Sequence record: NC_061444.1 | Strand: one strand, 5' to 3' | Length of the DNA: 64,000 nucleotides | Part shown: piece by piece, positions 1 to 64,000 of the stretch | Position numbering within the stretch: the first letter of the stretch is position 1 | Layout: the number at the start of each line of letters is the position of its first letter | Program-made: the position numbers and the translations under genes | The notes under the pieces: generated by a model | What the model was told of the DNA's origin: nothing | Database searches by the model: none | Seen by the model: the letters and a program-made list of their open reading frames with translations, nothing else

Positions 1-26
1 TTAGTCTTCTGATTAAAGCGCTCTCT

Positions 27-851
27 GTGCCTCGCGATCAAAAAATGATCTACATTCAGGAACTCAAAATGGAGCGTAACTTCATTTATGTGTTTCTGGA
101 AAATGTAATTAAACGGTACTACGCGGCTTACGTCGATTTGTATCGGGCATTTATCAGTACGCAAGATCCGATTCGTCGTGACGCGTATTCGAAGCGCCTG
201 AACGTGTACGTGAAAATGTTTGGTGCAGAGTCTCGCTCCAAGCTGTTCGTCGCGCTGTGTCGCCTGAACGATTTGCTGCCGCAGTTTATGGAATACTTCC
301 ACTCGGTAGTTGCTGACTTCTATAGACTATGCAGCAAGCAAACAAAATTTTATGTTGATACGAACCGTGGTAAGCTGTATGACAGCAAAGACGTGCGCCA
401 GAACTTCCTGCGTAACGTCATCGTGGCTATCAACAAGTATGACTCGTCGCGCGGTGCGATTGTGAGTTATACGAAGTGGTGGATCTTGAACGCACAAACC
501 TGTAGTAGTAGCGAGCATGAATATGGCATCGCGTATACTATCCCACAGACTCAACGTAAGAAACTGGCTACAGGCGAAGACACCACTTCTCTGAATTTCT
601 CGGTAAGTCTCGATACTCCTGCGAATGAATCTGATGAAGGTGCGGACGCGTCCCTACATCAAAAAGTGAGTGACCATCATCACTTAGAAGATCACGTAGA
701 TAGTGAAAGACGTACTGAAAAACTGAGACTGCTTATTAAGCGCGTAGACCCTCTCGGCGTTGCTCGTTTAACGATGGACGTTGGTGAGGAGTTCGATAAG
801 TTCGAACTTGATTTAATGCGTAGACATATGCAAGCTCAAGGGCTAGCCTAA
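27..851 (+). CDS. sigma-70 family RNA polymerase sigma factor-like protein (frame open from window edge; true start may be 46 or upstream of window)
   Basis: DVRQNFLRNVIVAINKYDSSRGAIVSYTKWWILNAQ matches sigma-70 regions 2.2-2.4 (DLIQEG...[25 protein letters not shown]); SVSLDTPANESDE matches region 3.2; no region 4.2 HTH. Confidence 0.75.
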   Translation: MPRDQKMIYIQELKMERNFIYVFLENVIKRYYAAYVDLYRAFISTQDPIRRDAYSKRLNVYVKMFGAESRSKLFVALCRLNDLLPQFMEYFHSVVADFYRLCSKQTKFYVDTNRGKLYDSKDVRQNFLRNVIVAINKYDSSRGAIVSYTKWWILNAQTCSSSEHEYGIAYTIPQTQRKKLATGEDTTSLNFSVSLDTPANESDEGADASLHQKVSDHHHLEDHVDSERRTEKLRLLIKRVDPLGVARLTMDVGEEFDKFELDLMRRHMQAQGLA

Positions 852-901
852 AACTGTAAACATTGCTCACACAAGAGCGAACTCAATATTGAGGAACAAC
901 A

Positions 902-2167
902 ATGGCACGTGGATTTGGTGACATTCAAGACAACAGCAAACGCGATAGTTTGCGCGAGTCGGAAATCTTTGAAATCTTCCCTCTTTCGAAGAAAGCAAAC
1001 GGCAACTGGGTTTCAATTCGTCTGCTGAATCTTGACCTGCTTCCAATCAAGAAGCACTGGATCAAGATCATGGGCGGGAAAGACAAAGACAAAGAGATCA
1101 AAATCCCGCGCATGTGCGTTAGCTTCGACCCGGATAATCAGAACAAACCTCTGAACGGTATGAAGTGTCCGTACTGTGGCATTGCTCACGGTAACGACGA
1201 ATCTGGTGCGCCAGCGCAGTACGACTATAAGTGGTATGCGCAAGCGATCATTCGTGACGAGCAGGCTGCTGCGCCGCGTAAAATGCCGAAGCTCACTAAG
1301 CAAGAGCAGAAGACCGGCAAGAAAGAAATGGGCAGCGAGGCTTGGACTCCTGTCATGTGTATTCCGCTGTCGAACTCTCTGGCCGGCAAAATCCGCGAAC
1401 TGGGTGAACGTAACATTCATACAGTCAAAGATAAGAAGTCTGGTAAGAAGTCGAAGCAGGCGTTCCAGGTCAACGATGACAAGTACGGTTGTGATATTGA
1501 AATCAAATACAACCCGAAAAAATCTCCGGCAGAGCGTTACACAATCGAACGTGGTGATCACACGCCACTGACGAAGGAAGAGAAAGAGTACCTGACCTGG
1601 GACTTCGATAACTGGAACGAAATCTACGACATGCTCGGTCGTCTTGATGAAGCTGCTGCTTTGGCTGACTTCAAGAAGATGGACGTTATCGGTGTCAACA
1701 CCAACGATGATGACGGTGATGACGACGACGATGACGGCGATGATGACATGTCTCTCGGCCGCAAAAAGAAAGGCGGCAAAGCAGACAAGAAAAAACGTCG
1801 CAACGACGACGATGACGACGACGATGACGACGATGAAGATGATCGTCCTTCGAAGTCCAAGAAGTCAAAAGCGTCCAAGTCTCGTAAGCTGTTAGACGAT
1901 GACGAAGACGATGATGACGACGAAGACGATGAAGATGATCGTCCGTCCAAGAAAAAGAAATCTTCGAAGGACAAAAAGTCCTCGAAGGTTAAGTCGAAGA
2001 AGTCTAAGAAGTCGGACGATGAGGACGACGACGAAGACGACGCACCTAAGAAGAAGAAAAAGAAATCTTCTGACAAGGTGAAATCATCCGATAAGAAGAA
2101 AAACAAAAAGTCTTCTGATGACGATGACGACGACGCTCCGAAGAAGAAGAAAAAGAAAAAGAAGTAA
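902..2167 (+). CDS. single-stranded DNA-binding protein, T4 gp32-like, with long acidic/lysine block C-terminal tail
   Basis: Lies directly before recA-like gene; IRLL...KHW...C...CPYC Zn pattern typical of gp32 family; last ~160 aa are D/E and K/S blocks; SD GAGG. Confidence 0.7.
   Translation: MARGFGDIQDNSKRDSLRESEIFEIFPLSKKANGNWVSIRLLNLDLLPIKKHWIKIMGGKDKDKEIKIPRMCVSFDPDNQNKPLNGMKCPYCGIAHGNDESGAPAQYDYKWYAQAIIRDEQAAAPRKMPKLTKQEQKTGKKEMGSEAWTPVMCIPLSNSLAGKIRELGERNIHTVKDKKSGKKSKQAFQVNDDKYGCDIEIKYNPKKSPAERYTIERGDHTPLTKEEKEYLTWDFDNWNEIYDMLGRLDEAAALADFKKMDVIGVNTNDDDGDDDDDDGDDDMSLGRKKKGGKADKKKRRNDDDDDDDDDDEDDRPSKSKKSKASKSRKLLDDDEDDDDDEDDEDDRPSKKKKSSKDKKSSKVKSKKSKKSDDEDDDEDDAPKKKKKKSSDKVKSSDKKKNKKSSDDDDDDAPKKKKKKKK
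1700..2164 (+). repeat. low-complexity alternating poly-Asp and poly-Lys blocks with internal duplications (DDRPSK x2, DDAPKKKKKK x2)
   Basis: Directly visible in translation and GAC/GAT/AAG/AAA-rich DNA. Confidence 0.95.
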
Positions 2168-2175
2168 TCTGAAAC

Positions 2176-2200
2176 AGGGTGGCTAACGCCGCCCTTTCTT
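2176..2200 (+). terminator. probable intrinsic terminator
   Basis: AGGGTGGC-TAAC-GCCGCCCT stem followed by TTCTT just after SSB stop. Confidence 0.65.
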
Positions 2201-2224
2201 CTCTCTAATCTGGACTATCCAACA

Positions 2225-4750
2225 ATGGCAAAAACGAACAACAAGGCTGAGAAAAAAGCTGAGAAGAAAGCTAAAGTCAAAGCCTCTAAGTCGAATGACA
2301 AAGCAGTCGCCTCTGATGATATCGGTGGCGTTGAAGTATTAGGCTTTGACCTCGGCAGCATGATGGATGACGTGCTCGACGGCATCGAAAAGAAAACGAA
2401 AGTAAGCTCTGCCGATGCAGCACGACACGCACCTCGTATCTCTACCGGTGTGCTTGCGCTTGATATGTACCTTGACGGTGGTATCGTACCTGGCGGTTGG
2501 TATACGTTCAGCGGCGGTGAGCAGTCGTGTAAGTCAACAATGACCATGAGTATCATGGCGAGTCTGATTCGTCTGAAATACTCTGGCATTAGCGTAGTGT
2601 TCGACTACGAAGGTTCGACCGATGCTGAATACGTTGCGGGTCAGCTCAAAACATTCGGTGTTAAAGTCGATCCGAAAACAATCTTCGGTGTGCGTGACGA
2701 AGACGGCTCGTGGATTATCAAGCCTAAGATTCGTTACTATGCACCTGACAACGGTGAGCGCTTCTTCGATTATATGTCGATGCTGCGTCGTCGTCTGCCT
2801 GACAAGATCGTAGAGAAAGACGGCTCTGCGTATTATCTCTTTGAGAACAACAAAGAGAACGCGAAGAAGCTGGCCGGTAAGTACGACAAGAAGTGGTTCA
2901 GTCGTAACAACCAGTTCAAAGTTCCTGCTGCTGATGGTCACATGCAAGCGGCGGTTATCGTTGACTCCTATCCAGCAATGCTGCCTGATCAGGTCGATGA
3001 CGATGACGGTTCAAAAGCAATGGCACTGCAAGCGCGTATGTTCTCTGACGGTATCAAACGTTTCCGTGGTGGTATGCGCCGTAAGATGATGACCATTGTG
3101 GGCGTTAACCAGTTGCGTCAGAAGCCTGCTGTAATGTTCGGTAGCCCTGAGTACGAACCGGGTGGTGATGCGCTCAAGTTCTACTGCTTCGACCGTGAGA
3201 CTCAGATTCGTACTGATCACGGTGTGCTGACTGCACCTCAGATCAAAGAGCTTCTGGACAACGGCACTGAGGTGCGCGTTGAGTCGTTCGACGGTTATCA
3301 GAAAATTCAGGCGGTGTGGCAGGTTGAAGACGCGCCATTCCCAATCGAAATGAATGCTGGTGGGCACACGTATATCGGTAGCGCCGAGCATCGTCAGTTC
3401 ACGTTTATGTATGACTGGACTGACGAAGGTATGATGGTCCTGCGTCCTGAGTGGAACACACTTGACCAGCTTGCTAAGTGGCCTGATAAGAAAGGTCAGT
3501 ATGCGGGTCTGCGTGTACCGCCAGTGAAAGAACTGAAACAGAACGTGCCTGACGCATTCGACGAAGCAAGCCAGCTCGTTCGTAATCTTCTGGGCAACTG
3601 CGATCCGGTAAGCGTTCAATTGCCGCTGGCTACTCACGGTGATGCGACCTATGCCGCTAACGTGCTGACCATTGATATGGTAGGCGAAAGCACCGACGTG
3701 TCTGACTTCTCGTTCTGGGCTAAGAAGCTGCTTGATATCGGTGTGTACGCATACGCTGATGAAAGCGGTCTGCACATGCCGGGCCTGAACAAATACGAGC
3801 TGGAGCAAGCTGTTGAGCAATACGCTGACGGTGAGTTTGTTGGTCTGTCGTTCGAAGCCACCAGCCGTCAACGTCAAACGCAGATGCTGTCTGTTATTGC
3901 TGACGTGTTCCCTGAACTGACTCGCTACGTTCTGGACTATCAGTTGCAGACTGGTCAGGATAAAATCTATCTGGCACCAGAGAATGACTTCGCTCAGGCT
4001 CTCGACCTGATTCTGCACAAACAGATTGCAGGCTATGATGACCTGTACGATCTGCTGATGACTCAGCTCGCTTACGTTGAAGACTGGTTCAACTTCGACA
4101 ACTCGATTGTGCCTGTGCCGTTCACGCTCAAAGCTCTCGACAAGCCTGTTGAGTTCTGGGACGTCAACGTTGAAGAAACCTCTGTGGTTATCACTAACGG
4201 TTTCGTATCGCATAACAGTGACGTGCGTGTTCGTCTGGCTTCTCGCGCAGTGCCAGAAGGTTGGCCGAAACTCAAAGACGCGCCTGGCGTTGTCGGAGAG
4301 AAGTCTGTTACTGTCGAAGGTGGTACTGACCGCTATCGCTTCATTGCTGCTAAGACCATCAAGAACAAGATGGGCGGCATTCCAAACCAGAGCACTTGGT
4401 TGCGTCTGTGGGAAGCTGACGGTAATGGTGAAGCGCGTGGCTTCGACCCAGTGTTCGATACGTGGCACTATCTGAAAGTTCTCGGTCTGATCAACGGTAC
4501 TCGTAAGAACTTCAAGATCAAGGCGCCGTGTCCTCTTGCGTCCGAAGTCAAGATGGACTGGGATGATTTCCGTACTCTTATCAACGGCAGCAAGGAACAA
4601 GTTGTCGCTGTCTGTAAGAAACTGAAAGTCAAACCTGCCGGTCTGCGTCTGTGGTGCTTCAAGTTCGTGCAGTCCGCGAAAGGCAAAGAAATGTTGAAAG
4701 CGTCTATCAGTAAGTCTGCGAAGTCTTCTGATGACGGTGACGACGATTAA
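2225..4750 (+). CDS. recA: RecA/UvsX-like recombinase containing an intein
   Basis: Walker A GGEQSCKST; VIVDSYPAM Walker B; NQLRQKPAVMFGSPEYEPGGDALKFY matches RecA NQIR...VMFGNPETTTGGNALKFY; IKNK. Confidence 0.92.
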   Translation: MAKTNNKAEKKAEKKAKVKASKSNDKAVASDDIGGVEVLGFDLGSMMDDVLDGIEKKTKVSSADAARHAPRISTGVLALDMYLDGGIVPGGWYTFSGGEQSCKSTMTMSIMASLIRLKYSGISVVFDYEGSTDAEYVAGQLKTFGVKVDPKTIFGVRDEDGSWIIKPKIRYYAPDNGERFFDYMSMLRRRLPDKIVEKDGSAYYLFENNKENAKKLAGKYDKKWFSRNNQFKVPAADGHMQAAVIVDSYPAMLPDQVDDDDGSKAMALQARMFSDGIKRFRGGMRRKMMTIVGVNQLRQKPAVMFGSPEYEPGGDALKFYCFDRETQIRTDHGVLTAPQIKELLDNGTEVRVESFDGYQKIQAVWQVEDAPFPIEMNAGGHTYIGSAEHRQFTFMYDWTDEGMMVLRPEWNTLDQLAKWPDKKGQYAGLRVPPVKELKQNVPDAFDEASQLVRNLLGNCDPVSVQLPLATHGDATYAANVLTIDMVGESTDVSDFSFWAKKLLDIGVYAYADESGLHMPGLNKYELEQAVEQYADGEFVGLSFEATSRQRQTQMLSVIADVFPELTRYVLDYQLQTGQDKIYLAPENDFAQALDLILHKQIAGYDDLYDLLMTQLAYVEDWFNFDNSIVPVPFTLKALDKPVEFWDVNVEETSVVITNGFVSHNSDVRVRLASRAVPEGWPKLKDAPGVVGEKSVTVEGGTDRYRFIAAKTIKNKMGGIPNQSTWLRLWEADGNGEARGFDPVFDTWHYLKVLGLINGTRKNFKIKAPCPLASEVKMDWDDFRTLINGSKEQVVAVCKKLKVKPAGLRLWCFKFVQSAKGKEMLKASISKSAKSSDDGDDD
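3185..4216 (+). mobile_element. intein (344 aa, residues 321-664) with degenerate homing-endonuclease-like insert
   Basis: Block A CFDRETQIRTDHG directly after ALKFY; block B SAEH; blocks F/G WDVNVEETSVVITNGFVSHN followed by +1 Ser; removal restores ALKFY-SDVRVRL. Confidence 0.9.
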
Positions 4751-4757
4751 TAATTGC

Positions 4758-4783
4758 GGGAGGGCTTCGGCTCTCCCTTTTCT
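4758..4783 (+). terminator. intrinsic terminator
   Basis: GGGAGGGC-TTCG-GCTCTCCC-TTTT (cUUCGg loop). Confidence 0.85.
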
Positions 4784-4799
4784 CGTATAAGGAGAACCA

Positions 4800-5222
4800 A
4801 TGCGTACTCAAATCTTTACTGCCGATATCGTCAATCTGGAAAAGACGGAGACCGTCGAAGAAACTGGCGAAGAGATTGTTAGTCAGACAATCGTACCAAA
4901 CGTCGAAGGCGAACTGACCGTCAGTGTTGACGAGCTTGTGCGTCTGTCTGAGGGTTTAACTGAACCTACTGACTCTGACTGTCGCCTGATCGTTATCGCA
5001 TCGCCTGATGCCGTACCTCTATTCTACGGCGAAGCGCTGTCTGACTACTTCGATCCAATCGAACGTGTTGCAGATATCGAAGCTGGCAACATCGGCTCTA
5101 TCGTTGGTATGCAGGTTGTTCGTGGTCTGCAAGGCGAGCACCCATACGTTGCGGTCGTGGAAGTGCGCGACGCTGACACCGTAGAGATCGTTCGTTACAA
5201 CGCGTCTGTAGTAAAACTGTAA
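4800..5222 (+). CDS. hypothetical protein (acidic, 140 aa)
   Basis: AAGGAG SD; phage-like codon usage. Confidence 0.85.
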   Translation: MRTQIFTADIVNLEKTETVEETGEEIVSQTIVPNVEGELTVSVDELVRLSEGLTEPTDSDCRLIVIASPDAVPLFYGEALSDYFDPIERVADIEAGNIGSIVGMQVVRGLQGEHPYVAVVEVRDADTVEIVRYNASVVKL

Positions 5223-5260
5223 ATACCTAGTGGGAGCAAGTCTCCCACATTCTCTCGCTT

Positions 5261-5311
5261 GATAGGCAATGCGCCACAAGCAAAACAACCAACTCGATAG
5301 GCAATGCGCCA
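5261..5311 (+). repeat. 16-bp direct repeat GATAGGCAATGCGCCA x2 (5261-5276, 5296-5311)
   Basis: Exact duplication with 19-nt A/C-rich spacer, ending at the SD of the 5322 gene. Confidence 0.9.
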
Positions 5312-5321
5312 GGAGTGACTT

Positions 5322-6023
5322 ATGAAAAAGATTCAAACTAATATTCTGCCGACCGAAGCTCTGCATGGTTTAATTCACGGTTATGCACGTCAGGCCAAAC
5401 AGCCAGATGCTGCAAGCAAAACATTGTTCTACGTGGACGTCACTGAACGCAGCGCTAACGATGCGCTATATGCTATTCTGCGTCGTGATATCCCTGCAAA
5501 TATCGTCGGTACTGCCTACGATTGCATTTCGAATTTCCGAGGACATACAGCACCTGCTCAACTTCCTGTTGTGCTGTCCGAGAGCTTATATCACATAAGT
5601 CTTGATAGACTCTCCAGTTCTCTCGCAGGTATCTTCGACGCTCTGTGCCGCACCGTACATACGAACGACACGCAAATCACTATCTATGGTGAACCTGCGG
5701 TTGAGAAACTCCTGTCTATTGTTCGAGACACGCAATTCAAAGACTTCTTAGATGTGTGTACGCCACAACTTGCTTGTGGTGACTTCGACCTAAAGTCTAA
5801 TATCACTGTAGACAACTTCGTGTCTATGGCAATCGACCCTGAGTTTGAAAAGCGTGTTCAGGAGATGCCAGCGACCACTTATACTTTTGGTCGGGACTTC
5901 ATGTTCATGCACTATGAAGACCTGCACAAAGTCATTCAGATGCTGCGTCGATATAAAAAGAATTGTATGCTGCATCCGGATCTGATGCGCTACTACTTCA
6001 TGAACGTAATCTGTAAATATTGA
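5322..6023 (+). CDS. hypothetical protein (233 aa), probable distant paralog of 7187-7945
   Basis: AGGAG SD; shared C-terminal pattern with 7187 ORF. Confidence 0.8.
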   Translation: MKKIQTNILPTEALHGLIHGYARQAKQPDAASKTLFYVDVTERSANDALYAILRRDIPANIVGTAYDCISNFRGHTAPAQLPVVLSESLYHISLDRLSSSLAGIFDALCRTVHTNDTQITIYGEPAVEKLLSIVRDTQFKDFLDVCTPQLACGDFDLKSNITVDNFVSMAIDPEFEKRVQEMPATTYTFGRDFMFMHYEDLHKVIQMLRRYKKNCMLHPDLMRYYFMNVICKY

Positions 6024-6071
6024 TCACCAACCGAACACAAATGCTGTGTGTAGTCTAGCCCGATTTGGGCA

Positions 6072-6104
6072 GGGGAGAGCCGGATGGCCTCCCCATTTTT
6101 TTTT
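6072..6104 (+). terminator. intrinsic terminator immediately upstream of AcrVA2-like gene
   Basis: GGGGAG-A-GCC-GGAT-GGC-CTCCCC then T9. Confidence 0.8.
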
Positions 6105-6117
6105 GTCTGAGGGTTTT

Positions 6118-7140
6118 ATGTCTGAAAAAGAAACATTCGTCCAAGTACATGAGGCTTACCTGCAAGAGTCTGCCTCTCGCGGCGCAGCACGATCAAAAAT
6201 AACTGATCAATTCACTACGTACCTGAAAAAGAACAATGGCAAACTTCCTGCACTTGGAGTACCTATGGAAGAGTTTGTTCGTTGGGCTAATATGATTCCT
6301 ACGGAGATCAATCCTGACATAGCGCGTCAGTTAATGTTTATTTCGTCAGCGACCTATACGCATTATGTTTGGTCTTTTACGAAAGCATCGTTTGTGATTG
6401 AGAAAGAACTGTGGCCTCATCTGATTGAGGGCGATGCGCCTAAAGTTCTGCCCACTTCTACACTGCGCCAATTGCCTCATTGGTCACAGTGGATCAATTG
6501 CGTGTTCACACTCGACTACAAACATGCCGCGACTGGACACAAATACGAAATTGATATTGAAGGGTTCTGGGCAACATACGTCAACTACCAAGAGGCAACT
6601 CACCTGAGCCTGTCCTGCTTAGGTGTGTATAATGACGGCACAGGCAATCAAGTAATGTCGCTCTATATCATATTCGACATTACCAAAGACATGGAGCTGT
6701 CCGACGGTTTCGATTGGTTCATGCACCTAGTTGGCGGTAGAGGCGCAACTGGTGTGGACATTAATTCCGACAATGGTAGTGAGGTCAATGAGGCCGTTAT
6801 GGCTCTCATGAAGCCTGTCGTTAACGTGTTGCTATTTGTCGCATCGCAAGTAGACAACATCTATAAAGGAGGGATCAAGTCACTCAAACCTAGACGTAGC
6901 GGTAACAGCTACAAAATCATTCCTGTTCGTGATGTTCGTGAGTGGAATGTTGGTACAGAGCTACTGAATGAAATTCGTACCTACGAAAACGAAGTGAAGT
7001 CTCACGAATCAAATGGTCGCCGTGCTCACATACGACGAGCGCACCATCATAGCTACTGGTATGGCCCTCTCAAGGGTGAGCGTGAATTGAAATCGCGCTG
7101 GGTACCACCATGTGTTGTTCGCGGCACTGTCGTAGAATAA
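6118..7140 (+). CDS. AcrVA2/FinQ family protein
   Basis: Collinear motifs recalled from AcrVA2: W..T.., PTS.L..LP.W, I.GFWA.Y, (L/V)LL(W/F), (I/V)G..L..E(V/I)R.Y and C-terminal HIRR(G/A)H.H.YW.G...RW.P..V; ATG 6118 has GAGG SD. Confidence 0.75.
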   Translation: MSEKETFVQVHEAYLQESASRGAARSKITDQFTTYLKKNNGKLPALGVPMEEFVRWANMIPTEINPDIARQLMFISSATYTHYVWSFTKASFVIEKELWPHLIEGDAPKVLPTSTLRQLPHWSQWINCVFTLDYKHAATGHKYEIDIEGFWATYVNYQEATHLSLSCLGVYNDGTGNQVMSLYIIFDITKDMELSDGFDWFMHLVGGRGATGVDINSDNGSEVNEAVMALMKPVVNVLLFVASQVDNIYKGGIKSLKPRRSGNSYKIIPVRDVREWNVGTELLNEIRTYENEVKSHESNGRRAHIRRAHHHSYWYGPLKGERELKSRWVPPCVVRGTVVE

Positions 7141-7186
7141 CTCTCTTAATCAACTCCACGTATGGGCGTTATGCCCGGAGGTTAAT

Positions 7187-7945
7187 ATGTCTCGTGTACA
7201 AACTCTATGGATTCCTGATATGGAATCGTATGAGCCTTACGTTCGTTCTCTGTGCCACATGGCTCGCGCTCTGGAGAACAATGGCCTGAACTACGGTAAA
7301 ATGAAGCGTGTTGTGTTCATCGGTCTGTCAAAGCGTAGCGTCGAATCCTACGTCAAACAGCTTCTCAATTCAAACACGTTGCCTAATACGCTCGTCTGTT
7401 TTGGTATTGACGAAGCACCCAACAGCCACAAAGAATTTTCATTCATCGGCTCTCATGTTGTGTTGATGCACGACCTGATGTATGCCGGTGATAATGCAAT
7501 GGTCCGTGTGTCGCAACGTGTTCTCGAAATCATTCTGAGTCTCAAGCAGCGACCAGAAGATCGCGAACTTAAAAACGGTTCGCTGTCGCTTGTATATCAG
7601 AGTCCGATGCTGTGGTCTTATATTCGAGACAACGGCGCCAGCATGTACAATCACAACCCGCGCATCCAATATCAAGAAGGCCTGATATCATCCATCGGTG
7701 TTGAGCAGCTCATGTCCTGTCAAAACAATGAGGACTACCACAAGCTACATGCACCTGTGATTACGATCGGCCTTGAGTTCTTCCACGTCAAGCCTGATGA
7801 ACTTCTGTCTAAGCTCTGCAATCTGATGTGGTCGCTCGGTACAACCACCAGCGAAGTTAAGGACACGTACAAGATCGTATTGCATGATGACTTCCGACTC
7901 GCCTTCTTCGAGGAATTTCTGCTACGCGACTTTAAGGGCTTTTAA
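7187..7945 (+). CDS. hypothetical protein (252 aa), probable distant paralog of 5322-6023
   Basis: GGAGG SD; long ORF. Confidence 0.85.
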   Translation: MSRVQTLWIPDMESYEPYVRSLCHMARALENNGLNYGKMKRVVFIGLSKRSVESYVKQLLNSNTLPNTLVCFGIDEAPNSHKEFSFIGSHVVLMHDLMYAGDNAMVRVSQRVLEIILSLKQRPEDRELKNGSLSLVYQSPMLWSYIRDNGASMYNHNPRIQYQEGLISSIGVEQLMSCQNNEDYHKLHAPVITIGLEFFHVKPDELLSKLCNLMWSLGTTTSEVKDTYKIVLHDDFRLAFFEEFLLRDFKGF

Positions 7946-8018
7946 GAATATTCTTAGTCCGCTATCTAATTTCTATATGTTGGCAAGTAGTGCTGACGTA
8001 TCGTTATTGGAGAATAAC

Positions 8019-8279
8019 ATGTGCGGACGTAGCCTATTACGGTTGAAGTACAACGCACGGTCCTCGAACTGGTGCAATAATAAAGTAAACGCTTGTAGCG
8101 AGCGGAAGGCGATAAACGTCCAGTGCGAACAATTCTTGGAAGCAACCAAAGATTGTCGTTCTGTGCAGAAGTCGTCAAGTGTAGTTTCTTTCTTCAAAGG
8201 TCAAGAGCTGGTTGGTCAAGCTATTTGGCATGAGATAGAGGGCGACAACACGCTTCAATTCCGGTTGCTACTTGCCTAA
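8019..8279 (+). CDS. hypothetical protein (86 aa)
   Basis: GGAG SD before ATG 8019; fills gap before terminator. Confidence 0.5.
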   Translation: MCGRSLLRLKYNARSSNWCNNKVNACSERKAINVQCEQFLEATKDCRSVQKSSSVVSFFKGQELVGQAIWHEIEGDNTLQFRLLLA

Positions 8280-8283
8280 CGAT

Positions 8284-8318
8284 AAAAGGGCTTTCAGAGA
8301 TGATCTGATGGCCCTTTT
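8284..8318. terminator. hairpin terminator, potentially bidirectional
   Basis: AAAAGGGC..TCAGA-GATGA-TCTGA..GCCCTTTT. Confidence 0.7.
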
Positions 8319-8376
8319 CTTATTCTAACACTAATTTTCACCTGTCATTACACACAACCGAACTCGGAGTACTCAC

Positions 8377-10017
8377 ATGTCTTTGATTAAAATTCAAGGC
8401 GTTGCATCCACATCTGCTCCTTCGAAAGCGCAGAAAGATGCCGCCGTATATATGTTTGGTTCTAAGGGCCATTCAATCGTCGCAGTGCTCGACAAATTCA
8501 GTCGCGCCAAAGAACTGCGTACTGCTCACCTTGACGGTTTACTCAAGCTGATGAAGGACGGTGAAGATGACGATATCATCAAGTTCACCGCGTCTGCACT
8601 CGGTAAGAGAACTATTACTGCTGCTCGGGCATTTGCTGTAGCTAAGACCCTGACTTCCAGCATCAAAGCGTTGAAACTGATTCGTGTTCCTGTTAAGTGG
8701 GTAGAAGGTCACTCAGATCTTGCCGCTGCTCGCGCACAGGAAACAAAAGAGATTCGCGCACGTCGTACTGCGGGCAACAAACCTGAGAAGCCTATTAAGC
8801 TCGACAACCCAGGCGCACCTGAGTCTACCACAGTAGACAACAAAGTGATTGACGCGAAGAAAGGTTCTGCGACACCTGCAACCGATGACCTAAGTGTGAT
8901 TGACCGTGTAGTTAAAAACCCTTCTATCAAAAACACGTCTATCATTATTCGCCGCGTCTTTAAAGGCCATGAGACTACATCGTCACTGATGTTCCGCAAA
9001 GGCGTAGGTACTCAATCGACGCTTCTGGGTCTTGGGTCTCACGGTAACGGACACGAGACTGGTGCCGGACTGCTGATGGCTGCATTCAAAGCTACCGGTA
9101 TCAAACCTAAGTGGTACTTAGCTGATGCTGGCGATGCTGCTTTCGATTTGGGTTCTGCCGCGAACGTAACTAAAGTGTTCAAATGGCTGTCTGCAAGAAA
9201 GCCGGGCGAAACTTTTGCTGCTACTGCGAAGCTACCTAAGTCTGGTAAAGTGCCTGAAGGTGCAACGCGTGTTGTGCGTGATCACATCGGCAAGCCTGAG
9301 CGTGTTTCGAAAGAAAAACTCGCTTCTTCGACGTTTGATTTTGTCGGCGTTAAGTCTGCTGCCGGTGGCGCACTTAAACTGCAATTCAAACAACCGAAGA
9401 ATGACCACGAATGGTCACTGACAATCCGTCGCAATAAAGACTCTATTACGAGTGACCACGATGGTTCTTCTGGCTACCAGACTGCTGAGTCGTTCTTGCA
9501 GCGCGGTGTCGTTGCAGTAGGCGGCAGTGTTGTTAATGAGCACCAGCAGCCGAACAGCGCGATCTTCCAGTTTGCGAATGAAGATCAGGCCAAAGCATTT
9601 ATGTCTTGGGTTAAAAAGCAAAAAGCCCAGACAATCAACTTCAAAACTGAGCCTAAGATCACGGTCACCAAAGCTGCTTCATACACACCGTCAGGTAAAA
9701 CTGATGTTTCGCTGGTGGATGAAATGGCAGAAGTACCTGCACGCAAGATCGCTGCGAAACCACTTCAGGCGCGTGAAGAATATTTCAACGCTCTGCGCAA
9801 CATCCTGCAAAGCAATCTGCCTAAGTCAGACGTGTCAGCAACATCTGACGGTGTTGTCGTAGCGAAAGGTACCAAGATGTACACGATTCGCCTCGACGAC
9901 AAAGCGTGGACAATTCAGACAGGCGCTACTGGCAAACAGAAGAAGATTGGTGCGACGTTCGATATCGTTGACCTGCTCGGTATGATCGACAAGTCGATTC
10001 TGCGCCCCAAAGCGTAA
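8377..10017 (+). CDS. hypothetical Lys/Ala-rich protein (546 aa)
   Basis: GGAG SD; long ORF bounded by terminators on both sides. Confidence 0.9.
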   Translation: MSLIKIQGVASTSAPSKAQKDAAVYMFGSKGHSIVAVLDKFSRAKELRTAHLDGLLKLMKDGEDDDIIKFTASALGKRTITAARAFAVAKTLTSSIKALKLIRVPVKWVEGHSDLAAARAQETKEIRARRTAGNKPEKPIKLDNPGAPESTTVDNKVIDAKKGSATPATDDLSVIDRVVKNPSIKNTSIIIRRVFKGHETTSSLMFRKGVGTQSTLLGLGSHGNGHETGAGLLMAAFKATGIKPKWYLADAGDAAFDLGSAANVTKVFKWLSARKPGETFAATAKLPKSGKVPEGATRVVRDHIGKPERVSKEKLASSTFDFVGVKSAAGGALKLQFKQPKNDHEWSLTIRRNKDSITSDHDGSSGYQTAESFLQRGVVAVGGSVVNEHQQPNSAIFQFANEDQAKAFMSWVKKQKAQTINFKTEPKITVTKAASYTPSGKTDVSLVDEMAEVPARKIAAKPLQAREEYFNALRNILQSNLPKSDVSATSDGVVVAKGTKMYTIRLDDKAWTIQTGATGKQKKIGATFDIVDLLGMIDKSILRPKA

Positions 10018-10023
10018 ACACAT

Positions 10024-10048
10024 AGGGTAGCTTCGGCTGCCCTTTTTT
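10024..10048 (+). terminator. intrinsic terminator
   Basis: AGGGTAGC-TTCG-GCTGCCCT-TTTTT. Confidence 0.9.
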
Positions 10049-10126
10049 ACGTCTGATCGACCTGAAAAGTGACTGTGACTTAGCTCAAATTGAATCGACC
10101 TACGATCTGCGAAGTCTGCAAATAAC

Positions 10127-10171
10127 TGGACAAAATAGCTATATACACGCGTATGCGCCCTATGATACAAT
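10127..10171 (+). promoter_or_regulatory. phage promoter cassette copy 1
   Basis: TGGACAAAAT at 10127; TGA-TACAAT with -10 at 10166 (39 nt offset). Confidence 0.8.
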
Positions 10172-10224
10172 ATATGCAGACGCTACACGACGTAGCACAT
10201 ACAACTAATGCTGAGGAGCATACA

Positions 10225-10569
10225 ATGAACGAAGTCAAACAAGCTGGTCGCGTATTCACTGAATCTGATCGTCAGATGCTGCAAGACCTCGCCGACACAC
10301 TTAACGCGAAAATGAAACGTACCGACGCTCGCGTGATCGTTACTGACGGCGCCGAAGATAATCTGATACTTATGGTAGTCGGTTATGAAGACGGTGAAGT
10401 CGGTGACGAGTTTGGTTTCTTCTTAGACCTGCCGTATACAGATGACGCAGGCGAAGACGAGAATTACGTTCTGCACTATGCCGGTTACCCTGATATGAAC
10501 GACTACACGTTCCGCACTGTTGACCTAGGCCAGCTTTCTGCTGCAATCGAAGAACTCGACCTGCTGTAA
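10225..10569 (+). CDS. hypothetical acidic protein (114 aa)
   Basis: TGAGGAG SD before ATG 10225. Confidence 0.85.
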   Translation: MNEVKQAGRVFTESDRQMLQDLADTLNAKMKRTDARVIVTDGAEDNLILMVVGYEDGEVGDEFGFFLDLPYTDDAGEDENYVLHYAGYPDMNDYTFRTVDLGQLSAAIEELDLL

Positions 10570-10634
10570 TCGCTAACTGACAATGACTGCGGGGTTACGG
10601 CCCCGCCTACTTACTTCTATAGAGAGACACGACT

Positions 10635-11255
10635 ATGACTATGCACATCACTACTTTCTTCGTAAAACGCTCTTACGCTTCTCTGGCTGCTGGTTCATTC
10701 ACTATTGCTTCTAAGCAAGTGCAAGAGCTGGTGGAGTCTGAGGTATTCATTGTGTATGCTAACACAGGCTTAGGTAACGCCTTCGCTTTACGCAACATCA
10801 CTCTGACGCCTGTTGATGAAGCAAACGTGCGTGTTGAGTTCGACCCGCTGACCGACGTTCACGCAATGCCACCGTCAGTGTTGCCGAAAGACGTATTGAC
10901 CGAAAGCGCGCAGCAATACTATATGATGCCTGATGATGTTGCTCAGGCCCCTCGCTTCTGCGTATCTAATCACGCATCTGGCAACGAACCAAACATGTTG
11001 TGTCTGAATCATGAAGTACGTGAGCGTCTGATTCAATATAAAGGCGGCATGATCAGCCTGACAGAGCTTGTGCTTATTCTGCATGAGCAAAACATTTCAG
11101 TGACCGACATTCACCAGCACCGCCGCAACAAAGAGAAGTATGTGGCGCAAATCACTGAACGCACCTCACACGTTATCGAACTGTCGAAAGACAATGGCGT
11201 TAAGCAAGACGGTAGCGACTTCCCGCTGCTTGCTCGCCTGAACGTGTATCTCTAA
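10635..11255 (+). CDS. hypothetical protein (206 aa), paralog of 11668-12246
   Basis: Shared leader GAGAGACACGACTATGAC and C-terminal similarity. Confidence 0.85.
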   Translation: MTMHITTFFVKRSYASLAAGSFTIASKQVQELVESEVFIVYANTGLGNAFALRNITLTPVDEANVRVEFDPLTDVHAMPPSVLPKDVLTESAQQYYMMPDDVAQAPRFCVSNHASGNEPNMLCLNHEVRERLIQYKGGMISLTELVLILHEQNISVTDIHQHRRNKEKYVAQITERTSHVIELSKDNGVKQDGSDFPLLARLNVYL

Positions 11256-11267
11256 TCGGCAAGTCTT

Positions 11268-11311
11268 TGGACGAATACGCCATTGAGTTTCGAAACTCAA
11301 TGGCGTACTAT
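11268..11311 (+). promoter_or_regulatory. phage promoter cassette copy 2 with perfect 32-bp palindrome in spacer
   Basis: TGGACGAATA at 11268; TACTAT at 11306; palindrome 11276-11307. Confidence 0.65.
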
Positions 11312-11358
11312 GTAATCCCTAGCGCAATGACGCGCTCAACAACGAAAGAGGCAATATC

Positions 11359-11604
11359 ATGTCAGAGAAACAAATCACACTCGACCTTATCGCAGACGTA
11401 GCATCACCAACTGAGGTCGTGTTTGAAGACGGCGAGACTTCTACTCAATGGCTCGCACCGTACGATCTGCGCCTGACTGTTTCGCAGACTGTAGGCCCGA
11501 ACGGCGACCCTGAAGTAAACATTATCGGTCACGAAGATGACCTGCGCCGCTTCTTAGCAGAAAAACTGCCTGACCTTGACAGTAAACTCGAAGACGTTCG
11601 TTAA
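11359..11604 (+). CDS. hypothetical acidic protein (81 aa)
   Basis: GAGG SD; downstream of promoter copy 2. Confidence 0.85.
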   Translation: MSEKQITLDLIADVASPTEVVFEDGETSTQWLAPYDLRLTVSQTVGPNGDPEVNIIGHEDDLRRFLAEKLPDLDSKLEDVR

Positions 11605-11667
11605 TCGCTTAACCTGACTGTGGAGTTACGGCGCCACATAATATCAAATCAAATGAGAGACACGACT

Positions 11668-12246
11668 ATGACCATCGCTGCATTTATCAAAACAAACGAC
11701 ACTGTACTGGCGACTGGCGAGATTCTGATTAAGCGCCCTCACTTCGAAGCGTTATGTGAGTGTGAGATCGCTGTGCTATATACTACAGGTAAAGAGCAAG
11801 ACAGCGCTAAAGCCTACGCACTGACTGACCTCATGCTGCATAGTGTAGACAAAGAGCACGTCAAAATCATGTTCGCTGAGAAGACGCCTATCGACGCGTC
11901 ACTCATTCGTGAATATCAGTACGATGAAAAAGAAGGCATGGCGATTGAAGTCGAGCAGCCTAAACTGCTGACCAACCTGCCTCGCTTCAACATCGTGTCT
12001 GACCTTAGCGTTGCTGATCGTGTGCGACTGCCTTACGAAGCTCGTATGTGTATCGCGCAGTATGTGTGCGGTCAGTTCAACACTGCGACATTCAAACGTC
12101 GCATGACGCGCATGAACTTCAAGGTTGTGTCTCTGATTACACGAGGCCGCCGCGATGAATCGAAGCCGTACGCAATCTTCCGCCATCGCCTGAGTCAACT
12201 TGCTACTATCTCTGACGGCAAGAACTCTATGCAGGTCTATCTGTAA
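11668..12246 (+). CDS. hypothetical protein (192 aa), paralog of 10635-11255
   Basis: Same 18-nt leader as 10635; both end in VYL. Confidence 0.85.
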   Translation: MTIAAFIKTNDTVLATGEILIKRPHFEALCECEIAVLYTTGKEQDSAKAYALTDLMLHSVDKEHVKIMFAEKTPIDASLIREYQYDEKEGMAIEVEQPKLLTNLPRFNIVSDLSVADRVRLPYEARMCIAQYVCGQFNTATFKRRMTRMNFKVVSLITRGRRDESKPYAIFRHRLSQLATISDGKNSMQVYL

Positions 12247-12254
12247 ACAATCAT

Positions 12255-12278
12255 AGCCCACACATCGTGGGCTTTTCT
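12255..12278 (+). terminator. probable terminator
   Basis: AGCCCAC-ACATC-GTGGGCT-TTTCT. Confidence 0.65.
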
Positions 12279-12292
12279 ATTTGGAGAATGTT

Positions 12293-12553
12293 ATGATTCA
12301 CTATACCCGTGAAGAACTCGAAGAAATGGACGTGACCGAACTCGACGCAATCGCTAACAGCCGCAACCTGCTCGATGACTTCGATGAAGAAGACGATCAA
12401 GACGAGCACATGCTGGTGGGTCTGATTCTCGACGACCAGAACGAGCAACGTATGGCAGAAGAAGACGCTGCTGACAAACAACGCGCCGAAGATGATCGTG
12501 ACCCACGTATCAATCGTCGTGAAGACCAAGACGGGTCTGACGACTACTGCTAA
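12293..12553 (+). CDS. small acidic protein with Rho-N/HeH-like motif (86 aa)
   Basis: GGAG SD; YTREELEEMDVTELDAIANSRNL...LVGLIL. Confidence 0.75.
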   Translation: MIHYTREELEEMDVTELDAIANSRNLLDDFDEEDDQDEHMLVGLILDDQNEQRMAEEDAADKQRAEDDRDPRINRREDQDGSDDYC

Positions 12554-12566
12554 TAACTCTAAACTC

Positions 12567-12595
12567 AAGGGCTGCCATTGCTGGTGGCCCTTTTT
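12567..12595 (+). terminator. intrinsic terminator
   Basis: AAGGGCTGCCA-TTGC-TGGTGGCCCTT-TTT. Confidence 0.8.
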
Positions 12596-12641
12596 CATTT
12601 CTGTAAATATCACGCACACAAACAACAATGCGAGATATACA

Positions 12642-13010
12642 ATGCGCCGTTTCGTTATCGTCTTCAACGTCACTCAGGCAGAGCTTGATGACCGTCGCTT
12701 CTTTCAATCTAAACTCAATATCGTTTCGTCACTGCGCCGCGCTCGCTGTGTCTTTCTCGTCGTTCGTGAAACAAAGCAGGTGCTGTGCGTTTCAGAACTG
12801 ACCTATCAACCAAGTGTAGAGCCAGGCATTCGTCAGGTAGACTTCGATGCACCGCGTGACGTGACCGCGTATGTGCTGCCATTCACCGAACTCACTACGG
12901 CTATGGTCAACAACTCACAAGACCCAAGCATTCGCTACTTCGGTCGCCAGCTTGAAATGGATGCAGACCAACTCAAGCGCTTCCACACTCAACTGGAGAT
13001 TGTCGCATGA
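12642..13010 (+). CDS. hypothetical protein (122 aa)
   Basis: ATG 12642; stop overlaps next start (ATGA). Confidence 0.8.
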   Translation: MRRFVIVFNVTQAELDDRRFFQSKLNIVSSLRRARCVFLVVRETKQVLCVSELTYQPSVEPGIRQVDFDAPRDVTAYVLPFTELTTAMVNNSQDPSIRYFGRQLEMDADQLKRFHTQLEIVA

Positions 13011-13252
13011 CTAAACCAACACTAGGCGCTTCTCTTGGTGCTCGCTTCGCTGTCACTTCGAAAGAGAATATCGAGGCGCGTAAGAAACCAAACCCACGTC
13101 GTAGTACATTGAGCGCAGCAACGACCAAAGAACTGCATAACGCCGTGAACATGCTGGCGATCAAACTCAAGACCACACGCTCTGGTGCTATTGAACGCGC
13201 AGTGGCGGAGCTGTGTGACAAGCATGGCATTGACTACGGGACGCTAGAATGA
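13007..13252 (+). CDS. ribbon-helix-helix (CopG/ParG-like) DNA-binding protein
   Basis: RRSTLSAATTKELHNAVNMLAIKLKTTRSGAIERAVAEL fits RHH pattern; flexible basic N-terminus. Confidence 0.65.
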   Translation: MTKPTLGASLGARFAVTSKENIEARKKPNPRRSTLSAATTKELHNAVNMLAIKLKTTRSGAIERAVAELCDKHGIDYGTLE

Positions 13253-13611
13253 CCGACACGCATATCTATTGTCGCCTGTATGGTGTGCAGCATCGCTTAA
13301 AGATCACCGCATTCAACTTCATGAAGCAGCCTAACATGATCACTGTCGATTCTTCTGACGTGCTCAAGATGATGCCGCTGATTAATGTTGGTGCTGCATA
13401 CGACACGTACACGCCGTACAACGTACTCAAAGCAGGACGCGCTGACTTCAAGATCCGCCTGATGGAAAAGACAGACGCGCATATCTGGCGCTACGTATTC
13501 GAAGACTATCGCGGCCAGATGTTCGAAACGTATTTAGTTCGGAGACACTATGAAACGCCTCGGGATTGTAACGGTGTTGTCATTAAAGGACAAACAACCA
13601 AAGTCATGTGA
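13249..13611 (+). CDS. hypothetical protein (120 aa)
   Basis: Coupled ATGA overlap. Confidence 0.75.
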   Translation: MTDTHIYCRLYGVQHRLKITAFNFMKQPNMITVDSSDVLKMMPLINVGAAYDTYTPYNVLKAGRADFKIRLMEKTDAHIWRYVFEDYRGQMFETYLVRRHYETPRDCNGVVIKGQTTKVM

Positions 13612-14185
13612 CTTAGATATCACGCCTGTGTCGAAAGACGAAGAATGGGGCTCGCTGAGTCCCTTTCATTTAGGGCCGTGTCGCACACCTGATGGAACGA
13701 TGTTCCTCAACATGGAAAACCTCTGGCAGTACAGCAAGGTCTATGAAGAACATCTCGTCAATTCGAATAACCTGTTCCACGGTGAGATATCTGCCGACTG
13801 GTGGAAGTGGCACTTAAAAGGTAGCACAACAAAACAGGCGCATCGCTATCCTATGGGTAAAGGCCAAAAGGCTTTGTTCTCCAGATGGGGCGACTTGCGC
13901 CTTTCGTACATTCCCGCACGAAAACAAATCTATGTGCCGGAGTACACAAAGCTGGTGGTGCAGCAACCTAAGTTCAAGCGCCTGTTGAAAGAGTATAAGA
14001 AAGGTGCTCACATAGTTTTACGCGACTATGACACCTACGACATTCAGAAAGCCTATCCTGAATCGCGTAATCCTTGGCTTTCCGCCATTCAAAACGACAA
14101 TGCAAAATTCGGACACGCGTTCGTTATTGCATTGGCCCTGTTATTTCACGAACGACCACTATGGTACAATCAATGGGTAATCTAA
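13550..14185 (+). CDS. DUF6939-like (NADAR-related) protein
   Basis: GGAG SD; DIT..S....W..LSPF...P, ENLWQYSKVY, R..IY.P.Y, HA.V motifs. Confidence 0.6.
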   Translation: MKRLGIVTVLSLKDKQPKSCDLDITPVSKDEEWGSLSPFHLGPCRTPDGTMFLNMENLWQYSKVYEEHLVNSNNLFHGEISADWWKWHLKGSTTKQAHRYPMGKGQKALFSRWGDLRLSYIPARKQIYVPEYTKLVVQQPKFKRLLKEYKKGAHIVLRDYDTYDIQKAYPESRNPWLSAIQNDNAKFGHAFVIALALLFHERPLWYNQWVI

Positions 14186-14490
14186 AGTATCTGGCCTGTA
14201 TCGAACTGAGCACAAGGGAAGGTAATCTGAATCTACCTATCTTACCTAAATGTGATATGCAGGCGTTTCTGCTTGATAGCCGCACTAAAACGAAAGTGCC
14301 TATCAAGCTCAATGCCACAAACGTGGTCAAAGTCTGCGGCAAGACGTGTGGCAGCCTACAGTGGTTCGACTGTATTAATCTGCTTATATGGTCTTCTTTC
14401 GAACCAGAGCGTTTCACGCTGTATATTGAGCGCGTACTCAAAACAGACGAGACTACAGAAGCCCTGCAATCTGCTGAACTCTGCAAATAA
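14173..14490 (+). CDS. hypothetical protein (105 aa)
   Basis: ATG 14173 overlapping upstream stop; ends inside promoter cassette 3. Confidence 0.6.
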   Translation: MGNLKYLACIELSTREGNLNLPILPKCDMQAFLLDSRTKTKVPIKLNATNVVKVCGKTCGSLQWFDCINLLIWSSFEPERFTLYIERVLKTDETTEALQSAELCK

Positions 14491-14491
14491 C

Positions 14492-14536
14492 TGGCTAAAA
14501 TAGCCGTTTCATTCAGAGACTGACCTATGTTATAAT
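14492..14536 (+). promoter_or_regulatory. phage promoter cassette copy 3
   Basis: TGGCTAAAAT at 14492; TGT-TATAAT at 14531 (39 nt offset). Confidence 0.8.
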
Positions 14537-14582
14537 AAACGTGAGCGCAGTGCTCATTACAACACAAGCTGAGGAGCTTATT

Positions 14583-15014
14583 ATGACTATTTCAATCGCT
14601 GATCTGAAAACGCCTGCTGATTTTACTGCTGCCCTGACAGTTTCCCATATACAGGATTTGCGTGACCGTCTGATTGCTGCATTAGGCCGTGAAGATATTG
14701 AAGTGTTCGTGGATGCGGATGACGGCGGCGACGTGCCGAGTGACCCGACTGAAAATGTTAGCAGCCGCCTGATTCATCTGCGTATCGGGTACAAGGGCCG
14801 CGACCCTGACGAACCGACCGACAAGGGTGTGTGGGATATTCTTGTTGCACTCCCGCATGAAGATAACTGCTGGGACACATGGACAAACTCATACGTCTTG
14901 CAGATAACGGATATCGATCAGGATGTTCTCGAAGAAGTTAGTGTGGAAAATGGCAACCCACGCATGTACGAAACATTCGCAGAACGTATTCAGTTCTGGT
15001 TGCCTAAACTGTAA
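14583..15014 (+). CDS. hypothetical acidic protein (143 aa)
   Basis: AAGCTGAGGAGCTTA leader before ATG 14583. Confidence 0.85.
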   Translation: MTISIADLKTPADFTAALTVSHIQDLRDRLIAALGREDIEVFVDADDGGDVPSDPTENVSSRLIHLRIGYKGRDPDEPTDKGVWDILVALPHEDNCWDTWTNSYVLQITDIDQDVLEEVSVENGNPRMYETFAERIQFWLPKL

Positions 15015-15064
15015 GTGATTTGTGTAGAGCATTCGCTGAGTGCTCTATGAAAATCCAAACAACC

Positions 15065-15085
15065 TAAGCTGAGGAGCTTAACATG
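15065..15085 (+). repeat. 21-nt RBS repeat TAAGCTGAGGAGCTTAACATG (identical at 15865-15885; 15-nt core at 14566-14580)
   Basis: Exact repeats; TAAGCT/AGCTTA stem with GAGG loop. Confidence 0.9.
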
Positions 15086-15400
15086 TCATCATCTACTACT
15101 CTGACTTTCATCTTCCCAGAACTGACCTCTCTGGAAGTTTCTATCGGCAACGGCGTTGTCCCACACTATCTGGGAATTGCCGAGAACATGGACAAGACGT
15201 TTAGCGATGTTAAGGCGCTGCGTCTGATGCAAGACTCGAACGTAGTTGGCGTTATGAGCCGCTTCGATCAGTCTCTGCTTAATATGCTGATTGCTCGACA
15301 CGAAACGCATGAGCATATCCGCTGTCGTGATGCCGTTGAGCACGGCACCGAGTATTTCGCATCTACCTGTCTCTACCTGAAGGTAGCGCATCACCGCTAA
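15083..15400 (+). CDS. hypothetical protein (105 aa)
   Basis: Strong SD repeat. Confidence 0.85.
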   Translation: MSSSTTLTFIFPELTSLEVSIGNGVVPHYLGIAENMDKTFSDVKALRLMQDSNVVGVMSRFDQSLLNMLIARHETHEHIRCRDAVEHGTEYFASTCLYLKVAHHR

Positions 15401-15464
15401 GATTTGTGAAGGGCCTTCGACGAGGGTCCTTTGAAAATCAAACCATGTTCTGAGGAGAACAACA

Positions 15465-15818
15465 ATGCCAGCAACTGAATTGCCTATCGACGCCCGCGCT
15501 TTTGATGACCTGAGCAATAGCAACTTCCTGCAGGTGTGCAACGCGATCTCTTTCTGTGTGTCTCGTGGTGACCTTGAGTTTCGTCATCATATCAAAGGCC
15601 GTCACATTGACGTTGCGTATCGCGCTGGTGGCCACAACGTTTTCGGTATCAGCACCGTTCGCATTCTGATGCCGTCCGAAGTTCTGCGTGAAGATATCGT
15701 AGAAGACTTCGAAATCATTCACGGCGATGCAGTGATTCAGATTGAACGCCAGAAAGATTCATTCTCAACCCTGCAACGTATCGCTGGTGCAGTAGAAGCG
15801 TGTATGCCTAAACGGTGA
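15465..15818 (+). CDS. hypothetical protein (117 aa)
   Basis: TGAGGAG SD. Confidence 0.85.
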   Translation: MPATELPIDARAFDDLSNSNFLQVCNAISFCVSRGDLEFRHHIKGRHIDVAYRAGGHNVFGISTVRILMPSEVLREDIVEDFEIIHGDAVIQIERQKDSFSTLQRIAGAVEACMPKR

Positions 15819-15882
15819 TTGTTGCTCGCAGGTTCTTACGAGAGCCTGCTGTCAACATAACCCATAAGCTGAGGAGCTTAAC

Positions 15883-16287
15883 ATGAAACAATATCCACAA
15901 CGTGGCCAAGTGTACACGCTGAAAGAAATCGAGAATGAACTCGAACTGCGTGACAGCCCGTTCTTAGGCTTCACCCCGCAGAAAGTTCGTTACGTTGCAC
16001 TCTCCGCGACCGAACAAGTGATTCAGCAGTCGCATATTGCTAACCTCTCAGATCTTGAGGGTTGGGCCGATACTGAGTGGACGTATCTGTATGAGACAGA
16101 CGAGTGGATTCCAATCTTCCGTGCTGTCGATAACGCAGCAATCGAAGCGCTGTGTGTCATTGAACCTGACACGTATGAACATCGTTCTGATACAACAATG
16201 TTCGTCTACCCTAAAGGCACTGAGTGCAAACAGTACGTGCCTTTCGATGAAGCAGTTCACGGCGATCTGCTTGAACGCGACGAATAA
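15883..16287 (+). CDS. hypothetical protein (134 aa)
   Basis: Strong SD repeat. Confidence 0.85.
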   Translation: MKQYPQRGQVYTLKEIENELELRDSPFLGFTPQKVRYVALSATEQVIQQSHIANLSDLEGWADTEWTYLYETDEWIPIFRAVDNAAIEALCVIEPDTYEHRSDTTMFVYPKGTECKQYVPFDEAVHGDLLERDE

Positions 16288-16343
16288 CAAACAAGGGATG
16301 CTCACAATCGTGGGTGTCCCATTCTACATTTAAGGGGAAAATC

Positions 16344-16883
16344 ATGTTAGACCAAATCACTCACATTATCCAAGCGATGATGACCAATCTGAAAGACGTT
16401 CGTGCTGTTGAAGAAGTTCGAATCATCGGTACCACGGCGGTGCGTTTCCGCGCAAAAGGCAAAACGTTTGACGTGCGTGGTCATTACCCGCTTTTCTGTG
16501 TTAATGAAATCGAAGGCTCTTGCATGACTGGTTCGAAAGCAGCCTACGAGATTGAGCGTCAGATGAATGGCGGTCCTATTGACTCGCAAGACGAAGAAGA
16601 CTTCGCGCATGACTCACACGAAGAAGCAGTCAACGACCTGTTGTGTGCGCATGTCGATAGCATGAGCGAGGAACATGTTCGTGCGTACAACGAAGAATGC
16701 GGTGGGCCTGACTTAGACCCTATCAATGCGCAACGTGTCTGGTTGAAAACACACTTGATACACCGCAGCGCAGAACTGTCCCGCATGTTTGAAGAAGTGT
16801 TGTTCATGGAAGGTAAAGAGCGTTACGAAGAACTGCGTAAAGCAATCAAAGCTGTTTACGACAATAAACCGAAAGTAGCCTAA
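16344..16883 (+). CDS. hypothetical protein (179 aa)
   Basis: AAGGGG SD before ATG 16344; preceded by hairpin 16295-16320. Confidence 0.85.
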   Translation: MLDQITHIIQAMMTNLKDVRAVEEVRIIGTTAVRFRAKGKTFDVRGHYPLFCVNEIEGSCMTGSKAAYEIERQMNGGPIDSQDEEDFAHDSHEEAVNDLLCAHVDSMSEEHVRAYNEECGGPDLDPINAQRVWLKTHLIHRSAELSRMFEEVLFMEGKERYEELRKAIKAVYDNKPKVA

Positions 16884-16895
16884 GAGGAAATAGTA

Positions 16896-17336
16896 ATGAG
16901 CGAAATAGATATTCTGATCCGTGAGTTCGAACGGGCGTATCTCAAGTCACTTGCGTCTGCCTGGGGTAACGTTGCGTATCATGTCCAAGACCATCACCCT
17001 GAGTTGAAAAACATTCGCATGTACTTGCGTTTTCGCACCCAGTATCAATGTCTCTGGAATCGACCTGTTCTTGTTCTCGCAACAATTGATGTTACTAATC
17101 CTGGCCAAGGCGAGTTCTCGAAGTTACTCGCTCGTACTAAAGAAATGTGTCGGCAGCGTGACTGGATTCTCCAAATTGAAAACGTGCTGACACCTAAGTT
17201 CAGAAAGTTTCTACAGCGTGGTGGATTCAAACCATTTGGTATTGATGCCGAAGTGCCGTACGGAAGTCTCTATTGGTTCCACGACGAAACAATCCCAACG
17301 CAGTGTGCCATGTACAGACAGGAGCGTTCGCTATGA
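16896..17336 (+). CDS. GNAT-like N-acetyltransferase
   Basis: LVLATIDVTNPGQGEFSKLL (motif A-like) and IENVLTPKFRKFLQRGGF (motif B-like). Confidence 0.55.
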   Translation: MSEIDILIREFERAYLKSLASAWGNVAYHVQDHHPELKNIRMYLRFRTQYQCLWNRPVLVLATIDVTNPGQGEFSKLLARTKEMCRQRDWILQIENVLTPKFRKFLQRGGFKPFGIDAEVPYGSLYWFHDETIPTQCAMYRQERSL

Positions 17337-17776
17337 CAATCTACTGGCCGACAATACTGATCTGTCTGACGCCGTTGCTTGCGTGTTATGCGACAATCCC
17401 GTGGTTCCGAGCAGCGGTAGACAGACGCCTGATGTTCAAGCCGTTTGACTATGACGCACTGACCGACATATACGCTAATGGTATGCCGGAGCGTATGCGC
17501 ATCGAATGTCTACACGCAAAGTACACTGCGTTTCAGGAGAATCATTCGCATGTGGATATCTTCCCCCACAAAGAAAACGTAGCAACGCTTCGCTTTCGTG
17601 TCGATGAAGAATTTCCTATTGCTCGTATCTTTCATGATGTGCTGGTTGGTAACTACAACGCGTTCGGGCTCAAAACAAAGAAAGCGCCTACGATAAGTAT
17701 CAACCAGTCAGTGTATCGTGTGCTTGATTTTGAATACGACGATCAGTACCTGTTCATTTATGTGAAACATCACTGA
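17333..17776 (+). CDS. membrane-anchored hypothetical protein (147 aa)
   Basis: GGAG SD; N-terminal hydrophobic helix YWPTILICLTPLLACYATIPWF. Confidence 0.75.
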   Translation: MTIYWPTILICLTPLLACYATIPWFRAAVDRRLMFKPFDYDALTDIYANGMPERMRIECLHAKYTAFQENHSHVDIFPHKENVATLRFRVDEEFPIARIFHDVLVGNYNAFGLKTKKAPTISINQSVYRVLDFEYDDQYLFIYVKHH

Positions 17777-17785
17777 GGCAACATC

Positions 17786-18085
17786 ATGGTCACCCAACAA
17801 CAACTCAAAGAGTTTTCTGCATTGCCCTCTTTAGACAGGAAAGTGTTTCTGCGTAGTATGCAAGTAGAGATGTTGGGTGCCCTCCCCGAAGTCGAGGCGA
17901 TTGTGCGTGAGATGTTGTATCGCGCTATCGTGGTAGACGTAGCACAGGCGGAGATGGCACTCCTTGCAGCACGTCAAATGTGTGAGAACAGGGACGTAAA
18001 GAAAGCCATTGACGATTTACTTATGTTTGCGGCCAAGATACATGACGCCGCAACTGATATCCTTTTTCTTGGAGATATAGCATGA
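17786..18085 (+). CDS. hypothetical protein (99 aa)
   Basis: GAGG SD. Confidence 0.8.
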   Translation: MVTQQQLKEFSALPSLDRKVFLRSMQVEMLGALPEVEAIVREMLYRAIVVDVAQAEMALLAARQMCENRDVKKAIDDLLMFAAKIHDAATDILFLGDIA

Positions 18086-19134
18086 ACACAATTTCTGGAT
18101 CAGTGATTGACGAAGATGTTCTGGATTGGCTCGATAACTTTAGTTCGCATGACCAGCGTAAGATTGCTGATGCGATCAATGCGATTGCGTATTCCCACCG
18201 CGCAGAGCTATCTATTCCGAACATGCTGCATGACGAAGACATTGCTGCACTGTCTCACTCTGACCTGTTCACTATTCTTTCGCTTGCTGCACCTAATGCG
18301 CAGTATGACTTAACGCTGTCCAACGTTCAACTGCTCGGCCTTGCGATGAACGCAATGGGTGTCATCAACTACAACATGCCTGAACTGAATAGCCCGATTA
18401 TGATCGCTCGCAAGTTCGCAGACGAGCGCCGTAAAAACATACTTGGTGGTGATAGCGGTCGTGGTGATGTGATCAAAGCACTCAATCAGTGGGTTTGCGG
18501 TCTGCGTGATATTGATTTGTCCCATGCAGGTTCTGATACCGCGCCTGACATTGCCGGTATGTATTTGTGTCTCGACGAGCATGAGCAGATTCGTTATGGC
18601 CGTCTGTTCCCTAACAGTAGCGAAGGCTGGACATTCTGTGAATCAAACGAAGACGGTGAATCTACTAACTGGTATGATCGCAACACCGAGCACGTCAAAG
18701 AAGATGATCTGCCTATGACGTTGCTTAGTAACTGGGTGCTGGTGGCTGAGTGGTATAGCCCGAACGTTAAAGCTGCCCAGAAAGCAATTCCGCTAGGTTG
18801 TGTGAGTGACACGCATCGCATCTTTATGTTCCTGCGTAGTCTTAGCCCTCACGTAAAAGCGGAGCTGGTGGCACACTTCGATGGTGTGCTTGACTACAAA
18901 GCACCGACCTGTGTTGATACTATCGGTCGCTTGACTGAGCACGACTGGCGTATGGCTGCTATCGCTGTTGCAGACGACGCAGAGATTCCTGCAGGTGAGA
19001 CAAGCTGGTCTAATGTACCTGCGTGGTTGTGCTTCGTTGCCGTTGCTAAATCACTTGGTTTCAACTTCGAAACGCGCCAGTTCGACCCGCAGTTCGAGTA
19101 TCAAGCTAACGACGATCATTTAGAAGGGGAGTAA
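18082..19134 (+). CDS. hypothetical protein (350 aa)
   Basis: GGAG SD; long ORF. Confidence 0.9.
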   Translation: MNTISGSVIDEDVLDWLDNFSSHDQRKIADAINAIAYSHRAELSIPNMLHDEDIAALSHSDLFTILSLAAPNAQYDLTLSNVQLLGLAMNAMGVINYNMPELNSPIMIARKFADERRKNILGGDSGRGDVIKALNQWVCGLRDIDLSHAGSDTAPDIAGMYLCLDEHEQIRYGRLFPNSSEGWTFCESNEDGESTNWYDRNTEHVKEDDLPMTLLSNWVLVAEWYSPNVKAAQKAIPLGCVSDTHRIFMFLRSLSPHVKAELVAHFDGVLDYKAPTCVDTIGRLTEHDWRMAAIAVADDAEIPAGETSWSNVPAWLCFVAVAKSLGFNFETRQFDPQFEYQANDDHLEGE

Positions 19135-19135
19135 C

Positions 19136-19678
19136 ATGGCAAAGTCACTAGGCGTATACATGACGTATATTCTGCGTCATAAGCCTCAGGACATTGGCAT
19201 CGCAATGGACACCCAAGGCTGGGTGTCTGTTCTGGATTTCTTGCAGAAAGCGAAGTACAAAAAGCAAGTGACCAGAGAGATGCTGATCGCAGAAGTAGAA
19301 GCGGACGATAAAGGTCGTTTTGAGTTTAACTCGAACAAGTCCAAGATTCGTTGTGTTCAAGGTCATTCTGTCGAACACGTCATTCTCAATCTTGCCCCGT
19401 GGACTGATTGTTTGCCTTTGTATCACGGCACCGCTGAAAAGAATATTGCTTCAATCAAGCACGAAGGAATCCTGAAACGCAAACGCAAGCATGTCCATAT
19501 CAGTAACGATATCGAAACAGCAAAGCGTGTTGGTCAACGTCACGGTGTCCCTGTTGTGTTTGAGATCGACACACAGACAATGATTACTCACGGGTACAAG
19601 TTCTACAGAGCAGAGAATGGAGTCATCTTAACTGACCACGTACCTTCTCGCTATATCAGGCTTATGGACGCTAACTAA
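19136..19678 (+). CDS. kptA: RNA 2'-phosphotransferase (Tpt1/KptA)
   Basis: YILRHKP, GWV, DDKGRF, IRCVQGHS, LYHGT, RKHVHIS, ENGV. Confidence 0.95.
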   Translation: MAKSLGVYMTYILRHKPQDIGIAMDTQGWVSVLDFLQKAKYKKQVTREMLIAEVEADDKGRFEFNSNKSKIRCVQGHSVEHVILNLAPWTDCLPLYHGTAEKNIASIKHEGILKRKRKHVHISNDIETAKRVGQRHGVPVVFEIDTQTMITHGYKFYRAENGVILTDHVPSRYIRLMDAN

Positions 19679-19687
19679 GCACAATTC

Positions 19688-19731
19688 TGGACGAAACAGC
19701 CATTCAAGACTGGCTCGATTTATGCTATAAT
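19688..19731 (+). promoter_or_regulatory. phage promoter cassette copy 4
   Basis: TGGACGAAAC at 19688; TGC-TATAAT at 19726 (38 nt offset). Confidence 0.8.
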
Positions 19732-19780
19732 AGAGATGAACGCTAGACACTCGTTTAGCTACTTACATGAGGATATGTAT

Positions 19781-21190
19781 ATGAAAAAGATTAAGCACAC
19801 TTTCCGCCTGACCGACCTTGTTCGTATCTCCAACGTTCTGCCTGTTACCATGAAGCATTTTGATGGTGCGGGTGAAGAAGCAATCGTCGTTGGTCGTCAG
19901 GATGAAAAAGACGAGTACGCACTACACGTCAAACATCATGGTCGTGTTTCATGGTACCCCGCCGAGTGTTTGAAACTGATCAAACACGATCAGTCTGCAC
20001 TTCTCGACAAGTGGGAAGCTGGTAAGTACGGCAAGAAGAAAAAGAAAGAGCGTGAGATCCCTAACGAACTGCGCAACTTCACTGCTATCCTGCCTGTGAC
20101 CTGTAACGCTGATTGTGCTTTCTGCCCTGAGAAAGAAATGGAAAACAAAGCGCCGCAGAAAGAGTGGCAAGACAATCTGATGGCTGCAATCAAAACGCAC
20201 GGCCATCGTGTCGACCACATATCAATCTCTGGTGGCGAACCTACGCTTCGCATGAAGTATCTGTTCGAAACGATTGATCGTATTCGTGCAGAAGCGGGTA
20301 TGCACAAAGTGGGTCTGACTTCTAACGGTCAGTTTCTTGAAAAGCACAACCAGACGATGACGTTCCTCGATCTGAATACAGACGTGATGCTGGAAAGCAA
20401 ACTGTCGCATCTGAATATCAGTCTGCACTCATTCGACCGTGAGAAAGCAAACAAGATTATGGGCGTCAACTATACGTGGACTCTTGATGACCTTGTGCGC
20501 TTCCGTCGCCAGTTAGGTCGCAAGCTGAGTTTCCATATCAACTTCGTTATCAACAAGCAGAACATCGACAACATCGAATGGGAGTTCCGTCAGGCGAACG
20601 AACTGATGAAAGCAAACCCGTGGATCGACGTTGTGTTCCGTGTTGACTACGACAACAAGAAGTTGAGCAAAGAACTGCGCAAGTATGGCATGGCCCATGA
20701 AGCGTGGCGCAACGCTACTCGCGGCTCACAGCGTGACGTTATGGAAGCTGAGAAGAAGTTGAAGAAAAAGCCTGAGCTGATCAAGCTGTTTGATTCTATC
20801 TTTGACGGCAGCTACTACGATGACCTTTTCGACGAGACTATGCCCGGCTTCGACGATACGTTTACTACTGGTTGTCCGTCATGCTTCACGCATCGCAGCG
20901 CCGACCTCGGTAACAGCTTCGCATATCTGAAAGCGTCTTCATACGAACCGAACGAAGACGAAGAAGAATACACCGAAATGGTATTCCACATGGACGGCAA
21001 CCTGTACTTCGACTGGTCACGCAAAGAGCCTGTACCAGAAGTGAAAGCCAAGAAGGTAAAAGCGAAGAAAGTGAAGAAGGCGAAGAAAGAAGAACCTAGA
21101 GGCTATCCTGATAGTTGTGAATACACCTCCCAGCGTTGCGGTTATGTTGGTGGTAATGGTCGTTGTGGTTTCGGTAGCGGTATGTGTTAA
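19781..21190 (+). CDS. radical SAM protein with N-terminal SH3-like domain and Cys/Gly-rich C-terminal tail
   Basis: CNADCAFC (CxxxCxxC), SISGGEP, TSNG, LNISLHS; GAGG SD before ATG 19781. Confidence 0.9.
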   Translation: MKKIKHTFRLTDLVRISNVLPVTMKHFDGAGEEAIVVGRQDEKDEYALHVKHHGRVSWYPAECLKLIKHDQSALLDKWEAGKYGKKKKKEREIPNELRNFTAILPVTCNADCAFCPEKEMENKAPQKEWQDNLMAAIKTHGHRVDHISISGGEPTLRMKYLFETIDRIRAEAGMHKVGLTSNGQFLEKHNQTMTFLDLNTDVMLESKLSHLNISLHSFDREKANKIMGVNYTWTLDDLVRFRRQLGRKLSFHINFVINKQNIDNIEWEFRQANELMKANPWIDVVFRVDYDNKKLSKELRKYGMAHEAWRNATRGSQRDVMEAEKKLKKKPELIKLFDSIFDGSYYDDLFDETMPGFDDTFTTGCPSCFTHRSADLGNSFAYLKASSYEPNEDEEEYTEMVFHMDGNLYFDWSRKEPVPEVKAKKVKAKKVKKAKKEEPRGYPDSCEYTSQRCGYVGGNGRCGFGSGMC

Positions 21191-21206
21191 CAGGGAAAAT
21201 GAAATA

Positions 21207-21563
21207 ATGCGTAAAAACTATTACTATGACAGCCCGTTCTACTACGGGCTTATCGTGTGGCGCAGACGCCTTGCAGTTACTGGTGTGATGCTGATTGCCA
21301 TTCTGATCATGCACGGACGTTCAGCACCTGCTGTAGAAGACATGTGGTTCTGGACAGGTATCATCTTCGGTATCGTTGGTGGCGTTTGCTATATTCGCAT
21401 GTGGTCCTACGAGAGCTACTTGCTTGCTGCGATGGGTCCTCTAGATAACAGCAGTGTTGTTGGAAGTTTGCATTTCGATAAGATCGAACGCAAACATGCA
21501 GTCTGGTACGAAAAGAAGTTCGGACGCAAGCCGCCTAAAACTAACACATGGAGTATCGACTAA
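21207..21563 (+). CDS. membrane protein, two predicted TM helices (118 aa)
   Basis: LAVTGVMLIAILIM and MWFWTGIIFGIVGGVCYI hydrophobic segments. Confidence 0.7.
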   Translation: MRKNYYYDSPFYYGLIVWRRRLAVTGVMLIAILIMHGRSAPAVEDMWFWTGIIFGIVGGVCYIRMWSYESYLLAAMGPLDNSSVVGSLHFDKIERKHAVWYEKKFGRKPPKTNTWSID

Positions 21564-22339
21564 TGCCTCGCATGTTTACTGATACACACCGCAAGAAATA
21601 CTATCGTCGCAAAGATGACCCGCAGTATCACGGCGATTTGTGTGAGCAACTGCAACTCGAAGGTATGGAAACGCTGAAAGACCTAAAATACTTTCAGACT
21701 GCTATCGGTGCTATGCGTAGACGTGACAGCATGAACGTCAATACGACACGCAAGTTTGAGGAGTGGGAACGTCTTGGTATGCTTATTCGCGGTAATCCTG
21801 ATATACGCGAACTGCAACAACACGTTCGTGCCTGTGCTTCTCGCATGAAAGCGATTCGTATTGCATACACCGAAGCGCACTCAAAGCGACACAATCAACC
21901 GCTGCAATTTGAAGTGCGTGACGCAGACAACAACCGCGTTGACGTGTTTGTGACGTATGGTGCAGCGCAGTATTGCAAATTGCGTTCAGGTCTCGGTGCA
22001 ACTATCGGACGCTATGAGGAAGTTTCTCTTGCGGAAAGTGTCGATGAACTGATGCAGGAGCAAGCTGCCTGTGACGAGATTGACCGTAAGCTCGATCTTA
22101 TTGAAGACGGCAAGTGTTCCGAATGCGGCGCAGAGCGTGACCCTGATGTAGACGATGAATATATGTGTCTGTCGTGTCGTATGGACTCTGATGATGAAGA
22201 ACGTGCGGAGGAAACATACGACTACCATGTAGTCGATCCTCGCATGAGAGTCTTGTTCAAATCAAACGATTTAGAGGCTGCTGAGAACTATGCCAAGTAT
22301 TCTGGCCGAGTTTGTAAAGTGCAGTACGTAGGGGAATAA
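21563..22339 (+). CDS. hypothetical protein with CxxC-x14-CxxC zinc ribbon (258 aa)
   Basis: CSECG...CLSC; TAATG overlap. Confidence 0.8.
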   Translation: MPRMFTDTHRKKYYRRKDDPQYHGDLCEQLQLEGMETLKDLKYFQTAIGAMRRRDSMNVNTTRKFEEWERLGMLIRGNPDIRELQQHVRACASRMKAIRIAYTEAHSKRHNQPLQFEVRDADNNRVDVFVTYGAAQYCKLRSGLGATIGRYEEVSLAESVDELMQEQAACDEIDRKLDLIEDGKCSECGAERDPDVDDEYMCLSCRMDSDDEERAEETYDYHVVDPRMRVLFKSNDLEAAENYAKYSGRVCKVQYVGE

Positions 22340-22343
22340 TAAA

Positions 22344-22607
22344 ATGGCTGTAGGCTTCGTAAAAGACGATGGCGTTAACGATACCATCGAAACAAACGTA
22401 ATGAACGAGATTGACCGTGCTCGTTCAGAACTTCAAGGTGCAGGCTCTGATTACTGCATCAACCCTGACTGCGGTGCTAAGATTCCTGTGATGCGCAAGC
22501 TCGCTATGCCGAACGCGCGTTATTGCATTAACTGTCAGGCAAGTCATGACGGTTCCGCGCATGTTGGCTACAATCGTCGTGGCTCCAAAGATTCTCAATT
22601 GAGGTAG
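22344..22607 (+). CDS. ybiI: DksA/TraR family C4 zinc-finger protein (YbiI-like)
   Basis: C..CGA.IP..R..A.P.AR.C..CQ and C-terminal GYNRRGSKDSQLR as in E. coli YbiI. Confidence 0.92.
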   Translation: MAVGFVKDDGVNDTIETNVMNEIDRARSELQGAGSDYCINPDCGAKIPVMRKLAMPNARYCINCQASHDGSAHVGYNRRGSKDSQLR

Positions 22608-22613
22608 CAGACA

Positions 22614-23036
22614 ATGGCAACACTTACCCAAATGAATAAGAAGTGGAACGTAACGTTCACCCAGAAAGATAAACCTGATAACGTGTTCACCGCTACGTAT
22701 ACCAACGAGCAGGAGTATCTCAACTGGGTGGCTCTGCATGAGCAGGGCTTCGATATCGAAGTTGAGATCGAAATGTCTTTCCTCGTGCAGAAAGGTCCGC
22801 ACGACAACATACAACCTGTCGATCAGCCTGATGTGACTTATTCGCTTGAGGCGTTTATCTCGACCGCTAACGACTGGGTAGTTATTCGTAGTGGCATCGC
22901 TTCCCCAGAAGCTGTCACTCAACTTATCGATCAACTCAATATCACGCCTGAAAACAAACACGTCAAGGGAACTAAGTTCCGCGTTGTGCGTGTTATGCGT
23001 GACGCTGTTGAAGAACTGTGGGGAGAGATGCGGTGA
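22614..23036 (+). CDS. hypothetical protein (140 aa)
   Basis: GAGG SD. Confidence 0.85.
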   Translation: MATLTQMNKKWNVTFTQKDKPDNVFTATYTNEQEYLNWVALHEQGFDIEVEIEMSFLVQKGPHDNIQPVDQPDVTYSLEAFISTANDWVVIRSGIASPEAVTQLIDQLNITPENKHVKGTKFRVVRVMRDAVEELWGEMR

Positions 23037-23167
23037 GCGACAAAGAACCATATTCACGTTGTGAAGACTGCCGTACACCTCTAGCAGAAGATGAAGTGTA
23101 CGGTGAGTGGGATGACCTGTGCGAGAACTGCTTCGCCGATCGTGAAGACGAAGGGGAGCCGACATAA
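23033..23167 (+). CDS. small acidic zinc-ribbon protein (44 aa, MSDKEPYSRCEDCRTPLAEDEVYGEWDDLCENCFADREDEGEPT)
   Basis: GTGA overlap with upstream stop, GGGAG SD, TAATG overlap downstream; CxxC...CxxC; below ORF-track cutoff. Confidence 0.7.
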   Translation: MSDKEPYSRCEDCRTPLAEDEVYGEWDDLCENCFADREDEGEPT

Positions 23168-23484
23168 TGCTGCGTAAACTTTGGATAGCTATGGGATTCA
23201 TATTCCCTACTGTTGCAGATGCCATGCGTAAACGTCAGGCTTGTACACGCATCGGTTACACCAGCTACTGCGTTATGAATCGAGCTGGTTTTGCAGAAGC
23301 ATTCACGCACCACCTGCATGAGTATCGAAACGCCAGCGATTCGCTGGCTGTACTCAACAAACATAAGCACGAAGACGTGACTGCAAAAGCGCAGCGTATG
23401 GATTATCCTTGTGTTGTTGTCTTTGTGGAAGATGGCTTCTCAACGATTGCAATTGATGCGCCTACTATGGAGCGCCACGTATGA
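23167..23484 (+). CDS. hypothetical protein (105 aa)
   Basis: GGGGAG SD; coupled overlaps. Confidence 0.8.
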   Translation: MLRKLWIAMGFIFPTVADAMRKRQACTRIGYTSYCVMNRAGFAEAFTHHLHEYRNASDSLAVLNKHKHEDVTAKAQRMDYPCVVVFVEDGFSTIAIDAPTMERHV

Positions 23485-23834
23485 AACTTACAAAGCTGCC
23501 ACGTTACTTGTGGCTTACGAGCAAACAGGTAACGTACTTCTTCAAGCTGCTTAAAGCGAATCGTGAACTCGCTGCTATGGAGCATGAAGCAGAAGTGCTC
23601 AAAGCTCTGCAAGATCTCACTGAGCGTGATATGCAGAACGGAACTATTGTCTGCATCAAGGTGCTTTCGTTCTTTCAGGAGTTGAAGCGTCCTCGTGGTG
23701 TGAAGCATAATCTTCCCTACCTATGGCCGAAGCGTGATTTGATTTGCTTGCTCAACAAGAACGGCGTTGCAGTAGGTCCAGTACCGAATTACTTTGCAGC
23801 GTTCCATCAACTCGTAGACAAAGGGTTTAAATGA
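23481..23834 (+). CDS. hypothetical protein (117 aa)
   Basis: GGAG SD; ATGA overlap. Confidence 0.8.
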   Translation: MKLTKLPRYLWLTSKQVTYFFKLLKANRELAAMEHEAEVLKALQDLTERDMQNGTIVCIKVLSFFQELKRPRGVKHNLPYLWPKRDLICLLNKNGVAVGPVPNYFAAFHQLVDKGFK

Positions 23835-24496
23835 TGAACATCATTCAATTCCTCATGGATGAGGACGAAGTACAAGAAGCACTCGTCGCGTATCGCACTG
23901 ACCCTACCGATGAAAACAAACGTCGTGTGATCGAAACGCTTTTGCGTGAGCGAGAGTCCGCACCTGACGTGTCAGAGAAACCTACTGTGCTTGGTAAGCC
24001 TCCACATCGTTTTGTGCTTATCCCGCACACTACCGCCATCAATCGTGAGCGAGTAGAAGTTAGTGGTGGTCAGATTAGCTGGGACAGGCCCGTTGATCGT
24101 AGACTGCTCGATCTAGCGAAGTGTGCTACTCGTGTCGGTCATCACGTACACGAACTTGGGGGATCTGCTGTATTTGTGCGATTCACCGTCGAAGAGTGGC
24201 ATGAGACTTTCATGACGCAGGGTCTTCCTATGTACCTTGCAGCGATGCAAGATGCCTTGAAGGAAACAGAGAGTCTCGAAGCTATCGCAGTCTCTATGGA
24301 GAAACTGATTCGCGTTGTAGGTAACATGACCGAACTTGCATATTCAAAACGCCTGATAGGCCAGATGTATGCTGTTGCCGAAAACAGACACGACGACACT
24401 GTTAGCCGTGCGCTAGTCGCTATGGTGGATCTGAAAAGAACAAAGAACATCCCTGCTATCTGTAAAGAACCCGAAGACGAGAACGAGGAAGAATAA
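23831..24496 (+). CDS. hypothetical protein (221 aa)
   Basis: Coupled overlap; long ORF. Confidence 0.85.
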   Translation: MMNIIQFLMDEDEVQEALVAYRTDPTDENKRRVIETLLRERESAPDVSEKPTVLGKPPHRFVLIPHTTAINRERVEVSGGQISWDRPVDRRLLDLAKCATRVGHHVHELGGSAVFVRFTVEEWHETFMTQGLPMYLAAMQDALKETESLEAIAVSMEKLIRVVGNMTELAYSKRLIGQMYAVAENRHDDTVSRALVAMVDLKRTKNIPAICKEPEDENEEE

Positions 24497-24868
24497 ATGA
24501 TCAAGAAAATTCCTACCCAGCAAATTGATAAAGACATGGCATTGCGTATCGAAGACTACGCCGCTGCGTGTAACCTCACCGATTACACTGCCGTGGTTCG
24601 TGGTGCGTGGAAATTGATTCGCGGTACAAACAAGAATGGTCAGTTCACTGTCGTTCTTGTCGGTCCTCACGCTGTCACATCCAATCTAGTCGGCATCCAG
24701 ATTCTAATGGCTGCTGGCTTCTCTGATGTAGACGCTATGCTTGCCTTAGGTGTGACGCGTGGTGAGTATAAGACGTGGGTTAAACACCAACGAGCGCGTG
24801 TACGTGAATCTAAAACGCAACCACGCATGGGCAGCACAACATCACTCGACGATCTCAAGGGGAAATAA
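24497..24868 (+). CDS. hypothetical protein (123 aa)
   Basis: GAGG SD. Confidence 0.8.
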   Translation: MIKKIPTQQIDKDMALRIEDYAAACNLTDYTAVVRGAWKLIRGTNKNGQFTVVLVGPHAVTSNLVGIQILMAAGFSDVDAMLALGVTRGEYKTWVKHQRARVRESKTQPRMGSTTSLDDLKGK

Positions 24869-24869
24869 G

Positions 24870-25643
24870 ATGAAACAGTTATTCGTAGGCAGCCACCCAA
24901 ACACCGTTCGCTTCTCTGATCTCGATTCGCGTGATCGCGTGTGTGAGATTCGTGTGCTGATCGCTAATGCGTATACTATTCTGCGCGATGCGATTGGCGA
25001 GAAAGCCAAAGACGAGTCAAGCATCTTCCACGGTCCGTGGCTCGTGTTTCGCAACCTGATGAATGAGCACCCTGCTACGTGTCTCGAAGAATATCGTCAC
25101 GCCTCAATCTACTTCGATGCAGACACTGAAAACATGGTGACTGAGATTGCTGATCTGATTGAACAGCATATCGAGCTGACGCGACAGACTATTAGCCTGA
25201 AGGGCATTCACCAACATCAGGCTGATGCGATGATCAGTATTGACGATACTACCCAGAATACTATGCGTGAAGTAACGGTGCGCGTTGGGTTAGGTAAGAC
25301 CCGCAGTGTTCTAAGTGAGACTGAGAGCAACAATCCTCATCTGGTATTGGCGGACAGTGTTCGCGCGTATATCCAGAACGCTGCCAAGACCGCATCGGTA
25401 TTTGCGTTTTGCTCGCGTTTGACCAATAAATTGGGATCTGATTGTTATGACCGTTACGACGACATGACTCAGGAAGAAATGATTGACTGCGTACACGGCC
25501 TCATTCTCGCTTCATCTCAAAGTGTGGAGCAAATTCAAGGCCATGTGCGTCACTACATCAAGGCCTTATCTATGCCGGAGTGGAAATGGTTTGGGTCGAA
25601 CTATCAGGCGGCAGATGATGAAAACTTCGCGCTTCCCTCTTAA
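24870..25643 (+). CDS. hypothetical protein (257 aa)
   Basis: AAGGGG SD before ATG 24870. Confidence 0.85.
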   Translation: MKQLFVGSHPNTVRFSDLDSRDRVCEIRVLIANAYTILRDAIGEKAKDESSIFHGPWLVFRNLMNEHPATCLEEYRHASIYFDADTENMVTEIADLIEQHIELTRQTISLKGIHQHQADAMISIDDTTQNTMREVTVRVGLGKTRSVLSETESNNPHLVLADSVRAYIQNAAKTASVFAFCSRLTNKLGSDCYDRYDDMTQEEMIDCVHGLILASSQSVEQIQGHVRHYIKALSMPEWKWFGSNYQAADDENFALPS

Positions 25644-25821
25644 ACGTTATTGGCGCGAGGCGATAATACTGATTGTGTTGGTTGTCATCGCTTTCGCTTT
25701 ACCTTACTTCGAAGTGCGCAACCCAGAGCTGACTATGCTGGTGGCTGTTATCGTGGCTGTGTACTTCTTCGCTACTTGGGCATGTAAGCCTAGATATGGA
25801 CGAGACAATGAGAAAGAATGA
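25618..25821 (+). CDS. small membrane protein, two TM helices (~67 aa)
   Basis: AIILIVLVVIAFALPYF and LTMLVAVIVAVYFFATWAC. Confidence 0.65.
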   Translation: MKTSRFPLKRYWREAIILIVLVVIAFALPYFEVRNPELTMLVAVIVAVYFFATWACKPRYGRDNEKE

Positions 25822-26359
25822 AATCGTATTGAGCGCCGAAGAGATTGCAGACGGCATTGAGAAGATCAATCACGCACTACTGCAAGTTGGTCTGCGTTGC
25901 AACGAAGGTGATGTTGGTTACGAAACTGTGTACACCGATGATCGCGGTGAAACGCAGGGTGGCTGGTACGCCGAGTTCGATAAGAAGTCCCGCGATAAGC
26001 TGCGTGAATCAAAGAAAGTGTCGTGGCGTAACTGCGGCATGATTAGCGGCGACACGCTCGATAGCATTCTGCGTACTGCTGCTAGTCTGAAATTCCGCAA
26101 CTATGGCAAAGAGCCTAGCCCTACTCAGATTAAGAAAGTGGTGCACATGATGACCAAAGAAGGTGCCACCCAGAGAGCGCTTGAGATCTACAACTCAGCC
26201 GCGCCTCTGTCTGACGATGACCTCAAGCTGTGTATCGAACACTTCCGTTCACTGGAAGCGTTAATCAAAGTTGACCCGATGTTGAAGCTCGCGCAGCCAT
26301 ACGTCGTGAACAACCTGTATCAACTCGAAAACTACTTACACGCACGTAAGAGCAAGTAA
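25808..26359 (+). CDS. hypothetical protein (~183 aa)
   Basis: Long ORF, coupled overlap; start 25796 or 25808. Confidence 0.8.
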   Translation: MRKNEIVLSAEEIADGIEKINHALLQVGLRCNEGDVGYETVYTDDRGETQGGWYAEFDKKSRDKLRESKKVSWRNCGMISGDTLDSILRTAASLKFRNYGKEPSPTQIKKVVHMMTKEGATQRALEIYNSAAPLSDDDLKLCIEHFRSLEALIKVDPMLKLAQPYVVNNLYQLENYLHARKSK

Positions 26360-26417
26360 CAATCATGGGAGACTCCTAACGGGGTTTCCCATTCGTCATT
26401 TCTGGAGCAAATTTCAC

Positions 26418-27398
26418 ATGAGATTCGGATTCGCCTGCAAACTAATCGACGAGAAAGGCAAACAACCCTACCCAAACAAAAGTCTAAGCTACAAGCACTT
26501 CTCAAAACTCAGTCTCGATGAACGACGCCAGAAGTTGCGTGAGATCGTGACAGTCAATCTAACGTCGCTGTATGATATGGTTGCTCACGTCGGTATGTTA
26601 CGCCGAGACATGCGTATGTTTCGAATCACTAGTGAATTACTTCCGTTGTACACGCACCCGCAAGTAACGCATCTTTATCAAGAGCGTGAACTCGCCGCAT
26701 ACATCGAACACTGGTTGTGGAAGTGTGGCACGTTGGCACAGGGTGCTGGCGTTAGACTTTCGTTTCATCCTGGTCAGTTCACGGTACTCGCATCTGATCG
26801 ACCTGACGTTGTGCTCAACTCGATTAACGAACTTGAGTACCATGCGTACTGCGCCTATCACATGGGGTATGGTCGTCGCTTTCAAGACTTCAAGATCAAC
26901 ATTCACCTAAGCGGTAAGCTGGGTGCAAAAGGCTTTCGTGCAGCGCACTCGAAACTTTCTGATCACTGCCGAAAGATGTTGACCGTTGAGAACGACGAGA
27001 TCACGTCCAGCATCGAAGACTGTTTAGAACTTGCCGACATATGCCCGATAGTCCTAGATATTCATCATCACTGGGTTATGACAAACGAGTACATACAGCC
27101 GAACGATGATCGTGTTCAGCGTGTCATAGAGTCATGGCGAGGCATCACGCCTGTTGCTCATTACTCTGTATCTCGCCCAGAGTTCGTGCCGTCACGTGGT
27201 ATGCCAGATCAGAACAAGCTCGCTGCTAATCGTATGCAGTTACGCGCACACTCTGACTACTATCACAATGACGACGTAAACGACTGGGCGCTGACTTTCA
27301 CTGATTTTGACCTTATGTGCGAGTCTAAAGCTAAAAACAGAGCACGTATAAAACTGGCATGTTTTCGTGCGAACTCTGCAAATAACTGGACAAAATAA
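26418..27398 (+). CDS. uvsE: UV damage endonuclease UvdE/UvsE
   Basis: MRFGFAC, RMFRITS, RLSFHPGQF, VENDE, VLDIHHHW, HYS, RAHSDY, ESKAKN. Confidence 0.95.
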   Translation: MRFGFACKLIDEKGKQPYPNKSLSYKHFSKLSLDERRQKLREIVTVNLTSLYDMVAHVGMLRRDMRMFRITSELLPLYTHPQVTHLYQERELAAYIEHWLWKCGTLAQGAGVRLSFHPGQFTVLASDRPDVVLNSINELEYHAYCAYHMGYGRRFQDFKINIHLSGKLGAKGFRAAHSKLSDHCRKMLTVENDEITSSIEDCLELADICPIVLDIHHHWVMTNEYIQPNDDRVQRVIESWRGITPVAHYSVSRPEFVPSRGMPDQNKLAANRMQLRAHSDYYHNDDVNDWALTFTDFDLMCESKAKNRARIKLACFRANSANNWTK

Positions 27399-27431
27399 GG
27401 CTTGTTTCAGACGATCGCCCTGTGCTACAAT
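27387..27431 (+). promoter_or_regulatory. phage promoter cassette copy 5
   Basis: TGGACAAAAT at 27387; TGC-TACAAT at 27426 (39 nt offset). Confidence 0.85.
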
Positions 27432-27486
27432 GTAAGTGAGCACTTTAATCGCGTTTTTCACATATAACTAGACTGAGAAAATAAAC

Positions 27487-27789
27487 ATGTTCAATACAAC
27501 AACCATCGCAAAGAAAACAACCGCTTCACCGTCCACCAGCCATTCTTTCGGTATCACGGGCATCACGCCTACCAATCGCATCGCTTGCGTTTGGCCAGGT
27601 GCTCTGGAAGTTCCCGCTCCTATCAAACGTTGGTGTCGTGCGAATGAAATCTTGACTGACCTTGATGCTTACATGCGTGTTCGCTTTAAAGGTCGTCGTG
27701 CTGACATTCTGAATCTGGTTACCAAACATCTGGCGCCGAACAACCCTGAAATGGCTGTTCGCATTCTTGCAACTATCACCGAGGCTTAA
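27487..27789 (+). CDS. hypothetical protein (100 aa)
   Basis: First ORF after promoter copy 5. Confidence 0.8.
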   Translation: MFNTTTIAKKTTASPSTSHSFGITGITPTNRIACVWPGALEVPAPIKRWCRANEILTDLDAYMRVRFKGRRADILNLVTKHLAPNNPEMAVRILATITEA

Positions 27790-27790
27790 A

Positions 27791-28054
27791 ATGAAAGTTC
27801 AGCCGCTGGAAGCTATGTATGGCGCTACGAACGCCAATACACCGTTAGTCGAAAAACGAGGCTTCCGTACTGTCGAATCTAAGTATGTCGATGGAACGGA
27901 GGTTAGATTACAACGATTGTCACATGATATCCATGAGCGTGTGGTGGTGGGCTACGACCAGTTTGGTCGAGCAGTGTATGGAACATATTTGCCACCATCA
28001 TCGTTCGAAGTGCGTGACAGCAAGGAGAGCGAACCGAATAAAACGGCGCCCTAG
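27791..28054 (+). CDS. hypothetical protein (87 aa)
   Basis: GAGG SD before ATG 27791. Confidence 0.75.
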   Translation: MKVQPLEAMYGATNANTPLVEKRGFRTVESKYVDGTEVRLQRLSHDIHERVVVGYDQFGRAVYGTYLPPSSFEVRDSKESEPNKTAP

Positions 28055-28130
28055 CAAGCTCACAACCAGAAGCCATAGAATAAACCAAACAATAAATTCA
28101 TGCGCTGACCTATCGTGGGGGTGTCTTAAA

Positions 28131-28508
28131 ATGATCGTTATCTGTAACTCTTCAAGACAGTTTTGTGCAGATCGTCTTGCACACGGGGATGCTTTTGTTT
28201 TTGGTAAGACTCGCATGTTGTTACGTGCTGACTATATCGTCCTGACCGACAAGAACAATAGTATCTATGTAATACGCAAATCTGATGTTGTTTGGGCTCC
28301 CGAGCTTACGGGCGCAACGCATGTGATTAAGATCCGGGCGTTCGCCCAGATTAAACCATTTGAACTCAACGCAGCATGTCCTCAGTTTAATAGCCGCGTA
28401 TTCGGAACAATCGCGTTCCGTAATCCGCACTTCGAGTACAGACTGAATGGTCTGAAATACGTAGAGACAATCTTCGGAGGTTTACATGGCACGGTATCAT
28501 GTGTTTAG
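28131..28508 (+). CDS. hypothetical protein (125 aa)
   Basis: GGGGG SD before ATG 28131. Confidence 0.7.
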   Translation: MIVICNSSRQFCADRLAHGDAFVFGKTRMLLRADYIVLTDKNNSIYVIRKSDVVWAPELTGATHVIKIRAFAQIKPFELNAACPQFNSRVFGTIAFRNPHFEYRLNGLKYVETIFGGLHGTVSCV

Positions 28509-28734
28509 TGCGGCCCATAAATACTACGGCGAAGCATATGAAGGTACGTGGCTGAAAGAGATAGCACTCAACGGCCATCAAGTTACTTCCGCCGAGTTTA
28601 GAGACTTCGAGAGCGCAAAGGAATGCGCAGACAAGCTGCATGAGGTTTGCGGTACAGGGTGGATCGTTTACAACGCTTTCTCCGAGAGAGCGATGTACGA
28701 TACCCGCACAGAGCACGGCGAGTCTGTAAAGTAA
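28486..28734 (+). CDS. hypothetical protein (82 aa)
   Basis: GGAGG SD. Confidence 0.8.
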   Translation: MARYHVFSAAHKYYGEAYEGTWLKEIALNGHQVTSAEFRDFESAKECADKLHEVCGTGWIVYNAFSERAMYDTRTEHGESVK

Positions 28735-28811
28735 TAGCAGCCTCGCCTGCACCTATTCTTAACGTGGCGCTTACGGGCTTCACAACAATTCACTATCAAT
28801 TGAGGTTCAAA

Positions 28812-29321
28812 ATGAAATTCACTTCTATCGCTATCGCACTGGTTATGTCTGCTTCCGCGTCTGCTGCAAACTACAAAGCTCCTGCACCTGCTGCAGGTAT
28901 GCAGTCGTCAGGCATGTCCATCTCTGACAAACTGGATGATAGCTGTCTGAGCAAGCTGTCCGATGCGCATGACCTGCGTAGCTCTGTTGTTGATTTTGCT
29001 GTGTCGCGTGATGCTATCGACACGGTAGCACTTTGGCCTCTGGTCTGTGCGCCGACTGTTGAAGCTAAGTCTATCAGTGTTGAGCGTATGGGCTCCGACC
29101 TGACGCTCACTTACGTCAACAAAGACGCAACAATGCCTAAGCTCGTTATGGTGTTGCAGCGCGTTAAGTCAGAGAACGAAGACGATGCACCTGCGTATCA
29201 GATTGTTCAGGTCGGTGATATGAATGCTATGGGTTATGAAGAACAGTCTGCTGTCAGAGACTGGTTACTTGATTGCTACGCAGCGACCGTACAGGATGAT
29301 ATGATGGCGGTGTTGAACTGA
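28812..29321 (+). CDS. secreted/periplasmic protein with signal peptide (169 aa)
   Basis: GAGG SD; MKFTSIAIALVMSASASAA Sec-type signal. Confidence 0.8.
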   Translation: MKFTSIAIALVMSASASAANYKAPAPAAGMQSSGMSISDKLDDSCLSKLSDAHDLRSSVVDFAVSRDAIDTVALWPLVCAPTVEAKSISVERMGSDLTLTYVNKDATMPKLVMVLQRVKSENEDDAPAYQIVQVGDMNAMGYEEQSAVRDWLLDCYAATVQDDMMAVLN

Positions 29322-29626
29322 TGCCAAAGAAAGATATGTCCGCGTTCAATGCGCAACGCACCCTGATCAACAAAGCTGCATCAACTCCCGCAGATTGGGA
29401 AACGTTCAAACAAATGTTACTCAATCTGCGTCTGGCTGTTGCTGTTGAGCCTCGCCCAGATGCTGCTGTACGCCATCTTGCACGTACTTGGTACACGGAA
29501 GATAAGTACCCGCTACCCGTCTGCAAAGCAACGCTGTTGAAACTCATGGCGTTGAAGAAAGCAAACCGCAATCTTGAAGAAATGATCGCGCTCTACATTG
29601 ACCTTGAGGAAGGACCTAAGAAATGA
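29321..29626 (+). CDS. hypothetical protein (101 aa)
   Basis: TGATG overlap. Confidence 0.8.
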   Translation: MPKKDMSAFNAQRTLINKAASTPADWETFKQMLLNLRLAVAVEPRPDAAVRHLARTWYTEDKYPLPVCKATLLKLMALKKANRNLEEMIALYIDLEEGPKK

Positions 29627-30813
29627 CCGAACAAACTGAGATCACTGTCGTTGCCCGCCGACTGTTTGAGAAAGGCAGTGTCGAAGTACGTGATGCTTTA
29701 CGCGCTATCGCAAACACTGTGCTCGCGCCGAGTCTGGCATTGCAGTATGAAGACAGCGTACCAAGCGTAGAGGCAACATATCGCATTCTGGACGAGATTA
29801 CGTTCTCGGGTGACGGTACGCTGCTGCTTCCTGCTGATGATATTTACGCGTTCGATAATCTGCTGAATAAGAAGTGGCGCGGAACATTCTTCAATGCTGT
29901 GTCTAACATGGCGCTGACTATGTGGTGCACTGACCCACGCACTGCCGGTAAAGGCTTCTGGCCTAAGCAGAACAATGAATGCTGTGAGCTGATCACACGT
30001 TCACTTATCTGGGTGATCGCGCAGCACGGTCTTGAGAATCTTCTCATTAAAGATTCGCCTGTTGTCAGTCACACACGTCTACCGCAGTTTATCATTGCGT
30101 TACAGACTGAGGGTAAAGACGAAGGTTACGCTCGTCACTTTAGCCTGTACAACCCACATGCAGATACAGGCAGTATCAGCACAAACAACATGTGGTCTGA
30201 CGAATACCGCGCTGAGTTTGAGCGCAAACTTGTTGAAGGCCGTCCTGCAGAATACGATAGCGTTCGTCATATGGACTTCGACACTCTGGCTGATCTGTGT
30301 GAGCGTCTTAACCTTATTGGGCCGAACGCTACGCCTCGTGGTTGTACTTGCGACGAAGACGAATTTGATTGCGAATGCGACTGTGATGAGGTTATGACGC
30401 GTGAGGACTTCGATAACGACGACGATGAATTGCGTGACGTGTTCTACCAGAAGTACGGTCATCCTGACGACGGCGTTGACTACGACGAGGCCGAATGGAT
30501 TACAGGCACCTCGCTTATGGAAGTTGAAATCGATCTGCCTACTGTGCGTCTGCCTGTGCCTGACATTCCTAAGTCCCAACACCCGCACATGAAGAAGCAA
30601 AAGAAAGCGATGCCGAAAGCACCACGCAAGCAGGTTATTCTCACTCATGCCCAACAGATCTGGCACGAGCTGGACAGCAAGCATGAGTTCGGTGATCGTC
30701 GTTTTGCTATCACTCTCGTATCTCGCCACACGTGCGGTATCAATCGCGCTGTAGCAACGAATCGTGAAGCGCTGGCGATTGCATACGCTATCTCGTCGCT
30801 AGAAAGCAAATAA
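29623..30813 (+). CDS. hypothetical protein with Cys/acidic patch (396 aa)
   Basis: Long ORF; CTCDEDEFDCECDCDE. Confidence 0.9.
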   Translation: MTEQTEITVVARRLFEKGSVEVRDALRAIANTVLAPSLALQYEDSVPSVEATYRILDEITFSGDGTLLLPADDIYAFDNLLNKKWRGTFFNAVSNMALTMWCTDPRTAGKGFWPKQNNECCELITRSLIWVIAQHGLENLLIKDSPVVSHTRLPQFIIALQTEGKDEGYARHFSLYNPHADTGSISTNNMWSDEYRAEFERKLVEGRPAEYDSVRHMDFDTLADLCERLNLIGPNATPRGCTCDEDEFDCECDCDEVMTREDFDNDDDELRDVFYQKYGHPDDGVDYDEAEWITGTSLMEVEIDLPTVRLPVPDIPKSQHPHMKKQKKAMPKAPRKQVILTHAQQIWHELDSKHEFGDRRFAITLVSRHTCGINRAVATNREALAIAYAISSLESK

Positions 30814-30814
30814 C

Positions 30815-30858
30815 TGGACAAACTAGCGCTTCTATCTGATGCGCTTCTATGATATAAT
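30815..30858 (+). promoter_or_regulatory. phage promoter cassette copy 6
   Basis: TGGACAAACT at 30815; TGA-TATAAT at 30853 (38 nt offset). Confidence 0.85.
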
Positions 30859-30924
30859 CATAGATAGAGCAATATCGCTCTCAACGTCATTTTTAACTAT
30901 ACGTTTATAACGGGAATTGTCACT

Positions 30925-31227
30925 ATGTCACGCACCATTTCACGCAAGAAAGCAGTTAACCTGATGGCTACAACCTACAACGCAAAACATCCTGAATATC
31001 TTCCTCGCCTCTTGGCCGAAGACATGGACTCAACTCACCTGTTCGAGTTCCGTGAAATGGTTGTAGCAAAGATTCAGGCTGGTGAAGACCCTGCCAAAGT
31101 TGTTGACGATATGATCGACACGGCTATTCGTGTTACCCAAGTTCGTCGTCGTACAAGCAACGATTACAATCCGAAGATCGCTGATGTACTGACCGACGAA
31201 ATGCGTGAGATGCTCCGTAACCTGTAA
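30925..31227 (+). CDS. hypothetical protein (100 aa)
   Basis: First ORF after promoter copy 6. Confidence 0.85.
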   Translation: MSRTISRKKAVNLMATTYNAKHPEYLPRLLAEDMDSTHLFEFREMVVAKIQAGEDPAKVVDDMIDTAIRVTQVRRRTSNDYNPKIADVLTDEMREMLRNL

Positions 31228-31235
31228 GGATAAAA

Positions 31236-31790
31236 ATGAAAAGCTACGGTTACTTCTATATTCTGAACCACATCGCTATGGCCGTAGATGCACCCAACAA
31301 GGAAGTTGGGTTCAAAGCTCTTGTTGAACTGGACATGTTCAATCGCGCATCTATCTTCACTCGCCCTGACGCTGAACCTCGTGCTGCAAAGCTCGTTTGT
31401 GATCTCACTGACTCGCTTTATCCGAAGTCTGCTGACACTAACCCGACTGTTGAGCAACGCATGATGTTAGTGCAAGCTCTGCACGATCAGGAACTCGAAT
31501 CCATTGTAGGTGGCATTCGCTTCTTCGTGCCGTTTGCGTACACGAAAGAGCAACTGACCGAGCAATTCGGTTTCTTCGACAACGGTGAGTCGCTTAACGT
31601 ACCGTACTTCTTGCGTCACATGTTCATGGCTGATCAAGCTGTCTTCTGTGACGGCAAGCTGACCAGCTTCGCTTATTCGTGTACTCACGGCGAAGTGTCG
31701 CAGACAGCCCGGCAGTACGGTCTCTTCCCTGCTCAGGCGTATGGCAAGAACGATATTCCTGAGCGGTACAAACATCTGCCTCTGTTCTAG
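31236..31790 (+). CDS. hypothetical protein (184 aa)
   Basis: AAGGA SD. Confidence 0.85.
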   Translation: MKSYGYFYILNHIAMAVDAPNKEVGFKALVELDMFNRASIFTRPDAEPRAAKLVCDLTDSLYPKSADTNPTVEQRMMLVQALHDQELESIVGGIRFFVPFAYTKEQLTEQFGFFDNGESLNVPYFLRHMFMADQAVFCDGKLTSFAYSCTHGEVSQTARQYGLFPAQAYGKNDIPERYKHLPLF

Positions 31791-31802
31791 GAGACAACGC
31801 TC

Positions 31803-32261
31803 ATGGGAGTTGTTCAAGGCATAACAGCAACCACGTTCCCTTCGCGGGGACGTGATGAGGGCCAGAAGATTGCTCTCAAGTCACGCTGGGGAATCTACCC
31901 TGCAGTGATTGTGCGTCAAGACAACGATCAGCCATACAATGAGATATGGAAGATTGACGCAAAGAATCTTCCGCGGCGTTACTTCAAAGAAGATGAAGAC
32001 TTGTTCGTGTCGCGTCACTATATCGAGAACTATGCAAAGCACTCGCCTATCTGTGCGAAGGGTGAGTTCGAAAATCAGTTCGTCGATGTTGTGTTTGACT
32101 ACGACACGGCGAACAAATGTGAGGGCGTCGTTGTGACGCATCGTGACCTGCTCTTGGTGATTTTGATTACCACGGGTCCGCACTCTGGTCGTTACGTTAC
32201 AGGCAAAGAATGTCAGTATGCGCCACGGCCACGTACAGTAAAAGAACTAATCGACAACTAA
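31803..32261 (+). CDS. hypothetical protein, possibly tandem SH3-like domains (152 aa)
   Basis: AGGAG SD; two beta-rich halves. Confidence 0.8.
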   Translation: MGVVQGITATTFPSRGRDEGQKIALKSRWGIYPAVIVRQDNDQPYNEIWKIDAKNLPRRYFKEDEDLFVSRHYIENYAKHSPICAKGEFENQFVDVVFDYDTANKCEGVVVTHRDLLLVILITTGPHSGRYVTGKECQYAPRPRTVKELIDN

Positions 32262-32271
32262 GGATATACGA

Positions 32272-32766
32272 ATGCAATTCAAAGTAATGCCTGATCTCAA
32301 ACGTTTCCCCGACTTCATTATGCCTGAACGCGCCTCAGGTCAGGCCGCCGGTATTGACCTGTTCGCTCAGGAAGATATGGAAATCACAAACAACACCCAG
32401 CTGTTTGAACTGGGCTTTAAAGCTGCTGTGCCTGACGGTTACGTTGGTATCATCTTCCCACGTAGTGGCCTGGGTGCTAAGTTCAACTGTCAGTTGTCGA
32501 ACACTCTGGGCGTTATTGATTCTGATTATCGTGGTCAGTGGATGGCGGCTCTGCATCTCGGAGGCAAAGGCACTAAAGTTGAAAGCACTGAAACGTATCG
32601 ACCGAATCACGGCGAAACGCAGCGCCTTGTCATTAAGAAAGGCGACGCGTATGCGCAAGTGCTGTTCTTCCCTGTGCCGTTGATGCCTGTTGTTCAGGTT
32701 ACCGAGCTGGACGACACAGAGCGTGGCGAGGGTGGTTTCGGTTCCACCACAAAGACTAGTGAGTAA
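32272..32766 (+). CDS. dut: trimeric dUTPase
   Basis: Motifs AGIDL, PRSG, GVIDSDYRG, AQ, RGEGGFGST. Confidence 0.97.
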   Translation: MQFKVMPDLKRFPDFIMPERASGQAAGIDLFAQEDMEITNNTQLFELGFKAAVPDGYVGIIFPRSGLGAKFNCQLSNTLGVIDSDYRGQWMAALHLGGKGTKVESTETYRPNHGETQRLVIKKGDAYAQVLFFPVPLMPVVQVTELDDTERGEGGFGSTTKTSE

Positions 32767-32974
32767 TCTCTGGGTGCTCTTTATCGCCTACTATATTGTA
32801 GGCGTTATCATATTCATTCGTGACCTGCTCGAAGTTGCAGACGATACGCAATTGAGAAAAGCGTTCGACCGAGAACTCGAACATATATCCGATAGCGGTC
32901 TTCTCTTTGAGATGGTCAAGGTCATACTGTTCGTCGTATTCATCCACATTCCTTGTTGGATAATTCGCGTATAG
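32759..32974 (+). CDS. small membrane protein (71 aa)
   Basis: GTG overlapping dut end; hydrophobic N- and C-terminal segments. Confidence 0.5.
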   Translation: MSNLWVLFIAYYIVGVIIFIRDLLEVADDTQLRKAFDRELEHISDSGLLFEMVKVILFVVFIHIPCWIIRV

Positions 32975-33032
32975 TGATGCCACTCACACTAGGAGCCTTA
33001 CGTGGGCTCCTCATTATCGTAATATAAACACT

Positions 33033-33347
33033 ATGGCAAAGAAAACTTATCTGCTACCTAGTCAGCGCCCAAGCCCGTTGCCGAACTTACGAGCCTATCT
33101 CGCGTTTCTCGCCCGGAAGCCCAACGCTAATCGCGCAGTATTAGAATCGTATTGCAAAGCAAGTCTGGCTCAAATGCGCCGCGACCGTTTCTTTGTGGGT
33201 AAGCTCTTTGGCTACAAAGTGTATACGAAATCGAACAAGCTCGCATACACGGTTGTCTGGATAGACCCATACAACTATGACTGTCTTGTTCTCAATCATC
33301 AAAGGAGAATAGTAGAGTTCAAAAACCTTTACGGCCTGCTTTTATAG
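33033..33347 (+). CDS. hypothetical basic protein (104 aa)
   Basis: ORF after hairpin 32991-33011. Confidence 0.75.
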   Translation: MAKKTYLLPSQRPSPLPNLRAYLAFLARKPNANRAVLESYCKASLAQMRRDRFFVGKLFGYKVYTKSNKLAYTVVWIDPYNYDCLVLNHQRRIVEFKNLYGLLL

Positions 33348-33385
33348 TTAGGTCCTAGCGCCTTCACACTAGGGGAAATGTTCCG

Positions 33386-34063
33386 ATGATAACTGTTCTT
33401 AACAATCGTACCGACGAGGTAATGAAACGCCTGAACGTAGCAGTATGGGCTTGTGTCGCTATTATGTTTGCTGTGTATATCGCAATCGTGAGCAATGCAA
33501 ACGCCAGTATGTCTACAGGCCCTGACAACGCCATTGATCTTTCATCTTCCGTGTCACTCGATCCCTCCAATCGTGTGGCAACCAAATACAAGGAGATAGA
33601 AAAGGCAGTAGCTGTAAAAGAAGAACGAAGGCCCAAACGTTATGTAACGAGAGAGCGCCTCCGACAACTTTATGCTCACTTGCCTCATCCGTCTGACTTA
33701 GGCAAGCAGATTGATTTGGCCGCAGAGAAGTACAATGTAGATGCAAAACTGCTTCTATCAATCTGTGTGTCCGAGTCGCATCTTCGTGCAAAGGTCAGGA
33801 ACAAGTCTGGTGCTACAGGTCTGTGTCAAATCATGCCTAACATGCACGGACGTTCTGCACGGGAACTTATGGACTACCGAGTCAATGTTGATCAGGCAGC
33901 CCAGATTGTTGCGTCACTAAACAAGCAGTGTCGTGGGAAACGCGCTTGTGTTATCCAGAGTTACAACACTGGTTGGGGAGCATATTTGAAAGGGGTACGT
34001 GCCCCTCAATATTTAGCTAAAGTACAGACTGAGTATCGCCGCAAGCATACTCCATCTTCTTAA
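33386..34063 (+). CDS. lytic transglycosylase (SLT domain) with N-terminal signal anchor
   Basis: AAEKYNVD..LL.SI...ES, GATGLCQIMP, N...AA, SYNTG; hydrophobic VAVWACVAIMFAVYIAIV. Confidence 0.88.
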   Translation: MITVLNNRTDEVMKRLNVAVWACVAIMFAVYIAIVSNANASMSTGPDNAIDLSSSVSLDPSNRVATKYKEIEKAVAVKEERRPKRYVTRERLRQLYAHLPHPSDLGKQIDLAAEKYNVDAKLLLSICVSESHLRAKVRNKSGATGLCQIMPNMHGRSARELMDYRVNVDQAAQIVASLNKQCRGKRACVIQSYNTGWGAYLKGVRAPQYLAKVQTEYRRKHTPSS

Positions 34064-34077
34064 TCGAGGACATAATA

Positions 34078-34764
34078 ATGAACATCAATATCACCGCACT
34101 GTACAAAATGCAATTCCAGTTGCTGAAACCTTTATCGCCGCGTCAGGAGTATGCGCTCGTCGTACTGCTCTGCGACAACGTGAAAGATGGTGATGTGGCT
34201 GCACTGGCAGAAGTAATCGTTCGTGATTATCCGCACGTTGCGCGTCTGTATGATGCGTTCGCCGCTGCTAATCAATACGAAAACGCAGTACCATTCATCG
34301 TACCTGTGCTGAACTCGGACGAAGTTACCGAAGAGATCTTCTGCATTCAGAATCACGCGCTTGTTGTAGCACCAGAACTGCGTGACTCTCTGTATCAGGC
34401 ATTGACCCGCGTTGTAATGATGCGTGAAACGCCTGATGAATTGCTAATGCGCGAAGGCGCCGAACTGATTCTGGTACACGATGCTCTGCCGTACCTGCTC
34501 GGTCAGTTTGTTGACGGTATGCTCGACGCATACAACTGCGGTGTGCTGCCTATGGTTGTTCGTCCTTCAAAACAACAACAGGCCATGCGTGATGATCGTA
34601 TGCTCTCGTTTGAGATGCTGCGTGACAGCAATATGTTCTCTGGTAGTCTGGACTTCACTAAAGCTCTACAGCCGAGTGAGAAAGCTAAAGCGATTGCTAA
34701 TCAGCTTATCTCTCGTCTGCGTAGCGTTAAGCCGGCGCGTGGCTTAGACGTAGTGGCACAATAA
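34078..34764 (+). CDS. hypothetical protein (228 aa)
   Basis: GAGGA SD. Confidence 0.85.
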   Translation: MNINITALYKMQFQLLKPLSPRQEYALVVLLCDNVKDGDVAALAEVIVRDYPHVARLYDAFAAANQYENAVPFIVPVLNSDEVTEEIFCIQNHALVVAPELRDSLYQALTRVVMMRETPDELLMREGAELILVHDALPYLLGQFVDGMLDAYNCGVLPMVVRPSKQQQAMRDDRMLSFEMLRDSNMFSGSLDFTKALQPSEKAKAIANQLISRLRSVKPARGLDVVAQ

Positions 34765-34769
34765 AACTC

Positions 34770-34803
34770 AACGGGAGACCTTAACTGGTTTCCCGTTTTT
34801 CAT
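34770..34803 (+). terminator. intrinsic terminator
   Basis: AACGGGAGACC-TTAACT-GGTTTCCCGTT-TTT. Confidence 0.8.
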
Positions 34804-34825
34804 TTCTGCGCAAATTTTTGAGACT

Positions 34826-35776
34826 ATGACAATGACTAAGACTGCTACCTTCCCGTGGAAAAGTGCTGACCATCGTAACGTGGATTTTGCACTGCGTATC
34901 AACAAACTGAATCTGATGGAAACGTGGAACTACGTCAAGGCGAACAACAAGCCTGACGCAGAAGGTGATGCGCTTCTATCCATGATGCACTACCACTCTA
35001 CCGAGCACATGCGTCAGGTAACAGTGATTGCTCTCTGGTTGTTAGAGCGTGAGTCAGAACAAGCATGGCAGTATGACGTCGGTGCATTACCTCTGGCAGT
35101 CGCGTGTATGTTCCACGACATGAATCACTCGCTCGGTAAAACTGACGACGAGCAGAACGTGGCCGTAGCCCAAGAGGCATTCAAGAAGTATCTCACTGAT
35201 ACCGAAGATCAGCGTATCATCGATCAACAGGACATTATTCTTGAGTTGATCAAAATCACTCAATTCCCATACATGGACACCCGCCAGCCGAAGAATCTGA
35301 TCGAGCGTTGCATCCGTGATGCGGATATCCTGTACGGTATGCAAGATGATGTTATCGACTATGTAATGTTTTCGCTTCGCCGTGAGCTGAATCGCCGCCC
35401 GAAAACTTCTACGTTGAAGTATGACCGAGAGCAGTGGGCATCAATGCGCATTGACTTCCTGCTATCTATCGAAATCTATACGCCGACAGCCGAAGCAATC
35501 ATGGGCTGGGAGTTGTCTTCGACCAACGACAATGGCCACGAAGATAAATTGCAGGCGTGGGTGAGCGATGACCCTGTGTTCTACGTTACCACCGCAAATG
35601 CGTTGAAAGCGAATGACGTGTTGTTTATCGACACGTCAGAAGATGCAACAACGAAGCGCCGTCTGATCGAGCGCATTACAGACATGGGCGTTGGCTTCAA
35701 CATCTATTTCAATGACGGTGACTCGCTTCATCTGCGCAACGGTGAGAAGTGCGTAGCAGTCGAAAGACGCAAATAA
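34826..35776 (+). CDS. HD-domain phosphohydrolase with C-terminal SH3/KOW-like module
   Basis: YHSTEH...FHDMNH...IRDADILY. Confidence 0.85.
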   Translation: MTMTKTATFPWKSADHRNVDFALRINKLNLMETWNYVKANNKPDAEGDALLSMMHYHSTEHMRQVTVIALWLLERESEQAWQYDVGALPLAVACMFHDMNHSLGKTDDEQNVAVAQEAFKKYLTDTEDQRIIDQQDIILELIKITQFPYMDTRQPKNLIERCIRDADILYGMQDDVIDYVMFSLRRELNRRPKTSTLKYDREQWASMRIDFLLSIEIYTPTAEAIMGWELSSTNDNGHEDKLQAWVSDDPVFYVTTANALKANDVLFIDTSEDATTKRRLIERITDMGVGFNIYFNDGDSLHLRNGEKCVAVERRK

Positions 35777-35777
35777 T

Positions 35778-35821
35778 AGGCTGAAATCGCCGTACTGTCT
35801 AAAGTGCGTTTATGCTACAAT
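35778..35821 (+). promoter_or_regulatory. phage promoter cassette copy 7 (divergent upstream box)
   Basis: AGGCTGAAAT at 35778; TGC-TACAAT at 35816 (38 nt offset). Confidence 0.7.
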
Positions 35822-35853
35822 ATGCGTAGACGCACTAACAAAGAGAGTTAATC

Positions 35854-36084
35854 ATGATGCACGATATATACAAGGTGAGTGCTGTCCTGTTCTACTTGCT
35901 TGGCGCTATGGCTTTCCTTGCACATATCGTTGGCTTCGTGAAGAACTGGATGAAGATAAAAGAGATGCGGCAGAAAGCACGGGCGAAGATTGCCAAAGTG
36001 AAGACGCCGCATGAATTGATTAAACGCCGCTTGCGTAAAGCAGAAGAACGCGCACGGTATCGCCCACGTAAACTGAGAGACTAA
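35854..36084 (+). CDS. small membrane-anchored basic protein (76 aa)
   Basis: N-terminal TM, basic tail. Confidence 0.75.
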   Translation: MMHDIYKVSAVLFYLLGAMAFLAHIVGFVKNWMKIKEMRQKARAKIAKVKTPHELIKRRLRKAEERARYRPRKLRD

Positions 36085-36088
36085 AATC

Positions 36089-36397
36089 ATGGCTGAGATG
36101 AATCACAACGATGTACTCGAAAACAAAGTACGCCAGGCACTGGAGAAGTGCTGGAACGAAACGGCGAAAAACAATTCAGGTCCCACGACTTATGCGTTTC
36201 TTGCTTCGTCGTTTGCCTCAGACGGACGCAACTTGTTTGAGGGCGAGTTGAAGATGCTGAACGTAATGCTGCGTGACCCTGTGAATATTAACATGTACGG
36301 TCGACACGTTGCGACTGTGTATAGCAGCAACAAAGGTCTGATGGTTGCATTCCAGCCTGTTGCTGACCTCGAAGACATTGTTGAACTGGAGATGTAA
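36089..36397 (+). CDS. hypothetical protein (102 aa)
   Basis: Compact ORF in operon. Confidence 0.8.
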   Translation: MAEMNHNDVLENKVRQALEKCWNETAKNNSGPTTYAFLASSFASDGRNLFEGELKMLNVMLRDPVNINMYGRHVATVYSSNKGLMVAFQPVADLEDIVELEM

Positions 36398-36398
36398 C

Positions 36399-36974
36399 AT
36401 GGATCAGATTGATTTGTTTGATACTGCCGGTGCGCATGAGATCTCAGAGTACACGCAACTCGAATATGACCGTTTACCCGCCGCGCACATTACGCAGTGT
36501 GACAGGCGAGTATTCGCCGCGTTCGGTGACCCGGTACTTACCCAAGAGTATCTTGAGAAATACCCAAGTCTGGTACCGGGCAAATTGAAGTTTCGTAAGA
36601 AGCTGGTGATGATTCAAGAGTTTGTGTTGGTCACGCACGACAAGCTCAAGGAAAGTCTGCTCAAGAAACAAGGCAATGTTCGCCAGATGGGCAACATCGA
36701 CCCGCAGTACCTGATCAATGTGTACAATCACACTGAGAAGGTTGCGTTGTTCATGCGTGACTTCGAAGACTTCATGTCGGGCTTCATGAATGCTGTTCAT
36801 CTGTTTACGGTTGCGACTGTATATGATGGTCGCTTGTTGGTGTTTGCAGAGAATGGTGATCCGCTTGTCACCGCAGAAGAAACGTTGGCGATGCTCAACG
36901 AGATTGAGAGCTTCATCAATAAAAGCAAAGTGTATCGCGTACACTCACAAAACGCCATCTACCGCACAATCTAA
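36399..36974 (+). CDS. hypothetical protein (191 aa)
   Basis: GGAG SD before ATG 36399. Confidence 0.85.
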   Translation: MDQIDLFDTAGAHEISEYTQLEYDRLPAAHITQCDRRVFAAFGDPVLTQEYLEKYPSLVPGKLKFRKKLVMIQEFVLVTHDKLKESLLKKQGNVRQMGNIDPQYLINVYNHTEKVALFMRDFEDFMSGFMNAVHLFTVATVYDGRLLVFAENGDPLVTAEETLAMLNEIESFINKSKVYRVHSQNAIYRTI

Positions 36975-37022
36975 TCTACCCAATAGTAGCAGCGCTCACG
37001 GGTGCTGCACAGGAGAAACATT

Positions 37023-38618
37023 ATGTCATTCGATATGCGCCAGAACGTACTCATGGTTCGCTCTCTGATTCACGGCCAACCATTCTACAACTTCTACAAT
37101 GCCGAAGGCCTGGACTTCACCCTGCCTGGTTATCAACTCAAAGAGATCTATGACCGCCATTTCGAAGGTCGTATGTCTGGCGTCACTACTTACTGGGGGT
37201 TCTCGAACAAGTCAAACTGTGAGACTTTCGAGTTTGCGGATAACGGTGATTTGATGTGGTCAGTTTCTCTGAATGCCACCTGTCACACGCTGTTGCCTCT
37301 TGAGATGGTTATCGGTCACGATGGATTTAACGTCATTAACGGTTTCGAAATCAGCGATCATAAACGAACTGTGATTAAGATTCACCAGAAAGCTGTCGGT
37401 CGTACTGTGGAAAAACTTACGTGGTTCCGCGATATGTCAGAGAATCATATGCGTGAATTGCTGTGTGCTCTTGGTCACGGGCCTATGCGTATCGAACGTG
37501 CAGACCGTGAAGAACTGATCAAGATTCACCGAGATTGGCAGCGCAAGCACGATGAAGAATATAAGTACACGCACAACGCTTGCGGTGTTGACCCTGACGA
37601 TAAACTCCCTGCTGACCTGTATGACGATCACGGTAAGTGGTTACGCCAGCGTCACATGGCCAAAGGCAAAACGATTGAGATGATGGCGAGTGAGCTTGCT
37701 AACATCGTCCGCATCTTTGAGCTTGATGATACGGACGACTTTGACCACATGAATCCTGATTGGGATGAAGGTCTGCGTCGTGTCGCACAAGCATTCATCT
37801 ACGGGCCAAACGCCAAAGAGCGCTTCGATGCTGTGAAGTACAATGGTCAGTTTGTTGTTAACGGTATCTACGCCTTAGCAAAAGACCTGAACTGGTTGCA
37901 TATCAATGACGAAACGCGAGACTACCAAGAGTCTCTGATTCGCCGTCTGATGCAAGAACTGAAAAACGAAGTCGAGCGCCCAGGCAGTGTGTTTGTTGTC
38001 GAAGAAGGTAAAGTCTTGTTGAAAGCTGAGTCTGCTGCTGCAACAGATACAGATGTGGTTGACGAGGTAGAAGAAGACGAAGACGAAGATACGTCTATGT
38101 CAGAAGAAGCCGCAGAAGTGCGTACCTTCCTCGGTGGCCTGAGCGACACCAAGTTACGTCACTACGCGAAGCTGTTTAAGTTAGCGAGCACGACGAAGTT
38201 ACTGCGAATGGATCACGCAGCGTTGGTTGACCTGTGTGCTGACTATTGCGGGTCTAACTGGCCGGAAGATTTGGAAGAAGACGAAGTTGAGGCAGAACGC
38301 GAGCCGCGCAAATTCCCTGCTGTATGCGATGACGCGAATATAGCTTACGAGGCCATTCGCAAAGTCCTGTCTTATGCCAAAATCCCTATGTCTCAGTATA
38401 GCGGCAAGTTACGTTCCGGTGTCGTTTCCACACGAGCGGCCGCCCGTAAGAAAGTAATGAGCAGCCTGAAAGATTTTGCCCGCAGCGATGCTCTGAACAC
38501 TTTGCCTCAGGTGCATTTGGAGACTCTTGCTTGTGCTCTGACTAAAATGAAAGACGGTGATCGCTACCCTCGTGGTGCCGAGTACCTGAAAGAACTAATT
38601 AAACACGCACTGCGTTAA
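37023..38618 (+). CDS. hypothetical protein with acidic linker and HeH-like domain (531 aa)
   Basis: AGGAG SD; LGGLSDTKLRHYAKLFKLASTTKLLRMDHAALVDLCADY. Confidence 0.9.
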   Translation: MSFDMRQNVLMVRSLIHGQPFYNFYNAEGLDFTLPGYQLKEIYDRHFEGRMSGVTTYWGFSNKSNCETFEFADNGDLMWSVSLNATCHTLLPLEMVIGHDGFNVINGFEISDHKRTVIKIHQKAVGRTVEKLTWFRDMSENHMRELLCALGHGPMRIERADREELIKIHRDWQRKHDEEYKYTHNACGVDPDDKLPADLYDDHGKWLRQRHMAKGKTIEMMASELANIVRIFELDDTDDFDHMNPDWDEGLRRVAQAFIYGPNAKERFDAVKYNGQFVVNGIYALAKDLNWLHINDETRDYQESLIRRLMQELKNEVERPGSVFVVEEGKVLLKAESAAATDTDVVDEVEEDEDEDTSMSEEAAEVRTFLGGLSDTKLRHYAKLFKLASTTKLLRMDHAALVDLCADYCGSNWPEDLEEDEVEAEREPRKFPAVCDDANIAYEAIRKVLSYAKIPMSQYSGKLRSGVVSTRAAARKKVMSSLKDFARSDALNTLPQVHLETLACALTKMKDGDRYPRGAEYLKELIKHALR

Positions 38619-38653
38619 TCGTCTAATCACACCTAACATTGTAGGGAACAAAA

Positions 38654-39076
38654 ATGAAACTCGAACAAAACATTCTGGTACTGAATCGCATCGCTCTGAT
38701 TATGGATGACGCGCTGGTTCAAAAATGGGGCGAGGCAGCAAACGCTGACCGCGAAGCTGCGCAATATGCAACTGTGGTTATTCTGGCAAAACTCCAGCAG
38801 CGTATTCTGACCGCTCTGCATAGTGAGAACCCGGAAGCGTGTGCTCGTCCTGAACTTCTTTGGACAGACTATGGCGCTATCTCGATTAGCGGTTTGTTTG
38901 TTATCTCGTCGTCTGCTGATCGTGAAGTGTTGAACCACTACGAAGACCACGACTATCTCAATCATCTGCACACAATTAAACGTGTCGCCGAAGAGAACGG
39001 ATTCAAGTTGACTGTCTTCCCTGTGAAAGCAGACTTCCCGTTCACTGGCACTGAGATCCCCGCTGATATGCTATGA
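38654..39076 (+). CDS. hypothetical protein (140 aa)
   Basis: AGGGA SD. Confidence 0.85.
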   Translation: MKLEQNILVLNRIALIMDDALVQKWGEAANADREAAQYATVVILAKLQQRILTALHSENPEACARPELLWTDYGAISISGLFVISSSADREVLNHYEDHDYLNHLHTIKRVAEENGFKLTVFPVKADFPFTGTEIPADML

Positions 39077-39114
39077 TGTGACCGAAGCGCATATAGCTCA
39101 AGTAAGCAAAAATC

Positions 39115-39159
39115 TGGACAAAATGAGGCTATCAATCTGATGCCTCCCTGTGATATACT
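39115..39159 (+). promoter_or_regulatory. phage promoter cassette copy 8
   Basis: TGGACAAAAT at 39115; TGA-TATACT at 39154 (39 nt offset). Confidence 0.85.
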
Positions 39160-39161
39160 AG

Positions 39162-39188
39162 AAGCGTAGCTTGTGCTGCGCTTTTTTA
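39162..39188 (+). terminator. terminator-like hairpin overlapping the predicted start site of cassette 8
   Basis: AAGCGTAGC-TTGT-GCTGCGCTT-TTTT. Confidence 0.6.
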
Positions 39189-39212
39189 ACTTATGTCTGA
39201 GGAGACAACAAA

Positions 39213-39674
39213 ATGCTGAACGAAACGAAAGCAACTGTATCTGATATCGAATTGCAGGACCGCATGATGGACGCCGCTGTCCAGAAAGTTATCGAACTGA
39301 AACCTGAATGGATCGACGTTTGTGCTGCGGGTCTTAGGTTGTATCTGACCGTGTGTAACCAACTCGGTGGCCTGATTCCTGAGATGCGTTTCGTTCACAA
39401 CAGCAAGCCATGCAAGATCTCATTCAACCTGAATGAATCGGCTGACGGTGGCGAGTTCACTGCGAACGATATCGACAAAGACAAGCAGATGGAAATCTGC
39501 GATGCTATTCTTACTGTGGCCGAAGCGAACGAAGAAGGTCATTCGCTGATGGACTTAGCAATTTGTTCAGGCCGCCTGTTCATGATTGGTTATGACGGAC
39601 TTGCTGGTACGGTTGATAAAGTTTGCTTCCGTTATAGCAAGAAAAACTACACTATGAACCTTAAAGGTGAATAA
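39213..39674 (+). CDS. hypothetical protein (153 aa)
   Basis: TGAGGAG SD. Confidence 0.85.
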   Translation: MLNETKATVSDIELQDRMMDAAVQKVIELKPEWIDVCAAGLRLYLTVCNQLGGLIPEMRFVHNSKPCKISFNLNESADGGEFTANDIDKDKQMEICDAILTVAEANEEGHSLMDLAICSGRLFMIGYDGLAGTVDKVCFRYSKKNYTMNLKGE

Positions 39675-39675
39675 C

Positions 39676-40347
39676 ATGAAACCTGACTACACTCTACTGA
39701 AACGAAGCAAAGTCAATCCTGATTATTTTGCTTTTGTGTACGACGGTGACTTGCTTGCTGAGTTCACGCCGAGCAAGTTATATGGTGCATTTGAAAAAGC
39801 GCACAAATCACCTGAAGTGAAAGAAGTCGATGTGCTGTGGCGTGATGGTACTCGCACCGTTGAGCACCTGGTGGTGCATCGCGTTCGCAAGTTCGTGTCT
39901 CTGGACACAATCATGAACTACTATTCAGTGTGCCTGATGTTACGCGCTCAAGGCTCTGCTGTTAGTCTGTCTGTGCCTGTGGACGTTCGCACTATGTTCG
40001 ATGCAGAAGGCCCAATGATTAGTGAGATTCGCATTGACTGTGATATCGTTGCTGATCTAGTGCGCGAGCTTAAAGCAGTCGTGGTCGAGTGTGATGACTC
40101 TAACATGGAAGACGACGAGTGGGACGACGAAGACGAGGATGAAGACTTCGACGACGAGTTTCACGATATGGAAACCATCGACCCTGCTACTGACCGTATG
40201 ATGATTAGCAGTTGGGGATATCGCGCAGAAGACTGGGCAGTGACGCTGACAGACGAAGAAGTTAGCGAGGTACATAGCCTTGAAGTGGGCGTCGATTCTG
40301 ACATTGAACTGCCACTCGCACCTGATGCGAAGGACAAATACTTCTAA
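39676..40347 (+). CDS. hypothetical acidic protein (223 aa)
   Basis: AAGGTG SD before ATG 39676. Confidence 0.85.
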   Translation: MKPDYTLLKRSKVNPDYFAFVYDGDLLAEFTPSKLYGAFEKAHKSPEVKEVDVLWRDGTRTVEHLVVHRVRKFVSLDTIMNYYSVCLMLRAQGSAVSLSVPVDVRTMFDAEGPMISEIRIDCDIVADLVRELKAVVVECDDSNMEDDEWDDEDEDEDFDDEFHDMETIDPATDRMMISSWGYRAEDWAVTLTDEEVSEVHSLEVGVDSDIELPLAPDAKDKYF

Positions 40348-40538
40348 TGAAAACCACAAACGAAATGATCAAAGAGTTGAGACAGCGCGGCGAGCTTGTT
40401 ATTGAAGAACGCCAGAAAGATGTAGTGCCTGACTTAACGTTCACGCTTGATTGTCTGTGTCTCACATACAAGAAGCGGGAAGTGGAAACGACCAAGCGAG
40501 GCCGCGTTATCACAATCAAGTTGACGAGTATTCACTAA
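40347..40538 (+). CDS. hypothetical protein (63 aa)
   Basis: TAATG overlap. Confidence 0.7.
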   Translation: MKTTNEMIKELRQRGELVIEERQKDVVPDLTFTLDCLCLTYKKREVETTKRGRVITIKLTSIH

Positions 40539-40674
40539 CAATCCAGTTTGGCTCGCCCGTCCAAAATGCTCACCCCCAATGAGGCGCCCTCGCAGAGGCG
40601 TGACGGTGCGGGTCCTTTTTAGAGCGTATCTTTAGTGCGTTGCAGAAAGAACCCAAAACAAACAGGAGGCTGTT

Positions 40675-41136
40675 ATGAAGTTTAACGAAGTAAGTAAAGA
40701 TGCTCAGGTCATTCTCATGGGTGGCGCACTCGCGGGTGTAGTTGAAGTCTTTGGCCGTGATGACGAAGACGAGGGCAAGCATTTGATTGAAACTGCGTTG
40801 CGTCAAGTCGGTCTGACGTTCGACGAGTTCCGTACTCTGATGACCGAAATGTCGCCAGAAGTTGAAGCTGAGGTCGCGTCTATCCAGACAATTGCTGCTG
40901 ACCCTGACGATGACTTCGAAGAAGACCCAGAAGACTTCGGTACATGTCCTGAATGTGATCAGCGTGTAGAAGATTGCGACTGTGAACATGACGACGAAAA
41001 CCTCGACTCTATGGAAGAACGTCCCGGCAATCTGAACGATGACGATCAGACTGACGAAAATGGGTGGCAGAATCTCGATGAAGATGGCGTCTGTCGTAAC
41101 TGTCACCAGCAAGTGTGCGAGTGCAGAGGTTACTGA
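40675..41136 (+). CDS. acidic protein with two CxxC-x4/5-CxC motifs (153 aa)
   Basis: AGGAGG SD; CPECDQRVEDCDC and CRNCHQQVCEC. Confidence 0.85.
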   Translation: MKFNEVSKDAQVILMGGALAGVVEVFGRDDEDEGKHLIETALRQVGLTFDEFRTLMTEMSPEVEAEVASIQTIAADPDDDFEEDPEDFGTCPECDQRVEDCDCEHDDENLDSMEERPGNLNDDDQTDENGWQNLDEDGVCRNCHQQVCECRGY

Positions 41137-41348
41137 TGGGAAGATCGACGCAAGACGAAATCAACGGTCAGATAGCTGCCTCCGAAGAGCAACGTTATAA
41201 TGAGCAAATCGCTCAATACGACGACTGGACAGACGACGAGCTGGCTGACGCTGTAGAAGCTAATGAGCTTGTGCGTGATGACGAAGACGCAAGCGACTAC
41301 AGCCGCGAAGCGCTGATTCGAATGCTTATAGCAGATCGACGCTTCTAA
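41136..41348 (+). CDS. small acidic HeH-like protein (70 aa)
   Basis: TGATG overlap; YDDWTDDELADAVEANEL...REALIRMLI. Confidence 0.75.
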   Translation: MGRSTQDEINGQIAASEEQRYNEQIAQYDDWTDDELADAVEANELVRDDEDASDYSREALIRMLIADRRF

Positions 41349-41357
41349 GCAAAAATC

Positions 41358-41402
41358 TGGACAAAATGAGGGTTGTATCAGAATAGCACCCTAAGCTATA
41401 CT
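41358..41402 (+). promoter_or_regulatory. phage promoter cassette copy 9
   Basis: TGGACAAAAT at 41358; AGC-TATACT at 41397 (39 nt offset). Confidence 0.8.
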
Positions 41403-41408
41403 ATATAG

Positions 41409-41600
41409 ACAGTGAGACACGTTCTCTCTGCTATATGCCTTTGTTAATGCTTGACCGTGTGTTTTTCGTTTTCCCGGACACACGGTCCTTTTTAAAGTCG
41501 CTTCCTGTGAGGCTGCTTTAAAAAGGGTTCGATACCCTTTGAGCGCACCGGGCTTTACGCGGTTTCCGCCTTGTGTGCTCTCATGCTAAACCGCAAAGGA
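41409..41600 (+). ncRNA. candidate structured leader or small RNA with four hairpins including a T-loop-like TTCGATA
   Basis: Stems 41453-41487, 41489-41524, 41522-41540 and 41541-41580 downstream of promoter copy 9. Confidence 0.4.
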
Positions 41601-41607
41601 AATAGAT

Positions 41608-42336
41608 ATGCCAAACTTACGTGCTAAACCAGAAGACAAATTCTCTAAAGCTCGTTCTGCGAAGAACTCACCTGAACGTCAGGCTGCTGCTGAGAAGAAA
41701 CGCACAACCCCACGCGGTCCGTCTTCTGCTAAACCTCGTCAGTTGCCGCCGGGCTATGGCTATAAGTCAAAAGCTACAGGCGAACGTGCGCCAGAGCGTG
41801 ACGAAAGAGAATCCCAGAAACCTAATCTGAGTAAGAAAGAATGGGTTGCTCGTCGTGACGCAACGCCGAAGCTGCGTGATGAAGAACGTGTGTATTTTCT
41901 TGTACACGCAATCTTATCAGCGTGGAAGTTGAGTGCATCTACCGATGCTGATGCAAATGCTACAGGCATCATCAAAGTGTCTCGTCGTAAAGTTGAAGGC
42001 GCCTTGCGTGATCTCAAGAATACGCGCTTCACTAAGATACCGACGCTCATTAACGACGTCCTCGTGTATAACGAAGTCTGCAATGAGTTTGGGCAGTGGG
42101 TGTATGTCGAGCATGACAGTCCGGATTGGATTTTCGTGCGCCTTCCGAAAAACAGCACGCCTGTGATTCGCGCAGATATCGCAGTTGACAGAACAGGCGA
42201 AACGCCTACCACTGTAACAACCTCAAGTGAGGTGCTGTTGGATAACGGCGGTGACGACGAAGACGAGATTCCTGAAAACGTCGAATATGACGACGAAGAC
42301 GAATCTCATGTACAGGAAGAAGAGGACGAAGAATAA
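41608..42336 (+). CDS. hypothetical protein, basic N-terminus and acidic C-terminus (242 aa)
   Basis: AAGGA SD. Confidence 0.85.
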   Translation: MPNLRAKPEDKFSKARSAKNSPERQAAAEKKRTTPRGPSSAKPRQLPPGYGYKSKATGERAPERDERESQKPNLSKKEWVARRDATPKLRDEERVYFLVHAILSAWKLSASTDADANATGIIKVSRRKVEGALRDLKNTRFTKIPTLINDVLVYNEVCNEFGQWVYVEHDSPDWIFVRLPKNSTPVIRADIAVDRTGETPTTVTTSSEVLLDNGGDDEDEIPENVEYDDEDESHVQEEEDEE

Positions 42337-42785
42337 TGACCTCTTCAATTCGCCCCGCAGCCGAAACTGCTGCAATGATCATCGAAAACGTTTCTCTTTA
42401 TTCGCAGGAGAAGTCGCACGAGCACACGCTACCGCGCTTCAAAATGTCAGACACCGCGATACGCCGCATATCTGGGCATTCGCGTCTGCTGCCTGAGAGT
42501 TATATCGAACAACTCACCGTCGAGCTACAGCAACTTGATTGGTTGATGGCACGATATGACGCTGGCATGTTTATCTTCATGTCGTATGAAGTGGCAAAGA
42601 ACTGGACGACACTGAGCGCGAAACGTGTTGTACCTAACGACGAGCCTGCGTCTGAGTATGATACGTGGACGTTGCCTGAGCTACAGGGGTTCGCTCAACG
42701 TAACGACTTCTTACAGCCTGACGAAGAGGGCTTCAACGATAGAGCGTCACTTGTGCGAGCTATCATGAGAGGCGAGACTCACTAA
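42336..42785 (+). CDS. hypothetical protein with C-terminal HeH-like domain (149 aa)
   Basis: TAATG overlap; YDTWTLPELQGFAQRNDF...RASLVRAIM. Confidence 0.8.
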   Translation: MTSSIRPAAETAAMIIENVSLYSQEKSHEHTLPRFKMSDTAIRRISGHSRLLPESYIEQLTVELQQLDWLMARYDAGMFIFMSYEVAKNWTTLSAKRVVPNDEPASEYDTWTLPELQGFAQRNDFLQPDEEGFNDRASLVRAIMRGETH

Positions 42786-42846
42786 GCAATAACGAGCAGG
42801 GGGCTGAAATATAGCTGCCCTGCTATCTGCGAAGTATGCAGAAATC

Positions 42847-42891
42847 TGGACAAAATCGTGGTTGCTATCTGAAAGCGACCTATGCTATAAT
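42847..42891 (+). promoter_or_regulatory. phage promoter cassette copy 10
   Basis: TGGACAAAAT at 42847; TGC-TATAAT at 42886 (39 nt offset). Confidence 0.9.
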
Positions 42892-42948
42892 AGATACAGA
42901 CGCAATAGTGCGTCACAAACAAAACACATATACTGAGGAGTATTAATC

Positions 42949-44550
42949 ATGGCACGTATCGAAACTAACTCTAACCTGGTTGGCAAAACTATCATCCTGC
43001 TGAACGGCACCAAATCTAAAATCGAAGATGCTATCGCGTCCGGCTACAAGGTGAAAGGTCAGAGCAAACGTATCGCAACCCGCTGTGTTATCAAAGAGGG
43101 ATCTCACTTCCGTGAAATCGAGCGCATGAACATGAGCCAGCTTGAAGATACCGGCGAAGGTTACGTCAAGCTGAAAGAAGCGAAAGCGTCCGTCAAGAAA
43201 ACTACCGGCAAGAAAGACGCAGTGAAAGAGAAAGCGCCTAAGACTTCTGGTAAGAAGACTGGCGGCAAAGTCTCGAAAGAGAAAGAACCGAAAGTTCGTC
43301 GTAAATCTTCCGAAGAGCAGTCCGAAGATTATCAGAATCTGGCACACGCTATCATCAAAGGCGGCAAAGCTAAACCCGCAGTTGAAATCGAAACTGTAGA
43401 TGAAGCGCTGACCGATACTGTGGCAAAACGTCTGGTGGCGCTGCTTGAAAACAGCGAAATTGCGAAAGTGTGTGCAGACAACAAAACGCCGATCGCTAAC
43501 GCTGTGTCTGTTGCTTACGGTGCTGAGTACGCCGAAGAGAACAACACAATGCAGATCACGTTGAGCCTGCAATACGCGAAGCCTGTGAAAGACACTGCTG
43601 TTGCTCCTGAGCTGGATGAAGCTGTTGCGAAACGTGCCGCCAAGCTCGCGTCTAAGAAGATTGGCAAAGTGCTGGCGAAAGCAATCAAAGCTGCGTTCGA
43701 CCTCGAAGATGCGAACGACCTGCTGCCGGGCACTGTACTGACTTCTGACGGTGCTGAGTTCGTGTTCGTGGGTGAGTCTGCGAAACACGCTGGCAAAGCG
43801 CTGATGTATAGCGCAGACACTGATAGCTTCAAATCATTCGGCGCCGACAAGCTGTCCGACTTCGAAATCGTCGCTGATGAAAGCGAAGAAGAAGAGGAAG
43901 AAGTCGAAGAAGAGGAAGAAGAAGTCGAGGAGGAAGAGGAAGAAGAAGAAGCCGAAGAAGAAGAAGACGGCGAAGAAGAAGACGGCGAAGAAGAAGAAGG
44001 CGATACGCAAGAATACGAGTTCGTTGCTGTCGAAGCGGAACAACTCGAACTGGTCAACAAGAAAGTGACCGCTAAGTATCACGCTGCACTCGCCGAACGT
44101 TTCGGTGTAGACGAAGAAGCGCTTGCCCCTGGCCTGATGCTGACTGACGGCGATACGACTTTTGCTTACCTGGGCTGCGATAGCAAAGGCGGGCTGCTGG
44201 TAATCGACGTTGACGCAGAAGACGAAGACGACAACGTTCTGGTCTACAGCAAAGCTGATATCAAAACGCTGACCGACTTTAGCCCTGTGATCGATAGCGG
44301 CGAAAGCGAAGAAGACGCCGAAGAAGAAGACGGCGAAGAAGAAGAAGATAACAACGTTGACTTCGAAGACGAAGAGGGTGAAGAAGAAGAAGACGAAGAA
44401 GAAGACTTCGAATTTGACGACGCACCAACCGAAGACCTCGAAGACCTGACCGAAGACGAACTGCGTGATCGCGCTGTTGAAGCTGGTCTGACTACGCCGC
44501 GCAAAGCAGACAAAATGACTGCTGCCCAGCTGCGTAAACTCCTGAAGTAA
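42949..44550 (+). CDS. multidomain protein: SH3-like N-domain, Lys-rich linker, two repeated modules separated by poly-Glu, C-terminal HeH-like domain (533 aa)
   Basis: TGAGGAG SD; repeats L.PG..LT.....F..(V/L)G; LEDLTEDELRDRAVEAGL. Confidence 0.9.
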   Translation: MARIETNSNLVGKTIILLNGTKSKIEDAIASGYKVKGQSKRIATRCVIKEGSHFREIERMNMSQLEDTGEGYVKLKEAKASVKKTTGKKDAVKEKAPKTSGKKTGGKVSKEKEPKVRRKSSEEQSEDYQNLAHAIIKGGKAKPAVEIETVDEALTDTVAKRLVALLENSEIAKVCADNKTPIANAVSVAYGAEYAEENNTMQITLSLQYAKPVKDTAVAPELDEAVAKRAAKLASKKIGKVLAKAIKAAFDLEDANDLLPGTVLTSDGAEFVFVGESAKHAGKALMYSADTDSFKSFGADKLSDFEIVADESEEEEEEVEEEEEEVEEEEEEEEAEEEEDGEEEDGEEEEGDTQEYEFVAVEAEQLELVNKKVTAKYHAALAERFGVDEEALAPGLMLTDGDTTFAYLGCDSKGGLLVIDVDAEDEDDNVLVYSKADIKTLTDFSPVIDSGESEEDAEEEDGEEEEDNNVDFEDEEGEEEEDEEEDFEFDDAPTEDLEDLTEDELRDRAVEAGLTTPRKADKMTAAQLRKLLK

Positions 44551-44636
44551 TCTGTCGTAACACTGTAACACTGAAACAAGATGCGGTTCATACGGAGCCG
44601 CATCTCTGACAACTAAGCTGATTGAGGAATCACACT

Positions 44637-45872
44637 ATGTCAAACGCAAATGCAAACCTGTTGAATGCCCGTGTTCGTCGTCTGGACGGTACTATCACTT
44701 TCATCAACAAAGTGAACGCTAATGGTTATAGCACCGACGCGAAAGGTCCGCAAATTCCAGTTAGGCGTATCGTGCTTGCGGGCAAAACGCTGAAAGAGAT
44801 TGAAGCGCCGTTAGCGAAAGCTGAACACGTTCTGATTGACGGTATCACTGTGAAACTGAACAAGCGCCAGCAGAAAGACTTGCTCAACGACGAGATCGAC
44901 CTCGACACGATCAAGCCAGACTTTAGCTCTCTGGTGTATATTGACCCTGAGACAGGCAAGCCTGCTGCTGTGAAAGCTGCGAAGCAGAAAGGCGGTGTGA
45001 AAGCGACACGCGAACGCAACAAAGACACTCGCTCTAAGAAAGAGCGTAAAGCAGAAGTCGCCGCGTCTAAAGACGAAATCGACATGCTGCCGTCTGATAA
45101 AGTTGATCGCAAAGCTGAACTGGCGGGCATCATCGACGCAACCATCGCCGACGCGACTACGAAAGACCGTCGCAAGATGTTGAGCGAAGCGTTTGACATG
45201 GACTGGAAAGATGTGAAGAAGCATGGCGGTAAGGGTGTGATTAAGCACATGGGACGCAAAGCTGCACAATCTGCCATGAACAAACTGAACGCGACCGTGA
45301 CGCAAGACACGTTCATCAAGCAGATGCCTATCGCGCTGAAACGTCTGATTCAAGACGGTGCGTTGACGCTGAACAAAGCGCAGATTGAGCGCGTACTGAG
45401 TGCGCTTGACCTCGACGTGAAATTCTACGACGTTGCGATGCAAACGCTGCTGGGTAATCTCAAGCTGTCACTCGACAAATCTATTGAGAACCCGAAAGTG
45501 AAAGAGAAGAAAGCGAAGCGCAAACTTGCTGTGCCGACCTACGCTTCTGAGAAAGAACAGACCAAGCGTGTGCGCAAAATGACTATCAAACTCATTAAGC
45601 CGCCTAAGAAAGAAATGGCCGCAGCGAAAGCGCACATAAAAGAATCGAAAGCAATCATCGCCAAGAAGCTGGGCATTGCACCTGCTGATGTGAAGCGTGG
45701 TCTGCTCTGCTATAAACCGAACGGTGTTGAACTGATGTTCGTCGCGTGTGACATGACCGGCCCTGTCTTCATCGAGAAAGACGGTAGCGAATGCGTAATG
45801 GCACATGCCAACGTGCAAGACACCTTCAACCTGACCTTGGGTACTAACTCTGAACTGGATGCTGCTGTATGA
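44637..45872 (+). CDS. Lys-rich paralog of 42949-44550 (411 aa)
   Basis: GAGGA SD; shared N-terminal L.GT...I....A.GY........I..R.....G....EIE and one C-terminal module. Confidence 0.9.
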   Translation: MSNANANLLNARVRRLDGTITFINKVNANGYSTDAKGPQIPVRRIVLAGKTLKEIEAPLAKAEHVLIDGITVKLNKRQQKDLLNDEIDLDTIKPDFSSLVYIDPETGKPAAVKAAKQKGGVKATRERNKDTRSKKERKAEVAASKDEIDMLPSDKVDRKAELAGIIDATIADATTKDRRKMLSEAFDMDWKDVKKHGGKGVIKHMGRKAAQSAMNKLNATVTQDTFIKQMPIALKRLIQDGALTLNKAQIERVLSALDLDVKFYDVAMQTLLGNLKLSLDKSIENPKVKEKKAKRKLAVPTYASEKEQTKRVRKMTIKLIKPPKKEMAAAKAHIKESKAIIAKKLGIAPADVKRGLLCYKPNGVELMFVACDMTGPVFIEKDGSECVMAHANVQDTFNLTLGTNSELDAAV

Positions 45873-46252
45873 CAAATAACGAAATCCTTTTGTCAGGCAT
45901 GTTTGCTCAACTCTACGCGCGGCTGTTAACAGCCGCAGTATTGAAGACCCACGTGTTCTACTCTGACTTAGCGCCGATTGTGTTCGGCGTTCAACTGTCT
46001 GTGATTAGTAGTGCGCAGTACGATGCGCTGTGGGGATTAGTGCGCGAAACCATGCGTGTCGATATATCGCATGGCAGACCACCGCTTGCTGCACTGTATG
46101 TATCACGGGCCACCGATAGTAAACTGCCCGCTAAGAAATTCTTTCGTGAGTACCACAAGCTCACGGGCAAGCATTTGTCAGAAACTGAATGGCAAGCACT
46201 CGTCGAAAATGTGTGGAACAGCTATGCACCAAATCTTCGGGAGCCATCATGA
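45869..46252 (+). CDS. putative winged-helix (ATL/MGMT-like) DNA-binding protein
   Basis: VFYSDLA...RPPLAALYV....LP.K.FF pattern. Confidence 0.5.
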   Translation: MTNNEILLSGMFAQLYARLLTAAVLKTHVFYSDLAPIVFGVQLSVISSAQYDALWGLVRETMRVDISHGRPPLAALYVSRATDSKLPAKKFFREYHKLTGKHLSETEWQALVENVWNSYAPNLREPS

Positions 46253-46710
46253 AAAAGTCAAAAGTAGTAATTAGTCGCGGCGGCTACAGGCCGTCATCGC
46301 AAGAAGAAGCACAAAAGCTGATAGCTGAATTTATTCTTGGTACTATCGGCGTTGACCCTACTGTTATCAGTCAGCAAATGCTGTTGAACATTGCTAACTA
46401 TAATTACCTGACGTCTATCGCAGACACTGGCAAAGCAAATGCAGCGAACCAAGCTGCGTTGCACAAAACTGTAAAAGAACTTAATGCGTTCTGTAGAATG
46501 CACAAGATATCGCTGGGTTTACTAATTATGCCCCATACTTCTGCTAGTGATTATGCTGGCGACGAGGTTGTAGCGATTCCTTGGGAGCATGTGCAGAAAA
46601 ACGCATTGAGCCAGTCGGCCATCGACTCCCTGTTCAAAACAGTTGAAGCAGATGGTTACCCGCAGTTTGTGACTGATGCGAAAACAGTAGAGGGATACAA
46701 TGTTTTATGA
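46249..46710 (+). CDS. hypothetical protein (153 aa)
   Basis: GGGAG SD; ATGA overlap. Confidence 0.8.
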   Translation: MKKSKVVISRGGYRPSSQEEAQKLIAEFILGTIGVDPTVISQQMLLNIANYNYLTSIADTGKANAANQAALHKTVKELNAFCRMHKISLGLLIMPHTSASDYAGDEVVAIPWEHVQKNALSQSAIDSLFKTVEADGYPQFVTDAKTVEGYNVL

Positions 46711-47980
46711 TCATGTATTCAGCCACGACGAGAAGCAATTGCTCTTGTCAGTGGCTGAGTCTAAATATTTGGTGAGACTTGACTGCCCCGATTATTTGAA
46801 GAAGTCTAAACACGCGATTGAGATTCGCCACACTGTGACGAACCGTGGTGAGCAACGTCGTACTGGTACGATAACAACTGCGTTCGTACCGCGTATTCAT
46901 TCTGCGACTGTGCAGCGCCTTGTGCGTGATGTGCGTGACTCTGCAACAAAGAGTTCGTCTGACAGTCTCGCTGCGTTGTTTGAGCTTGGCCTTGGTGTGC
47001 CGAAGCAACACGATATCGCAGTGTACCTGAAAGACTACTCGCGTGAGAACGATAAGAAGGGTGTGGGTATCAAGTATATCCGCAAACTGATTAACGAATA
47101 TCACCGCAAGCATCGTCATAGCTTCGCCGGTAGTCGCTGGCTGATGCCCGCTGCGTACACTGCGAACATGCTCAACATGCAATCTTTCATTCATCTGAAA
47201 GAAGACGGCTACTCGAAGAAACTGAAAGTTCCTGAAGGTGTGCCTGTCGTGTTCATCTACCAGAACACGAATCATGAAAAAGCAACGTTCACGATGTGCG
47301 ACGCATTCATGATAAGCCCGCTCGGTTATCCGATGCCGTTTGCGCAGGTAGCGTTACGACCTGAGTTCAAAGCTGCACCGAAAGAGTTCAAGTCGAAAGC
47401 GCTGCGTGGCAAAAGCATGTACGCTATGGTCATGGGCATTGTCTACTGGGAAGAAGGAAGTGCAATTGACAACTTCCGTGAGTTGCAAGCAATCGACGAC
47501 GACCCGTATCTGACGCTGCTTAGTGACGAGAAGTACGCAGACCGCCGCTCACCTGAGTATCAAGAGCTGCTGGACAAACGTGCTGAACTGAACGAGCGAG
47601 CGAAACACTGGAACGAGATCGTATCGAAGTATGGCAAGACAACGCGCACTCTCAAACCCGAACAAGCGGAGAAGTTAGAGAAAGCTGAGGCGTTCTTCAA
47701 AGAGCGCAAAGAGTTCATGGACGACTTCGACAAGTTCGAAAAGAAAGAAAACCACAAAGCTGCGAAGAAGTTCGCTGCTGCGAAAGCGCTGTTTGCTGCT
47801 GTCGATTGTGGCACTATCATGGACCGCACCACGTACATGTCAGTGTCGTCTGGGCTTGACGATGTGAATAAGATACTCACTACGTGGGGATTCACGACCG
47901 TCAATACTGTTAATGCTAGTTTGAAGAAGTCTATCCTTACATACGACCGTAAAAACGCAAGCCGCGTCTGGTCTCTGTAA
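46700..47980 (+). CDS. hypothetical basic protein (426 aa)
   Basis: GAGGG SD; long ORF. Confidence 0.9.
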   Translation: MFYDHVFSHDEKQLLLSVAESKYLVRLDCPDYLKKSKHAIEIRHTVTNRGEQRRTGTITTAFVPRIHSATVQRLVRDVRDSATKSSSDSLAALFELGLGVPKQHDIAVYLKDYSRENDKKGVGIKYIRKLINEYHRKHRHSFAGSRWLMPAAYTANMLNMQSFIHLKEDGYSKKLKVPEGVPVVFIYQNTNHEKATFTMCDAFMISPLGYPMPFAQVALRPEFKAAPKEFKSKALRGKSMYAMVMGIVYWEEGSAIDNFRELQAIDDDPYLTLLSDEKYADRRSPEYQELLDKRAELNERAKHWNEIVSKYGKTTRTLKPEQAEKLEKAEAFFKERKEFMDDFDKFEKKENHKAAKKFAAAKALFAAVDCGTIMDRTTYMSVSSGLDDVNKILTTWGFTTVNTVNASLKKSILTYDRKNASRVWSL

Positions 47981-48007
47981 ACCACTTATCTGAGGAGATA
48001 ACGCAAA

Positions 48008-51000
48008 ATGTCAAATAACAATCTGGGCGCTGCATCATCATTTGGTTCCGAAACACAAAAGCAGATCAGCGACGAACAGCGTCGTGCTAATTCTGCCGAA
48101 AGCGGTCGTGTGAACAAATGCACAATCGTCGTCCTGACTTCACTGAATGCTCATGGTCGCTTCTCGTATATGAGCGCCGACGAGCAACTGCACGAAAAGC
48201 AGATTGAAGGCAAGGTAATGGATCGTCTGCCGAGCCTGATCGAACGTGCCTCTGGTCAGTCTACCGATCAGAACAGCGCGTACTACATCCTGCACCCTAA
48301 CAACGGTGTGCCGACTCGCATTGACGAGCGCATCAAAGTGGGTGAAGGTGATGCCGTCATCGTTTCATATACTGTAAATAAAGCAGTATCTGAGATGCAC
48401 GGTAGTCTGTCTCTCGCACTGTTTAGTGCAGGCGAAAGCGATCTGTCAGACTTGGCAGCCGAGTTTGGGATTCACTCAATCTCGATTGTTGAAGAAAGCA
48501 AAGCAGGTACTTACATTCAGGCACTCGCCGCTCAGGTGGAAGCTCTGCAAACTGTAAATATCACAAGCATTGATGAAACTGATGGTGCTCTCGATAAAGC
48601 GGTAATTGACTACAGCGCGTTGCCAGCTAACCCTGTTACTGTGCTGTCTGGTGCTGTGCGTACTTTCATCATGCAAACTATTAGCAGCGAGATCGTTGCT
48701 GCAATTCCAAATAACGGAGAACTGAACGTGAAACAACCTACCAACGCAACGCCTGTAAACCTGAGCGAAGACTTCGACGCAGAAGACGAAGTTGTTGATC
48801 AGCAGGAAGCGGGTGACGAAGAAGAAGTTGCGACCGGCACTGACCTGTTCGGCTACAAAGCTGAAACGCTGTCTGTTGAGCAAATGACCGAAGCGCTCGA
48901 AGCGATTGGTTATGATCTGACTGCAATGAACGAAGACGGTATTCGTGAGTCGTTCGACACCGAGCAAGCAATCTGGCTGGAAAAAGGCGATGCCGGTCAG
49001 AGCGACGATGACGCAGAAGACGAAGAAGAAGACGACGAAGAAGAAAGCGAAGGCTTCGACGCTGTTCAATTCCTCGCTTCTGTTCTGGTCTCCGAAGAAC
49101 TGGATCGTACCGGTCTGAAAATTCTTGTTCGCACCCAGGATCTGAAAGTCATGAAGTCTGATACTGTCGAGACTCTGACTGCCAAACTGCTGGAGCTGGT
49201 TGAAGGTGCGACCGAAGAAGAGATGATCGAAACTCTGAACACCTTCGTTGGCGCTCTGCAAGAGCACGAAATCGACTGCCCGAACATGCTGGCAGCTCTG
49301 CCGTCTGATGAAGACGAAGAAGAAGAAGACGACGCCGACGAAGAAGACGGCGAAGAAGAAGAGGACGAAGACGATTCTGAGGAGGAAGATGAAGACTCCG
49401 AAGAAGAGGAAGAGTCCGAAGAAGAAACCGACGAAGTGCAAGACCAGATCGATGCAGTAACTGATCCGCTTGACTACTTCCAGTTCACCGGCGGTGTGCT
49501 GACTGCTGAACAACGTGCCGCCGCTGTTGAAGCGATGGGCGAAGATGTATCTGCAATGTCTATCGTTCAGGTAATGAAAGCGTTCACCCGCATTCAAAGC
49601 CAGACCAGCCCTATCGCTGTTGAAGAAGACACTGACGTGACTTCTAACGAAGACGAACTCCGCGCTCTGCTGTCTCAGTACGACGAAGCGACCGTGCAGC
49701 ACGTAGCTGAAAGCCTGGGCATCCTCGTTGACGAAAGCGAAACTGTTGACGACATGATCGAAGCGATCCTCAACGGTGGTAGCGAAGACGACTTTGCTGC
49801 TGTCGAAGAAATCGCAACTAACTACGGTATCGACCTGTCCGAAGTTGCAGACGGTGAAGACCTGGACTTTGTTGACGCGCTGCTGGCCGTACTCCCTGCG
49901 TTCCTGAACGACGACGAAGTTGCCGATCAGGATGAAGACGAAGAAGAAGACGCCGAAGAGAGCGAAGACGAAGAAGCAGAAGAAGCAGACGTTAGTGCTG
50001 TTGCTGAAAACGATCATCTGAAATTCGTCAAAACTGTTGACACCACCAATCGCGTTGGCCCGATGCTGACTGTCGATATGGACCAGACGCTGATCATCAA
50101 CTTCACTCTGACCGACGGCAACACGTACTCGCCGATTGAAAGCGAACTGTCTGACATTAACGGCTTCAACTACCGCTACCCGTTCAACCTGGGCAAAGCT
50201 GGTAAAGCGCCAGGCGCGATGCACCTGCCAGCGCAGTCTCTGCTGGATATCATTGAGCGCACCAGCACTACGCGCTTCATGGCAGACCCGAAAACGTTCG
50301 ACGTTGCTGCCTGGGCTGAAAGCCTTGAGCAAACTCTTGAAGAAGAAATCTCTGCTTCTCTGTACGCCGGCCGTATCGAAGAAGGCATGGACCCAAGCGA
50401 AGCGGGTCTCGTAGTTGGTGACTTCATCGACGACGAAGAAATGCAGCAAGCGAGCGAGCTGGGTTATCTCGACGAAGATCAGTTCGCAGAAATGCAGGGC
50501 GATCATCTGCCGATTGCAAGCCTGTACAACGCTAAGTCTCGCGTTCGTCCTGTTCAGGTTGACACTGCACACGTTGCGCTGCACACCACTGTGATGAACG
50601 TTGCTGTCCCTGGCTTCTGGGGTGACTCCGATGTTTCTCTGCTGGTGCAAGCCGCTGTTAATCGTGTTATCGCTCTGGCCGGTACCGTTGAAGGTATCAA
50701 AGTGTACGCAGGCTTCACTCTGGAATCCGCAGCACTGCTGAACAACGACCGCCTGTACGATGCACTGACCGCGCTGCGCACTATGGAAGGCGTACAGTCT
50801 TACTCTGCCGCTGACGCTGCAAACTTCGACGATGCCGAAGACGTGATCGAAGTAGCAAGTGCTCTCGACACCCGCGACCTGCCGCTGTCTATTCTGTCTG
50901 GTGGTCTGGCTGCTGCAACGTTCGACAATGGCGGTGACCTGACTGTTCTGGTACTGTGTTCTCCTCAGGAAGAAGAATCCGAAGAGAACGAAGACGAAGA

Positions 51001-51016
51001 CGGCGAAGACGAGTAA
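48008..51016 (+). CDS. very acidic 1002-aa protein with several HeH-like repeats
   Basis: TGAGGAG SD; poly-D/E runs; LSQYDEATVQHVAESLGI...DDMIEAIL and ELDRTGLKILVRTQDL...ETLTAKLL. Confidence 0.92.
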   Translation: MSNNNLGAASSFGSETQKQISDEQRRANSAESGRVNKCTIVVLTSLNAHGRFSYMSADEQLHEKQIEGKVMDRLPSLIERASGQSTDQNSAYYILHPNNGVPTRIDERIKVGEGDAVIVSYTVNKAVSEMHGSLSLALFSAGESDLSDLAAEFGIHSISIVEESKAGTYIQALAAQVEALQTVNITSIDETDGALDKAVIDYSALPANPVTVLSGAVRTFIMQTISSEIVAAIPNNGELNVKQPTNATPVNLSEDFDAEDEVVDQQEAGDEEEVATGTDLFGYKAETLSVEQMTEALEAIGYDLTAMNEDGIRESFDTEQAIWLEKGDAGQSDDDAEDEEEDDEEESEGFDAVQFLASVLVSEELDRTGLKILVRTQDLKVMKSDTVETLTAKLLELVEGATEEEMIETLNTFVGALQEHEIDCPNMLAALPSDEDEEEEDDADEEDGEEEEDEDDSEEEDEDSEEEEESEEETDEVQDQIDAVTDPLDYFQFTGGVLTAEQRAAAVEAMGEDVSAMSIVQVMKAFTRIQSQTSPIAVEEDTDVTSNEDELRALLSQYDEATVQHVAESLGILVDESETVDDMIEAILNGGSEDDFAAVEEIATNYGIDLSEVADGEDLDFVDALLAVLPAFLNDDEVADQDEDEEEDAEESEDEEAEEADVSAVAENDHLKFVKTVDTTNRVGPMLTVDMDQTLIINFTLTDGNTYSPIESELSDINGFNYRYPFNLGKAGKAPGAMHLPAQSLLDIIERTSTTRFMADPKTFDVAAWAESLEQTLEEEISASLYAGRIEEGMDPSEAGLVVGDFIDDEEMQQASELGYLDEDQFAEMQGDHLPIASLYNAKSRVRPVQVDTAHVALHTTVMNVAVPGFWGDSDVSLLVQAAVNRVIALAGTVEGIKVYAGFTLESAALLNNDRLYDALTALRTMEGVQSYSAADAANFDDAEDVIEVASALDTRDLPLSILSGGLAAATFDNGGDLTVLVLCSPQEEESEENEDEDGEDE

Positions 51017-51029
51017 TAACGTCTGATTG

Positions 51030-51056
51030 AGCGGCTCGAAAGGGCCGCTTACTTTT
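51030..51056 (+). terminator. probable terminator
   Basis: AGCGGCTC-GAAA-GGGCCGCT-TACTTTT. Confidence 0.7.
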
Positions 51057-51073
51057 CCTGGGGATCTGTAAAC

Positions 51074-51901
51074 ATGACACAAGAAGTAGACCACGGAGCT
51101 AACATCGCGCAGATGCTTAGTAGCCGTGACGATAAAATTCGTGAGCTTACTGCCGAACTGGCGGAGGCTGTTGGCGATAAGAAAGACGTGGAAAACGTTT
51201 TAGAGAATGAGACACGCAGTAACACTATCCTGCGTGTTGCACTTCAACGTCAAGACCGTCTGCACACCGATACCATTGCTTTACGTGACGAGCGTATCAA
51301 AGAACTTGTTGGATTCTGCAATGAGCAGACACAAGAACTTCGCACCGTGAAAGCTGAACTCGAATCTGTAAAGAGTAAGCACGAAGCAGCGAACCCGCTT
51401 CCGTTTGCTCTGCATATGATAATGTGTGCTGGTGTTAGTCACTACCACAATGTCGTTATGCAACTCGCACACGGTACTGTAAACCGTGAAACGAACAAGG
51501 TTGCTCGCGCACTCGCCGAGCAGAACAAGATTGACACCGTGATTAAACAGCCTTCGCTGTATCGCTCTGTCGCAATGTACTGCTCTGCCATTAACGCAGA
51601 TACACCTAAGGGTGAAACGCTGCGTGAAGCGCTTAAAGCCTACATCGAAGCGAACGTTAACCTGTTCTTGAAAGACCCGCAGTTCGAAGTGTCTCGCACG
51701 ATGTTGAAGCATGTGTGGGAAGCGCATAGGAAAGCGGCTCACATGGGCAGTGGTGCGCGTAACATCTGCTACTCATTCGACTGGCTGCGTGTTGCAGTTG
51801 TCGATGATATCGAAACACTGGAAGAAGACGACGAGTATGAAGAATTATTCTGCGAATCGCTTCTCACGATTTGTTTAGATTTGATTAATCATAGCTTTTA
51901 G
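51074..51901 (+). CDS. coiled-coil hypothetical protein (275 aa)
   Basis: N-terminal heptad pattern. Confidence 0.85.
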   Translation: MTQEVDHGANIAQMLSSRDDKIRELTAELAEAVGDKKDVENVLENETRSNTILRVALQRQDRLHTDTIALRDERIKELVGFCNEQTQELRTVKAELESVKSKHEAANPLPFALHMIMCAGVSHYHNVVMQLAHGTVNRETNKVARALAEQNKIDTVIKQPSLYRSVAMYCSAINADTPKGETLREALKAYIEANVNLFLKDPQFEVSRTMLKHVWEAHRKAAHMGSGARNICYSFDWLRVAVVDDIETLEEDDEYEELFCESLLTICLDLINHSF

Positions 51902-51912
51902 AAATCTGTAAA
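51901..51912 (+). promoter_or_regulatory. GAAATCTGTAAA motif (exact copies at 52585, 52642, 59387); candidate late/middle promoter
   Basis: Exact 12-mer four times, all at gene boundaries; resembles T4 late TATAAATA. Confidence 0.6.
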
Positions 51913-51996
51913 AGTTACCTGTAATCGAAACTGTAAACACTAATTGAAGTTCGAACCGAGCAACTAGCTCACACTTATAAATCCCGGAGCATTACA

Positions 51997-52551
51997 ATGG
52001 CTAAAGCAACAAAGAGCAATTCACTGGTACCTACTCTGGCACAGCGTATCGCTAAGAAATCTGGTTCTATCAGCACCTCTAAAGTTAAGCCTGCTGAACT
52101 GCCGCACGACATCCTGATCGAAAGCGTCCACGCCGTTGAGCTGATTGGTTTTATCACTGACCGCACCGACAACAGCGTAACTATTCGTCACAAACGTGGT
52201 CACGGTTCTTCTGCTCAGATCGTTTCTACTTTCGGTCCGAACCAGATTCTGTCTGTTCTGGGTGAAGCCGGTACGCACGGTAGCGTTACTGCTCTGATCT
52301 CTGCTCCGATTCGTGAGTACAAAGGCTTCACTGTTAAGTACGTTGGTAACTTCATCCACGCTACTTCTGTTGAAACCGGCGAAGTTGTTCAGATCAACAC
52401 CGCGCTGCCAGGGTACACCGTTCGTCCGACCGTGAACGAAACTGCCGCTGCTAAAAAGTACGGCACTGCCGCTCCAGTTAAAGCCAAGAAAGCTGACAAA
52501 GCTGAAAAAGGCGGTAAGCCAGCCAAGCTGGTAAAGAAAGCAAAAAAGTAA
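51997..52551 (+). CDS. basic protein with possible Sm/SH3-like barrel and Lys/Ala tails (184 aa)
   Basis: GGAG SD; high-expression codon bias; ILIESVHAVELIGFITDRTDNSVTI. Confidence 0.85.
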   Translation: MAKATKSNSLVPTLAQRIAKKSGSISTSKVKPAELPHDILIESVHAVELIGFITDRTDNSVTIRHKRGHGSSAQIVSTFGPNQILSVLGEAGTHGSVTALISAPIREYKGFTVKYVGNFIHATSVETGEVVQINTALPGYTVRPTVNETAAAKKYGTAAPVKAKKADKAEKGGKPAKLVKKAKK

Positions 52552-52584
52552 TAAAGTCTGACGAAGACTTTTAACTGACTTTCT

Positions 52585-52653
52585 GAAATCTGTAAATATT
52601 AAGTACGCAGCGAGATAAAATGTTCTCGCTGCCTGTCTCTCGAAATCTGTAAA
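52585..52653 (+). promoter_or_regulatory. two GAAATCTGTAAA motifs upstream of 52701 gene
   Basis: 52585-52596 and 52642-52653. Confidence 0.6.
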
Positions 52654-52700
52654 TCTTAATTGAAGCAACGTCGCTTCTAATCAAACAGGAAAAACAAATC

Positions 52701-53501
52701 ATGGCTAAAGCTGCTAAAGCAACCGTTAACACCGCATCTCTGGTTCTGGCTAAAATGCTGGGTGTCGTAGTAGAGAACGCAACCGACAAAGAAATCGCTG
52801 CGCTGCTCGCATCTGCCGGTCTGACCGTGTCTGGTGGTAAAGTTGTTAAAGCTGACAAAGGCGGTAAAGCTGCTAAAGGCAAAAAGGCCAAAGCACCTAC
52901 CGTCGCTGAAATCGTCGCTGCTGTGAAGGACGAAGAAGAACTGGACATCTCCGGCGTTGACGAAGACACCCTGCGTGAAGCGGTTGTCAAAGCCAAACTG
53001 TCTACCGCCAAGAAAGCTAAAGCGCTGGACGAAGAAGAACTGCGCGAACTGCTGAACGACAACCTGGGCGGCGAGTCCGAAGAGGACGAAGACGACGAAG
53101 AAGAAGAGGACGAAGACGAGGACGAAGAGTCAGAAGACGAAGACGGCGACGACGAAGACGAAGACGACGAAGACTCTGATGATGAAGAAGAGGACGACGA
53201 AGACGACGAAGACGGCGACGACGAAGATGAAGACGACGAAGACGAAGATGAAGACGAGGACGAAGATGAAGACGAGGATGATGAAGACCTCGATCTCGAC
53301 TCCCTCGACGAAGACGAACTTCGCGCTCTGGTAATCGAACACAAGCTGGCCGCCGCTAAAAAGGCGAAGAAAATGGACGAAGATGAACTGCGCGAACTCT
53401 GCGAAGAACACTTCGGTGGTGAAGACGACGAAGACGACGAAGACGAAGACGAAGACGACGAAGACTTCGACGACGAAGACGAAGACGAAGACGACGAGTA
53501 A
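52701..53501 (+). CDS. hyperacidic protein with two HeH-like domains separated by ~70-residue poly-D/E run (266 aa)
   Basis: AGGA SD; ISGVDEDTLREAVVKAKL...LDEEELRELL and LDSLDEDELRALVIEHKL...MDEDELRELC. Confidence 0.9.
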   Translation: MAKAAKATVNTASLVLAKMLGVVVENATDKEIAALLASAGLTVSGGKVVKADKGGKAAKGKKAKAPTVAEIVAAVKDEEELDISGVDEDTLREAVVKAKLSTAKKAKALDEEELRELLNDNLGGESEEDEDDEEEEDEDEDEESEDEDGDDEDEDDEDSDDEEEDDEDDEDGDDEDEDDEDEDEDEDEDEDEDDEDLDLDSLDEDELRALVIEHKLAAAKKAKKMDEDELRELCEEHFGGEDDEDDEDEDEDDEDFDDEDEDEDDE

Positions 53502-53604
53502 TAGCTTCTGATCCGGCGCGCCCCTCTAGTTCTGATGAATGAGCGAGGGGCAAATATTCGATAAAAAAACTTTCGAATATTTTTGTAAAAAGTTTCAAAA
53601 TTTC

Positions 53605-53633
53605 TTGCAGACGTATGTTGATTATAATAATGT
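53605..53633 (+). promoter_or_regulatory. sigma70-like promoter with upstream A/T tracts and flanking inverted repeats
   Basis: TTGCAG-N17-TAATGT (overlapping TATAAT at 53623); A/T tracts 53553-53603. Confidence 0.55.
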
Positions 53634-53719
53634 ACGTCTACAGGAAATCAAACCTGAACAAATTTATCTTTTCATCCAGCGGTGAAAACGCCGCATCAAA
53701 TATAAAGTAAGGATCTACC

Positions 53720-54244
53720 ATGACTAAGAAAATCATTAGCGGCCTGAACAAAGAAGTTAAAGCCATCTCTAAATCTGAGAACGCTCTGGACAAAACCATT
53801 GCATCTCTGACTGCTGAGAAAGCTAACCTGGCTGCACGCCGTGAAGGTATCACCGCTCAGGTTGAAGCGCTGTCTGGCGAAGCTGCTGCTCCGGCTAAAG
53901 CGCCGAAAGCTGCTAAAGCGAAAGCTGAAAAACCTGCTAAAGCAGACAAAAAAGCAAAAGCTGAAAAGCCTGCTAAAGCTGAAAAAGCTGGCAAGAAAGC
54001 TAAAGCAGAAAAACCTGCTAAAGCTGAGAAAGCAGACAAAAAAGCAAAAGCTGAAAAACCTGCTAAAGCAGACAAAAAAGCAAAAGCTGAAAAGCCGGCC
54101 AAAGCTGATAAAAAAGCTAAAGCTGAAAAAGCTGGCAAGCCTGCTAAAGCAGACAAAGCCGCCAAGAAAGTGAAAGGCGACAAAAAAGCGAAAGCTGGTA
54201 AGCAGAAAAAAGAATCCGAAGACTTCGACTTCGAGATGGAATAA
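53720..54244 (+). CDS. histone H1-like/AlgP-like basic protein: N-terminal coiled coil, KAEKPAKA repeats, acidic-aromatic tail (174 aa)
   Basis: AAGGA SD; ~5 KAEKPAKA(EKA)DKKA units; ends ESEDFDFEME. Confidence 0.85.
   Translation: MTKKIISGLNKEVKAISKSENALDKTIASLTAEKANLAARREGITAQVEALSGEAAAPAKAPKAAKAKAEKPAKADKKAKAEKPAKAEKAGKKAKAEKPAKAEKADKKAKAEKPAKADKKAKAEKPAKADKKAKAEKAGKPAKADKAAKKVKGDKKAKAGKQKKESEDFDFEME
53885..54170 (+). repeat. tandem coding repeats (K-A-E-K-P-A-K-A units)
   Basis: Recurring GCTAAAGC..GAAAA.CCTGCTAAAGC. Confidence 0.95.
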
Positions 54245-54277
54245 GCAAGTAATCGCGCACTAGCGGTCACTTGATCG

Positions 54278-54309
54278 AAAGGGCAGCGCTGACGAGCGTT
54301 TGCCCTTTT
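54278..54309 (+). terminator. intrinsic terminator
   Basis: AAAGGGCAGCGCT-GACG-AGCGTTTGCCCTTTT. Confidence 0.8.
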
Positions 54310-54342
54310 GTCATATCTATACGATTTTTTGAGGTATTCTTT

Positions 54343-54837
54343 ATGTCCGCCGAACATCTGCTTAATGACGACCTGCTTGACGATACTCTCCCTGCCAAAA
54401 CATCCCCCAAACAAGATAAGCCGAGCTACTACGAGCTAATGTCTATGCGCTTAGAAGCTGGCGCACGTCTTGCCCGCTCTCTCAAAACGTTACGTGATGC
54501 TAACGTTCTCCCTGCATCTGGCTCTAACCCAACTTCTCTCGCTACTGCACTTGAAATAGCCGAACGCTACTTCGCTGATATCTGCATGGGTGTAGTTCCA
54601 GTCAGAAGCGGATCTGACGTGTCTACAATCACAATGCGCGAAGACCTTCCTGCGTGTGTCGAAGCGTTTCGTATTGTTGTTATGGAACATGCTCAACGTG
54701 AAGCCCTTGAGCGTGCGTGTCGCAACATGATTGCTGACGGTAACGGCTTCAAGATTCTCACTCAGCCTCAAGTGCTGCACCTCGAAAACAAACACGTCTG
54801 TAACGGAGACTGCGATCATGGCTCAGAAACTGTCTGA
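54343..54837 (+). CDS. hypothetical protein (164 aa)
   Basis: GAGGT SD before ATG 54343. Confidence 0.8.
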   Translation: MSAEHLLNDDLLDDTLPAKTSPKQDKPSYYELMSMRLEAGARLARSLKTLRDANVLPASGSNPTSLATALEIAERYFADICMGVVPVRSGSDVSTITMREDLPACVEAFRIVVMEHAQREALERACRNMIADGNGFKILTQPQVLHLENKHVCNGDCDHGSETV

Positions 54838-55567
54838 ACAAATCCACCGCTATTTTAATCTCATGGAGAAAATCCGTGAGCAAATGTACTGCGTCCTGCC
54901 TGTATCTAACCGATACCTGTGCATCGTAAGTTTCAGCACACAGCTCCAGGCCCTTCAATGTGTACTGGTAAACAAAGAAAGCCTTATGGAAGCAAAGCTC
55001 ATTGAGGGGCTGACTGGTCAGGAATTGATTACGTATGGCCAGTACAGACGAACTGCCGAAGAGTGGGTTGCTAATGGTATGCAAGACGACTATCCATTCA
55101 CACAGGATAAAGATGTGTATGCAGAGTACCGCAGCCTGACACGCGACGAACAATCTCAGCCGGAAATCGACGAGGACGAAGAAGACGAAGAAGACCTCGA
55201 CGTGCAAGAGATGGACAATCTGCGTACCTCAATTCTCTGCGCCGACAAAGCCACACTGATGCAGATGTTTGCCGACGAAGGCTTAGGCACAAAAGGAACT
55301 GCTGCCGATATGGATGTGGGTCAGTTGCAGGATGCTCTGTGTGATCATTATGGACTCAACCCAGATGTTGACGTTAAAGTTGTTGACGTTGTTGGTGAGC
55401 TGGTTGAGCGTTTAGAAAACATGCCTAAGCACAAAGCTCTCGAAGAAGCGCATCACCTGACAAAAGAGGAACTGCTCAGTCTCGCAGACGCATGGGGGAT
55501 TGAGAAAGACGCACACGAAAGCACAATGCGCTCTCTGATTAAAGGTCACATACTGCGCCGCTCTTAA
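54818..55567 (+). CDS. hypothetical protein with acidic linker and two HeH-like domains (249 aa)
   Basis: GGAG SD; DKATLMQMFADEGL...MDVGQLQDALCDHY and HLTKEELLSLADAWGI. Confidence 0.85.
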   Translation: MAQKLSEQIHRYFNLMEKIREQMYCVLPVSNRYLCIVSFSTQLQALQCVLVNKESLMEAKLIEGLTGQELITYGQYRRTAEEWVANGMQDDYPFTQDKDVYAEYRSLTRDEQSQPEIDEDEEDEEDLDVQEMDNLRTSILCADKATLMQMFADEGLGTKGTAADMDVGQLQDALCDHYGLNPDVDVKVVDVVGELVERLENMPKHKALEEAHHLTKEELLSLADAWGIEKDAHESTMRSLIKGHILRRS

Positions 55568-55586
55568 CTCAAACTCTGCATATTGT

Positions 55587-55630
55587 TGGACAGAATGCGG
55601 GTAGCGTCTAATACATAAGTGTGATATAAT
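55587..55630 (+). promoter_or_regulatory. phage promoter cassette copy 11
   Basis: TGGACAGAAT at 55587; TGA-TATAAT at 55625 (38 nt offset). Confidence 0.8.
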
Positions 55631-55701
55631 AGCGTAAGACAAGTAGTGTCTGAACTTGCTAATATCGAGTAGTAACGCTACTCATTTAGGAGAATACCAA
55701 A

Positions 55702-57729
55702 ATGGCCAAAGCGCCTAAAGCTGCCAAAGTTAAAAAGCAAACGGGTGACGGTTCTCAGGAAGGCTTCGTAATTGCAGAAGGCCTTGATGGAATCCGCATG
55801 AATCCGGGTATGTACTTAGGTCAACGCGGAGCCGACATGGCTTATCGCGGTGTTAAGGAACCTGTCGATAACGTTTACGATGAACACATCGCTGGTCGAA
55901 ACAAAGTTCTGGAAGTTGTGATTGACTACGACAACGACCTGAACGTTGTAGCCGATATGGCGAAAGGTATTCCTACCGACTTCAAGAAATTGAAAGACGG
56001 TTCGAAAGAAACGATCATGACCGCAGCGTTTAGCCGCGTTCACGCTGGTGGTAAGTTTAACGATCAAGCGTACAAGACCTCTGCGGGTACACACGGTGTT
56101 GGTGTTGCTGCGCTGAACGCCGTATCAAGTCAGTTGCGCGTGTGGTCAATGTACAAGGGCAGTTGCTCATACCAGATGTGGCAGTGTGGCGTTGCTAAGT
56201 CCGGCAAAGACCCGAAGAAAGTCAAGTCTGTTGACAAAGACGTAATGAGTTTGCTGCGCGAAAAGAAAGCGAGCAAGTACGGTACGATTGTTGCGTGGAC
56301 GCTCGACCAGACAGTTGTGTCTGCTGACGTTATGCGTGGCAAGAAGCTGCCGAAGAACTATCGACACGCTGCACCAGACCCTGCACAACTCGGTACGTGG
56401 CTGCGTAACATGTCGCTGCTTAACCCAGGTTTCGAAGTACGCCTGACGTTGATTAAGAAAGGCAAGCGCAAAGAGTTCACTTTCCACAATAAGAAAGATC
56501 TCGCGCATGTCGTGAAGACGATGGTTGAAGAACGTGAGCTTGGTTCAGTTGGCAAACCGTTCATCTTCAAGAACGACAACATCACCGCTGCGCTGACGTG
56601 GACAGATCATCCTGACACTGACAACTTCCTCAGTTTCGTTAACACCAGCCCGACAATTGACGGCGGGTGGCACGTTGTAGGTTTCCGTGACGCGCTGTTC
56701 GAAGCAATCAAACCTTTCATGAAAGAATCGAAAGGCAAAGGCAAGAAGAAGCAGAACTTCAAACAAGAAGATTTGCTTATCGGCCTGACAGGTATGTTCG
56801 ACTGGCGTATGCACGGCGCTCAATACACCTCACAGGTTAAAGACAAGCTGGCGAGTCGTGTTGAGAAAGAAGTATACGAGATGCTGAAAGAAGCATTCGT
56901 GAAATACTTCAAGGACAATAAGAAAGTCGCAACGACGATCATCAAACGCGCCGAAGCGATGAACAAGGGGCGTGAAGAACTGTCCGCTGTTGTTAAGTCA
57001 ATGGCAGACACGAAGAAGAAGCTGAAAGGCAACTCACTCCCTGCTGACCTGATCTCTGCGCTCAAGTGTAAGCCGCATGAGCGTGAGCTTATCGTTGTAG
57101 AAGGCGACTCTGCTGGTGGTACTGCGAAACACGCACGTAACCCTGACTATCAGGAAGTTATGCTCGCCGGTGGTAAGCCTCTTAACGGTCTGAAAGCAAG
57201 TCTCGCTGACGTACTCAAGCACAAAGAAGTGCAGGGCATGTTAGTGTCTGTGGGTGCTGACCTGAAATCGTTAGACCCGAAAGCAGAAGCGCCTAAGTTG
57301 AGCACGAAGAATCTGCGTATCGGCAACCTGTTGTTCTTGATGGATGCTGACCCGGATGGATTCCACATCGCAACGTTGTTCCTCGGTGTTATCTATCGGC
57401 TGCTGCCTGACCTGATGAAAGAGGGTCGCGTGTGGATCGTCGATGCGCCTCTGTATAACGTGATGCACAAAGGCGTTCACTACGGTGGCATGACGTTTGA
57501 AGAATGTCGAGCAAAAGCTCCTGCTGCTGTAAAAGATAAAGAAATCGTTCGTGCAAAAGGTTGGGGTGAAGTTGAACCTGACGTGCTCGAAGCGATCTCA
57601 TTCAATCCGAAGACTCGCCGCTTGATTCGCGTGAACCCGTTCACTAGCGTTGAGCAAGAGCGTTTCTTCCGAGGTGTACTTGCAGAAGATGCAGTCCATC
57701 GTCGTCGTCTGCTGGGTCTGGAGGAATAA
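55702..57729 (+). CDS. gyrB: type IIA topoisomerase subunit B (GyrB/ParE-like)
   Basis: GIRMNPGMYLG, EPVDN..DE, D.A.GIP, HAGGKF, GTHGVG, VEGDSAGG, DADPDG.HI, KGWGE. Confidence 0.97.
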   Translation: MAKAPKAAKVKKQTGDGSQEGFVIAEGLDGIRMNPGMYLGQRGADMAYRGVKEPVDNVYDEHIAGRNKVLEVVIDYDNDLNVVADMAKGIPTDFKKLKDGSKETIMTAAFSRVHAGGKFNDQAYKTSAGTHGVGVAALNAVSSQLRVWSMYKGSCSYQMWQCGVAKSGKDPKKVKSVDKDVMSLLREKKASKYGTIVAWTLDQTVVSADVMRGKKLPKNYRHAAPDPAQLGTWLRNMSLLNPGFEVRLTLIKKGKRKEFTFHNKKDLAHVVKTMVEERELGSVGKPFIFKNDNITAALTWTDHPDTDNFLSFVNTSPTIDGGWHVVGFRDALFEAIKPFMKESKGKGKKKQNFKQEDLLIGLTGMFDWRMHGAQYTSQVKDKLASRVEKEVYEMLKEAFVKYFKDNKKVATTIIKRAEAMNKGREELSAVVKSMADTKKKLKGNSLPADLISALKCKPHERELIVVEGDSAGGTAKHARNPDYQEVMLAGGKPLNGLKASLADVLKHKEVQGMLVSVGADLKSLDPKAEAPKLSTKNLRIGNLLFLMDADPDGFHIATLFLGVIYRLLPDLMKEGRVWIVDAPLYNVMHKGVHYGGMTFEECRAKAPAAVKDKEIVRAKGWGEVEPDVLEAISFNPKTRRLIRVNPFTSVEQERFFRGVLAEDAVHRRRLLGLEE

Positions 57730-57730
57730 C

Positions 57731-59386
57731 ATGGCAGTTAAGCCGAAGAAAGTTAAAGTCGAAAAGAAATCGACTGCGGTAGCGAAACCTGCAAAGGTTA
57801 AGTTGAAGTCAAAATCGAAAGCAGTAGCTGCCGATGACTTGCCGAAAAAGAAAAAGAAGAAAGGTGAAGTAGTTGAGACTGCTACAGGTACTTCGCTGTA
57901 CCCGATGATTGGTCAAGACGAGTCACTCATTCGTGACGAGAACCTCGCTGACTACACACGACGCGCTCTCTTCCAGTACGGTTCATACGTTGTTGAAGAC
58001 CGTGCTATCGCTGACTATCGTGACGGCCTCAAGCCTGTTCACCGTGCGTTACTCTGGTCGCTGTCAGACTTGGGGTTACGCCCAGGTGGTGCGTTCAAGA
58101 AAGCTGCGCGTACTGTTGGTGATGCGTTAGGTAAGTATCACCCACACGGTGATGCTGCTTGTTACGGTGCGATGGTAACGATTGCAAACACAGTGCCGCC
58201 TGCTGTAGCTGGTCAAGGTAACTGGGGTGACCCTGTAGCACCCGCCGCTGCGATGCGTTATACCGAAGCGAAAATGAGTAAGTTCGCGGGTAGCTTCTTG
58301 CTTGACCCTGACTATCTCGAAGTAACGCCGATGGTAGACAACTTCTCGAACGATATGAAGATACCTCTGTATCTGCCCGCACTGTTACCGTACATGTTGT
58401 TCAACGGTAGTGTGCCAGCGCCTGCGTATGGCGTTAAGTGCGGTAACCCATCGTTCAGCTTTACGTCAGTTGCGAAAGTCGTGTGTGATATGCTCAATGG
58501 CAAAGAGTACAGCGCGAAGAAACTCGCTGACACGCTCAAAGTCAATCATGAGTATGGCTGTCTCGACGTAAGCTCTGATGAAGACTTCCTCGCGCTCATG
58601 TCTACAGGCCGTGGTAAAGTCACATACGAACCGCAGATGAAGATCGACGAGAAGACGAAGACGATCACGATTCAAACGTATGTGCCGGGCGGTATGTCGA
58701 ATAACGCGACTATCACCAAGAAGCTGGAGAAGATTGCAGAGTGGCCGGGTGTTGTGTCTGCGTCAAACGCCAGCTCGAAGAAGAACAAAGATGCCGGTCC
58801 GTGGGGCGCAGCGTTCGCTATCAAGTGTCGTGGTAGTGAAGACCAGTTGTATGAACTCGCAACTAAGGTGCAGCGTGAAGTTACCTCAGCGATCAACTAC
58901 TCGCTGGGTGTGACAGTTCGCCGTGCTGATGCCTCGAACAAGTTTATGTACCTGTCGTATGTGAACTACTTCAAAGCGTGGGTTGCGTACCGCATTAAGC
59001 TAGAAATAGCGATGCTCAAAAACAAGATGGCCAAAGCAGAGAAAGCCTTACATCTGCAAGAGGTTTACTTGTGGGCAGTAGACAACATGGACAAGTTGCT
59101 CAAAGCTCTGCCTAAAGTGCTGGTGGCCGCAGACCCTGATGCTGCTCTTGCGAAAGCCTGCAAGATTCCTGTTGATGATGCGAAGATCATCCTCGACCGT
59201 CAAGTGCGTAAGCTGGCTAAACTCGAACGTGCAGGACTCGTCGCCAAGATTAAAGAAATCAAGGCCGAGATTGCAGAGTATAAAGGTGGTCTGAAAGAGC
59301 CGGGCAAGTATGCAGCTAATGGTACTGCTGCAAAAGTTAAGGCTTATCTGAAATCACCAGACGACAAACTGCCGGTAAGTCTTTGA
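57731..59386 (+). CDS. gyrA: type IIA topoisomerase subunit A (GyrA/ParC-like), no C-terminal pinwheel domain
   Basis: GAGGA SD before ATG 57731; DGLKPVHR, GKYHPHGD, AAMRYTE (catalytic Tyr); 551 aa. Confidence 0.97.
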   Translation: MAVKPKKVKVEKKSTAVAKPAKVKLKSKSKAVAADDLPKKKKKKGEVVETATGTSLYPMIGQDESLIRDENLADYTRRALFQYGSYVVEDRAIADYRDGLKPVHRALLWSLSDLGLRPGGAFKKAARTVGDALGKYHPHGDAACYGAMVTIANTVPPAVAGQGNWGDPVAPAAAMRYTEAKMSKFAGSFLLDPDYLEVTPMVDNFSNDMKIPLYLPALLPYMLFNGSVPAPAYGVKCGNPSFSFTSVAKVVCDMLNGKEYSAKKLADTLKVNHEYGCLDVSSDEDFLALMSTGRGKVTYEPQMKIDEKTKTITIQTYVPGGMSNNATITKKLEKIAEWPGVVSASNASSKKNKDAGPWGAAFAIKCRGSEDQLYELATKVQREVTSAINYSLGVTVRRADASNKFMYLSYVNYFKAWVAYRIKLEIAMLKNKMAKAEKALHLQEVYLWAVDNMDKLLKALPKVLVAADPDAALAKACKIPVDDAKIILDRQVRKLAKLERAGLVAKIKEIKAEIAEYKGGLKEPGKYAANGTAAKVKAYLKSPDDKLPVSL

Positions 59387-59416
59387 GAAATCTGTAAATA
59401 CAACTCAGCATATTCT

Positions 59417-59459
59417 TGGACGAAATGCGGTTGTATTTGAAAGCAGATTATGATATAAT
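59417..59459 (+). promoter_or_regulatory. phage promoter cassette copy 12, directly preceded by GAAATCTGTAAA (59387)
   Basis: TGGACGAAAT at 59417; TGA-TATAAT at 59454 (37 nt offset). Confidence 0.8.
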
Positions 59460-59465
59460 GATCTA

Positions 59466-59730
59466 GATGGGTAGCTTCGATAATTGGGAGATTATCGAGC
59501 TACTCGAAACATAACAGGAGGGTAGCGTAGCGCAACGCAGCAATTCGGAAACTCAAGGGTAAAATAAACTGAGCCTAAAAAAGGCCAATTCTGGCGAGGC
59601 ATTCTCTGGGAGAGCCCCTCGACCTATACTATAATCGACCCACGTAATGCTAATATGCTTATGCAACATTGGCATTCGAAGTGTCGCTAGGACCAGCAGC
59701 AATGGTCCTCAACTCTTAATGAAGTTTGGA
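59466..59730 (+). ncRNA. candidate structured noncoding RNA or long leader
   Basis: ~270 nt without an SD-supported ORF after promoter 12; hairpins at 59469-59505, 59616-59641 and 59689-59709. Confidence 0.35.
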
Positions 59731-59739
59731 AATCCATAG

Positions 59740-61014
59740 ATGAAAAATCAGGTAAGCAACCTTAAAGCTGGTTTAGAGCAGGTCATTGGAACACTGACTA
59801 AGCTCCGTTCAGGTCTCAATTTGAAACGCCAGCATGTTGTTGATTCATTAGGACATCCGTCATCTGTTTTAGCGGATCTTACAAAGGCATTAAAGAGTAA
59901 TACTTATAAGTCATACCCCGATGTACTGCAACTGCGTGATTCTGTCCGCGCAACTTGCACCACCTGCCTCAGCCTGTCAGAACAAGTGGTGGCTAAACGC
60001 ATCAAGCCCCGCGAACTGATGGAAAAGCTCGGTGAAATTGTGAAGTCGTTTGAAGCTGACGTATCGTTAGCTAAGTCCTGTCTCGGCTATCTGCCTGAGT
60101 CTCGCAAAGTCGTAACGCTCGATGATGTGAAGAAGAACGCAGATGGTAGCACCGACTTGGATTCATTCCAGAAGGTAGCAGAGGAAATCTACGAGCAGGA
60201 ATCGACCGACAAAGCTGTTCGTCGTGAGCAACGCGAAGACGCAGCGACTGCGAAGACCAGTCGTGTACTCAAGCGACTCAAGGACGCGTACAGCCACAAA
60301 GTACCGAGAACGTTCAAACACTCAATTCAGATAGTTCAACTTCCTGTGATGGCTCGATTCGGAACACTCGCCATGAGTCCTGAATCGTTAACACGCATGG
60401 GTTTCAAAATCGAGACTGCCGGTCTGCACTCAACCCCAAGCTCCGACCTCGGCATCATTTTTGAAAACCAGCTTCTGTTGTTCTTCCGCATGTCCGACGC
60501 GAAAGGCGTAGCAGAAGAAGCCGTGAAAGATCACAAGATGCTTGATGGTACTCTCGTCGAACGCAAACGCCTCCAGAAAGAACGCAACACAGAACGCCGT
60601 GAACTCAAGAAGCTGAATCAGCTTTTGGAGCAGGCGAAATCGCTTAAAGCTCGTCGTGCTATCCGCGAACAGATCGCAGAGTCGCAGGAAAACATTGACG
60701 AAATCACAGCGAAGCTGGAAGCGATGGAAAGCAAAGTTCGTCTGAGCAATTCCAAAGAGCGCGTGTTCCGTCAGATGAAGACGAGCAACGACCACGCGAT
60801 GCTTGACTATCTAAACCCCATTGTCGATATGCTCAACGAGAAAAGCAGTAGCACACTCGGTCTATTCACCACGATGCCGTTACGTGGCGTGATGAAAGAC
60901 AGTGACGTGCATTGTGCTTGGCTTATGGAGAAATCAGCGATCAACTTGTTGCTGCGCCATACAGGCGGCGACGTGAAGTTGCAGAACTGGTTCCTACCGT
61001 GGACTAATGGCTAA
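59740..61014 (+). CDS. coiled-coil hypothetical protein (424 aa)
   Basis: Long ORF with heptad segments. Confidence 0.9.
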   Translation: MKNQVSNLKAGLEQVIGTLTKLRSGLNLKRQHVVDSLGHPSSVLADLTKALKSNTYKSYPDVLQLRDSVRATCTTCLSLSEQVVAKRIKPRELMEKLGEIVKSFEADVSLAKSCLGYLPESRKVVTLDDVKKNADGSTDLDSFQKVAEEIYEQESTDKAVRREQREDAATAKTSRVLKRLKDAYSHKVPRTFKHSIQIVQLPVMARFGTLAMSPESLTRMGFKIETAGLHSTPSSDLGIIFENQLLLFFRMSDAKGVAEEAVKDHKMLDGTLVERKRLQKERNTERRELKKLNQLLEQAKSLKARRAIREQIAESQENIDEITAKLEAMESKVRLSNSKERVFRQMKTSNDHAMLDYLNPIVDMLNEKSSSTLGLFTTMPLRGVMKDSDVHCAWLMEKSAINLLLRHTGGDVKLQNWFLPWTNG

Positions 61015-61549
61015 CAACGAAAACCGACTGCCGGCGGCTACGAAAGGTGATTTGACACAGTGCATCATCTGCGGTAAATTCAGCAGAGCGATTCACTATC
61101 ACCACACAGTGCCCCGCTCACTGGGAGGCGAGCTTTCGCTTCAAATCCCAATAGACGGTGACTGCCACACAACGCTTCACGCAAAAGCAGAAGCAGTGGT
61201 AGCGAAGTTAGCAGGTAACCGTAAGCAACCTATCGGTACGTTTTGGGATGACCCCGAAGCAGAAGATAGAGCACAAACATGGCTTAGCATTCTGGTAGAT
61301 GCGATGCTCAACCCACCGGTACAGCCTGGGCAGAAAGAAGTGCTGTTGCCGATGATTAAAGTTGACATGGAAACCAGACATGCTCTCGAACTCTTGAAGC
61401 GTGATACGCCTGGCATTACTAATATGAGCCAAGTGTTACGCCTCTGCATTGAGACAACATTGAAAACAAAGGGGTTAAAAAATGGCGAATCAAAAAGTAC
61501 GCACTCTGGACATCAAAACTCTCGTAAAAAGCGAACTGAGCTGTGGTGA
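61007..61549 (+). CDS. HNH endonuclease-like protein with C-terminal RHH-like segment
   Basis: CIICG...HYHHTVPRSLGG......ID.DCH..LH; MIKVDMETRHALELLK...MSQVLRLCIE. Confidence 0.75.
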   Translation: MANNENRLPAATKGDLTQCIICGKFSRAIHYHHTVPRSLGGELSLQIPIDGDCHTTLHAKAEAVVAKLAGNRKQPIGTFWDDPEAEDRAQTWLSILVDAMLNPPVQPGQKEVLLPMIKVDMETRHALELLKRDTPGITNMSQVLRLCIETTLKTKGLKNGESKSTHSGHQNSRKKRTELW

Positions 61550-62354
61550 TTGCCGCGGCCTGACACGAGATGCTCTGTTGCCGACTGCCGAAAAACCGTG
61601 TGCTTCACAGGGTCAGTTGTCAGATTCTAAGATCTGCAAACACTATCGCTCTGACAGTCAATCGCTGACTGAGTTGATGACCGAACACGGTGATACGCTG
61701 GTTACTCTGTTTAACACGTTCCGTAAAATGTCTGACAAAGACCTGCGAGTCGTTGCTGGTATGTTGCTGTCAGAATCGAAAACACGTCGTCATGGCGTGA
61801 AGATGGGACAAGCTGTATTTGTGCGTTATCGTGGTCGTGAGACTCGCAACTACCTGAATAACTTCATGGCAGCGCGTGTGCTCGACGTAGACGCAGATTC
61901 GATTCGTCTTATTTCTGAGAAAGGCGATATCGTTCTGACGTATGCGAACAACGGCTTCAATGGTCCGTCCGTATATACGAAGAAGCAATTTGCTAAGTTA
62001 CGCGCAGAGATGATCAAAGCTGGCAAGCTGATCGACCCTGAGCAAGAGATCAAAACCGCTAAACGTAATCTTCCACAAGAAGACAACGTTAACTTCTCCG
62101 CACCAAGTTCACTTGACGGCTTCTCAATTCCTCTGATGGAAGATGTGACGAAAGGTCGTGGTGGTAAGCGTAAGGGTCGTAAGACTCAGACGCTGGTGGA
62201 TATCGTGTCGATGATTGAGAACGGTCATGACATGGGCGCAGAGCAAGACGAGTCTGGTGTTATGAGCCTCGGTGGTAACTCTTACAAGTCGAAAGATAAG
62301 AAGAAGAAACTCCGTGTCGGTAAGAACGGCGTTGTCGAACTCGGCGACCTGTAA
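61482..62354 (+). CDS. hypothetical protein with N-terminal Cys cluster (290 aa)
   Basis: GGGG SD; CGDCRG...PC...ICKHY. Confidence 0.85.
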   Translation: MANQKVRTLDIKTLVKSELSCGDCRGLTRDALLPTAEKPCASQGQLSDSKICKHYRSDSQSLTELMTEHGDTLVTLFNTFRKMSDKDLRVVAGMLLSESKTRRHGVKMGQAVFVRYRGRETRNYLNNFMAARVLDVDADSIRLISEKGDIVLTYANNGFNGPSVYTKKQFAKLRAEMIKAGKLIDPEQEIKTAKRNLPQEDNVNFSAPSSLDGFSIPLMEDVTKGRGGKRKGRKTQTLVDIVSMIENGHDMGAEQDESGVMSLGGNSYKSKDKKKKLRVGKNGVVELGDL

Positions 62355-62409
62355 TTAAGATCTAATACTCACAGCATACTTCAAATATACGAACAGGATC
62401 TCGGAAAAA

Positions 62410-63549
62410 ATGATCACAGAAGAATTAGGTCTTAATGCTTATCTGGCACAGCGTCTGGGTATTGAGGAGAACTCAGAAGCGTTCCAACGAGTATACGCTG
62501 CGACGATTCGCTACGTGGGCAGCGGGTATAAATCTATCGCGGGTTATCACCGCGACTTGCAAGCAGCCGTCGATTTTAAGCAGTTTGAATTTACTGCACC
62601 TGACTTGCGTATTGAACTATCTTCGATTTGTCGTTTCACGTTGAAGATGCGTTTCTTTGTTCTCGCTGTTTGTCTACATAAGTCACCGCGAGATATCATT
62701 CAGCAGTATGCAGCATACGGTCTGTCAAAGCGTGAAGCAGTGTTGGCGTGGAATCTGATTCTCAAGCACGACACGCAACGCTCACAGATTCGTCGTTGTG
62801 CGAAAGCGCGAGCGAAGTCCAAAGGTGGTCTTGATATCACTATGGTCAGTAGCCGTGAGTTGCGTCTTCGCCTCGATCAAACCGCAAGCCTGTTTGGTGA
62901 GATTCACCGCAGCGCGAAGCGTTTATGCCGTAAGAATTTGCAGTGGGTGTCAGTAAGCCACAACATCCCGATGGCAGACCTGACGTGTGACATTATGTGC
63001 AAGGTGTTGTTGTCGTATTATCAATCCTTGCCAAATCGCTTTAGCGAGGGCCACCAGCTTAACTATCTTCGTGCGTCACTGACGAACCGCATTAACAACA
63101 TGAACAACTACTACGGTGCTGAGAAGCGCAAGCGTATGAAGAAAGTAGGCGAGGACAAGTATGAGATTGTCGTTATGTCTGATAATCAGATGTGGCACAA
63201 TCCAGAAGATGACTCGGCGAACACATACGAAGACATGTTGGGTGAGGATGCTCGTGTACACACTGAGCAGATGGAAAACAATCTGACCATCAATCGTCTG
63301 CTGGAAGATTCAGAGGGAACGAAACGTCACAAGCTGTATCAAACGGTGCTCGGTCGTGATTGTGTCGAGTTCACCGAATATCTGCGTGAGAACGGAATGC
63401 TGAAACAGACCATGACATGTGCCACCCAGTGGATCATGGCTAAGCCTACGAAGTTCATACGCAAGACTCTGGCCAAGTGGCTTGAGGTTAGCGTTGATGC
63501 TGTAACAGGCGGTCTGGAAACATTACGTAGTTCATTACAGGTAGCATGA
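62410..63549 (+). CDS. putative sigma-factor-like protein (region 2-like and C-terminal HTH)
   Basis: ADLTCDIMCKVLLSYY...LNYLRASLTNRINN (ECF region 2-like); RKTLAKWLEVSVDAVTGGLETLRSSL (region 4.2-like). Confidence 0.5.
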   Translation: MITEELGLNAYLAQRLGIEENSEAFQRVYAATIRYVGSGYKSIAGYHRDLQAAVDFKQFEFTAPDLRIELSSICRFTLKMRFFVLAVCLHKSPRDIIQQYAAYGLSKREAVLAWNLILKHDTQRSQIRRCAKARAKSKGGLDITMVSSRELRLRLDQTASLFGEIHRSAKRLCRKNLQWVSVSHNIPMADLTCDIMCKVLLSYYQSLPNRFSEGHQLNYLRASLTNRINNMNNYYGAEKRKRMKKVGEDKYEIVVMSDNQMWHNPEDDSANTYEDMLGEDARVHTEQMENNLTINRLLEDSEGTKRHKLYQTVLGRDCVEFTEYLRENGMLKQTMTCATQWIMAKPTKFIRKTLAKWLEVSVDAVTGGLETLRSSLQVA

Positions 63550-63938
63550 GAGGTCACCATATAGTTATGCAAGCTGCAATCATTAACACTGACGTAGAGC
63601 GTTGTGCTCTCGCCCTGTTCACTCGCCCTCAACTGGACGAGGACTATAAGCGTACCGTGTTGTATCTCGTGTATAAGACTGTAAATCGTAATGGCATGAT
63701 GCAAGTCAATCGTCTGGTGTTTGAACTGAGCCAGAAGTATGGACTGAACAAAGAAGATGTGAAGTCTGCTATCAGTGCGCTCAAAGCACCGGCAGCATTC
63801 AACTCGCTTTCTGTGTTCGTGCCTCGTGCAGACTTGAAAGCAAATCGCGTATGTCGCGTTAATTCAAACGAAGCGATGGATAATTGGATCGCAGAAGTAG
63901 AATCGACTCGACCTCATATCACCCGCTTGTTGCAGTAG
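63546..63938 (+). CDS. hypothetical protein (~123-130 aa; start 63546 or 63567)
   Basis: ATGA overlap; GAGG SD before 63567. Confidence 0.8.
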   Translation: MRGHHIVMQAAIINTDVERCALALFTRPQLDEDYKRTVLYLVYKTVNRNGMMQVNRLVFELSQKYGLNKEDVKSAISALKAPAAFNSLSVFVPRADLKANRVCRVNSNEAMDNWIAEVESTRPHITRLLQ

Positions 63939-63946
63939 GGGCGTAA

Positions 63947-64000
63947 ATGGAAATGTTTTCGCTTGGCCTTGAAGTTAGGGCCATTCGAACTGTCACGAAC
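63947..64000 (+). CDS. 5' fragment of a CDS truncated by the window end
   Basis: AGGGG SD then ATG 63947; no stop before window edge. Confidence 0.5.
   Translation, partial: MEMFSLGLEVRAIRTVTN

Follow-up and report, generated by a model that had tools for sequence, protein, structure and literature searches.

The gp252 open reading frame and its flanking DNA

The DNA analysed here (the window, 64,000 nucleotides) is the final 64 kb of the genome of Erwinia phage pEa_SNUABM_32 (NC_061444.1), a phage of Erwinia amylovora that belongs to the genus Alexandravirus. With a genome of 265,891 bp it is rightly termed a jumbo phage, as a preliminary description of this DNA had done. Over the 3.5 kb around gp252 the DNA is 100% identical to the phage record. 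Within the 64-kb window the genes all have + orientation, and tRNA genes are absent.

The gp252 open reading frame occupies positions 6118–7140 of the + strand. It is uninterrupted from an ATG at 6118 to the stop codon at 7138–7140 and encodes 340 aa plus the stop. These coordinates are the same as those of the annotated CDS YP_010301029.1, which is listed as "hypothetical protein" with nothing more. The C-terminal motifs quoted in the preliminary description, which finish with RWVPPCVV, are present in the translation. There is a single gp252-type copy in the 64-kb window, and a search for a paralog within the window found none.

The ATG at 6118 is taken to be the real start since a Shine-Dalgarno-like sequence, GAGGG, is situated upstream of it at 6109–6113, and since the N-terminus common to the homologs begins at the position equivalent to 6118. 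A longer reading frame from the GTG at 6046 was considered and rejected, as it would cross a terminator-like hairpin and would add sequence upstream of the N-terminus found in the homologs. Annotated starts of the homologs are inconsistent, e.g. that of Alexandra is placed inside the conserved upstream block described below and that of AD1 well downstream of the 6118 equivalent.

An intergenic block of approximately 115 nt (positions 5994–6108, + strand) precedes gp252 and is conserved. It shows 88–94% nt sequence identity in phages SNUABM_3 and Alexandra, in which the coding DNA on its flanks is unalignable. The block contains a 23-nt motif (6034–6056), a small hairpin (6058–6070), and a G+C-rich, bulged hairpin (6072–6094) followed by nine T residues (6096–6104). 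In Y3 and SNUABM_21 the stem of the latter hairpin is altered on both sides. The block is treated here as a terminator-like element and also as the left boundary of the cassette defined below. It was considered as an RNA element as well, but this was dropped because its folding energy is not significantly different from that of shuffled sequence (z = −1.14) and it displays little covariation; an Rfam search at positions 5800–7400 gives no match. The 23-nt motif occurs only once in the window and was thus rejected as a general promoter consensus, and a sigma-70 promoter scan gives nothing above chance, the rules of the scan also missing the bulged hairpin at 6072–6094. A search with an 8-base consensus of phage T4 late promoters gives no match. 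The block may serve in regulation, as an anchor for recombination, or in both capacities.

At the 3′ side of gp252, the downstream neighbor in most relatives is gp253 (7187–7945, + strand), which has no family match. No terminator was found in the 46-nt spacer that separates the two genes, thus gp253 may be co-transcribed with gp252.

Relationship of gp252 to AcrVA2 and FinQ

The gp252 amino acid sequence is related to AcrVA2, a protein from a Moraxella bovoculi prophage with known structure (PDB 7CI1/7CI2). A phmmer search of the PDB with gp252 alone gives AcrVA2 (7ci1_A) with an E-value = 1.8e-8, where positions 72–335 of gp252 align with positions 67–317 of the chain. A family profile built from 26 sequences improves this to an E-value = 3.1e-36 for 7CI1. 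The AlphaFold2 model of gp252 (pLDDT = 87.4, pTM = 0.85) yields AcrVA2 in a Foldseek search of the PDB as well (7ci2_A, E-value = 7e-12, TM = 0.54/0.58), and no other significant match to the model was found in the PDB, the next best having an E-value of 0.03. Sequence identity in the Foldseek alignment is 16%. Residues 1–71 of gp252 match AcrVA2 by fold only and have no sequence alignment with it. Thus the collinear motifs that the preliminary description had reported through the whole protein are found by sequence at residues 72–335, but for the first 71 residues the correspondence is one of fold.

A relationship to the plasmid protein FinQ is found also. In a tblastn search of 72,556 plasmids, gp252 has three weak matches and no more, and a gene named finQ by PGAP is matched with an E-value = 8e-4. 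Alignment of the family profile with the product of the PGAP-named finQ gene by hhalign gives a probability of 99.9% (E-value = 2.9e-37, 260 columns). The membership of gp252 in the AcrVA2/FinQ family is therefore secure by sequence, profile and fold. The preliminary description had made the same assignment and had proposed an HMM search as a check, and both the AcrVA2 and the finQ product profile matches uphold it.

In PHROGs, gp252 belongs to phrog_6160 (E-value = 3.9e-72), a cluster whose function is not annotated. Homologs of gp252 with 96%, 56%, 52% and 45% identity carry precomputed matches to PF26125 ("AcrVA2-like"). A Pfam scan of gp252 and its homologs gave no match, and since the scan was empty even for homologs with precomputed PF26125 matches, the copy of Pfam used appears to be without this model. 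There are no matches of gp252 in NCBIfam or PADLOC. The extent of the family depends on the search employed. A word-indexed protein search gave 4–6 relatives of gp252, and it is the full HMMER scan of 1.8 billion representative sequences that reveals the family, with 2,101 relatives at an E-value of 1e-3 or better and 407 at 1e-10 or better. A scan of one genome per bacterial species gives a mis-binned phage contig as the sole match.

Conserved residues and variable segments

Marino et al. (bioRxiv 10.1101/2022.11.29.518452) report that AcrVA2 mutations W79A and D89A weaken activity and that H286A, R288A and H291A abolish mRNA down-regulation with Cas12a binding left intact. In the phmmer alignment, where the numbering of the PDB chain is native +1, the AcrVA2 residues W79, D89, H286, R288 and H291 correspond to W85, E95, H304, R306 and H309 of gp252. 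Every AcrVA2 residue reported as necessary for activity has a counterpart in gp252. W85 is found in all 11 phage alleles and in 24 of 26 diverse relatives; position 95 is acidic in 11 of 11 alleles (nine E, two D) and in 20 of the 26 relatives; H304, R306 and H309 are present in every one of the 11 alleles and 26 relatives. Residues invariant across the 26 diverse relatives are G279, H304, R306, H309, G316 and W328. The situation differs for the three AcrVA2 residues that contact the Cas12a peptide. A moderately confident counterpart of acidic character, D106, exists for E98 alone, and those of D129 and D195 are located in a poorly aligned, variable region of gp252 where the alignment is of low confidence.

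Differences between phage alleles are clustered in aa positions 1–80 and 123–240, and the best conserved segments are at 81–120 and 241–340. The N-terminal segment, aa 1–80 (nt 6118–6357, + strand), is helical in the model, has no sequence alignment with AcrVA2, and varies between alleles with an identity share of 0.26–0.42. It is followed by a conserved block, aa 81–122 (6358–6483, + strand), which carries W85 (AcrVA2 W79), E95 (D89), D106 (E98), P112, P120 and W122. Positions 123–235 (6484–6822, + strand) are again variable (identity share 0.22–0.40) and form a beta-sheet, with strands at 123–213 in the model, and the start of a long helix. This segment may represent a specificity module. 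The C-terminal module, aa 236–340 (6823–7137, + strand; identity share 0.45–0.67), is proposed as an effector core. It includes the His/Arg motif H304-x-R306-x-x-H309-x-H311 (7027–7050, + strand), which aligns with H286/R288/H291 of AcrVA2.

A fixed slot with different alleles

The AcrVA2-like gene is found in one fixed slot, 3′ of the UvsX-like gene, in 10 related phages. The gene order SSB, UvsX-like recombinase, gp250, gp251, AcrVA2-like gene, gp253 is kept across these phages, which represent four named genera plus one unassigned phage; gp250, gp251 or gp253 is absent from two of the 10. By tblastn, 66 phage records contain one AcrVA2-like copy each, and the records listed are all 235–307 kb in size. 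These listed records are of Erwinia, Dickeya and Klebsiella/Serratia phages.

Identities at the slot do not follow those of the neighboring recombinase. Within the genus, SNUABM_1, AD1, Alexandra, SNUABM_22 and SNUABM_3 share 87–96% identity with SNUABM_32 in UvsX vs only 29–32% in the AcrVA2-like protein. In SNUABM_17, also of this genus, both proteins are 95% identical to those of SNUABM_32. Phages of other genera have a UvsX with 60–79% identity to that of SNUABM_32, and their AcrVA2-like proteins are 56% (Y3), 45% (SNUABM_21) and 42% (Yoloswag) identical to gp252. Thus gp252 is nearer to the alleles of more distant genera (42–56%) than to most of those in its own genus (approximately 30%).

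An all-against-all identity matrix shows three allele classes in Alexandravirus with at most 35% mutual identity. Class A consists of the alleles of SNUABM_32 and SNUABM_17, class B of those of SNUABM_22, Alexandra, AD1 and SNUABM_1 (67–90% identical among themselves), and class C of the SNUABM_3 allele. The class B alleles of the Dickeya phage AD1 and the Erwinia phage SNUABM_1 are 90% identical. The predicted structures of homologs resemble that of gp252 with TM values from 0.88 (Yoloswag) down to 0.63 (RisingSun).

The segment that differs between allele classes is a cassette at positions 6110–7098. DNA similarity to the genus-mates ends at 6102–6109 and is found again from 7099 (class B) or 7018 (class C). 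As the similarity breaks very near the edges of the open reading frame, the exchanged unit is essentially the open reading frame itself. The open reading frame is uninterrupted in 11 of 11 phage alleles. Inside an allele class dN/dS is 0.045–0.10, which shows each allele to be a constrained, working protein under purifying selection. Between classes dS is saturated; the allele classes are old and do not constitute evidence of rapid positive selection.

In huge phages, AcrVA2-like proteins had been reported in 2019 (Al-Shayeb et al.), non-Cas12a targets for such proteins have been proposed already, and the Pfam "AcrVA2-like" family covers close homologs of gp252. That a further jumbo phage has a member of the family is by itself expected. 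What is new here is the polymorphic cassette, i.e. closely related phages that carry very different alleles in one slot.

The genes around gp252 are variable as well. gp250, gp251, gp253 and gp255 are mosaic between related phages, with 27–90% identity, and their alleles assort independently of gp252. The stretch that follows UvsX (4800–10017) behaves as a hypervariable accessory region. Since the neighbors are also mosaic, the swapping of gp252 alleles may reflect a generally recombinogenic region and not selection on the gene. Pfam and PHROG scans of gp250, gp251, gp253, gp254 and gp255 give no match. No known anti-CRISPR, Aca regulator or defence-related family was found beside gp252; the arrangement that characterizes an acr-aca locus, an adjacent known Acr or helix-turn-helix Aca gene, is not seen there.

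Comparison with known systems

AcrVA2 brings about a translation-dependent loss of a specific mRNA in which 5′ reads are retained and 3′ reads are lost (Marino et al., bioRxiv 10.1101/2022.11.29.518452). The same authors count approximately 1,800 orthologs, with plasmids and megaphages among the carriers, usually in bacteria without Cas12a, and they have proposed that orthologs have targets other than Cas12a. gp252 and AcrVA2 are similar in length (340 aa and a 323-residue chain) and in fold (TM 0.54–0.58), both are found on mobile elements, and the Trp, acidic and H-x-R-x-x-H positions are conserved between them. They differ in setting, as AcrVA2 is encoded in a prophage anti-CRISPR locus adjoining acrVA1 whereas gp252 adjoins replication genes in a jumbo phage that is lytic. 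The host of the latter is reported with type I-E and no Cas12a is described for it, the identity of the two proteins in the Foldseek alignment is 16%, and the N-terminal 71 residues of gp252 are unaligned.

FinQ, a fertility inhibition protein of IncI/IncF plasmids, lowers the mRNA of the F tra operon, which the older literature attributes to transcription termination. It has the C-terminal His/Arg motif in common with gp252 but is plasmid-borne; gp252 is phage-borne and does not have the conjugative-plasmid location. The group to which gp252 is closest is the jumbo-phage AcrVA2-like clade (PHROG 6160; Pfam PF26125), of which it is a member as a class A allele.

To our knowledge, AcrVA2 is so far the sole protein of a bacterial system shown to silence a gene via the nascent polypeptide. 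The nearest case that the AcrVA2 authors cite is mammalian tubulin autoregulation, where recognition of a nascent peptide leads to loss of the mRNA that encodes it. The resemblance to gp252 would be in the manner of working only; the tubulin pathway is eukaryotic and there is no homology.

Proposed function of gp252 and alternatives

By analogy with AcrVA2, gp252 probably binds a short segment in one particular protein during its emergence from the ribosome, and this binding would lead to loss of the mRNA for that protein. Silencing would be the task of the conserved segments aa 81–122 and 236–340, which include the H-x-R-x-x-H-x-H motif, and the variable segments aa 1–80 and 123–235 would choose the target. 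The target is probably not Cas12a; a "conflict" gene that is non-essential and belongs to the host or to a competing mobile element is more likely. The silencing mechanism, the division into effector and specificity parts, and the kind of target are all inferred. With this understood, we consider it somewhat probable that gp252 is a family member which silences, in the manner of AcrVA2, a non-Cas12a "conflict" gene via the nascent peptide. A "conflict" target would explain why related phages keep the slot yet swap deeply different alleles.

The E. amylovora literature describes a cas cluster of type I-E and, in addition, a remnant array of type I-F, with Cas12a unmentioned (PMC9004355), which makes Cas12a an unlikely target. 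The preliminary description had argued that Cas12a is uncommon in Enterobacterales and that the homolog may have a new anti-defence specificity; the premise is reasonable given the type I-E system of the host, but the idea itself had been put forward before by the AcrVA2 authors. In our estimation it is very improbable that gp252 is a genuine anti-CRISPR against Cas12a and shares the target of AcrVA2. Its homology to AcrVA2, the retention of the residues needed for activity, and the acidic D106 at the position of E98, a Cas12a-peptide contact, are what one would expect of such a protein. Yet besides the CRISPR types of the host, the Foldseek identity to AcrVA2 is low, the D129 and D195 counterparts lie in the poorly aligned variable region, most members of the family are found in bacteria that lack Cas12a, and a single conserved target is at odds with the three very different alleles of one genus.

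The three allele classes also bear on the proposal that gp252 serves host takeover or self-regulation of the phage, by the timed silencing of one conserved housekeeping gene or of a phage gene. All related phages examined have the gene, in a constant position beside replication and recombination genes, which agrees with this, as do the strongly purifying selection within classes and the occurrence of nearly the same allele in phages of two host genera. However, a conserved target should conserve the parts that recognize it, and here core proteins are approximately 90% identical while alleles are at most 35% identical, with the differences concentrated outside the effector core. A role of this kind is therefore judged unlikely. 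Allele swapping at a fixed slot favors a variable "conflict" target over a housekeeping one, an argument that is weakened by the mosaic neighbors. These same neighbors, likewise mosaic and without known families, could suggest that gp252 is a decaying or functionless passenger in a recombinogenic region, but the intact open reading frame in all 11 alleles, the low dN/dS within classes and the invariant key residues make this the least credible of the readings considered.

A further reading, also unlikely but slightly less so than takeover or self-regulation, keeps the fold and changes the biochemistry, e.g. to transcription termination as was proposed for FinQ, or to direct binding of nucleic acid. 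A review has FinQ terminating tra transcription at multiple sites, the step that removes the mRNA is not known even for AcrVA2, and premature termination would give the same pattern of retained 5′ and lost 3′ reads that AcrVA2 shows. Against this, the dependence of AcrVA2 on the amino acid and not the codon sequence is well documented, and the residues required for its peptide-dependent activity are invariant in the gp252 alleles.

Returning to silencing of a "conflict" gene via the nascent peptide, the strongly diverged alleles, three or more in number, found in one slot of the nearly identical Erwinia and Dickeya jumbo phages might each recognize a different nascent polypeptide, a suggestion we make tentatively and regard as doubtful at present. 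Candidate targets under such per-allele specificity would be, e.g., various defence proteins of the host or genes that belong to rival elements. If this is the case, the alleles would amount to a naturally occurring set of interchangeable specificity modules built upon a single conserved core for silencing, and a comparison of the series could show how the AcrVA2/FinQ family reads its targets. The phages form a compact comparison set, with a common genome backbone, hosts that are mostly of one species, one slot and at least three allele classes. All known activity residues are common to the classes and the parts proposed to choose the target differ. The question of which targets are silenced by approximately 2,000 relatives in Cas12a-free organisms can thus be approached with descriptive data from existing isolates.

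Other observations

The UvsX-like recombinase gene (2225–4750) encodes 841 aa, with the RecA domain split by an insert of approximately 344 aa (about 3185–4216). The insert has intein-like ends, with Cys as the first residue, His-Asn as the last two, and Ser next in the sequence. It was considered as an intein, but Pfam shows neither an intein nor a homing-endonuclease domain in it. The UvsX gene of SNUABM_17 shows a further insertion of approximately 1,050 bp.

A gp252 homolog with 52% identity is found on a 9.2-kb contig, JAVWLC010000071.1, binned in a MAG named "Raoultibacter sp." The gene order of the contig is a RecA-like gene, two small genes and the AcrVA2-like gene, and the contig is almost certainly a mis-binned fragment of a related jumbo phage. 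In RisingSun, a 235-kb Erwinia phage, the homolog (MF459646.1, positions 128245–129135) is annotated as "putative mycothiosynthase". This name looks wrong, as the protein is AcrVA2-like by sequence as well as by fold, with the TM value given above.

pEa_SNUABM_32 also encodes an RNA 2′-phosphotransferase, gp275 (19136–19678), and an RNA ligase, gp245, situated just before the window. Together these two genes form a possible RNA-repair set.

Follow-up and report, generated by a model that had tools for sequence, protein, structure and literature searches.

Genes gp316 to gp329 of the Erwinia jumbo phage pEa_SNUABM_32 (NC_061444.1), every one labelled "hypothetical," form a conserved module of highly charged proteins specific to one jumbo-phage lineage. 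We tentatively read this island as an abundant intracellular polyelectrolyte set that may act on DNA during replication. The region analyzed, hereafter the window, is the terminal 64 kb of the genome. A preliminary description of its sequence had delimited the same ORFs as a hyper-acidic and hyper-basic island next to the topoisomerase II (topo II) genes. The ORFs coincide with the annotated genes, the charges are as extreme as claimed (Table 1), and topo II lies directly downstream, with gp330 starting at 55702. The island is located in the early/replication arm of the genome, outside the structural block. In an ORF census covering 264 kb of the genome, three of the five proteins with the greatest negative charge, and the one richest in D+E, were encoded by the island. 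Acidic proteins are also found upstream (gp312, gp314 and gp315, but not gp313, which is set among them, according to the charge table), and gp315 and gp317 have similar C-terminal motifs (blastp E value of 2.7e-4). Pfam, PDB and Foldseek searches revealed no enzyme fold and no family match for the island proteins, weak Pfam coiled-coil matches of gp324 excepted, and none yielded a recognizable DNA-binding domain. The winged helix-turn-helix proposed earlier for gp320 found no support in Pfam or PDB profiles, and the coiled coil proposed for gp324 was not confirmed, as it corresponds to those weak matches only.

Table 1. Features of the island and its borders (positions in the window)
Feature	Position	Strand	Remarks
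gp312, gp314, gp315	39676..41348	+	Upstream acidic extension; net -32, -35 (Cys cluster) and -13, respectively (charge table)
Intergenic region	41349..41607	+	Class-A promoter motif, then terminator-like hairpin and tRNA T-arm-like stretch
gp316	41608..42336	+	Basic, disordered-looking N-terminal part; acidic C-terminal tail (18 D/E per 30 residues)
gp317	42336..42785	+	149 aa; PHROG 26231 (no function assigned)
Class-A promoter	42846..42891	+	CTGGACAAAAT ... TATGCTATAAT; 5' of gp318; type as at topo II
gp318	42949..44550	+	533 aa; net -76; 27% D+E
gp319	44637..45872	+	Basic; pI 9.7
gp320	45869..46252	+	127 aa; conserved in NCTB
gp321	46249..46710	+	153 aa
gp322	46700..47980	+	426 aa; basic (+14); conserved-core member
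gp323	48008..51016	+	1002 aa; net -192
Terminator-like GC hairpin	51028..51051	+	3' of gp323
gp324	51074..51901	+	275 aa; coiled-coil-like N-terminal region; weak Pfam coiled-coil matches only
Two class-B motifs	51905..51950	+	TCTGTAAA / CTGTAAACACTAATTGAAG; 5' of gp325; kept in Y3, Yoloswag, Yen9, NCTB
gp325	51997..52551	+	pI 10.1
Two class-B motifs	52589..52665	+	5' of gp326; 2-4 copies kept at orthologues
gp326	52701..53501	+	266 aa; net -99; 47% D+E; top codon bias in window
Inverted repeat	53600..53648	.	16-nt arms, 17-nt gap
gp327	53720..54244	+	174 aa; net +26; 30% K+R; pI 10
gp328, gp329	54343..55567	+	164 aa; 249 aa, net -25
gp330 and class-A promoter	55620..57729	+	Topo II large subunit gene (context)

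The AF2 model of gp323, the most negative member (mean pLDDT of 74), comprises a folded N-domain (residues ~35 to 240), four helical modules and a folded C-domain (~668 to 985), with disordered, low-confidence acidic linkers between the folded modules, and it has no PDB fold match. This protein has 34 homologues among 5.8 billion proteins, and hhalign shows a distant relationship between its C-domain and the shorter acidic proteins encoded at the syntenic position in PaBG and NCTB (E value of 4e-5, probability 70%). In gp318, a small N-terminal domain and a C-terminal two-helix motif are accompanied by a Lys-rich linker, a helical region, poly-Glu tracts and two small beta modules; the protein has orthologues in NCTB (E value of 1e-24) and the metagenome contig L016 (5e-12). 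On the N-terminal side of gp326, a short helical part is followed by a Lys-rich linker; about 80 residues of poly-D/E separate its two two-helix motifs, and its acidic tail bears an invariant EDFDDEDEDEDD motif. The two-helix motif is conserved and common to gp318 (1 copy), gp326 (2) and gp329 (one or two). Its earlier designation as an HeH tether was not confirmed: it falls under the Pfam thresholds for SAP, HeH, LEM and Rho_N (best SAP E value of 1e-3 over 13 residues), has no PDB match, and is absent from gp323.

Among the basic members, gp325 is the most widely conserved protein of the island, with 63 representative clusters among 1.84 billion proteins. Its AF2 model shows an all-beta core (residues 37 to 146, pLDDT above 90) between a basic disordered N-tail and a Lys-rich disordered C-tail; Foldseek returned no significant PDB match, the best being a tandem SH3b-like domain (E value of 0.07). 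The N-terminal domain of gp319 is paralogous to that of gp318 (blastp E value of 2.9e-4), and the gp319 profile matches gp318-like proteins of NCTB and L016, but gp319 is devoid of acidic tracts. Both gp319 and gp325 had been called Lys/Ala-rich; they are moderately basic with Lys-rich tails, but not Lys/Ala-rich overall. No fold or family match was obtained for gp322.

The gp327 protein has three parts: a conserved N-terminal part of 53 residues that is helical and coiled-coil-like, a Lys/Ala/Pro tail with the repeat (AEKPAKADKKAK)n, and, at the C terminus, the acidic-aromatic tip DFDFE, in which both Phe are invariant. Similar D-F-D tips, invariant Phe included, recur at the C termini of several acidic and basic members. 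With their long Lys/Ala/Pro repeats, gp327 and its orthologues resemble linker histone H1 and the bacterial H1-like proteins AlgP, the C-terminal domain of PhaF, chlamydial Hc1/Hc2 and the mycobacterial HupB/MDP1 tail; the repeat units (that of gp327, and APAKPARGKKAE in NCTB) are like the DNA-condensing tails of H1-like proteins, and the helical part ahead of the repeats is reminiscent of PhaF. Unlike H1-type proteins, gp327 lacks a winged-helix globular domain and matches neither the Linker_histone nor the phasin family of Pfam, its tail contains ~15% acidic residues, and its tip is conserved. The previous H1-like label describes its composition and not a linker-histone domain, and its DNA binding is putative.

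Gene order, lengths and net charges of the island are kept across phages of five enterobacterial genera, and the proteins of Y3, Yoloswag, JA29 and fHe-Yen9-02, at 31 to 70% identity, have retained both net charge and length. A core set (gp318-like, gp322-like, gp323-C-like, gp325-like, poly-D/E, and Lys/Ala/Pro-rich proteins) is found again, at about 20 to 30% identity, in PaBG, the marine phage NCTB and uncultured contigs. In NCTB, PaBG, L016 and L020, the gene after the gp325-like one codes for a protein with 44 to 67% D/E; in L014 and L018, where the contigs end, acidic ORFs that are truncated take this place. Downstream of the D/E protein comes a protein that combines a coiled coil with Lys/Ala/Pro sequence. 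DNA-metabolism genes adjoin the module in every lineage, but topo II is not universal, as PaBG has sigma/SSB/RecA genes instead. Selection at the protein level, argued earlier from mixed GAA/GAG/GAC/GAT codons, is borne out by this conservation of charge and length, by single-codon runs not exceeding 4 in the island, and by tandem-repeat arrays that, except for a few very short ones, are imperfect (63 to 85% matches). The D and E codons are indeed interleaved, but their usage is uneven (GAA 82 to 84% versus a background of 58%; GAC up to 86%).

Strong codon bias, another early claim, was confirmed by scoring the share of E. coli-type optimal codons in the 89 window genes. The gp326, gp327, gp325, gp323 and gp318 genes ranked 1, 2, 3, 4 and 6, with fractions of 0.64 to 0.76 compared with a median of 0.49. 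In this respect gp325, gp326 and gp327 equal the major capsid protein (0.73), suggesting that they are made in stoichiometric, not catalytic, amounts, and the island is apparently very highly expressed.

The promoters and terminators attributed to individual genes were upheld only as phage-specific motifs, since consensus scans for sigma-70 promoters (12 versus 11.8 expected) and terminators (18 versus 20.2) were not above chance. Several island genes are preceded by such conserved motifs. The early, sigma-70-like class-A motif occurs upstream of gp316, gp318 and topo II; the class-B motif occurs upstream of gp325 and gp326 and likewise of the DNA polymerase, clamp loader and SSB genes, and its conservation at orthologues extends to NCTB. 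No class-C motif, the type that precedes tail sheath, endolysin and head genes, was found in the island. Upstream of gp327, an inverted repeat spans a promoter-like site (TTGCAG-17-TAATGT); the spacing is conserved, and JA29 carries a compensatory change. The tRNA T-arm-like stretch upstream of gp316 has no tRNA or Rfam match. Judging from motif co-occurrence, we infer early/middle timing for the island.

Promoter classes, capsid-level codon bias, deep charge conservation, synteny, the gp327 tail and the lack of an enzyme fold all fit a DNA-metabolism-linked set. The preliminary interpretation is supported in part, as regards an abundant, non-enzymatic, intracellular charged set; the HeH, wHTH and H1 family memberships on which it drew were not confirmed. 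Its candidate condensate or chromatin role is compatible with the data, and the shell-less compartment, coacervation, histone-chaperone-like action and nuclease protection that it envisaged are putative. At 1:1 stoichiometry, however, the acidic members sum to about -427 and the basic members to about +81. It is therefore not obvious that the island proteins could form a coacervate by simple mutual neutralization, and further cationic partners are required for the acidic ones.

That excess of negative charge, unmatched by the basic proteins of the island, could also mean that the poly-D/E proteins are host-takeover decoys, i.e., disordered DNA or polyanion mimics that would titrate host HU, H-NS, Fis, DNA-binding defense proteins or polyamines and free or collapse the host nucleoid, the basic partners being secondary. 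The early class-A promoter at gp318 and an abundance suited to titration agree with this proposal, which overlaps with the polyelectrolyte reading and differs in its host-side target. Known phage DNA mimics such as T7 Ocr, ArdA and T4 Arn are likewise strongly acidic, early, and potential competitors of DNA for basic surfaces. Those mimics are nevertheless small folded proteins with patterned charge that copy the shape of B-form DNA, whereas gp326, gp318 and gp323 are long, have predicted disordered D/E tracts, of about 80 residues in gp326, and are always accompanied by basic partners. The tight, deeply conserved pairing with Lys/Ala/Pro and basic beta-barrel proteins suggests phage-internal partners, and no similarity to any anti-defense family was found in the Pfam, PDB and Foldseek searches. 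We consider such decoys unlikely, if plausible.

Somewhat less probable is that the island encodes packaged proteins, the basic ones associated with DNA inside the head and the acidic ones serving as scaffold, core or ejected proteins. Against the polyelectrolyte reading, capsid-level codon bias suits a packaged protein equally well, and extreme charge would suit co-packaging with DNA or scaffold expulsion by incoming DNA. Like T4 internal and phiKZ inner-body proteins, the island proteins are apparently abundant, clade-specific, clustered and without assigned folds, in a large phage; phiKZ inner-body genes are clustered, and jumbo phages package many abundant proteins without known function (PMC13282480). 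However, the island differs from structural genes in promoter class, with class-A and class-B motifs common to replication genes and no class-C motif, and in genome arm, and no virion detection is known. The late block already has its own hyper-charged candidates in the census, gp143 (net -132), adjoining the prohead protease, and gp188 (net +65). Island orthologues are not among the 14 identified virion proteins of PaBG (PMC7412058, Table 1), which is weak evidence because that proteome comprises only 14 abundant bands.

Least probable, replisome or transcription accessory factors, whose recurrent tips would recruit or regulate the phage polymerase, topo II or a phage sigma factor as hub adaptors rather than bulk DNA organizers, in the manner of the C-terminal tails of SSB, T7 gp2.5 and T4 gp32, would account for the invariant Phe, the topo II or sigma/SSB/RecA neighbors and the promoter class common to island and replication genes, but adaptors are seldom needed at capsid-protein abundance, and 47 to 67% D/E with net charges near -100 to -200 is far above known acidic tails.

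In the polyelectrolyte reading, non-enzymatic proteins synthesized early and during replication would target DNA or DNA-bound proteins in the infected cell. The gp327, gp325, gp319 and gp322 proteins would use multivalent lysine contacts to bind nucleic acid irrespective of its sequence, gp327 contributing an oligomerizing N-terminal helix and its repeat tail, and gp325 a beta-barrel core between Lys-rich tails. The gp326, gp318 and gp323 proteins, in which disordered D/E tracts connect small folded or two-helix modules, would behave as DNA-like counter-polymers, loading, limiting or stripping basic proteins, possibly including host nucleoid proteins, and the D-F-D tips may serve as docking peptides. 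The pairing of a poly-D/E gene with an adjoining H1-like polycation gene recalls nucleoplasmin/NAP1/SET and the prothymosin-alpha/H1 complex. Acidic tracts with embedded aromatics resemble histone-binding chaperone motifs, in keeping with a candidate load-or-strip function, but there is no nucleoplasmin or NAP fold according to Pfam.

The record annotates no chimallin (ChmA), no PhuZ and no multisubunit phage RNA polymerase, and its taxonomy does not place pEa_SNUABM_32 in Chimalliviridae; the earlier statement that ChmA and PhuZ are missing holds as far as annotation and taxonomy go. Unlike the chimallin nucleus, the module has no shell-forming candidate, yet both would give replicating jumbo-phage DNA an environment of its own. 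For pEa_SNUABM_32 and its relatives, the net result may be that replicating phage DNA is enclosed in a nucleoprotein phase or coat driven by charge.

Every gene from gp316 to gp329 is annotated as 'hypothetical protein' in the record of Erwinia phage pEa_SNUABM_32 (NC_061444.1, 265,891 bp, genus Alexandravirus), of which the window is the final 64 kb; window positions correspond to record positions minus 201,891. Among jumbo myoviruses, this phage is a member of the PaBG/Lu11/NCTB/Dickeya-JA/Y3/Yoloswag/Alexandra group (PMC7412058). The plus-strand arm that carries this gene island also encodes a sigma factor, SSB, a UvsX-like recombinase, and topoisomerase II, and the structural and lysis genes form a minus-strand block at 47-189 kb. 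No chimallin, PhuZ, or multisubunit phage RNA polymerase was found among the annotations of the 336 genes, and the taxonomy of the phage falls outside Chimalliviridae; the lineage of the island appears to be without a chimallin nucleus. Our analyses indicated that the island is real, deeply conserved, and uncharacterised.

The open reading frames and compositions of the island proteins matched those given in the preliminary description (see the table). A census of ORFs covering 264 kb of the genome placed three of the five proteins with the most negative charge in the island, as well as the one with the highest fraction of D+E. At 1:1 stoichiometry, the charges sum to about -427 versus +81, a strongly negative balance, so that further cationic partners are needed. 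C-terminal tips of acidic and aromatic residues, such as DFDFE, EEDFD, DDFDDFDDSDFD, and DDEDFED, occur in several members, among them basic ones. Consistent with the earlier proposal, the acidic tracts did not arise by slippage: no codon recurs more than four times in succession, and the tandem-repeat arrays are imperfect, with 63-85% matches except in a few very short arrays. The mixed D/E codons cited for that proposal stood in part: usage is uneven, as GAA and GAC are strongly favored, together with AAA and GCT, relative to the window background.

We then ranked the 89 genes of the window by their share of optimal codons of the E. coli type. The top three were gp326, gp327, and gp325, in this order, with values of 0.73-0.76, and gp323 and gp318 were fourth and sixth; for comparison, the major capsid protein has a value of 0.73 and DNA polymerase one of 0.42. 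On these ranks, very high expression is predicted. Elsewhere in the window, the annotated SSB, gp248, has an unusual two-sided charge, and the Cys cluster of the acidic protein gp314 suggests a putative zinc-binding ribbon.

Island proteins and other features discussed in the text, with coordinates, size, charge, and composition.
Feature	Coordinates	Length	Net charge	Composition or content
gp318		533 aa	-76	27% D+E
gp319		411 aa	+24	moderately basic, Lys-rich stretches
gp323		1002 aa	-192	24% D+E
gp325		184 aa	+15	moderately basic, Lys-rich tails
gp326		266 aa	-99	47% D+E
gp327		174 aa	+26	30% K+R
Inverted repeat upstream of gp327	window 53600-53648			16-nt arms, 17-nt gap, over promoter-like TTGCAG/TTGTAG-17-TAATGT
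gp248 (annotated SSB)	window 902-2167	421 aa		24% D+E and 24% K+R
gp314	window 40675-41136		-35	Cys cluster CPEC..CDC..CRNC..CEC
gp315	window 41136-41348			C-terminal W-T-x-x-E-L motif
Stretch with putative short early RNA	window 41349-41607			class-A motif, GC hairpin and T-run
gp317	window 42336-42785			C-terminal W-T-x-x-E-L motif
Stretch with single small annotated gene	L005 (same genome) ~36525-37849; record 86525-87849	~1.3 kb		class-B motif at upstream edge
gp143 (annotated 'ATPase')	L006 (same genome); record 108594-110627	678 aa	-132
gp188	L007 (same genome); record 162203-162871	223 aa	+65	32% K+R
Protein following the gp325-like gene of L019	L019 1290-2051	253 aa		Lys/Ala/Pro repeats and acidic D/E/aromatic region

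Relatives of gp322, gp323, and gp327 were found in the same 57 phage records for each protein, from phages of Erwinia, Dickeya, and Yersinia. Y3, Yoloswag, JA29, and fHe-Yen9-02 share the gene order with hardly any change in length or net charge; for example, the charge ranges from -174 to -201 for gp323, from -89 to -100 for gp326, and from +26 to +30 for gp327. Searches of 5.8 billion proteins yielded only 34 homologues of gp323, every one of about 1000 aa, and nothing for the N-terminal 56 residues of gp327. The best marker of the island is gp325, with 63 representative clusters among 1.84 billion proteins, PaBG and NCTB included. The distant gp325-like genes are preceded by genes for two acidic proteins, one gp318-like and one of 355-420 aa, and for a gp322-like basic protein. 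Downstream, where the gene is complete (NCTB, PaBG, the metagenome contig L016, and L020), is a protein of 129-294 aa with 44-67% D/E, followed by a coiled-coil and Lys/Ala/Pro-repeat protein; in L014 and L018 the contig ends within the acidic ORF. In L019, a distant metagenomic relative, a single protein located directly after the gp325-like gene looks like a putative fusion of the gp327 and gp326 roles. The PaBG module adjoins genes for sigma, SSB, and RecA, not topoisomerase II.

Profile searches confirmed the homology of the gp318, gp320, gp322, gp325, and gp327 families, and that of gp326 in NCTB. The enterobacterial gp323 profile missed the shorter syntenic acidic proteins; only profile-profile comparison linked them to the gp323 C-domain, and the relationship is moderate (hhalign E 4e-5, probability 70%). 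As PaBG gp131 was not formally recovered with the gp318 profile, nor the poly-D/E proteins of 129-150 aa with that of gp326, their equivalence is by position and composition only.

Most of the family labels proposed earlier did not withstand profile comparison. The acidic proteins had been described as carrying HeH tethers, but no island protein or orthologue matched the SAP (PF02037), HeH, LEM, or Rho_N Pfam profiles significantly. The best match, of the gp318 C-terminus to SAP, covers 13 residues only (E 1e-3, 19 bits versus a cut-off of 23.9 bits), and there was none at all to these four profiles for gp326, gp329, and gp323 or the PaBG, NCTB, and L016 orthologues. The pattern sought for such motifs, two short helices with an extended linker over about 35 residues and L-x-x-E-L-R ... 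K-x-x-L-I, occurs in gp318, gp326, and gp329 and is conserved there. A profile built from 15 copies of this two-helix motif confined it to those proteins, with two copies in gp326, and did not detect it in gp323; against the PDB its best E was 0.47, with no SAP or HeH structure among the matches. gp315 and gp317 share a different C-terminal two-helix-like motif (blastp E 2.7e-4), distinct from that of gp318 and gp326. The winged-helix label of gp320 fared no better, as this protein has no Pfam family and its profile of six orthologues gave only E 0.41 at best in the PDB, to SpoIIIAB. The H1-like label of gp327 held for its Lys/Ala/Pro-rich disordered C-terminal tail, AEKPAKADKKAK, encoded by imperfect repeats of 18 to 81 nt. 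This tail is common to linker histones H1/H5; their winged-helix globular domain is lacking, since gp327 matched no Pfam family at E up to 1, Linker_histone included, and its orthologues gave only weak coiled-coil-type matches.

More generally, all island proteins and their distant orthologues yielded only unknown-function PHROGs and sub-threshold noise in Pfam and PHROG scans, and no enzyme signature was found throughout the island. PDB searches with profiles of the two-helix motif, gp322, gp325, gp320, and gp319 gave nothing significant, gp319 showing a weak uL24/KOW-like match (E 0.07). The AlphaFold2 model of gp323 (mean pLDDT 74) comprises folded domains at both ends, the C-terminal one alpha/beta, and four helical modules, with low-confidence acidic linkers between them; its modules are of the helix-linker-helix type, which the two-helix motif profile misses. 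That of gp325 shows an all-beta core with pLDDT above 90, flanked by disordered Lys-rich tails. Foldseek comparison of both models with the PDB gave nothing at E below 0.07, with no fold match for gp323; the best matches of gp325, non-significant at E 0.07 or worse, were to tandem SH3-like barrels of CBDP35, Agenet/Tudor, and eIF5A. Only uncharacterised orthologues were found in BFVD. A reading of the N-termini as T4-like capsid-targeting or protease sites was dropped because, by eye, the pattern varied between lineages.

Island genes had also been credited with their own promoters or terminators, but a scan with generic sigma-70 and terminator consensus sequences gave chance-level results. 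Genome-wide comparison of intergenic regions yielded three inferred classes of promoter-like motifs. Class A, GCAAA-CTGGACAAAAT, followed after about 25 nt by an extended -10 element such as TATGCTATAAT, is sigma-70-like and almost confined to the plus-strand arm (190-262 kb); it is found upstream of gp316, gp318, and the topoisomerase II gene. Class B, TCTGTAAATA, always in the coding direction, precedes the genes for DNA polymerase, clamp loader, SSB, and others, with two copies before gp325 and two before gp326. Class C, CTAATTTCA, has 13 of its 14 occurrences in the minus-strand block, upstream of both tail-sheath genes, the endolysin gene, and head-module genes, and none in the island. 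The conserved class-B core also precedes the gp325 and gp326 orthologues of Y3, Yoloswag, fHe-Yen9-02, and even NCTB, and in JA29 the gp326 orthologue only, in four copies, which argues that class B is a real promoter element. The co-occurrence of these motifs suggests early and middle, not late, expression of the island.

gp327 has a conserved control region of its own. The inverted repeat upstream of this gene looks like a putative operator: the spacing of its arms is kept in Yoloswag, JA29, and fHe-Yen9-02, with a compensatory change in both arms in JA29. Ahead of gp316, a class-A early motif is followed about 50 nt on by a GC hairpin and T-run that could mark a short early RNA, and then by a tRNA T-arm-like AGGGTTCGATACCCT; tRNA (ARAGORN) and Rfam scans of the island, including this stretch, found nothing. 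A further stretch, with a single small annotated gene, precedes the PAAR gene of the structural block; besides the class-B motif at its upstream edge, a second one lies about 200 bp beyond that edge, within gp118.

These results fit an abundant, stoichiometric, non-catalytic polyelectrolyte set that acts in the cell during replication. Our best guess is that it works on DNA, a weaker form of the chromatin or condensate system initially proposed. Lys-rich tails would let the basic members coat or bridge DNA, the polyanionic members may load, limit, or displace these proteins or else displace nucleoid proteins of the host, and the D-F-D tips could serve as docking peptides. We group the island with nucleoid-type systems of a polycation and an acidic partner.

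Two other explanations remain alongside this polyelectrolyte set, namely that the proteins are decoys for host proteins or polyamines, or that they are adaptors of the replisome or of transcription. A third, that they are packaged in the head, also remains but is weakened by the promoter classes of the island, which do not include class C (an inferred class found before late structural genes), by its genome arm, and by the absence of the PaBG orthologues gp124-gp131 from its list of 14 virion proteins (PMC7412058); moreover, the structural block has separate hyper-charged proteins under late-type motifs, gp143 and gp188. Both are candidates for a scaffold or head-internal protein, and gp143 sits between the capsid and prohead-protease genes.

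A bolder form of the DNA-directed reading is that, in PaBG/Lu11/Alexandra jumbo phages, the poly-D/E protein and the H1-like Lys/Ala/Pro protein, a dedicated pair of disordered proteins with opposite charge, build a membrane-less, shell-less nucleoprotein phase around the replicating genome together with the basic beta-barrel protein; we regard this candidate as rather unlikely. Such a phase would give bacterial viruses a counterpart to H1/prothymosin or histone/chaperone systems, and another option besides the chimallin nucleus. We are similarly doubtful that the module is a genuinely novel way for phages to organise their genomes. A literature search found no paper on the island proteins, and a 2026 review of the biology of jumbo phages does not use the terms condensate, histone, acidic, or phase separation (PMC13282480).

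For this phage group, the analysis also provides a map of three promoter classes, a gp325-like marker family for relatives in metagenomes, and a short list of proteins for tagging. Should the proteins prove to be packaged or to act as host decoys, they would still represent a new class of phage protein, polyanionic, disordered, and very large. To our knowledge, the chimallin nucleus is the only well-understood intracellular DNA organisation in jumbo phages. Given its deep conservation, the lack of known folds, predicted capsid-level abundance, and promoter motifs shared with the replisome, the island is a concrete candidate, and a genetically tractable one, for another solution driven by charge.

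Follow-up and report, generated by a model that had tools for sequence, protein, structure and literature searches.

Tandem paralogs of opposite charge in the replication region of a jumbo Erwinia phage

The genes gp318 and gp319 of Erwinia phage pEa_SNUABM_32 (Alexandravirus), a jumbo phage with a 266-kb genome, encode tandem paralogs of opposite charge, as the initial annotation had proposed; their adjacency and the sign of their charge are kept in every relative examined, and the duplication behind them is, judging by the sequences, an old one. Both genes are annotated as hypothetical and lie in the window that we analysed, a stretch of 64,000 nucleotides from record NC_061444.1 (Table 1). 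The gp318 protein matches the PHROG 33433 profile over residues 1-532 (E 3e-203) and gp319 matches that of PHROG 32501 over residues 1-411 (E 3e-141), both of them function-less entries, and since the two proteins are filed in different PHROGs, their paralogy is absent from the PHROG records. Two families so far unnamed and unconnected can now be joined, with a map of their domains. We found no description of either protein in the literature on Alexandravirus, AD1, Y3 and the "hairy Myoviridae" proteomes, or in that on jumbo-phage SAP domains and acidic disordered early proteins.

Table 1. Features of the gp318-gp319 region, in positions of the window (position 1 is its first letter).
Feature	Residues	Position	Strand	Description
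GC-rich hairpin 3' of gp317		42796..42823	+	read from sequence
gp318 promoter		42841..42891	+	-35 TTGCTA (42862-42867), 18-nt spacer, extended -10 TGcTATAAT (-10 at 42886-42891)
gp318 promoter upstream element GAAATCTGGACAAAAT		42841-42856	+	read from sequence
5'-UTR stem-loop		42899..42914	+	GACGCA-ATAG-TGCGTC, just 3' of the -10
Small hairpin		42930..42943	+	ATACT-GAGG-AGTAT, Shine-Dalgarno sequence in loop
gp318 (MPK67_gp318)	1-533	42949..44550	+	533 aa, acidic paralog, PHROG 33433
gp318 N-domain	1-75	42949..43173	+	common to gp319
gp318 Lys/Ala/Pro-rich disordered linker	76-125	43174..43323	+	net +11, pLDDT <50
gp318 middle alpha+beta domain	126-214	43324..43590	+	no match in gp319
gp318 module copy A	215-305	43591..43863	+	helices and small beta-barrel
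gp318 poly-Glu tract 1	306-354	43864..44010	+	net -37, family range -18 to -45
gp318 module copy B	355-445	44011..44283	+	from profile comparison and model
gp318 acidic tract 2	446-495	44284..44433	+	net -32, family range -21 to -44
gp318 C-terminal three-helix motif	496-533	44434..44547	+	SAP/LEM (helix-extension-helix)-like
Hairpin between gp318 and gp319		44580..44604	+	10-bp stem, 5-nt loop, no U-tract in pEa_SNUABM_32
gp319 (MPK67_gp319)	1-411	44637..45872	+	411 aa, basic paralog, PHROG 32501
gp319 N-region	1-100	44637..44936	+	shared beta-rich domain (about 5-58), extra hairpin and helix
gp319 Lys-rich disordered linker 1	101-155	44937..45101	+	from model and charge profile
gp319 helical middle domain	156-280	45102..45476	+	no match in gp318
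gp319 Lys-rich linker 2	281-330	45477..45626	+	net +12
gp319 C-terminal module	331-411	45627..45869	+	homologous to gp318 copy B

Results

Homology between the two proteins

The N-terminal domains of gp318 and gp319 had been reported to align, and they do so with 31% identity over 52 residues in BLASTP (E 2e-5). The profile comparison with hhalign that had been suggested as a check is significant for the N-domains and the modules alike. For the N-domains it gives a probability of 93.6% (E 2e-7) with the family alignments and of 95.8% (E 8e-9) with sub-alignments of the domain, the homologous N-terminal portion being about 55 residues long. A C-terminal module had been noticed twice in gp318 and once in gp319, and this count is confirmed: copy A (here residues 215-306) matches copy B (352-447) with a probability of 95% (E 4e-8), and copy B matches the C-terminus of gp319 (296-411) with 88% (E 2.8e-6), compared to E-values of 0.14-0.48 for five unrelated domain pairs run as controls. 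Compared directly, copy A and the gp319 C-terminus score weakly (33%, E 4.5e-4), so the link between these two is transitive, through copy B. An HMM search of the proteins of the phage genome gave no further copies of the N-domain or the module, and the middle domain of gp318 has no profile match to that of gp319.

That the likeness is a chance similarity of compositionally biased or spurious open reading frames, whose scores the long low-complexity tracts in both proteins could inflate, has a negligible probability and is refuted by the hhalign scores, the two-clade tree described below and the dN/dS values, as the matches fall in folded, non-biased parts, the matched modules are modelled with confidence, the profile E-values are 1e-6 to 1e-8 against 0.14-0.5 in the control pairs, and both genes are conserved in relatives from 98% to about 35% identity.

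Family and duplication

In a tree of the N-domain the acidic and the basic copies form two clades (support 96/94), and gp318 and gp319 are therefore the products of a single ancient tandem duplication. Both genes are under purifying selection (dN/dS against relatives of 0.15-0.29 for gp318 and 0.13-0.25 for gp319). The family is small, with 17 credible matches among 1.84 billion representatives (18 in total, one of which is a repeat artefact), and a word search gave 34 and 42 clusters for the two proteins; the contigs examined that carry family members are phage-like. The clade is that of the "hairy" jumbo myoviruses of about 220-270 kb, which takes in Alexandravirus, Y3, Yoloswag, the Dickeya JA-type phages and metagenomic relatives. 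Gene order and charge sign are kept in 16 of 16 related loci, with net charges of -56 to -83 for the acidic and +24 to +34 for the basic protein, and also in two distant contigs (L021 and L022).

Across the family the disordered tracts conserve their charge while their sequence drifts. Whatever the function of the pair, this amounts to a natural experiment: ever since a single duplication, throughout the divergence of these phage genera, the two copies have kept opposite charge signs even as the charged tracts themselves change freely in sequence. The layout downstream of the N-domain is plastic, the module and the middle domain each being present in some basic forms and missing from others, and a stand-alone copy of the module is found immediately upstream of the topoisomerase II gene in another phage contig. 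Deeper-branching lineages seem to carry the acidic form alone. A direct search of the PaBG genome with both family profiles gave no match; its gp131 is a tentative counterpart of the family, suggested by Foldseek (E 8.5e-5), by hhalign (E 7e-4 at the corresponding N-terminal position) and by an acidic composition and a gene order that agree with this reading.

Architecture and charge

The contrast between a poly-Glu gp318 and a Lys-rich gp319 drawn by the initial annotation holds for the proteins as wholes (net charge -76 and pI 4.3 versus net +24 and pI 9.7), but gp318 is not acidic throughout, as a Lys-rich linker of net +11 precedes its two acidic tracts. It is a block polyampholyte and not a simple acidic protein. 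A Lys/Ala/Pro-rich linker lies immediately C-terminal to the N-domain in gp318 and gp319 alike, and in the gp318 family the charge of this linker is held at +8 to +14 with a variable sequence. The N-domain of gp318 is the best-conserved part of the protein (dN of 0.01-0.05 relative to closer relatives and of 0.13 relative to the most distant one compared) and is modelled with low confidence; the N-region of gp319 is modelled with a pLDDT of 74-88.

In the models, the module begins with one or two helices, which lead into a small barrel of five strands. The middle domain of gp318 is modelled with a helix at 152-168 and strands at 185-195 and 200-210 and has weak fold matches (Z up to 4.7), and that of gp319 has generic helical-bundle matches only (Z up to 5.4). 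A candidate SAP-like motif in the gp319 middle domain (LTLNKAQIERVLSALDLD) was rejected, its profile comparison with the gp318 motif giving an E-value of 0.27.

Motifs of the SAP/LEM type have two amphipathic helices and an extended loop with a conserved Gly-Leu within about 35 residues. The C-terminal motif of gp318 is modelled with helices at 502-511, 517-521 and 525-532 (pLDDT about 85), and its residues E21, L22, G30, L31, L45, L48 and L49 (motif numbering) are invariant. It stays below the Pfam cut-offs for SAP (PF02037; 19.1 bits against 23.9, E 0.001, 13 residues covered) and LEM (PF03020; 10.6 bits against 24, E 0.44), and sub-threshold matches recur in the gp318 family, to SAP in 8 of 15 members and to LEM in 6 of 15. 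An HMM of the motif matches gp326 at E 1.5e-7.

Library and fold searches

Pfam, NCBIfam and PADLOC, whose defence-system models include few anti-defence proteins, gave nothing at or close to threshold for gp318, gp319 or eight separate domain pieces, and no domain of either protein reaches the curated threshold of any DNA-binding family. Foldseek against the PDB gave no match at E up to 0.001, sequence-profile searches of the PDB returned chance-level rows only (uL24, E 0.03; designed "Pizza" proteins; a NusA acidic repeat, E 0.02), and the ESM Atlas gave no usable neighbour for gp319 or for residues 126-305 of gp318.

The models searched were full-length chains, and against a reliability level of about Z 8 the wide structural searches gave only weak rows of a generic kind, small barrels or helical bundles (Z up to 5.8). 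The best values for the modules, 5.8, 5.4 and 4.7, are under that level. The predicted topology of the module is similar to that of the capped Tudor of Sds3 (7sxi), the cytoplasmic beta domain of MscS and domains of CarD, Mfd and UvrD; with Z of 4.0-5.8 and 5-16% identity, this likeness to helix-capped Tudor/SH3-like barrels implies no function. Among these, the RNA-polymerase-binding Tudor-like domains are at noise level (CarD, Z 4.8; Mfd, Z 4.6; C-terminal domain of UvrD, Z 4.6).

For the N-domain of gp319 the best structural neighbours are PRC-barrels, namely MTH1859 (1pm3_A, Z 3.6) and the archaeal heterodimer CdpB1/CdpB2 (PDB 8qzo, 8onw; 8onw_D, Z 3.5), both weak matches over about 55 residues; Pfam gives no PRC-barrel match for the N-domain of either protein. 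CdpB1/CdpB2 shows that two paralogs with small barrels can pair with one another, but its Z to the gp319 N-domain is only 2.8-3.6 over 54-57 residues, which is noise level, and there is no sequence signal.

Expression signals and gene neighbourhood

The gp318 promoter, assigned to the sigma-70-type class from the consensus only, has 10 of 12 consensus matches in addition to the TG, and its layout is kept in 15 related loci. Its upstream element occurs five times in the 266-kb genome, always within positions 10122-42842 of the window. The hairpin behind gp317 probably terminates the upstream transcription unit and is retained in relatives with an altered stem (GCAGGG/CCCTGC versus GCAGGC/GCCTGC). 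Paired stem changes, as judged by eye, are also seen in relatives for the 5'-UTR stem-loop (GGTGC/GCACC, TCGAGC/GCTCG and TTGAGC/GCTCAA). From the small hairpin to the ATG of gp318 the sequence is almost unchanged in 16 of 16 loci (at most 3 differences, all of them 3' of the hairpin), even where protein identity is only ~40%, and at window position 10208, after another promoter of this class, there is one comparable site whose stem covaries (ATGCT-GAGG-AGCAT). For the hairpin between the two genes, 85.7% of cells are paired compared to at most 49% in slid controls, and both sides have changed in 5 of 10 pairs.

The longest open reading frame of gp319 opens at a TTG (44622), and the annotated start is the conserved ATG. 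The stop of gp319 overlaps the start of gp320 (ATGA), and gp320, gp321 and gp322 overlap successively; gp319 is translationally coupled to gp320-322 and not to gp318, which is set off by a promoter of its own and by the conserved hairpin. Both genes sit among replication and recombination genes, upstream of topoisomerase II and far from the structural module, in a 14-kb island that also encodes gp323 (net -192), gp326 (net -99, carrying the SAP-like motif of gp318) and the basic proteins gp325 and gp327.

Discussion

The explanation that we favour, and hold tentatively, is that gp318 and gp319 may be a DNA- or nucleoid-associated pair. Both would be expressed early or in the middle period and associate with nucleic acid or the nucleoid. 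The Lys-rich disordered linkers of gp319 would coat or bridge DNA, and gp318 would attach through its own Lys/Ala/Pro-rich linker and the SAP/LEM-like motif at its C-terminus. The poly-Glu tracts would serve as a DNA-like competitor that folds back on basic segments, which could be those of gp318 itself, those of gp319 or other basic proteins of the island, and this folding back would modulate or chaperone the binding of DNA. Through the N-domain and modules that they have in common, the two proteins may reach one partner or assemble into mixed oligomers. Hints toward nucleic-acid binding come from the Lys/Ala/Pro-rich linkers and the sub-threshold SAP/LEM-like motif, which recurs in the hyper-acidic gp326, and for timing and context we count the conserved promoter with its extended -10, the replication/recombination location and the occurrence of a module beside topoisomerase II. 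Lys-rich and Glu-rich disordered regions occur across proteins of many functions.

The initial annotation had considered an acidic/basic heteromeric pair or a DNA binder with a built-in antagonist. The antagonist idea suits the pair no better than it suits gp318 alone, whose layout runs from a basic block to acidic blocks. Two points count against an obligate heteromer: the deeper relatives are apparently acidic-only, so the ancestral mechanism cannot have involved gp319 as a partner, and gp319 is coupled to gp320-322 with gp318 set apart. Should the two proteins indeed organise or regulate DNA, they would be a phage analogue of the eukaryotic pairing of a basic chromatin protein with an acidic chaperone, assembled from domains found nowhere else, and they could shed light on how jumbo phages that lack a phage nucleus handle a quarter-megabase genome.

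The same charges could also serve host takeover or anti-defence, which we consider rather unlikely. Here gp318 would be a poly-anionic decoy, a disordered DNA mimic directed at HU, H-NS, restriction enzymes, other defence nucleases or RNA polymerase, gp319 would act separately on the host nucleoid, and the shared domains would reflect descent only. The early-type promoter with a strong ribosome-binding site and the extreme negative charge of the long gp318 tracts are consistent with such a role, as are the weak matches of the module to the CarD, Mfd and UvrD domains, but these Tudor-like matches are at noise level. The basic and SAP-like parts of gp318 would be superfluous in a pure decoy, and the stable, syntenic, single-copy conservation of the genes is unlike the fast turnover that anti-defence genes typically show. 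The known DNA mimics, Ocr and ArdA among them, are folded proteins with a patterned surface charge, not poly-Glu coils, and gp318 matches no known DNA-mimic family (Ocr, ArdA etc.) in Pfam, the functional PHROGs, NCBIfam or PADLOC. Acidic early phage proteins that mimic DNA do exist: gp318 shares with T7 Ocr, and with SPO1 Gp44, which is reported to act against RNA polymerase (PMC8208478), a strongly negative charge, an inferred early expression and the potential to occupy the DNA-binding sites of other proteins. It differs from both in that its charge lies in disordered poly-Glu tracts rather than on a folded, DNA-shaped surface, and in having basic and SAP-like parts as well as a basic paralog.

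Another reading, somewhat improbable in our view, makes the pair competing adaptors with no contact between them. Through their homologous N-domains both would bind one and the same partner from the phage or the host (part of the replisome, say, or of the recombination or transcription machinery) and supply it with opposite disordered regions, perhaps as competitors or at separate times. In both paralogs the N-domain is much better conserved than the rest, as a docking surface would be, and the plastic architecture downstream of it agrees with this, as do the separate transcription and translation signals of gp318 and the coupling of gp319 to gp320-322. The PRC-barrel-like assignment of the N-domain is weak (Z up to 3.6), and adaptors of this kind leave the long retention of opposite charge unexplained.

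It is quite improbable that the pair and the other hyper-charged proteins of the island constitute a chromatin-like or condensate-forming system of jumbo phages without a chimallin nucleus, in which block-charged paralogs, acidic and basic, would form coacervates on the phage DNA and structure a compartment for replication, gp318 as a nucleophosmin-like scaffold or chaperone and gp319 in a linker-histone-like role.

T4 internal proteins and acidic internal peptides are the model for a further reading, in which the acidic and basic proteins of the island would be packaged with the DNA and either ejected or used as packing spacers. The presence of several extremely charged proteins in the island suggests it, as does the position of gp325 and gp326 behind GAAATCTGTAAATA, which occurs 15 times genome-wide and resembles the T4 late promoter TATAAATA. 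We regard it as very unlikely for gp318 and gp319, since the gp318 promoter is of the sigma-70 type and not the GAAATCTGTAAATA motif, and the genes lie among replication genes at a distance from the structural module. The tentative PaBG counterpart gp131 is missing from the 14 virion proteins identified in that phage (PMC7412058, Table 1), which is weak evidence because the list covers abundant bands only.

Outside the phages, gp318 resembles nucleophosmin/nucleoplasmin in the order of its parts (a beta-rich N-domain, long poly-acidic tracts alternating with a basic tract, and at the C-terminus a small helical motif of a nucleic-acid-binding type) and in its proposed action, in which acidic tracts would rival nucleic acid for basic proteins. 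It differs in being a phage protein with an N-domain of about 55-75 residues (poorly modelled) and two extra beta-barrel modules. The nucleoplasmin core is a pentameric beta-sandwich; a Pfam search with gp318 gave no family at E up to 1, and no such chain is among the fold matches. The likeness, whether to nucleophosmin/nucleoplasmin or to HMGB1 together with a linker-histone-like protein, would be one of function, with no sign of common descent.

HMGB1 with its autoinhibitory acidic tail and the pair of linker histone H1 and prothymosin-alpha combine basic and poly-acidic disordered segments, as do the gp318 chain and gp319 with gp318, and here too charge rather than sequence is what the phage proteins conserve. 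They have no HMG box and no histone fold, and unlike the members of those pairs they are paralogs of each other.

Paralogy and opposite charge of gp318 and gp319

The 2.9-kb stretch carrying gp318 and its neighbor gp319 matches Erwinia phage pEa_SNUABM_32 (NC_061444.1, Alexandravirus, 265,891 bp) at 100% identity, with genome position 201,892 falling at window position 1. It lies among DNA-metabolism genes, with topoisomerase II approximately 10 kb downstream and the structural module elsewhere. The PHROG families of the two proteins are both filed without function and carry no link to each other, searches of Pfam, NCBIfam, and PADLOC returned no match to either, and neither the searchable literature nor the curated family libraries yielded a description of them.

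The two proteins are paralogs. The N-domain alignment proposed in the initial annotation holds, as the N-termini share 31% identity across 52 residues (BLASTP, E 2e-5), and hhalign comparison of 23 aligned gp318 relatives with 25 aligned gp319 relatives, gathered by word-index search, recovers the same N-terminal stretch (probability 93.6%, E 2e-7), reaching E 8e-9 when sub-alignments of this domain of about 55 residues are cut out. Sub-alignments also bear out the proposed count of a second shared unit (the module, a predicted helix-capped small beta-barrel), with two copies in gp318 and one at the gp319 C-terminus: module A matches B (probability 95%, E 4e-8) and B matches gp319 (probability 88%, E 2.8e-6), while the match of A to gp319 is weak (E 4.5e-4). 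Five unrelated domain pairs used as controls gave E values of 0.14–0.48. Across the phage's 3,016 six-frame ORFs, HMMs of each piece match gp318 and gp319 only. The middle domains are unrelated to each other by profile comparison.

The opposite charges are also as first described (gp318 net −76, pI 4.3; gp319 net +24, pI 9.7), with the refinement that gp318 additionally has a conserved basic block (residues 76–125, net +11) ahead of its acidic blocks. Each family keeps the net charge of its charged tracts, with sequence and length varying. Values of dN/dS of 0.13–0.29 show purifying selection on both proteins, and the N-domain is the slowest-evolving part of gp318.

Domain architecture

AlphaFold2 models built from the family alignments (mean pLDDT 75 for gp319 and 63.5 for gp318) give the domain map in the table. 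Foldseek found no match in the PDB at E up to 0.001, and together with a wide structural search it yielded no fold match at a reliable level; the domains are apparently clade-specific. The module's neighbors in the wide search are helix-capped small barrels, namely the GatD N-terminal region (Z 5.8), MscS-type beta domains (Z 5.4, 5.1, and 4.7), CarD (Z 4.8), the Sds3 capped Tudor domain (Z 4.6 and 4.3), and Mfd and the UvrD C-terminal domain (Z 4.6), and those of the gp319 N-domain are the PRC barrels MTH1859 (Z 3.6) and A. fulgidus PRC1/PRC2 (Z 3.5). Since all of these fall under a Z of about 8, below which, by the search tool's calibration, a match may reflect just a common arrangement, we read them as topology and not as function. 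The three-helix motif ending gp318 scores just short of the Pfam SAP threshold (E 0.001, 19.1 against 23.9 bits) and weakly matches LEM; among 15 family members it touches SAP in 8 and LEM in 6.

In some gp319 orthologs (those of pEa_SNUABM_17 and pEa_SNUABM_1, P0066, and P0068; 465–481 aa), about 60 inserted residues follow the first Lys-rich linker and resemble a duplicated piece of the helical middle domain (...AKRADAAKAFGMLWKDLK...).

Features of the gp318-gp319 region (window positions; residues from the AlphaFold2 models)
Feature	Position	Strand	Details
MPK67_gp318	42949-44550	+	533 aa, "hypothetical protein", PHROG 33433
N-domain			low confidence
Lys/Ala/Pro-rich disordered linker	residues 77-141
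alpha+beta middle domain	residues 150-212
module A	residues 224-305
poly-Glu tract 1	residues 310-353
module B	residues 363-440
acidic tract 2	residues 450-491
three-helix C-terminal motif	residues 502-532		confident
MPK67_gp319	44637-45872	+	411 aa, "hypothetical protein", PHROG 32501
beta-rich N-region	residues 11-54, 64-73		strands, then strand(s) 64-73 + helix
Lys-rich disordered linker	residues ~101-155
helical domain	residues 156-280
second Lys-rich linker	residues 281-330
C-terminal module	residues 324-345, 356-387		long helix, then strands
gp323	48008-51016		1,002 aa, net −192, several acidic tracts
gp326	52701-53501		266 aa, 47% Asp+Glu, net −99, acidic run of 24
Hairpin upstream of gp318	42796-42823
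Upstream-element copies	10122, 27382, 39110, 41353, 42842	+
gp318 5'-UTR hairpin	42899-42914		paired substitutions among relatives
gp318 Shine-Dalgarno hairpin	42930-42943		ATACT-GAGG-AGTAT, 5 bp, Shine-Dalgarno in loop
gp318-gp319 hairpin	44580-44604		10-bp stem; no U-tract in pEa_SNUABM_32
(G)AAATCTGTAAAta sites	6006, 51901, 52585, 52642, 59387		10 further genome sites

Distribution and history

A gp319-profile HMM matched 18 proteins among 1.84 billion cluster representatives, one of these proteins being a TPR-like repeat artefact, and tblastn of the phage collection placed the family only in jumbo phages of Erwinia and Dickeya and in one of Yersinia. The family is modular: there are acidic single-module forms (P0089, P0091), JA-type basic forms of about 310 aa with the N-domain and helical domain and no module, and further basic forms of about 255 aa with N-domain, coiled coil, and module. 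A metagenomic phage contig encodes a 112-aa module-only protein (L024:1516-1854; matched by the gp319 module HMM at E 3e-17), and a GyrB-like topoisomerase II gene starts 14 nt downstream of it.

A maximum-likelihood tree built from residues 1–85 of 37 proteins groups acidic and basic proteins into two clades (support 96/94), and the single-module acidic forms branch first within the acidic clade. This topology indicates that a single duplication predated the divergence of these lineages. All 16 related loci have the same gene order: an acidic gene (net −56 to −83) and a basic one (+24 to +34) come first, followed by two small, nearly neutral genes and then by genes for a basic protein of about 426 aa and a hyper-acidic one of about 1,000 aa. 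Two distant contigs share this order. Two deeper contigs have the gp322 counterpart directly 3' of the acidic gene, with no basic paralog between. Pseudomonas phage PaBG, tentatively, resembles these acid-only contigs, its gp131 (440 aa, net −59) being a possible gp318 counterpart by Foldseek (E 8.5e-5), hhalign at the equivalent N-terminal position (E 7e-4), and downstream gene order.

The genes gp320, gp321, and gp322 (45869-47980), each without family assignment, keep their order in all relatives, and a basic protein resembling gp322, about 420 aa long, is encoded 3' of the acidic gene even in lineages lacking gp319.

Expression signals

Upstream of gp318, a hairpin is followed by a conserved element, GAAATCTGGACAAAAT, and a sigma-70-type promoter-like signal, TTGCTA-18 nt-TGcTATAAT. 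Only five copies of the element exist in the 266-kb genome, confined to window 10122-42842, and three precede gp311, gp316, and gp318 of the acidic island, the 14-kb acidic/basic gene region here, whose computed protein charges agree with that description. The copies define a small promoter class of CTGGACAAAAT, 4–5 nt, a TTGyTA-like −35, about 18 nt, and an extended −10 TGnTAyAAT; several have an imperfect inverted repeat in the spacer, whose arms vary from copy to copy. The gp318 arrangement is kept in 15 relatives, including the 5'-UTR and Shine-Dalgarno hairpins, and the stretch from the latter through the ATG (42930-42951) hardly varies across 16 phages with proteins as little as about 40% identical. 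The Shine-Dalgarno hairpin could be a translational operator. Behind another promoter of the five-copy class, a covarying hairpin, ATGCT-GAGG-AGCAT (10208-10221), precedes a small acidic gene.

Pairing in the gp318-gp319 intergenic hairpin reaches 85.7%, compared with no more than 49% for slid controls, and both sides change in 5 of its 10 pairs. Start-to-stop overlaps chain gp319 through gp322, and gp318 would therefore be regulated somewhat apart from gp319–322.

A motif resembling the T4 late promoter TATAAATA, GAAATCTGTAAATA or (G)AAATCTGTAAAta, has 15 genome sites at no more than one mismatch, on both strands and mostly 20–100 nt upstream of the start codons they precede, including gp325 and gp326 (twice); at that tolerance it is absent ahead of gp318 and gp319. 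It is probably the target of a sigma-like factor of the phage's own.

Possible function

We infer function from layout and context. The two are charge-patterned proteins, probably nucleic-acid-associated; that they work as a nucleic-acid- or nucleoid-associated pair is our favored but tentative reading, suggested by the Lys/Ala/Pro-rich linkers in both, the SAP/LEM-like motif ending gp318, the location with replication genes, and the gp318 layout. Linkers of this kind bind DNA in linker histones and in the histone-like tails of bacterial proteins, and gp318, in alternating a basic block with folded modules and poly-Glu tracts, has the layout of nucleophosmin-type acidic chaperones or of HMGB1-type autoinhibition. 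Rival readings of the same proteins are a host-directed decoy, competing adaptors with a common docking domain, and packaged internal proteins. The gp318-gp319 heteromer proposed in the initial annotation is favored by the conserved pairing and disfavored by the acid-only lineages and by the coupling of gp319 to gp320–322 rather than to gp318.

The SAP/LEM-like motif of gp318 recurs in gp326 (HMM E 1.5e-7, with a PHROG cross-match), which is flanked by basic gp325 (pI 10.1) and gp327 (30% Lys+Arg). The acidic tracts of gp323 alternate with short helical motifs, L(S/T)xEQxxxAxEAxGxD, that resemble it by eye and go undetected by its HMM. In a 222-kb metagenomic phage contig, the gp318 ortholog (L022:4174-5928) has the motif twice, at the C-terminus and at residues 312-357, where it separates module A from the acidic tract; the motif is thus a mobile unit within the family.
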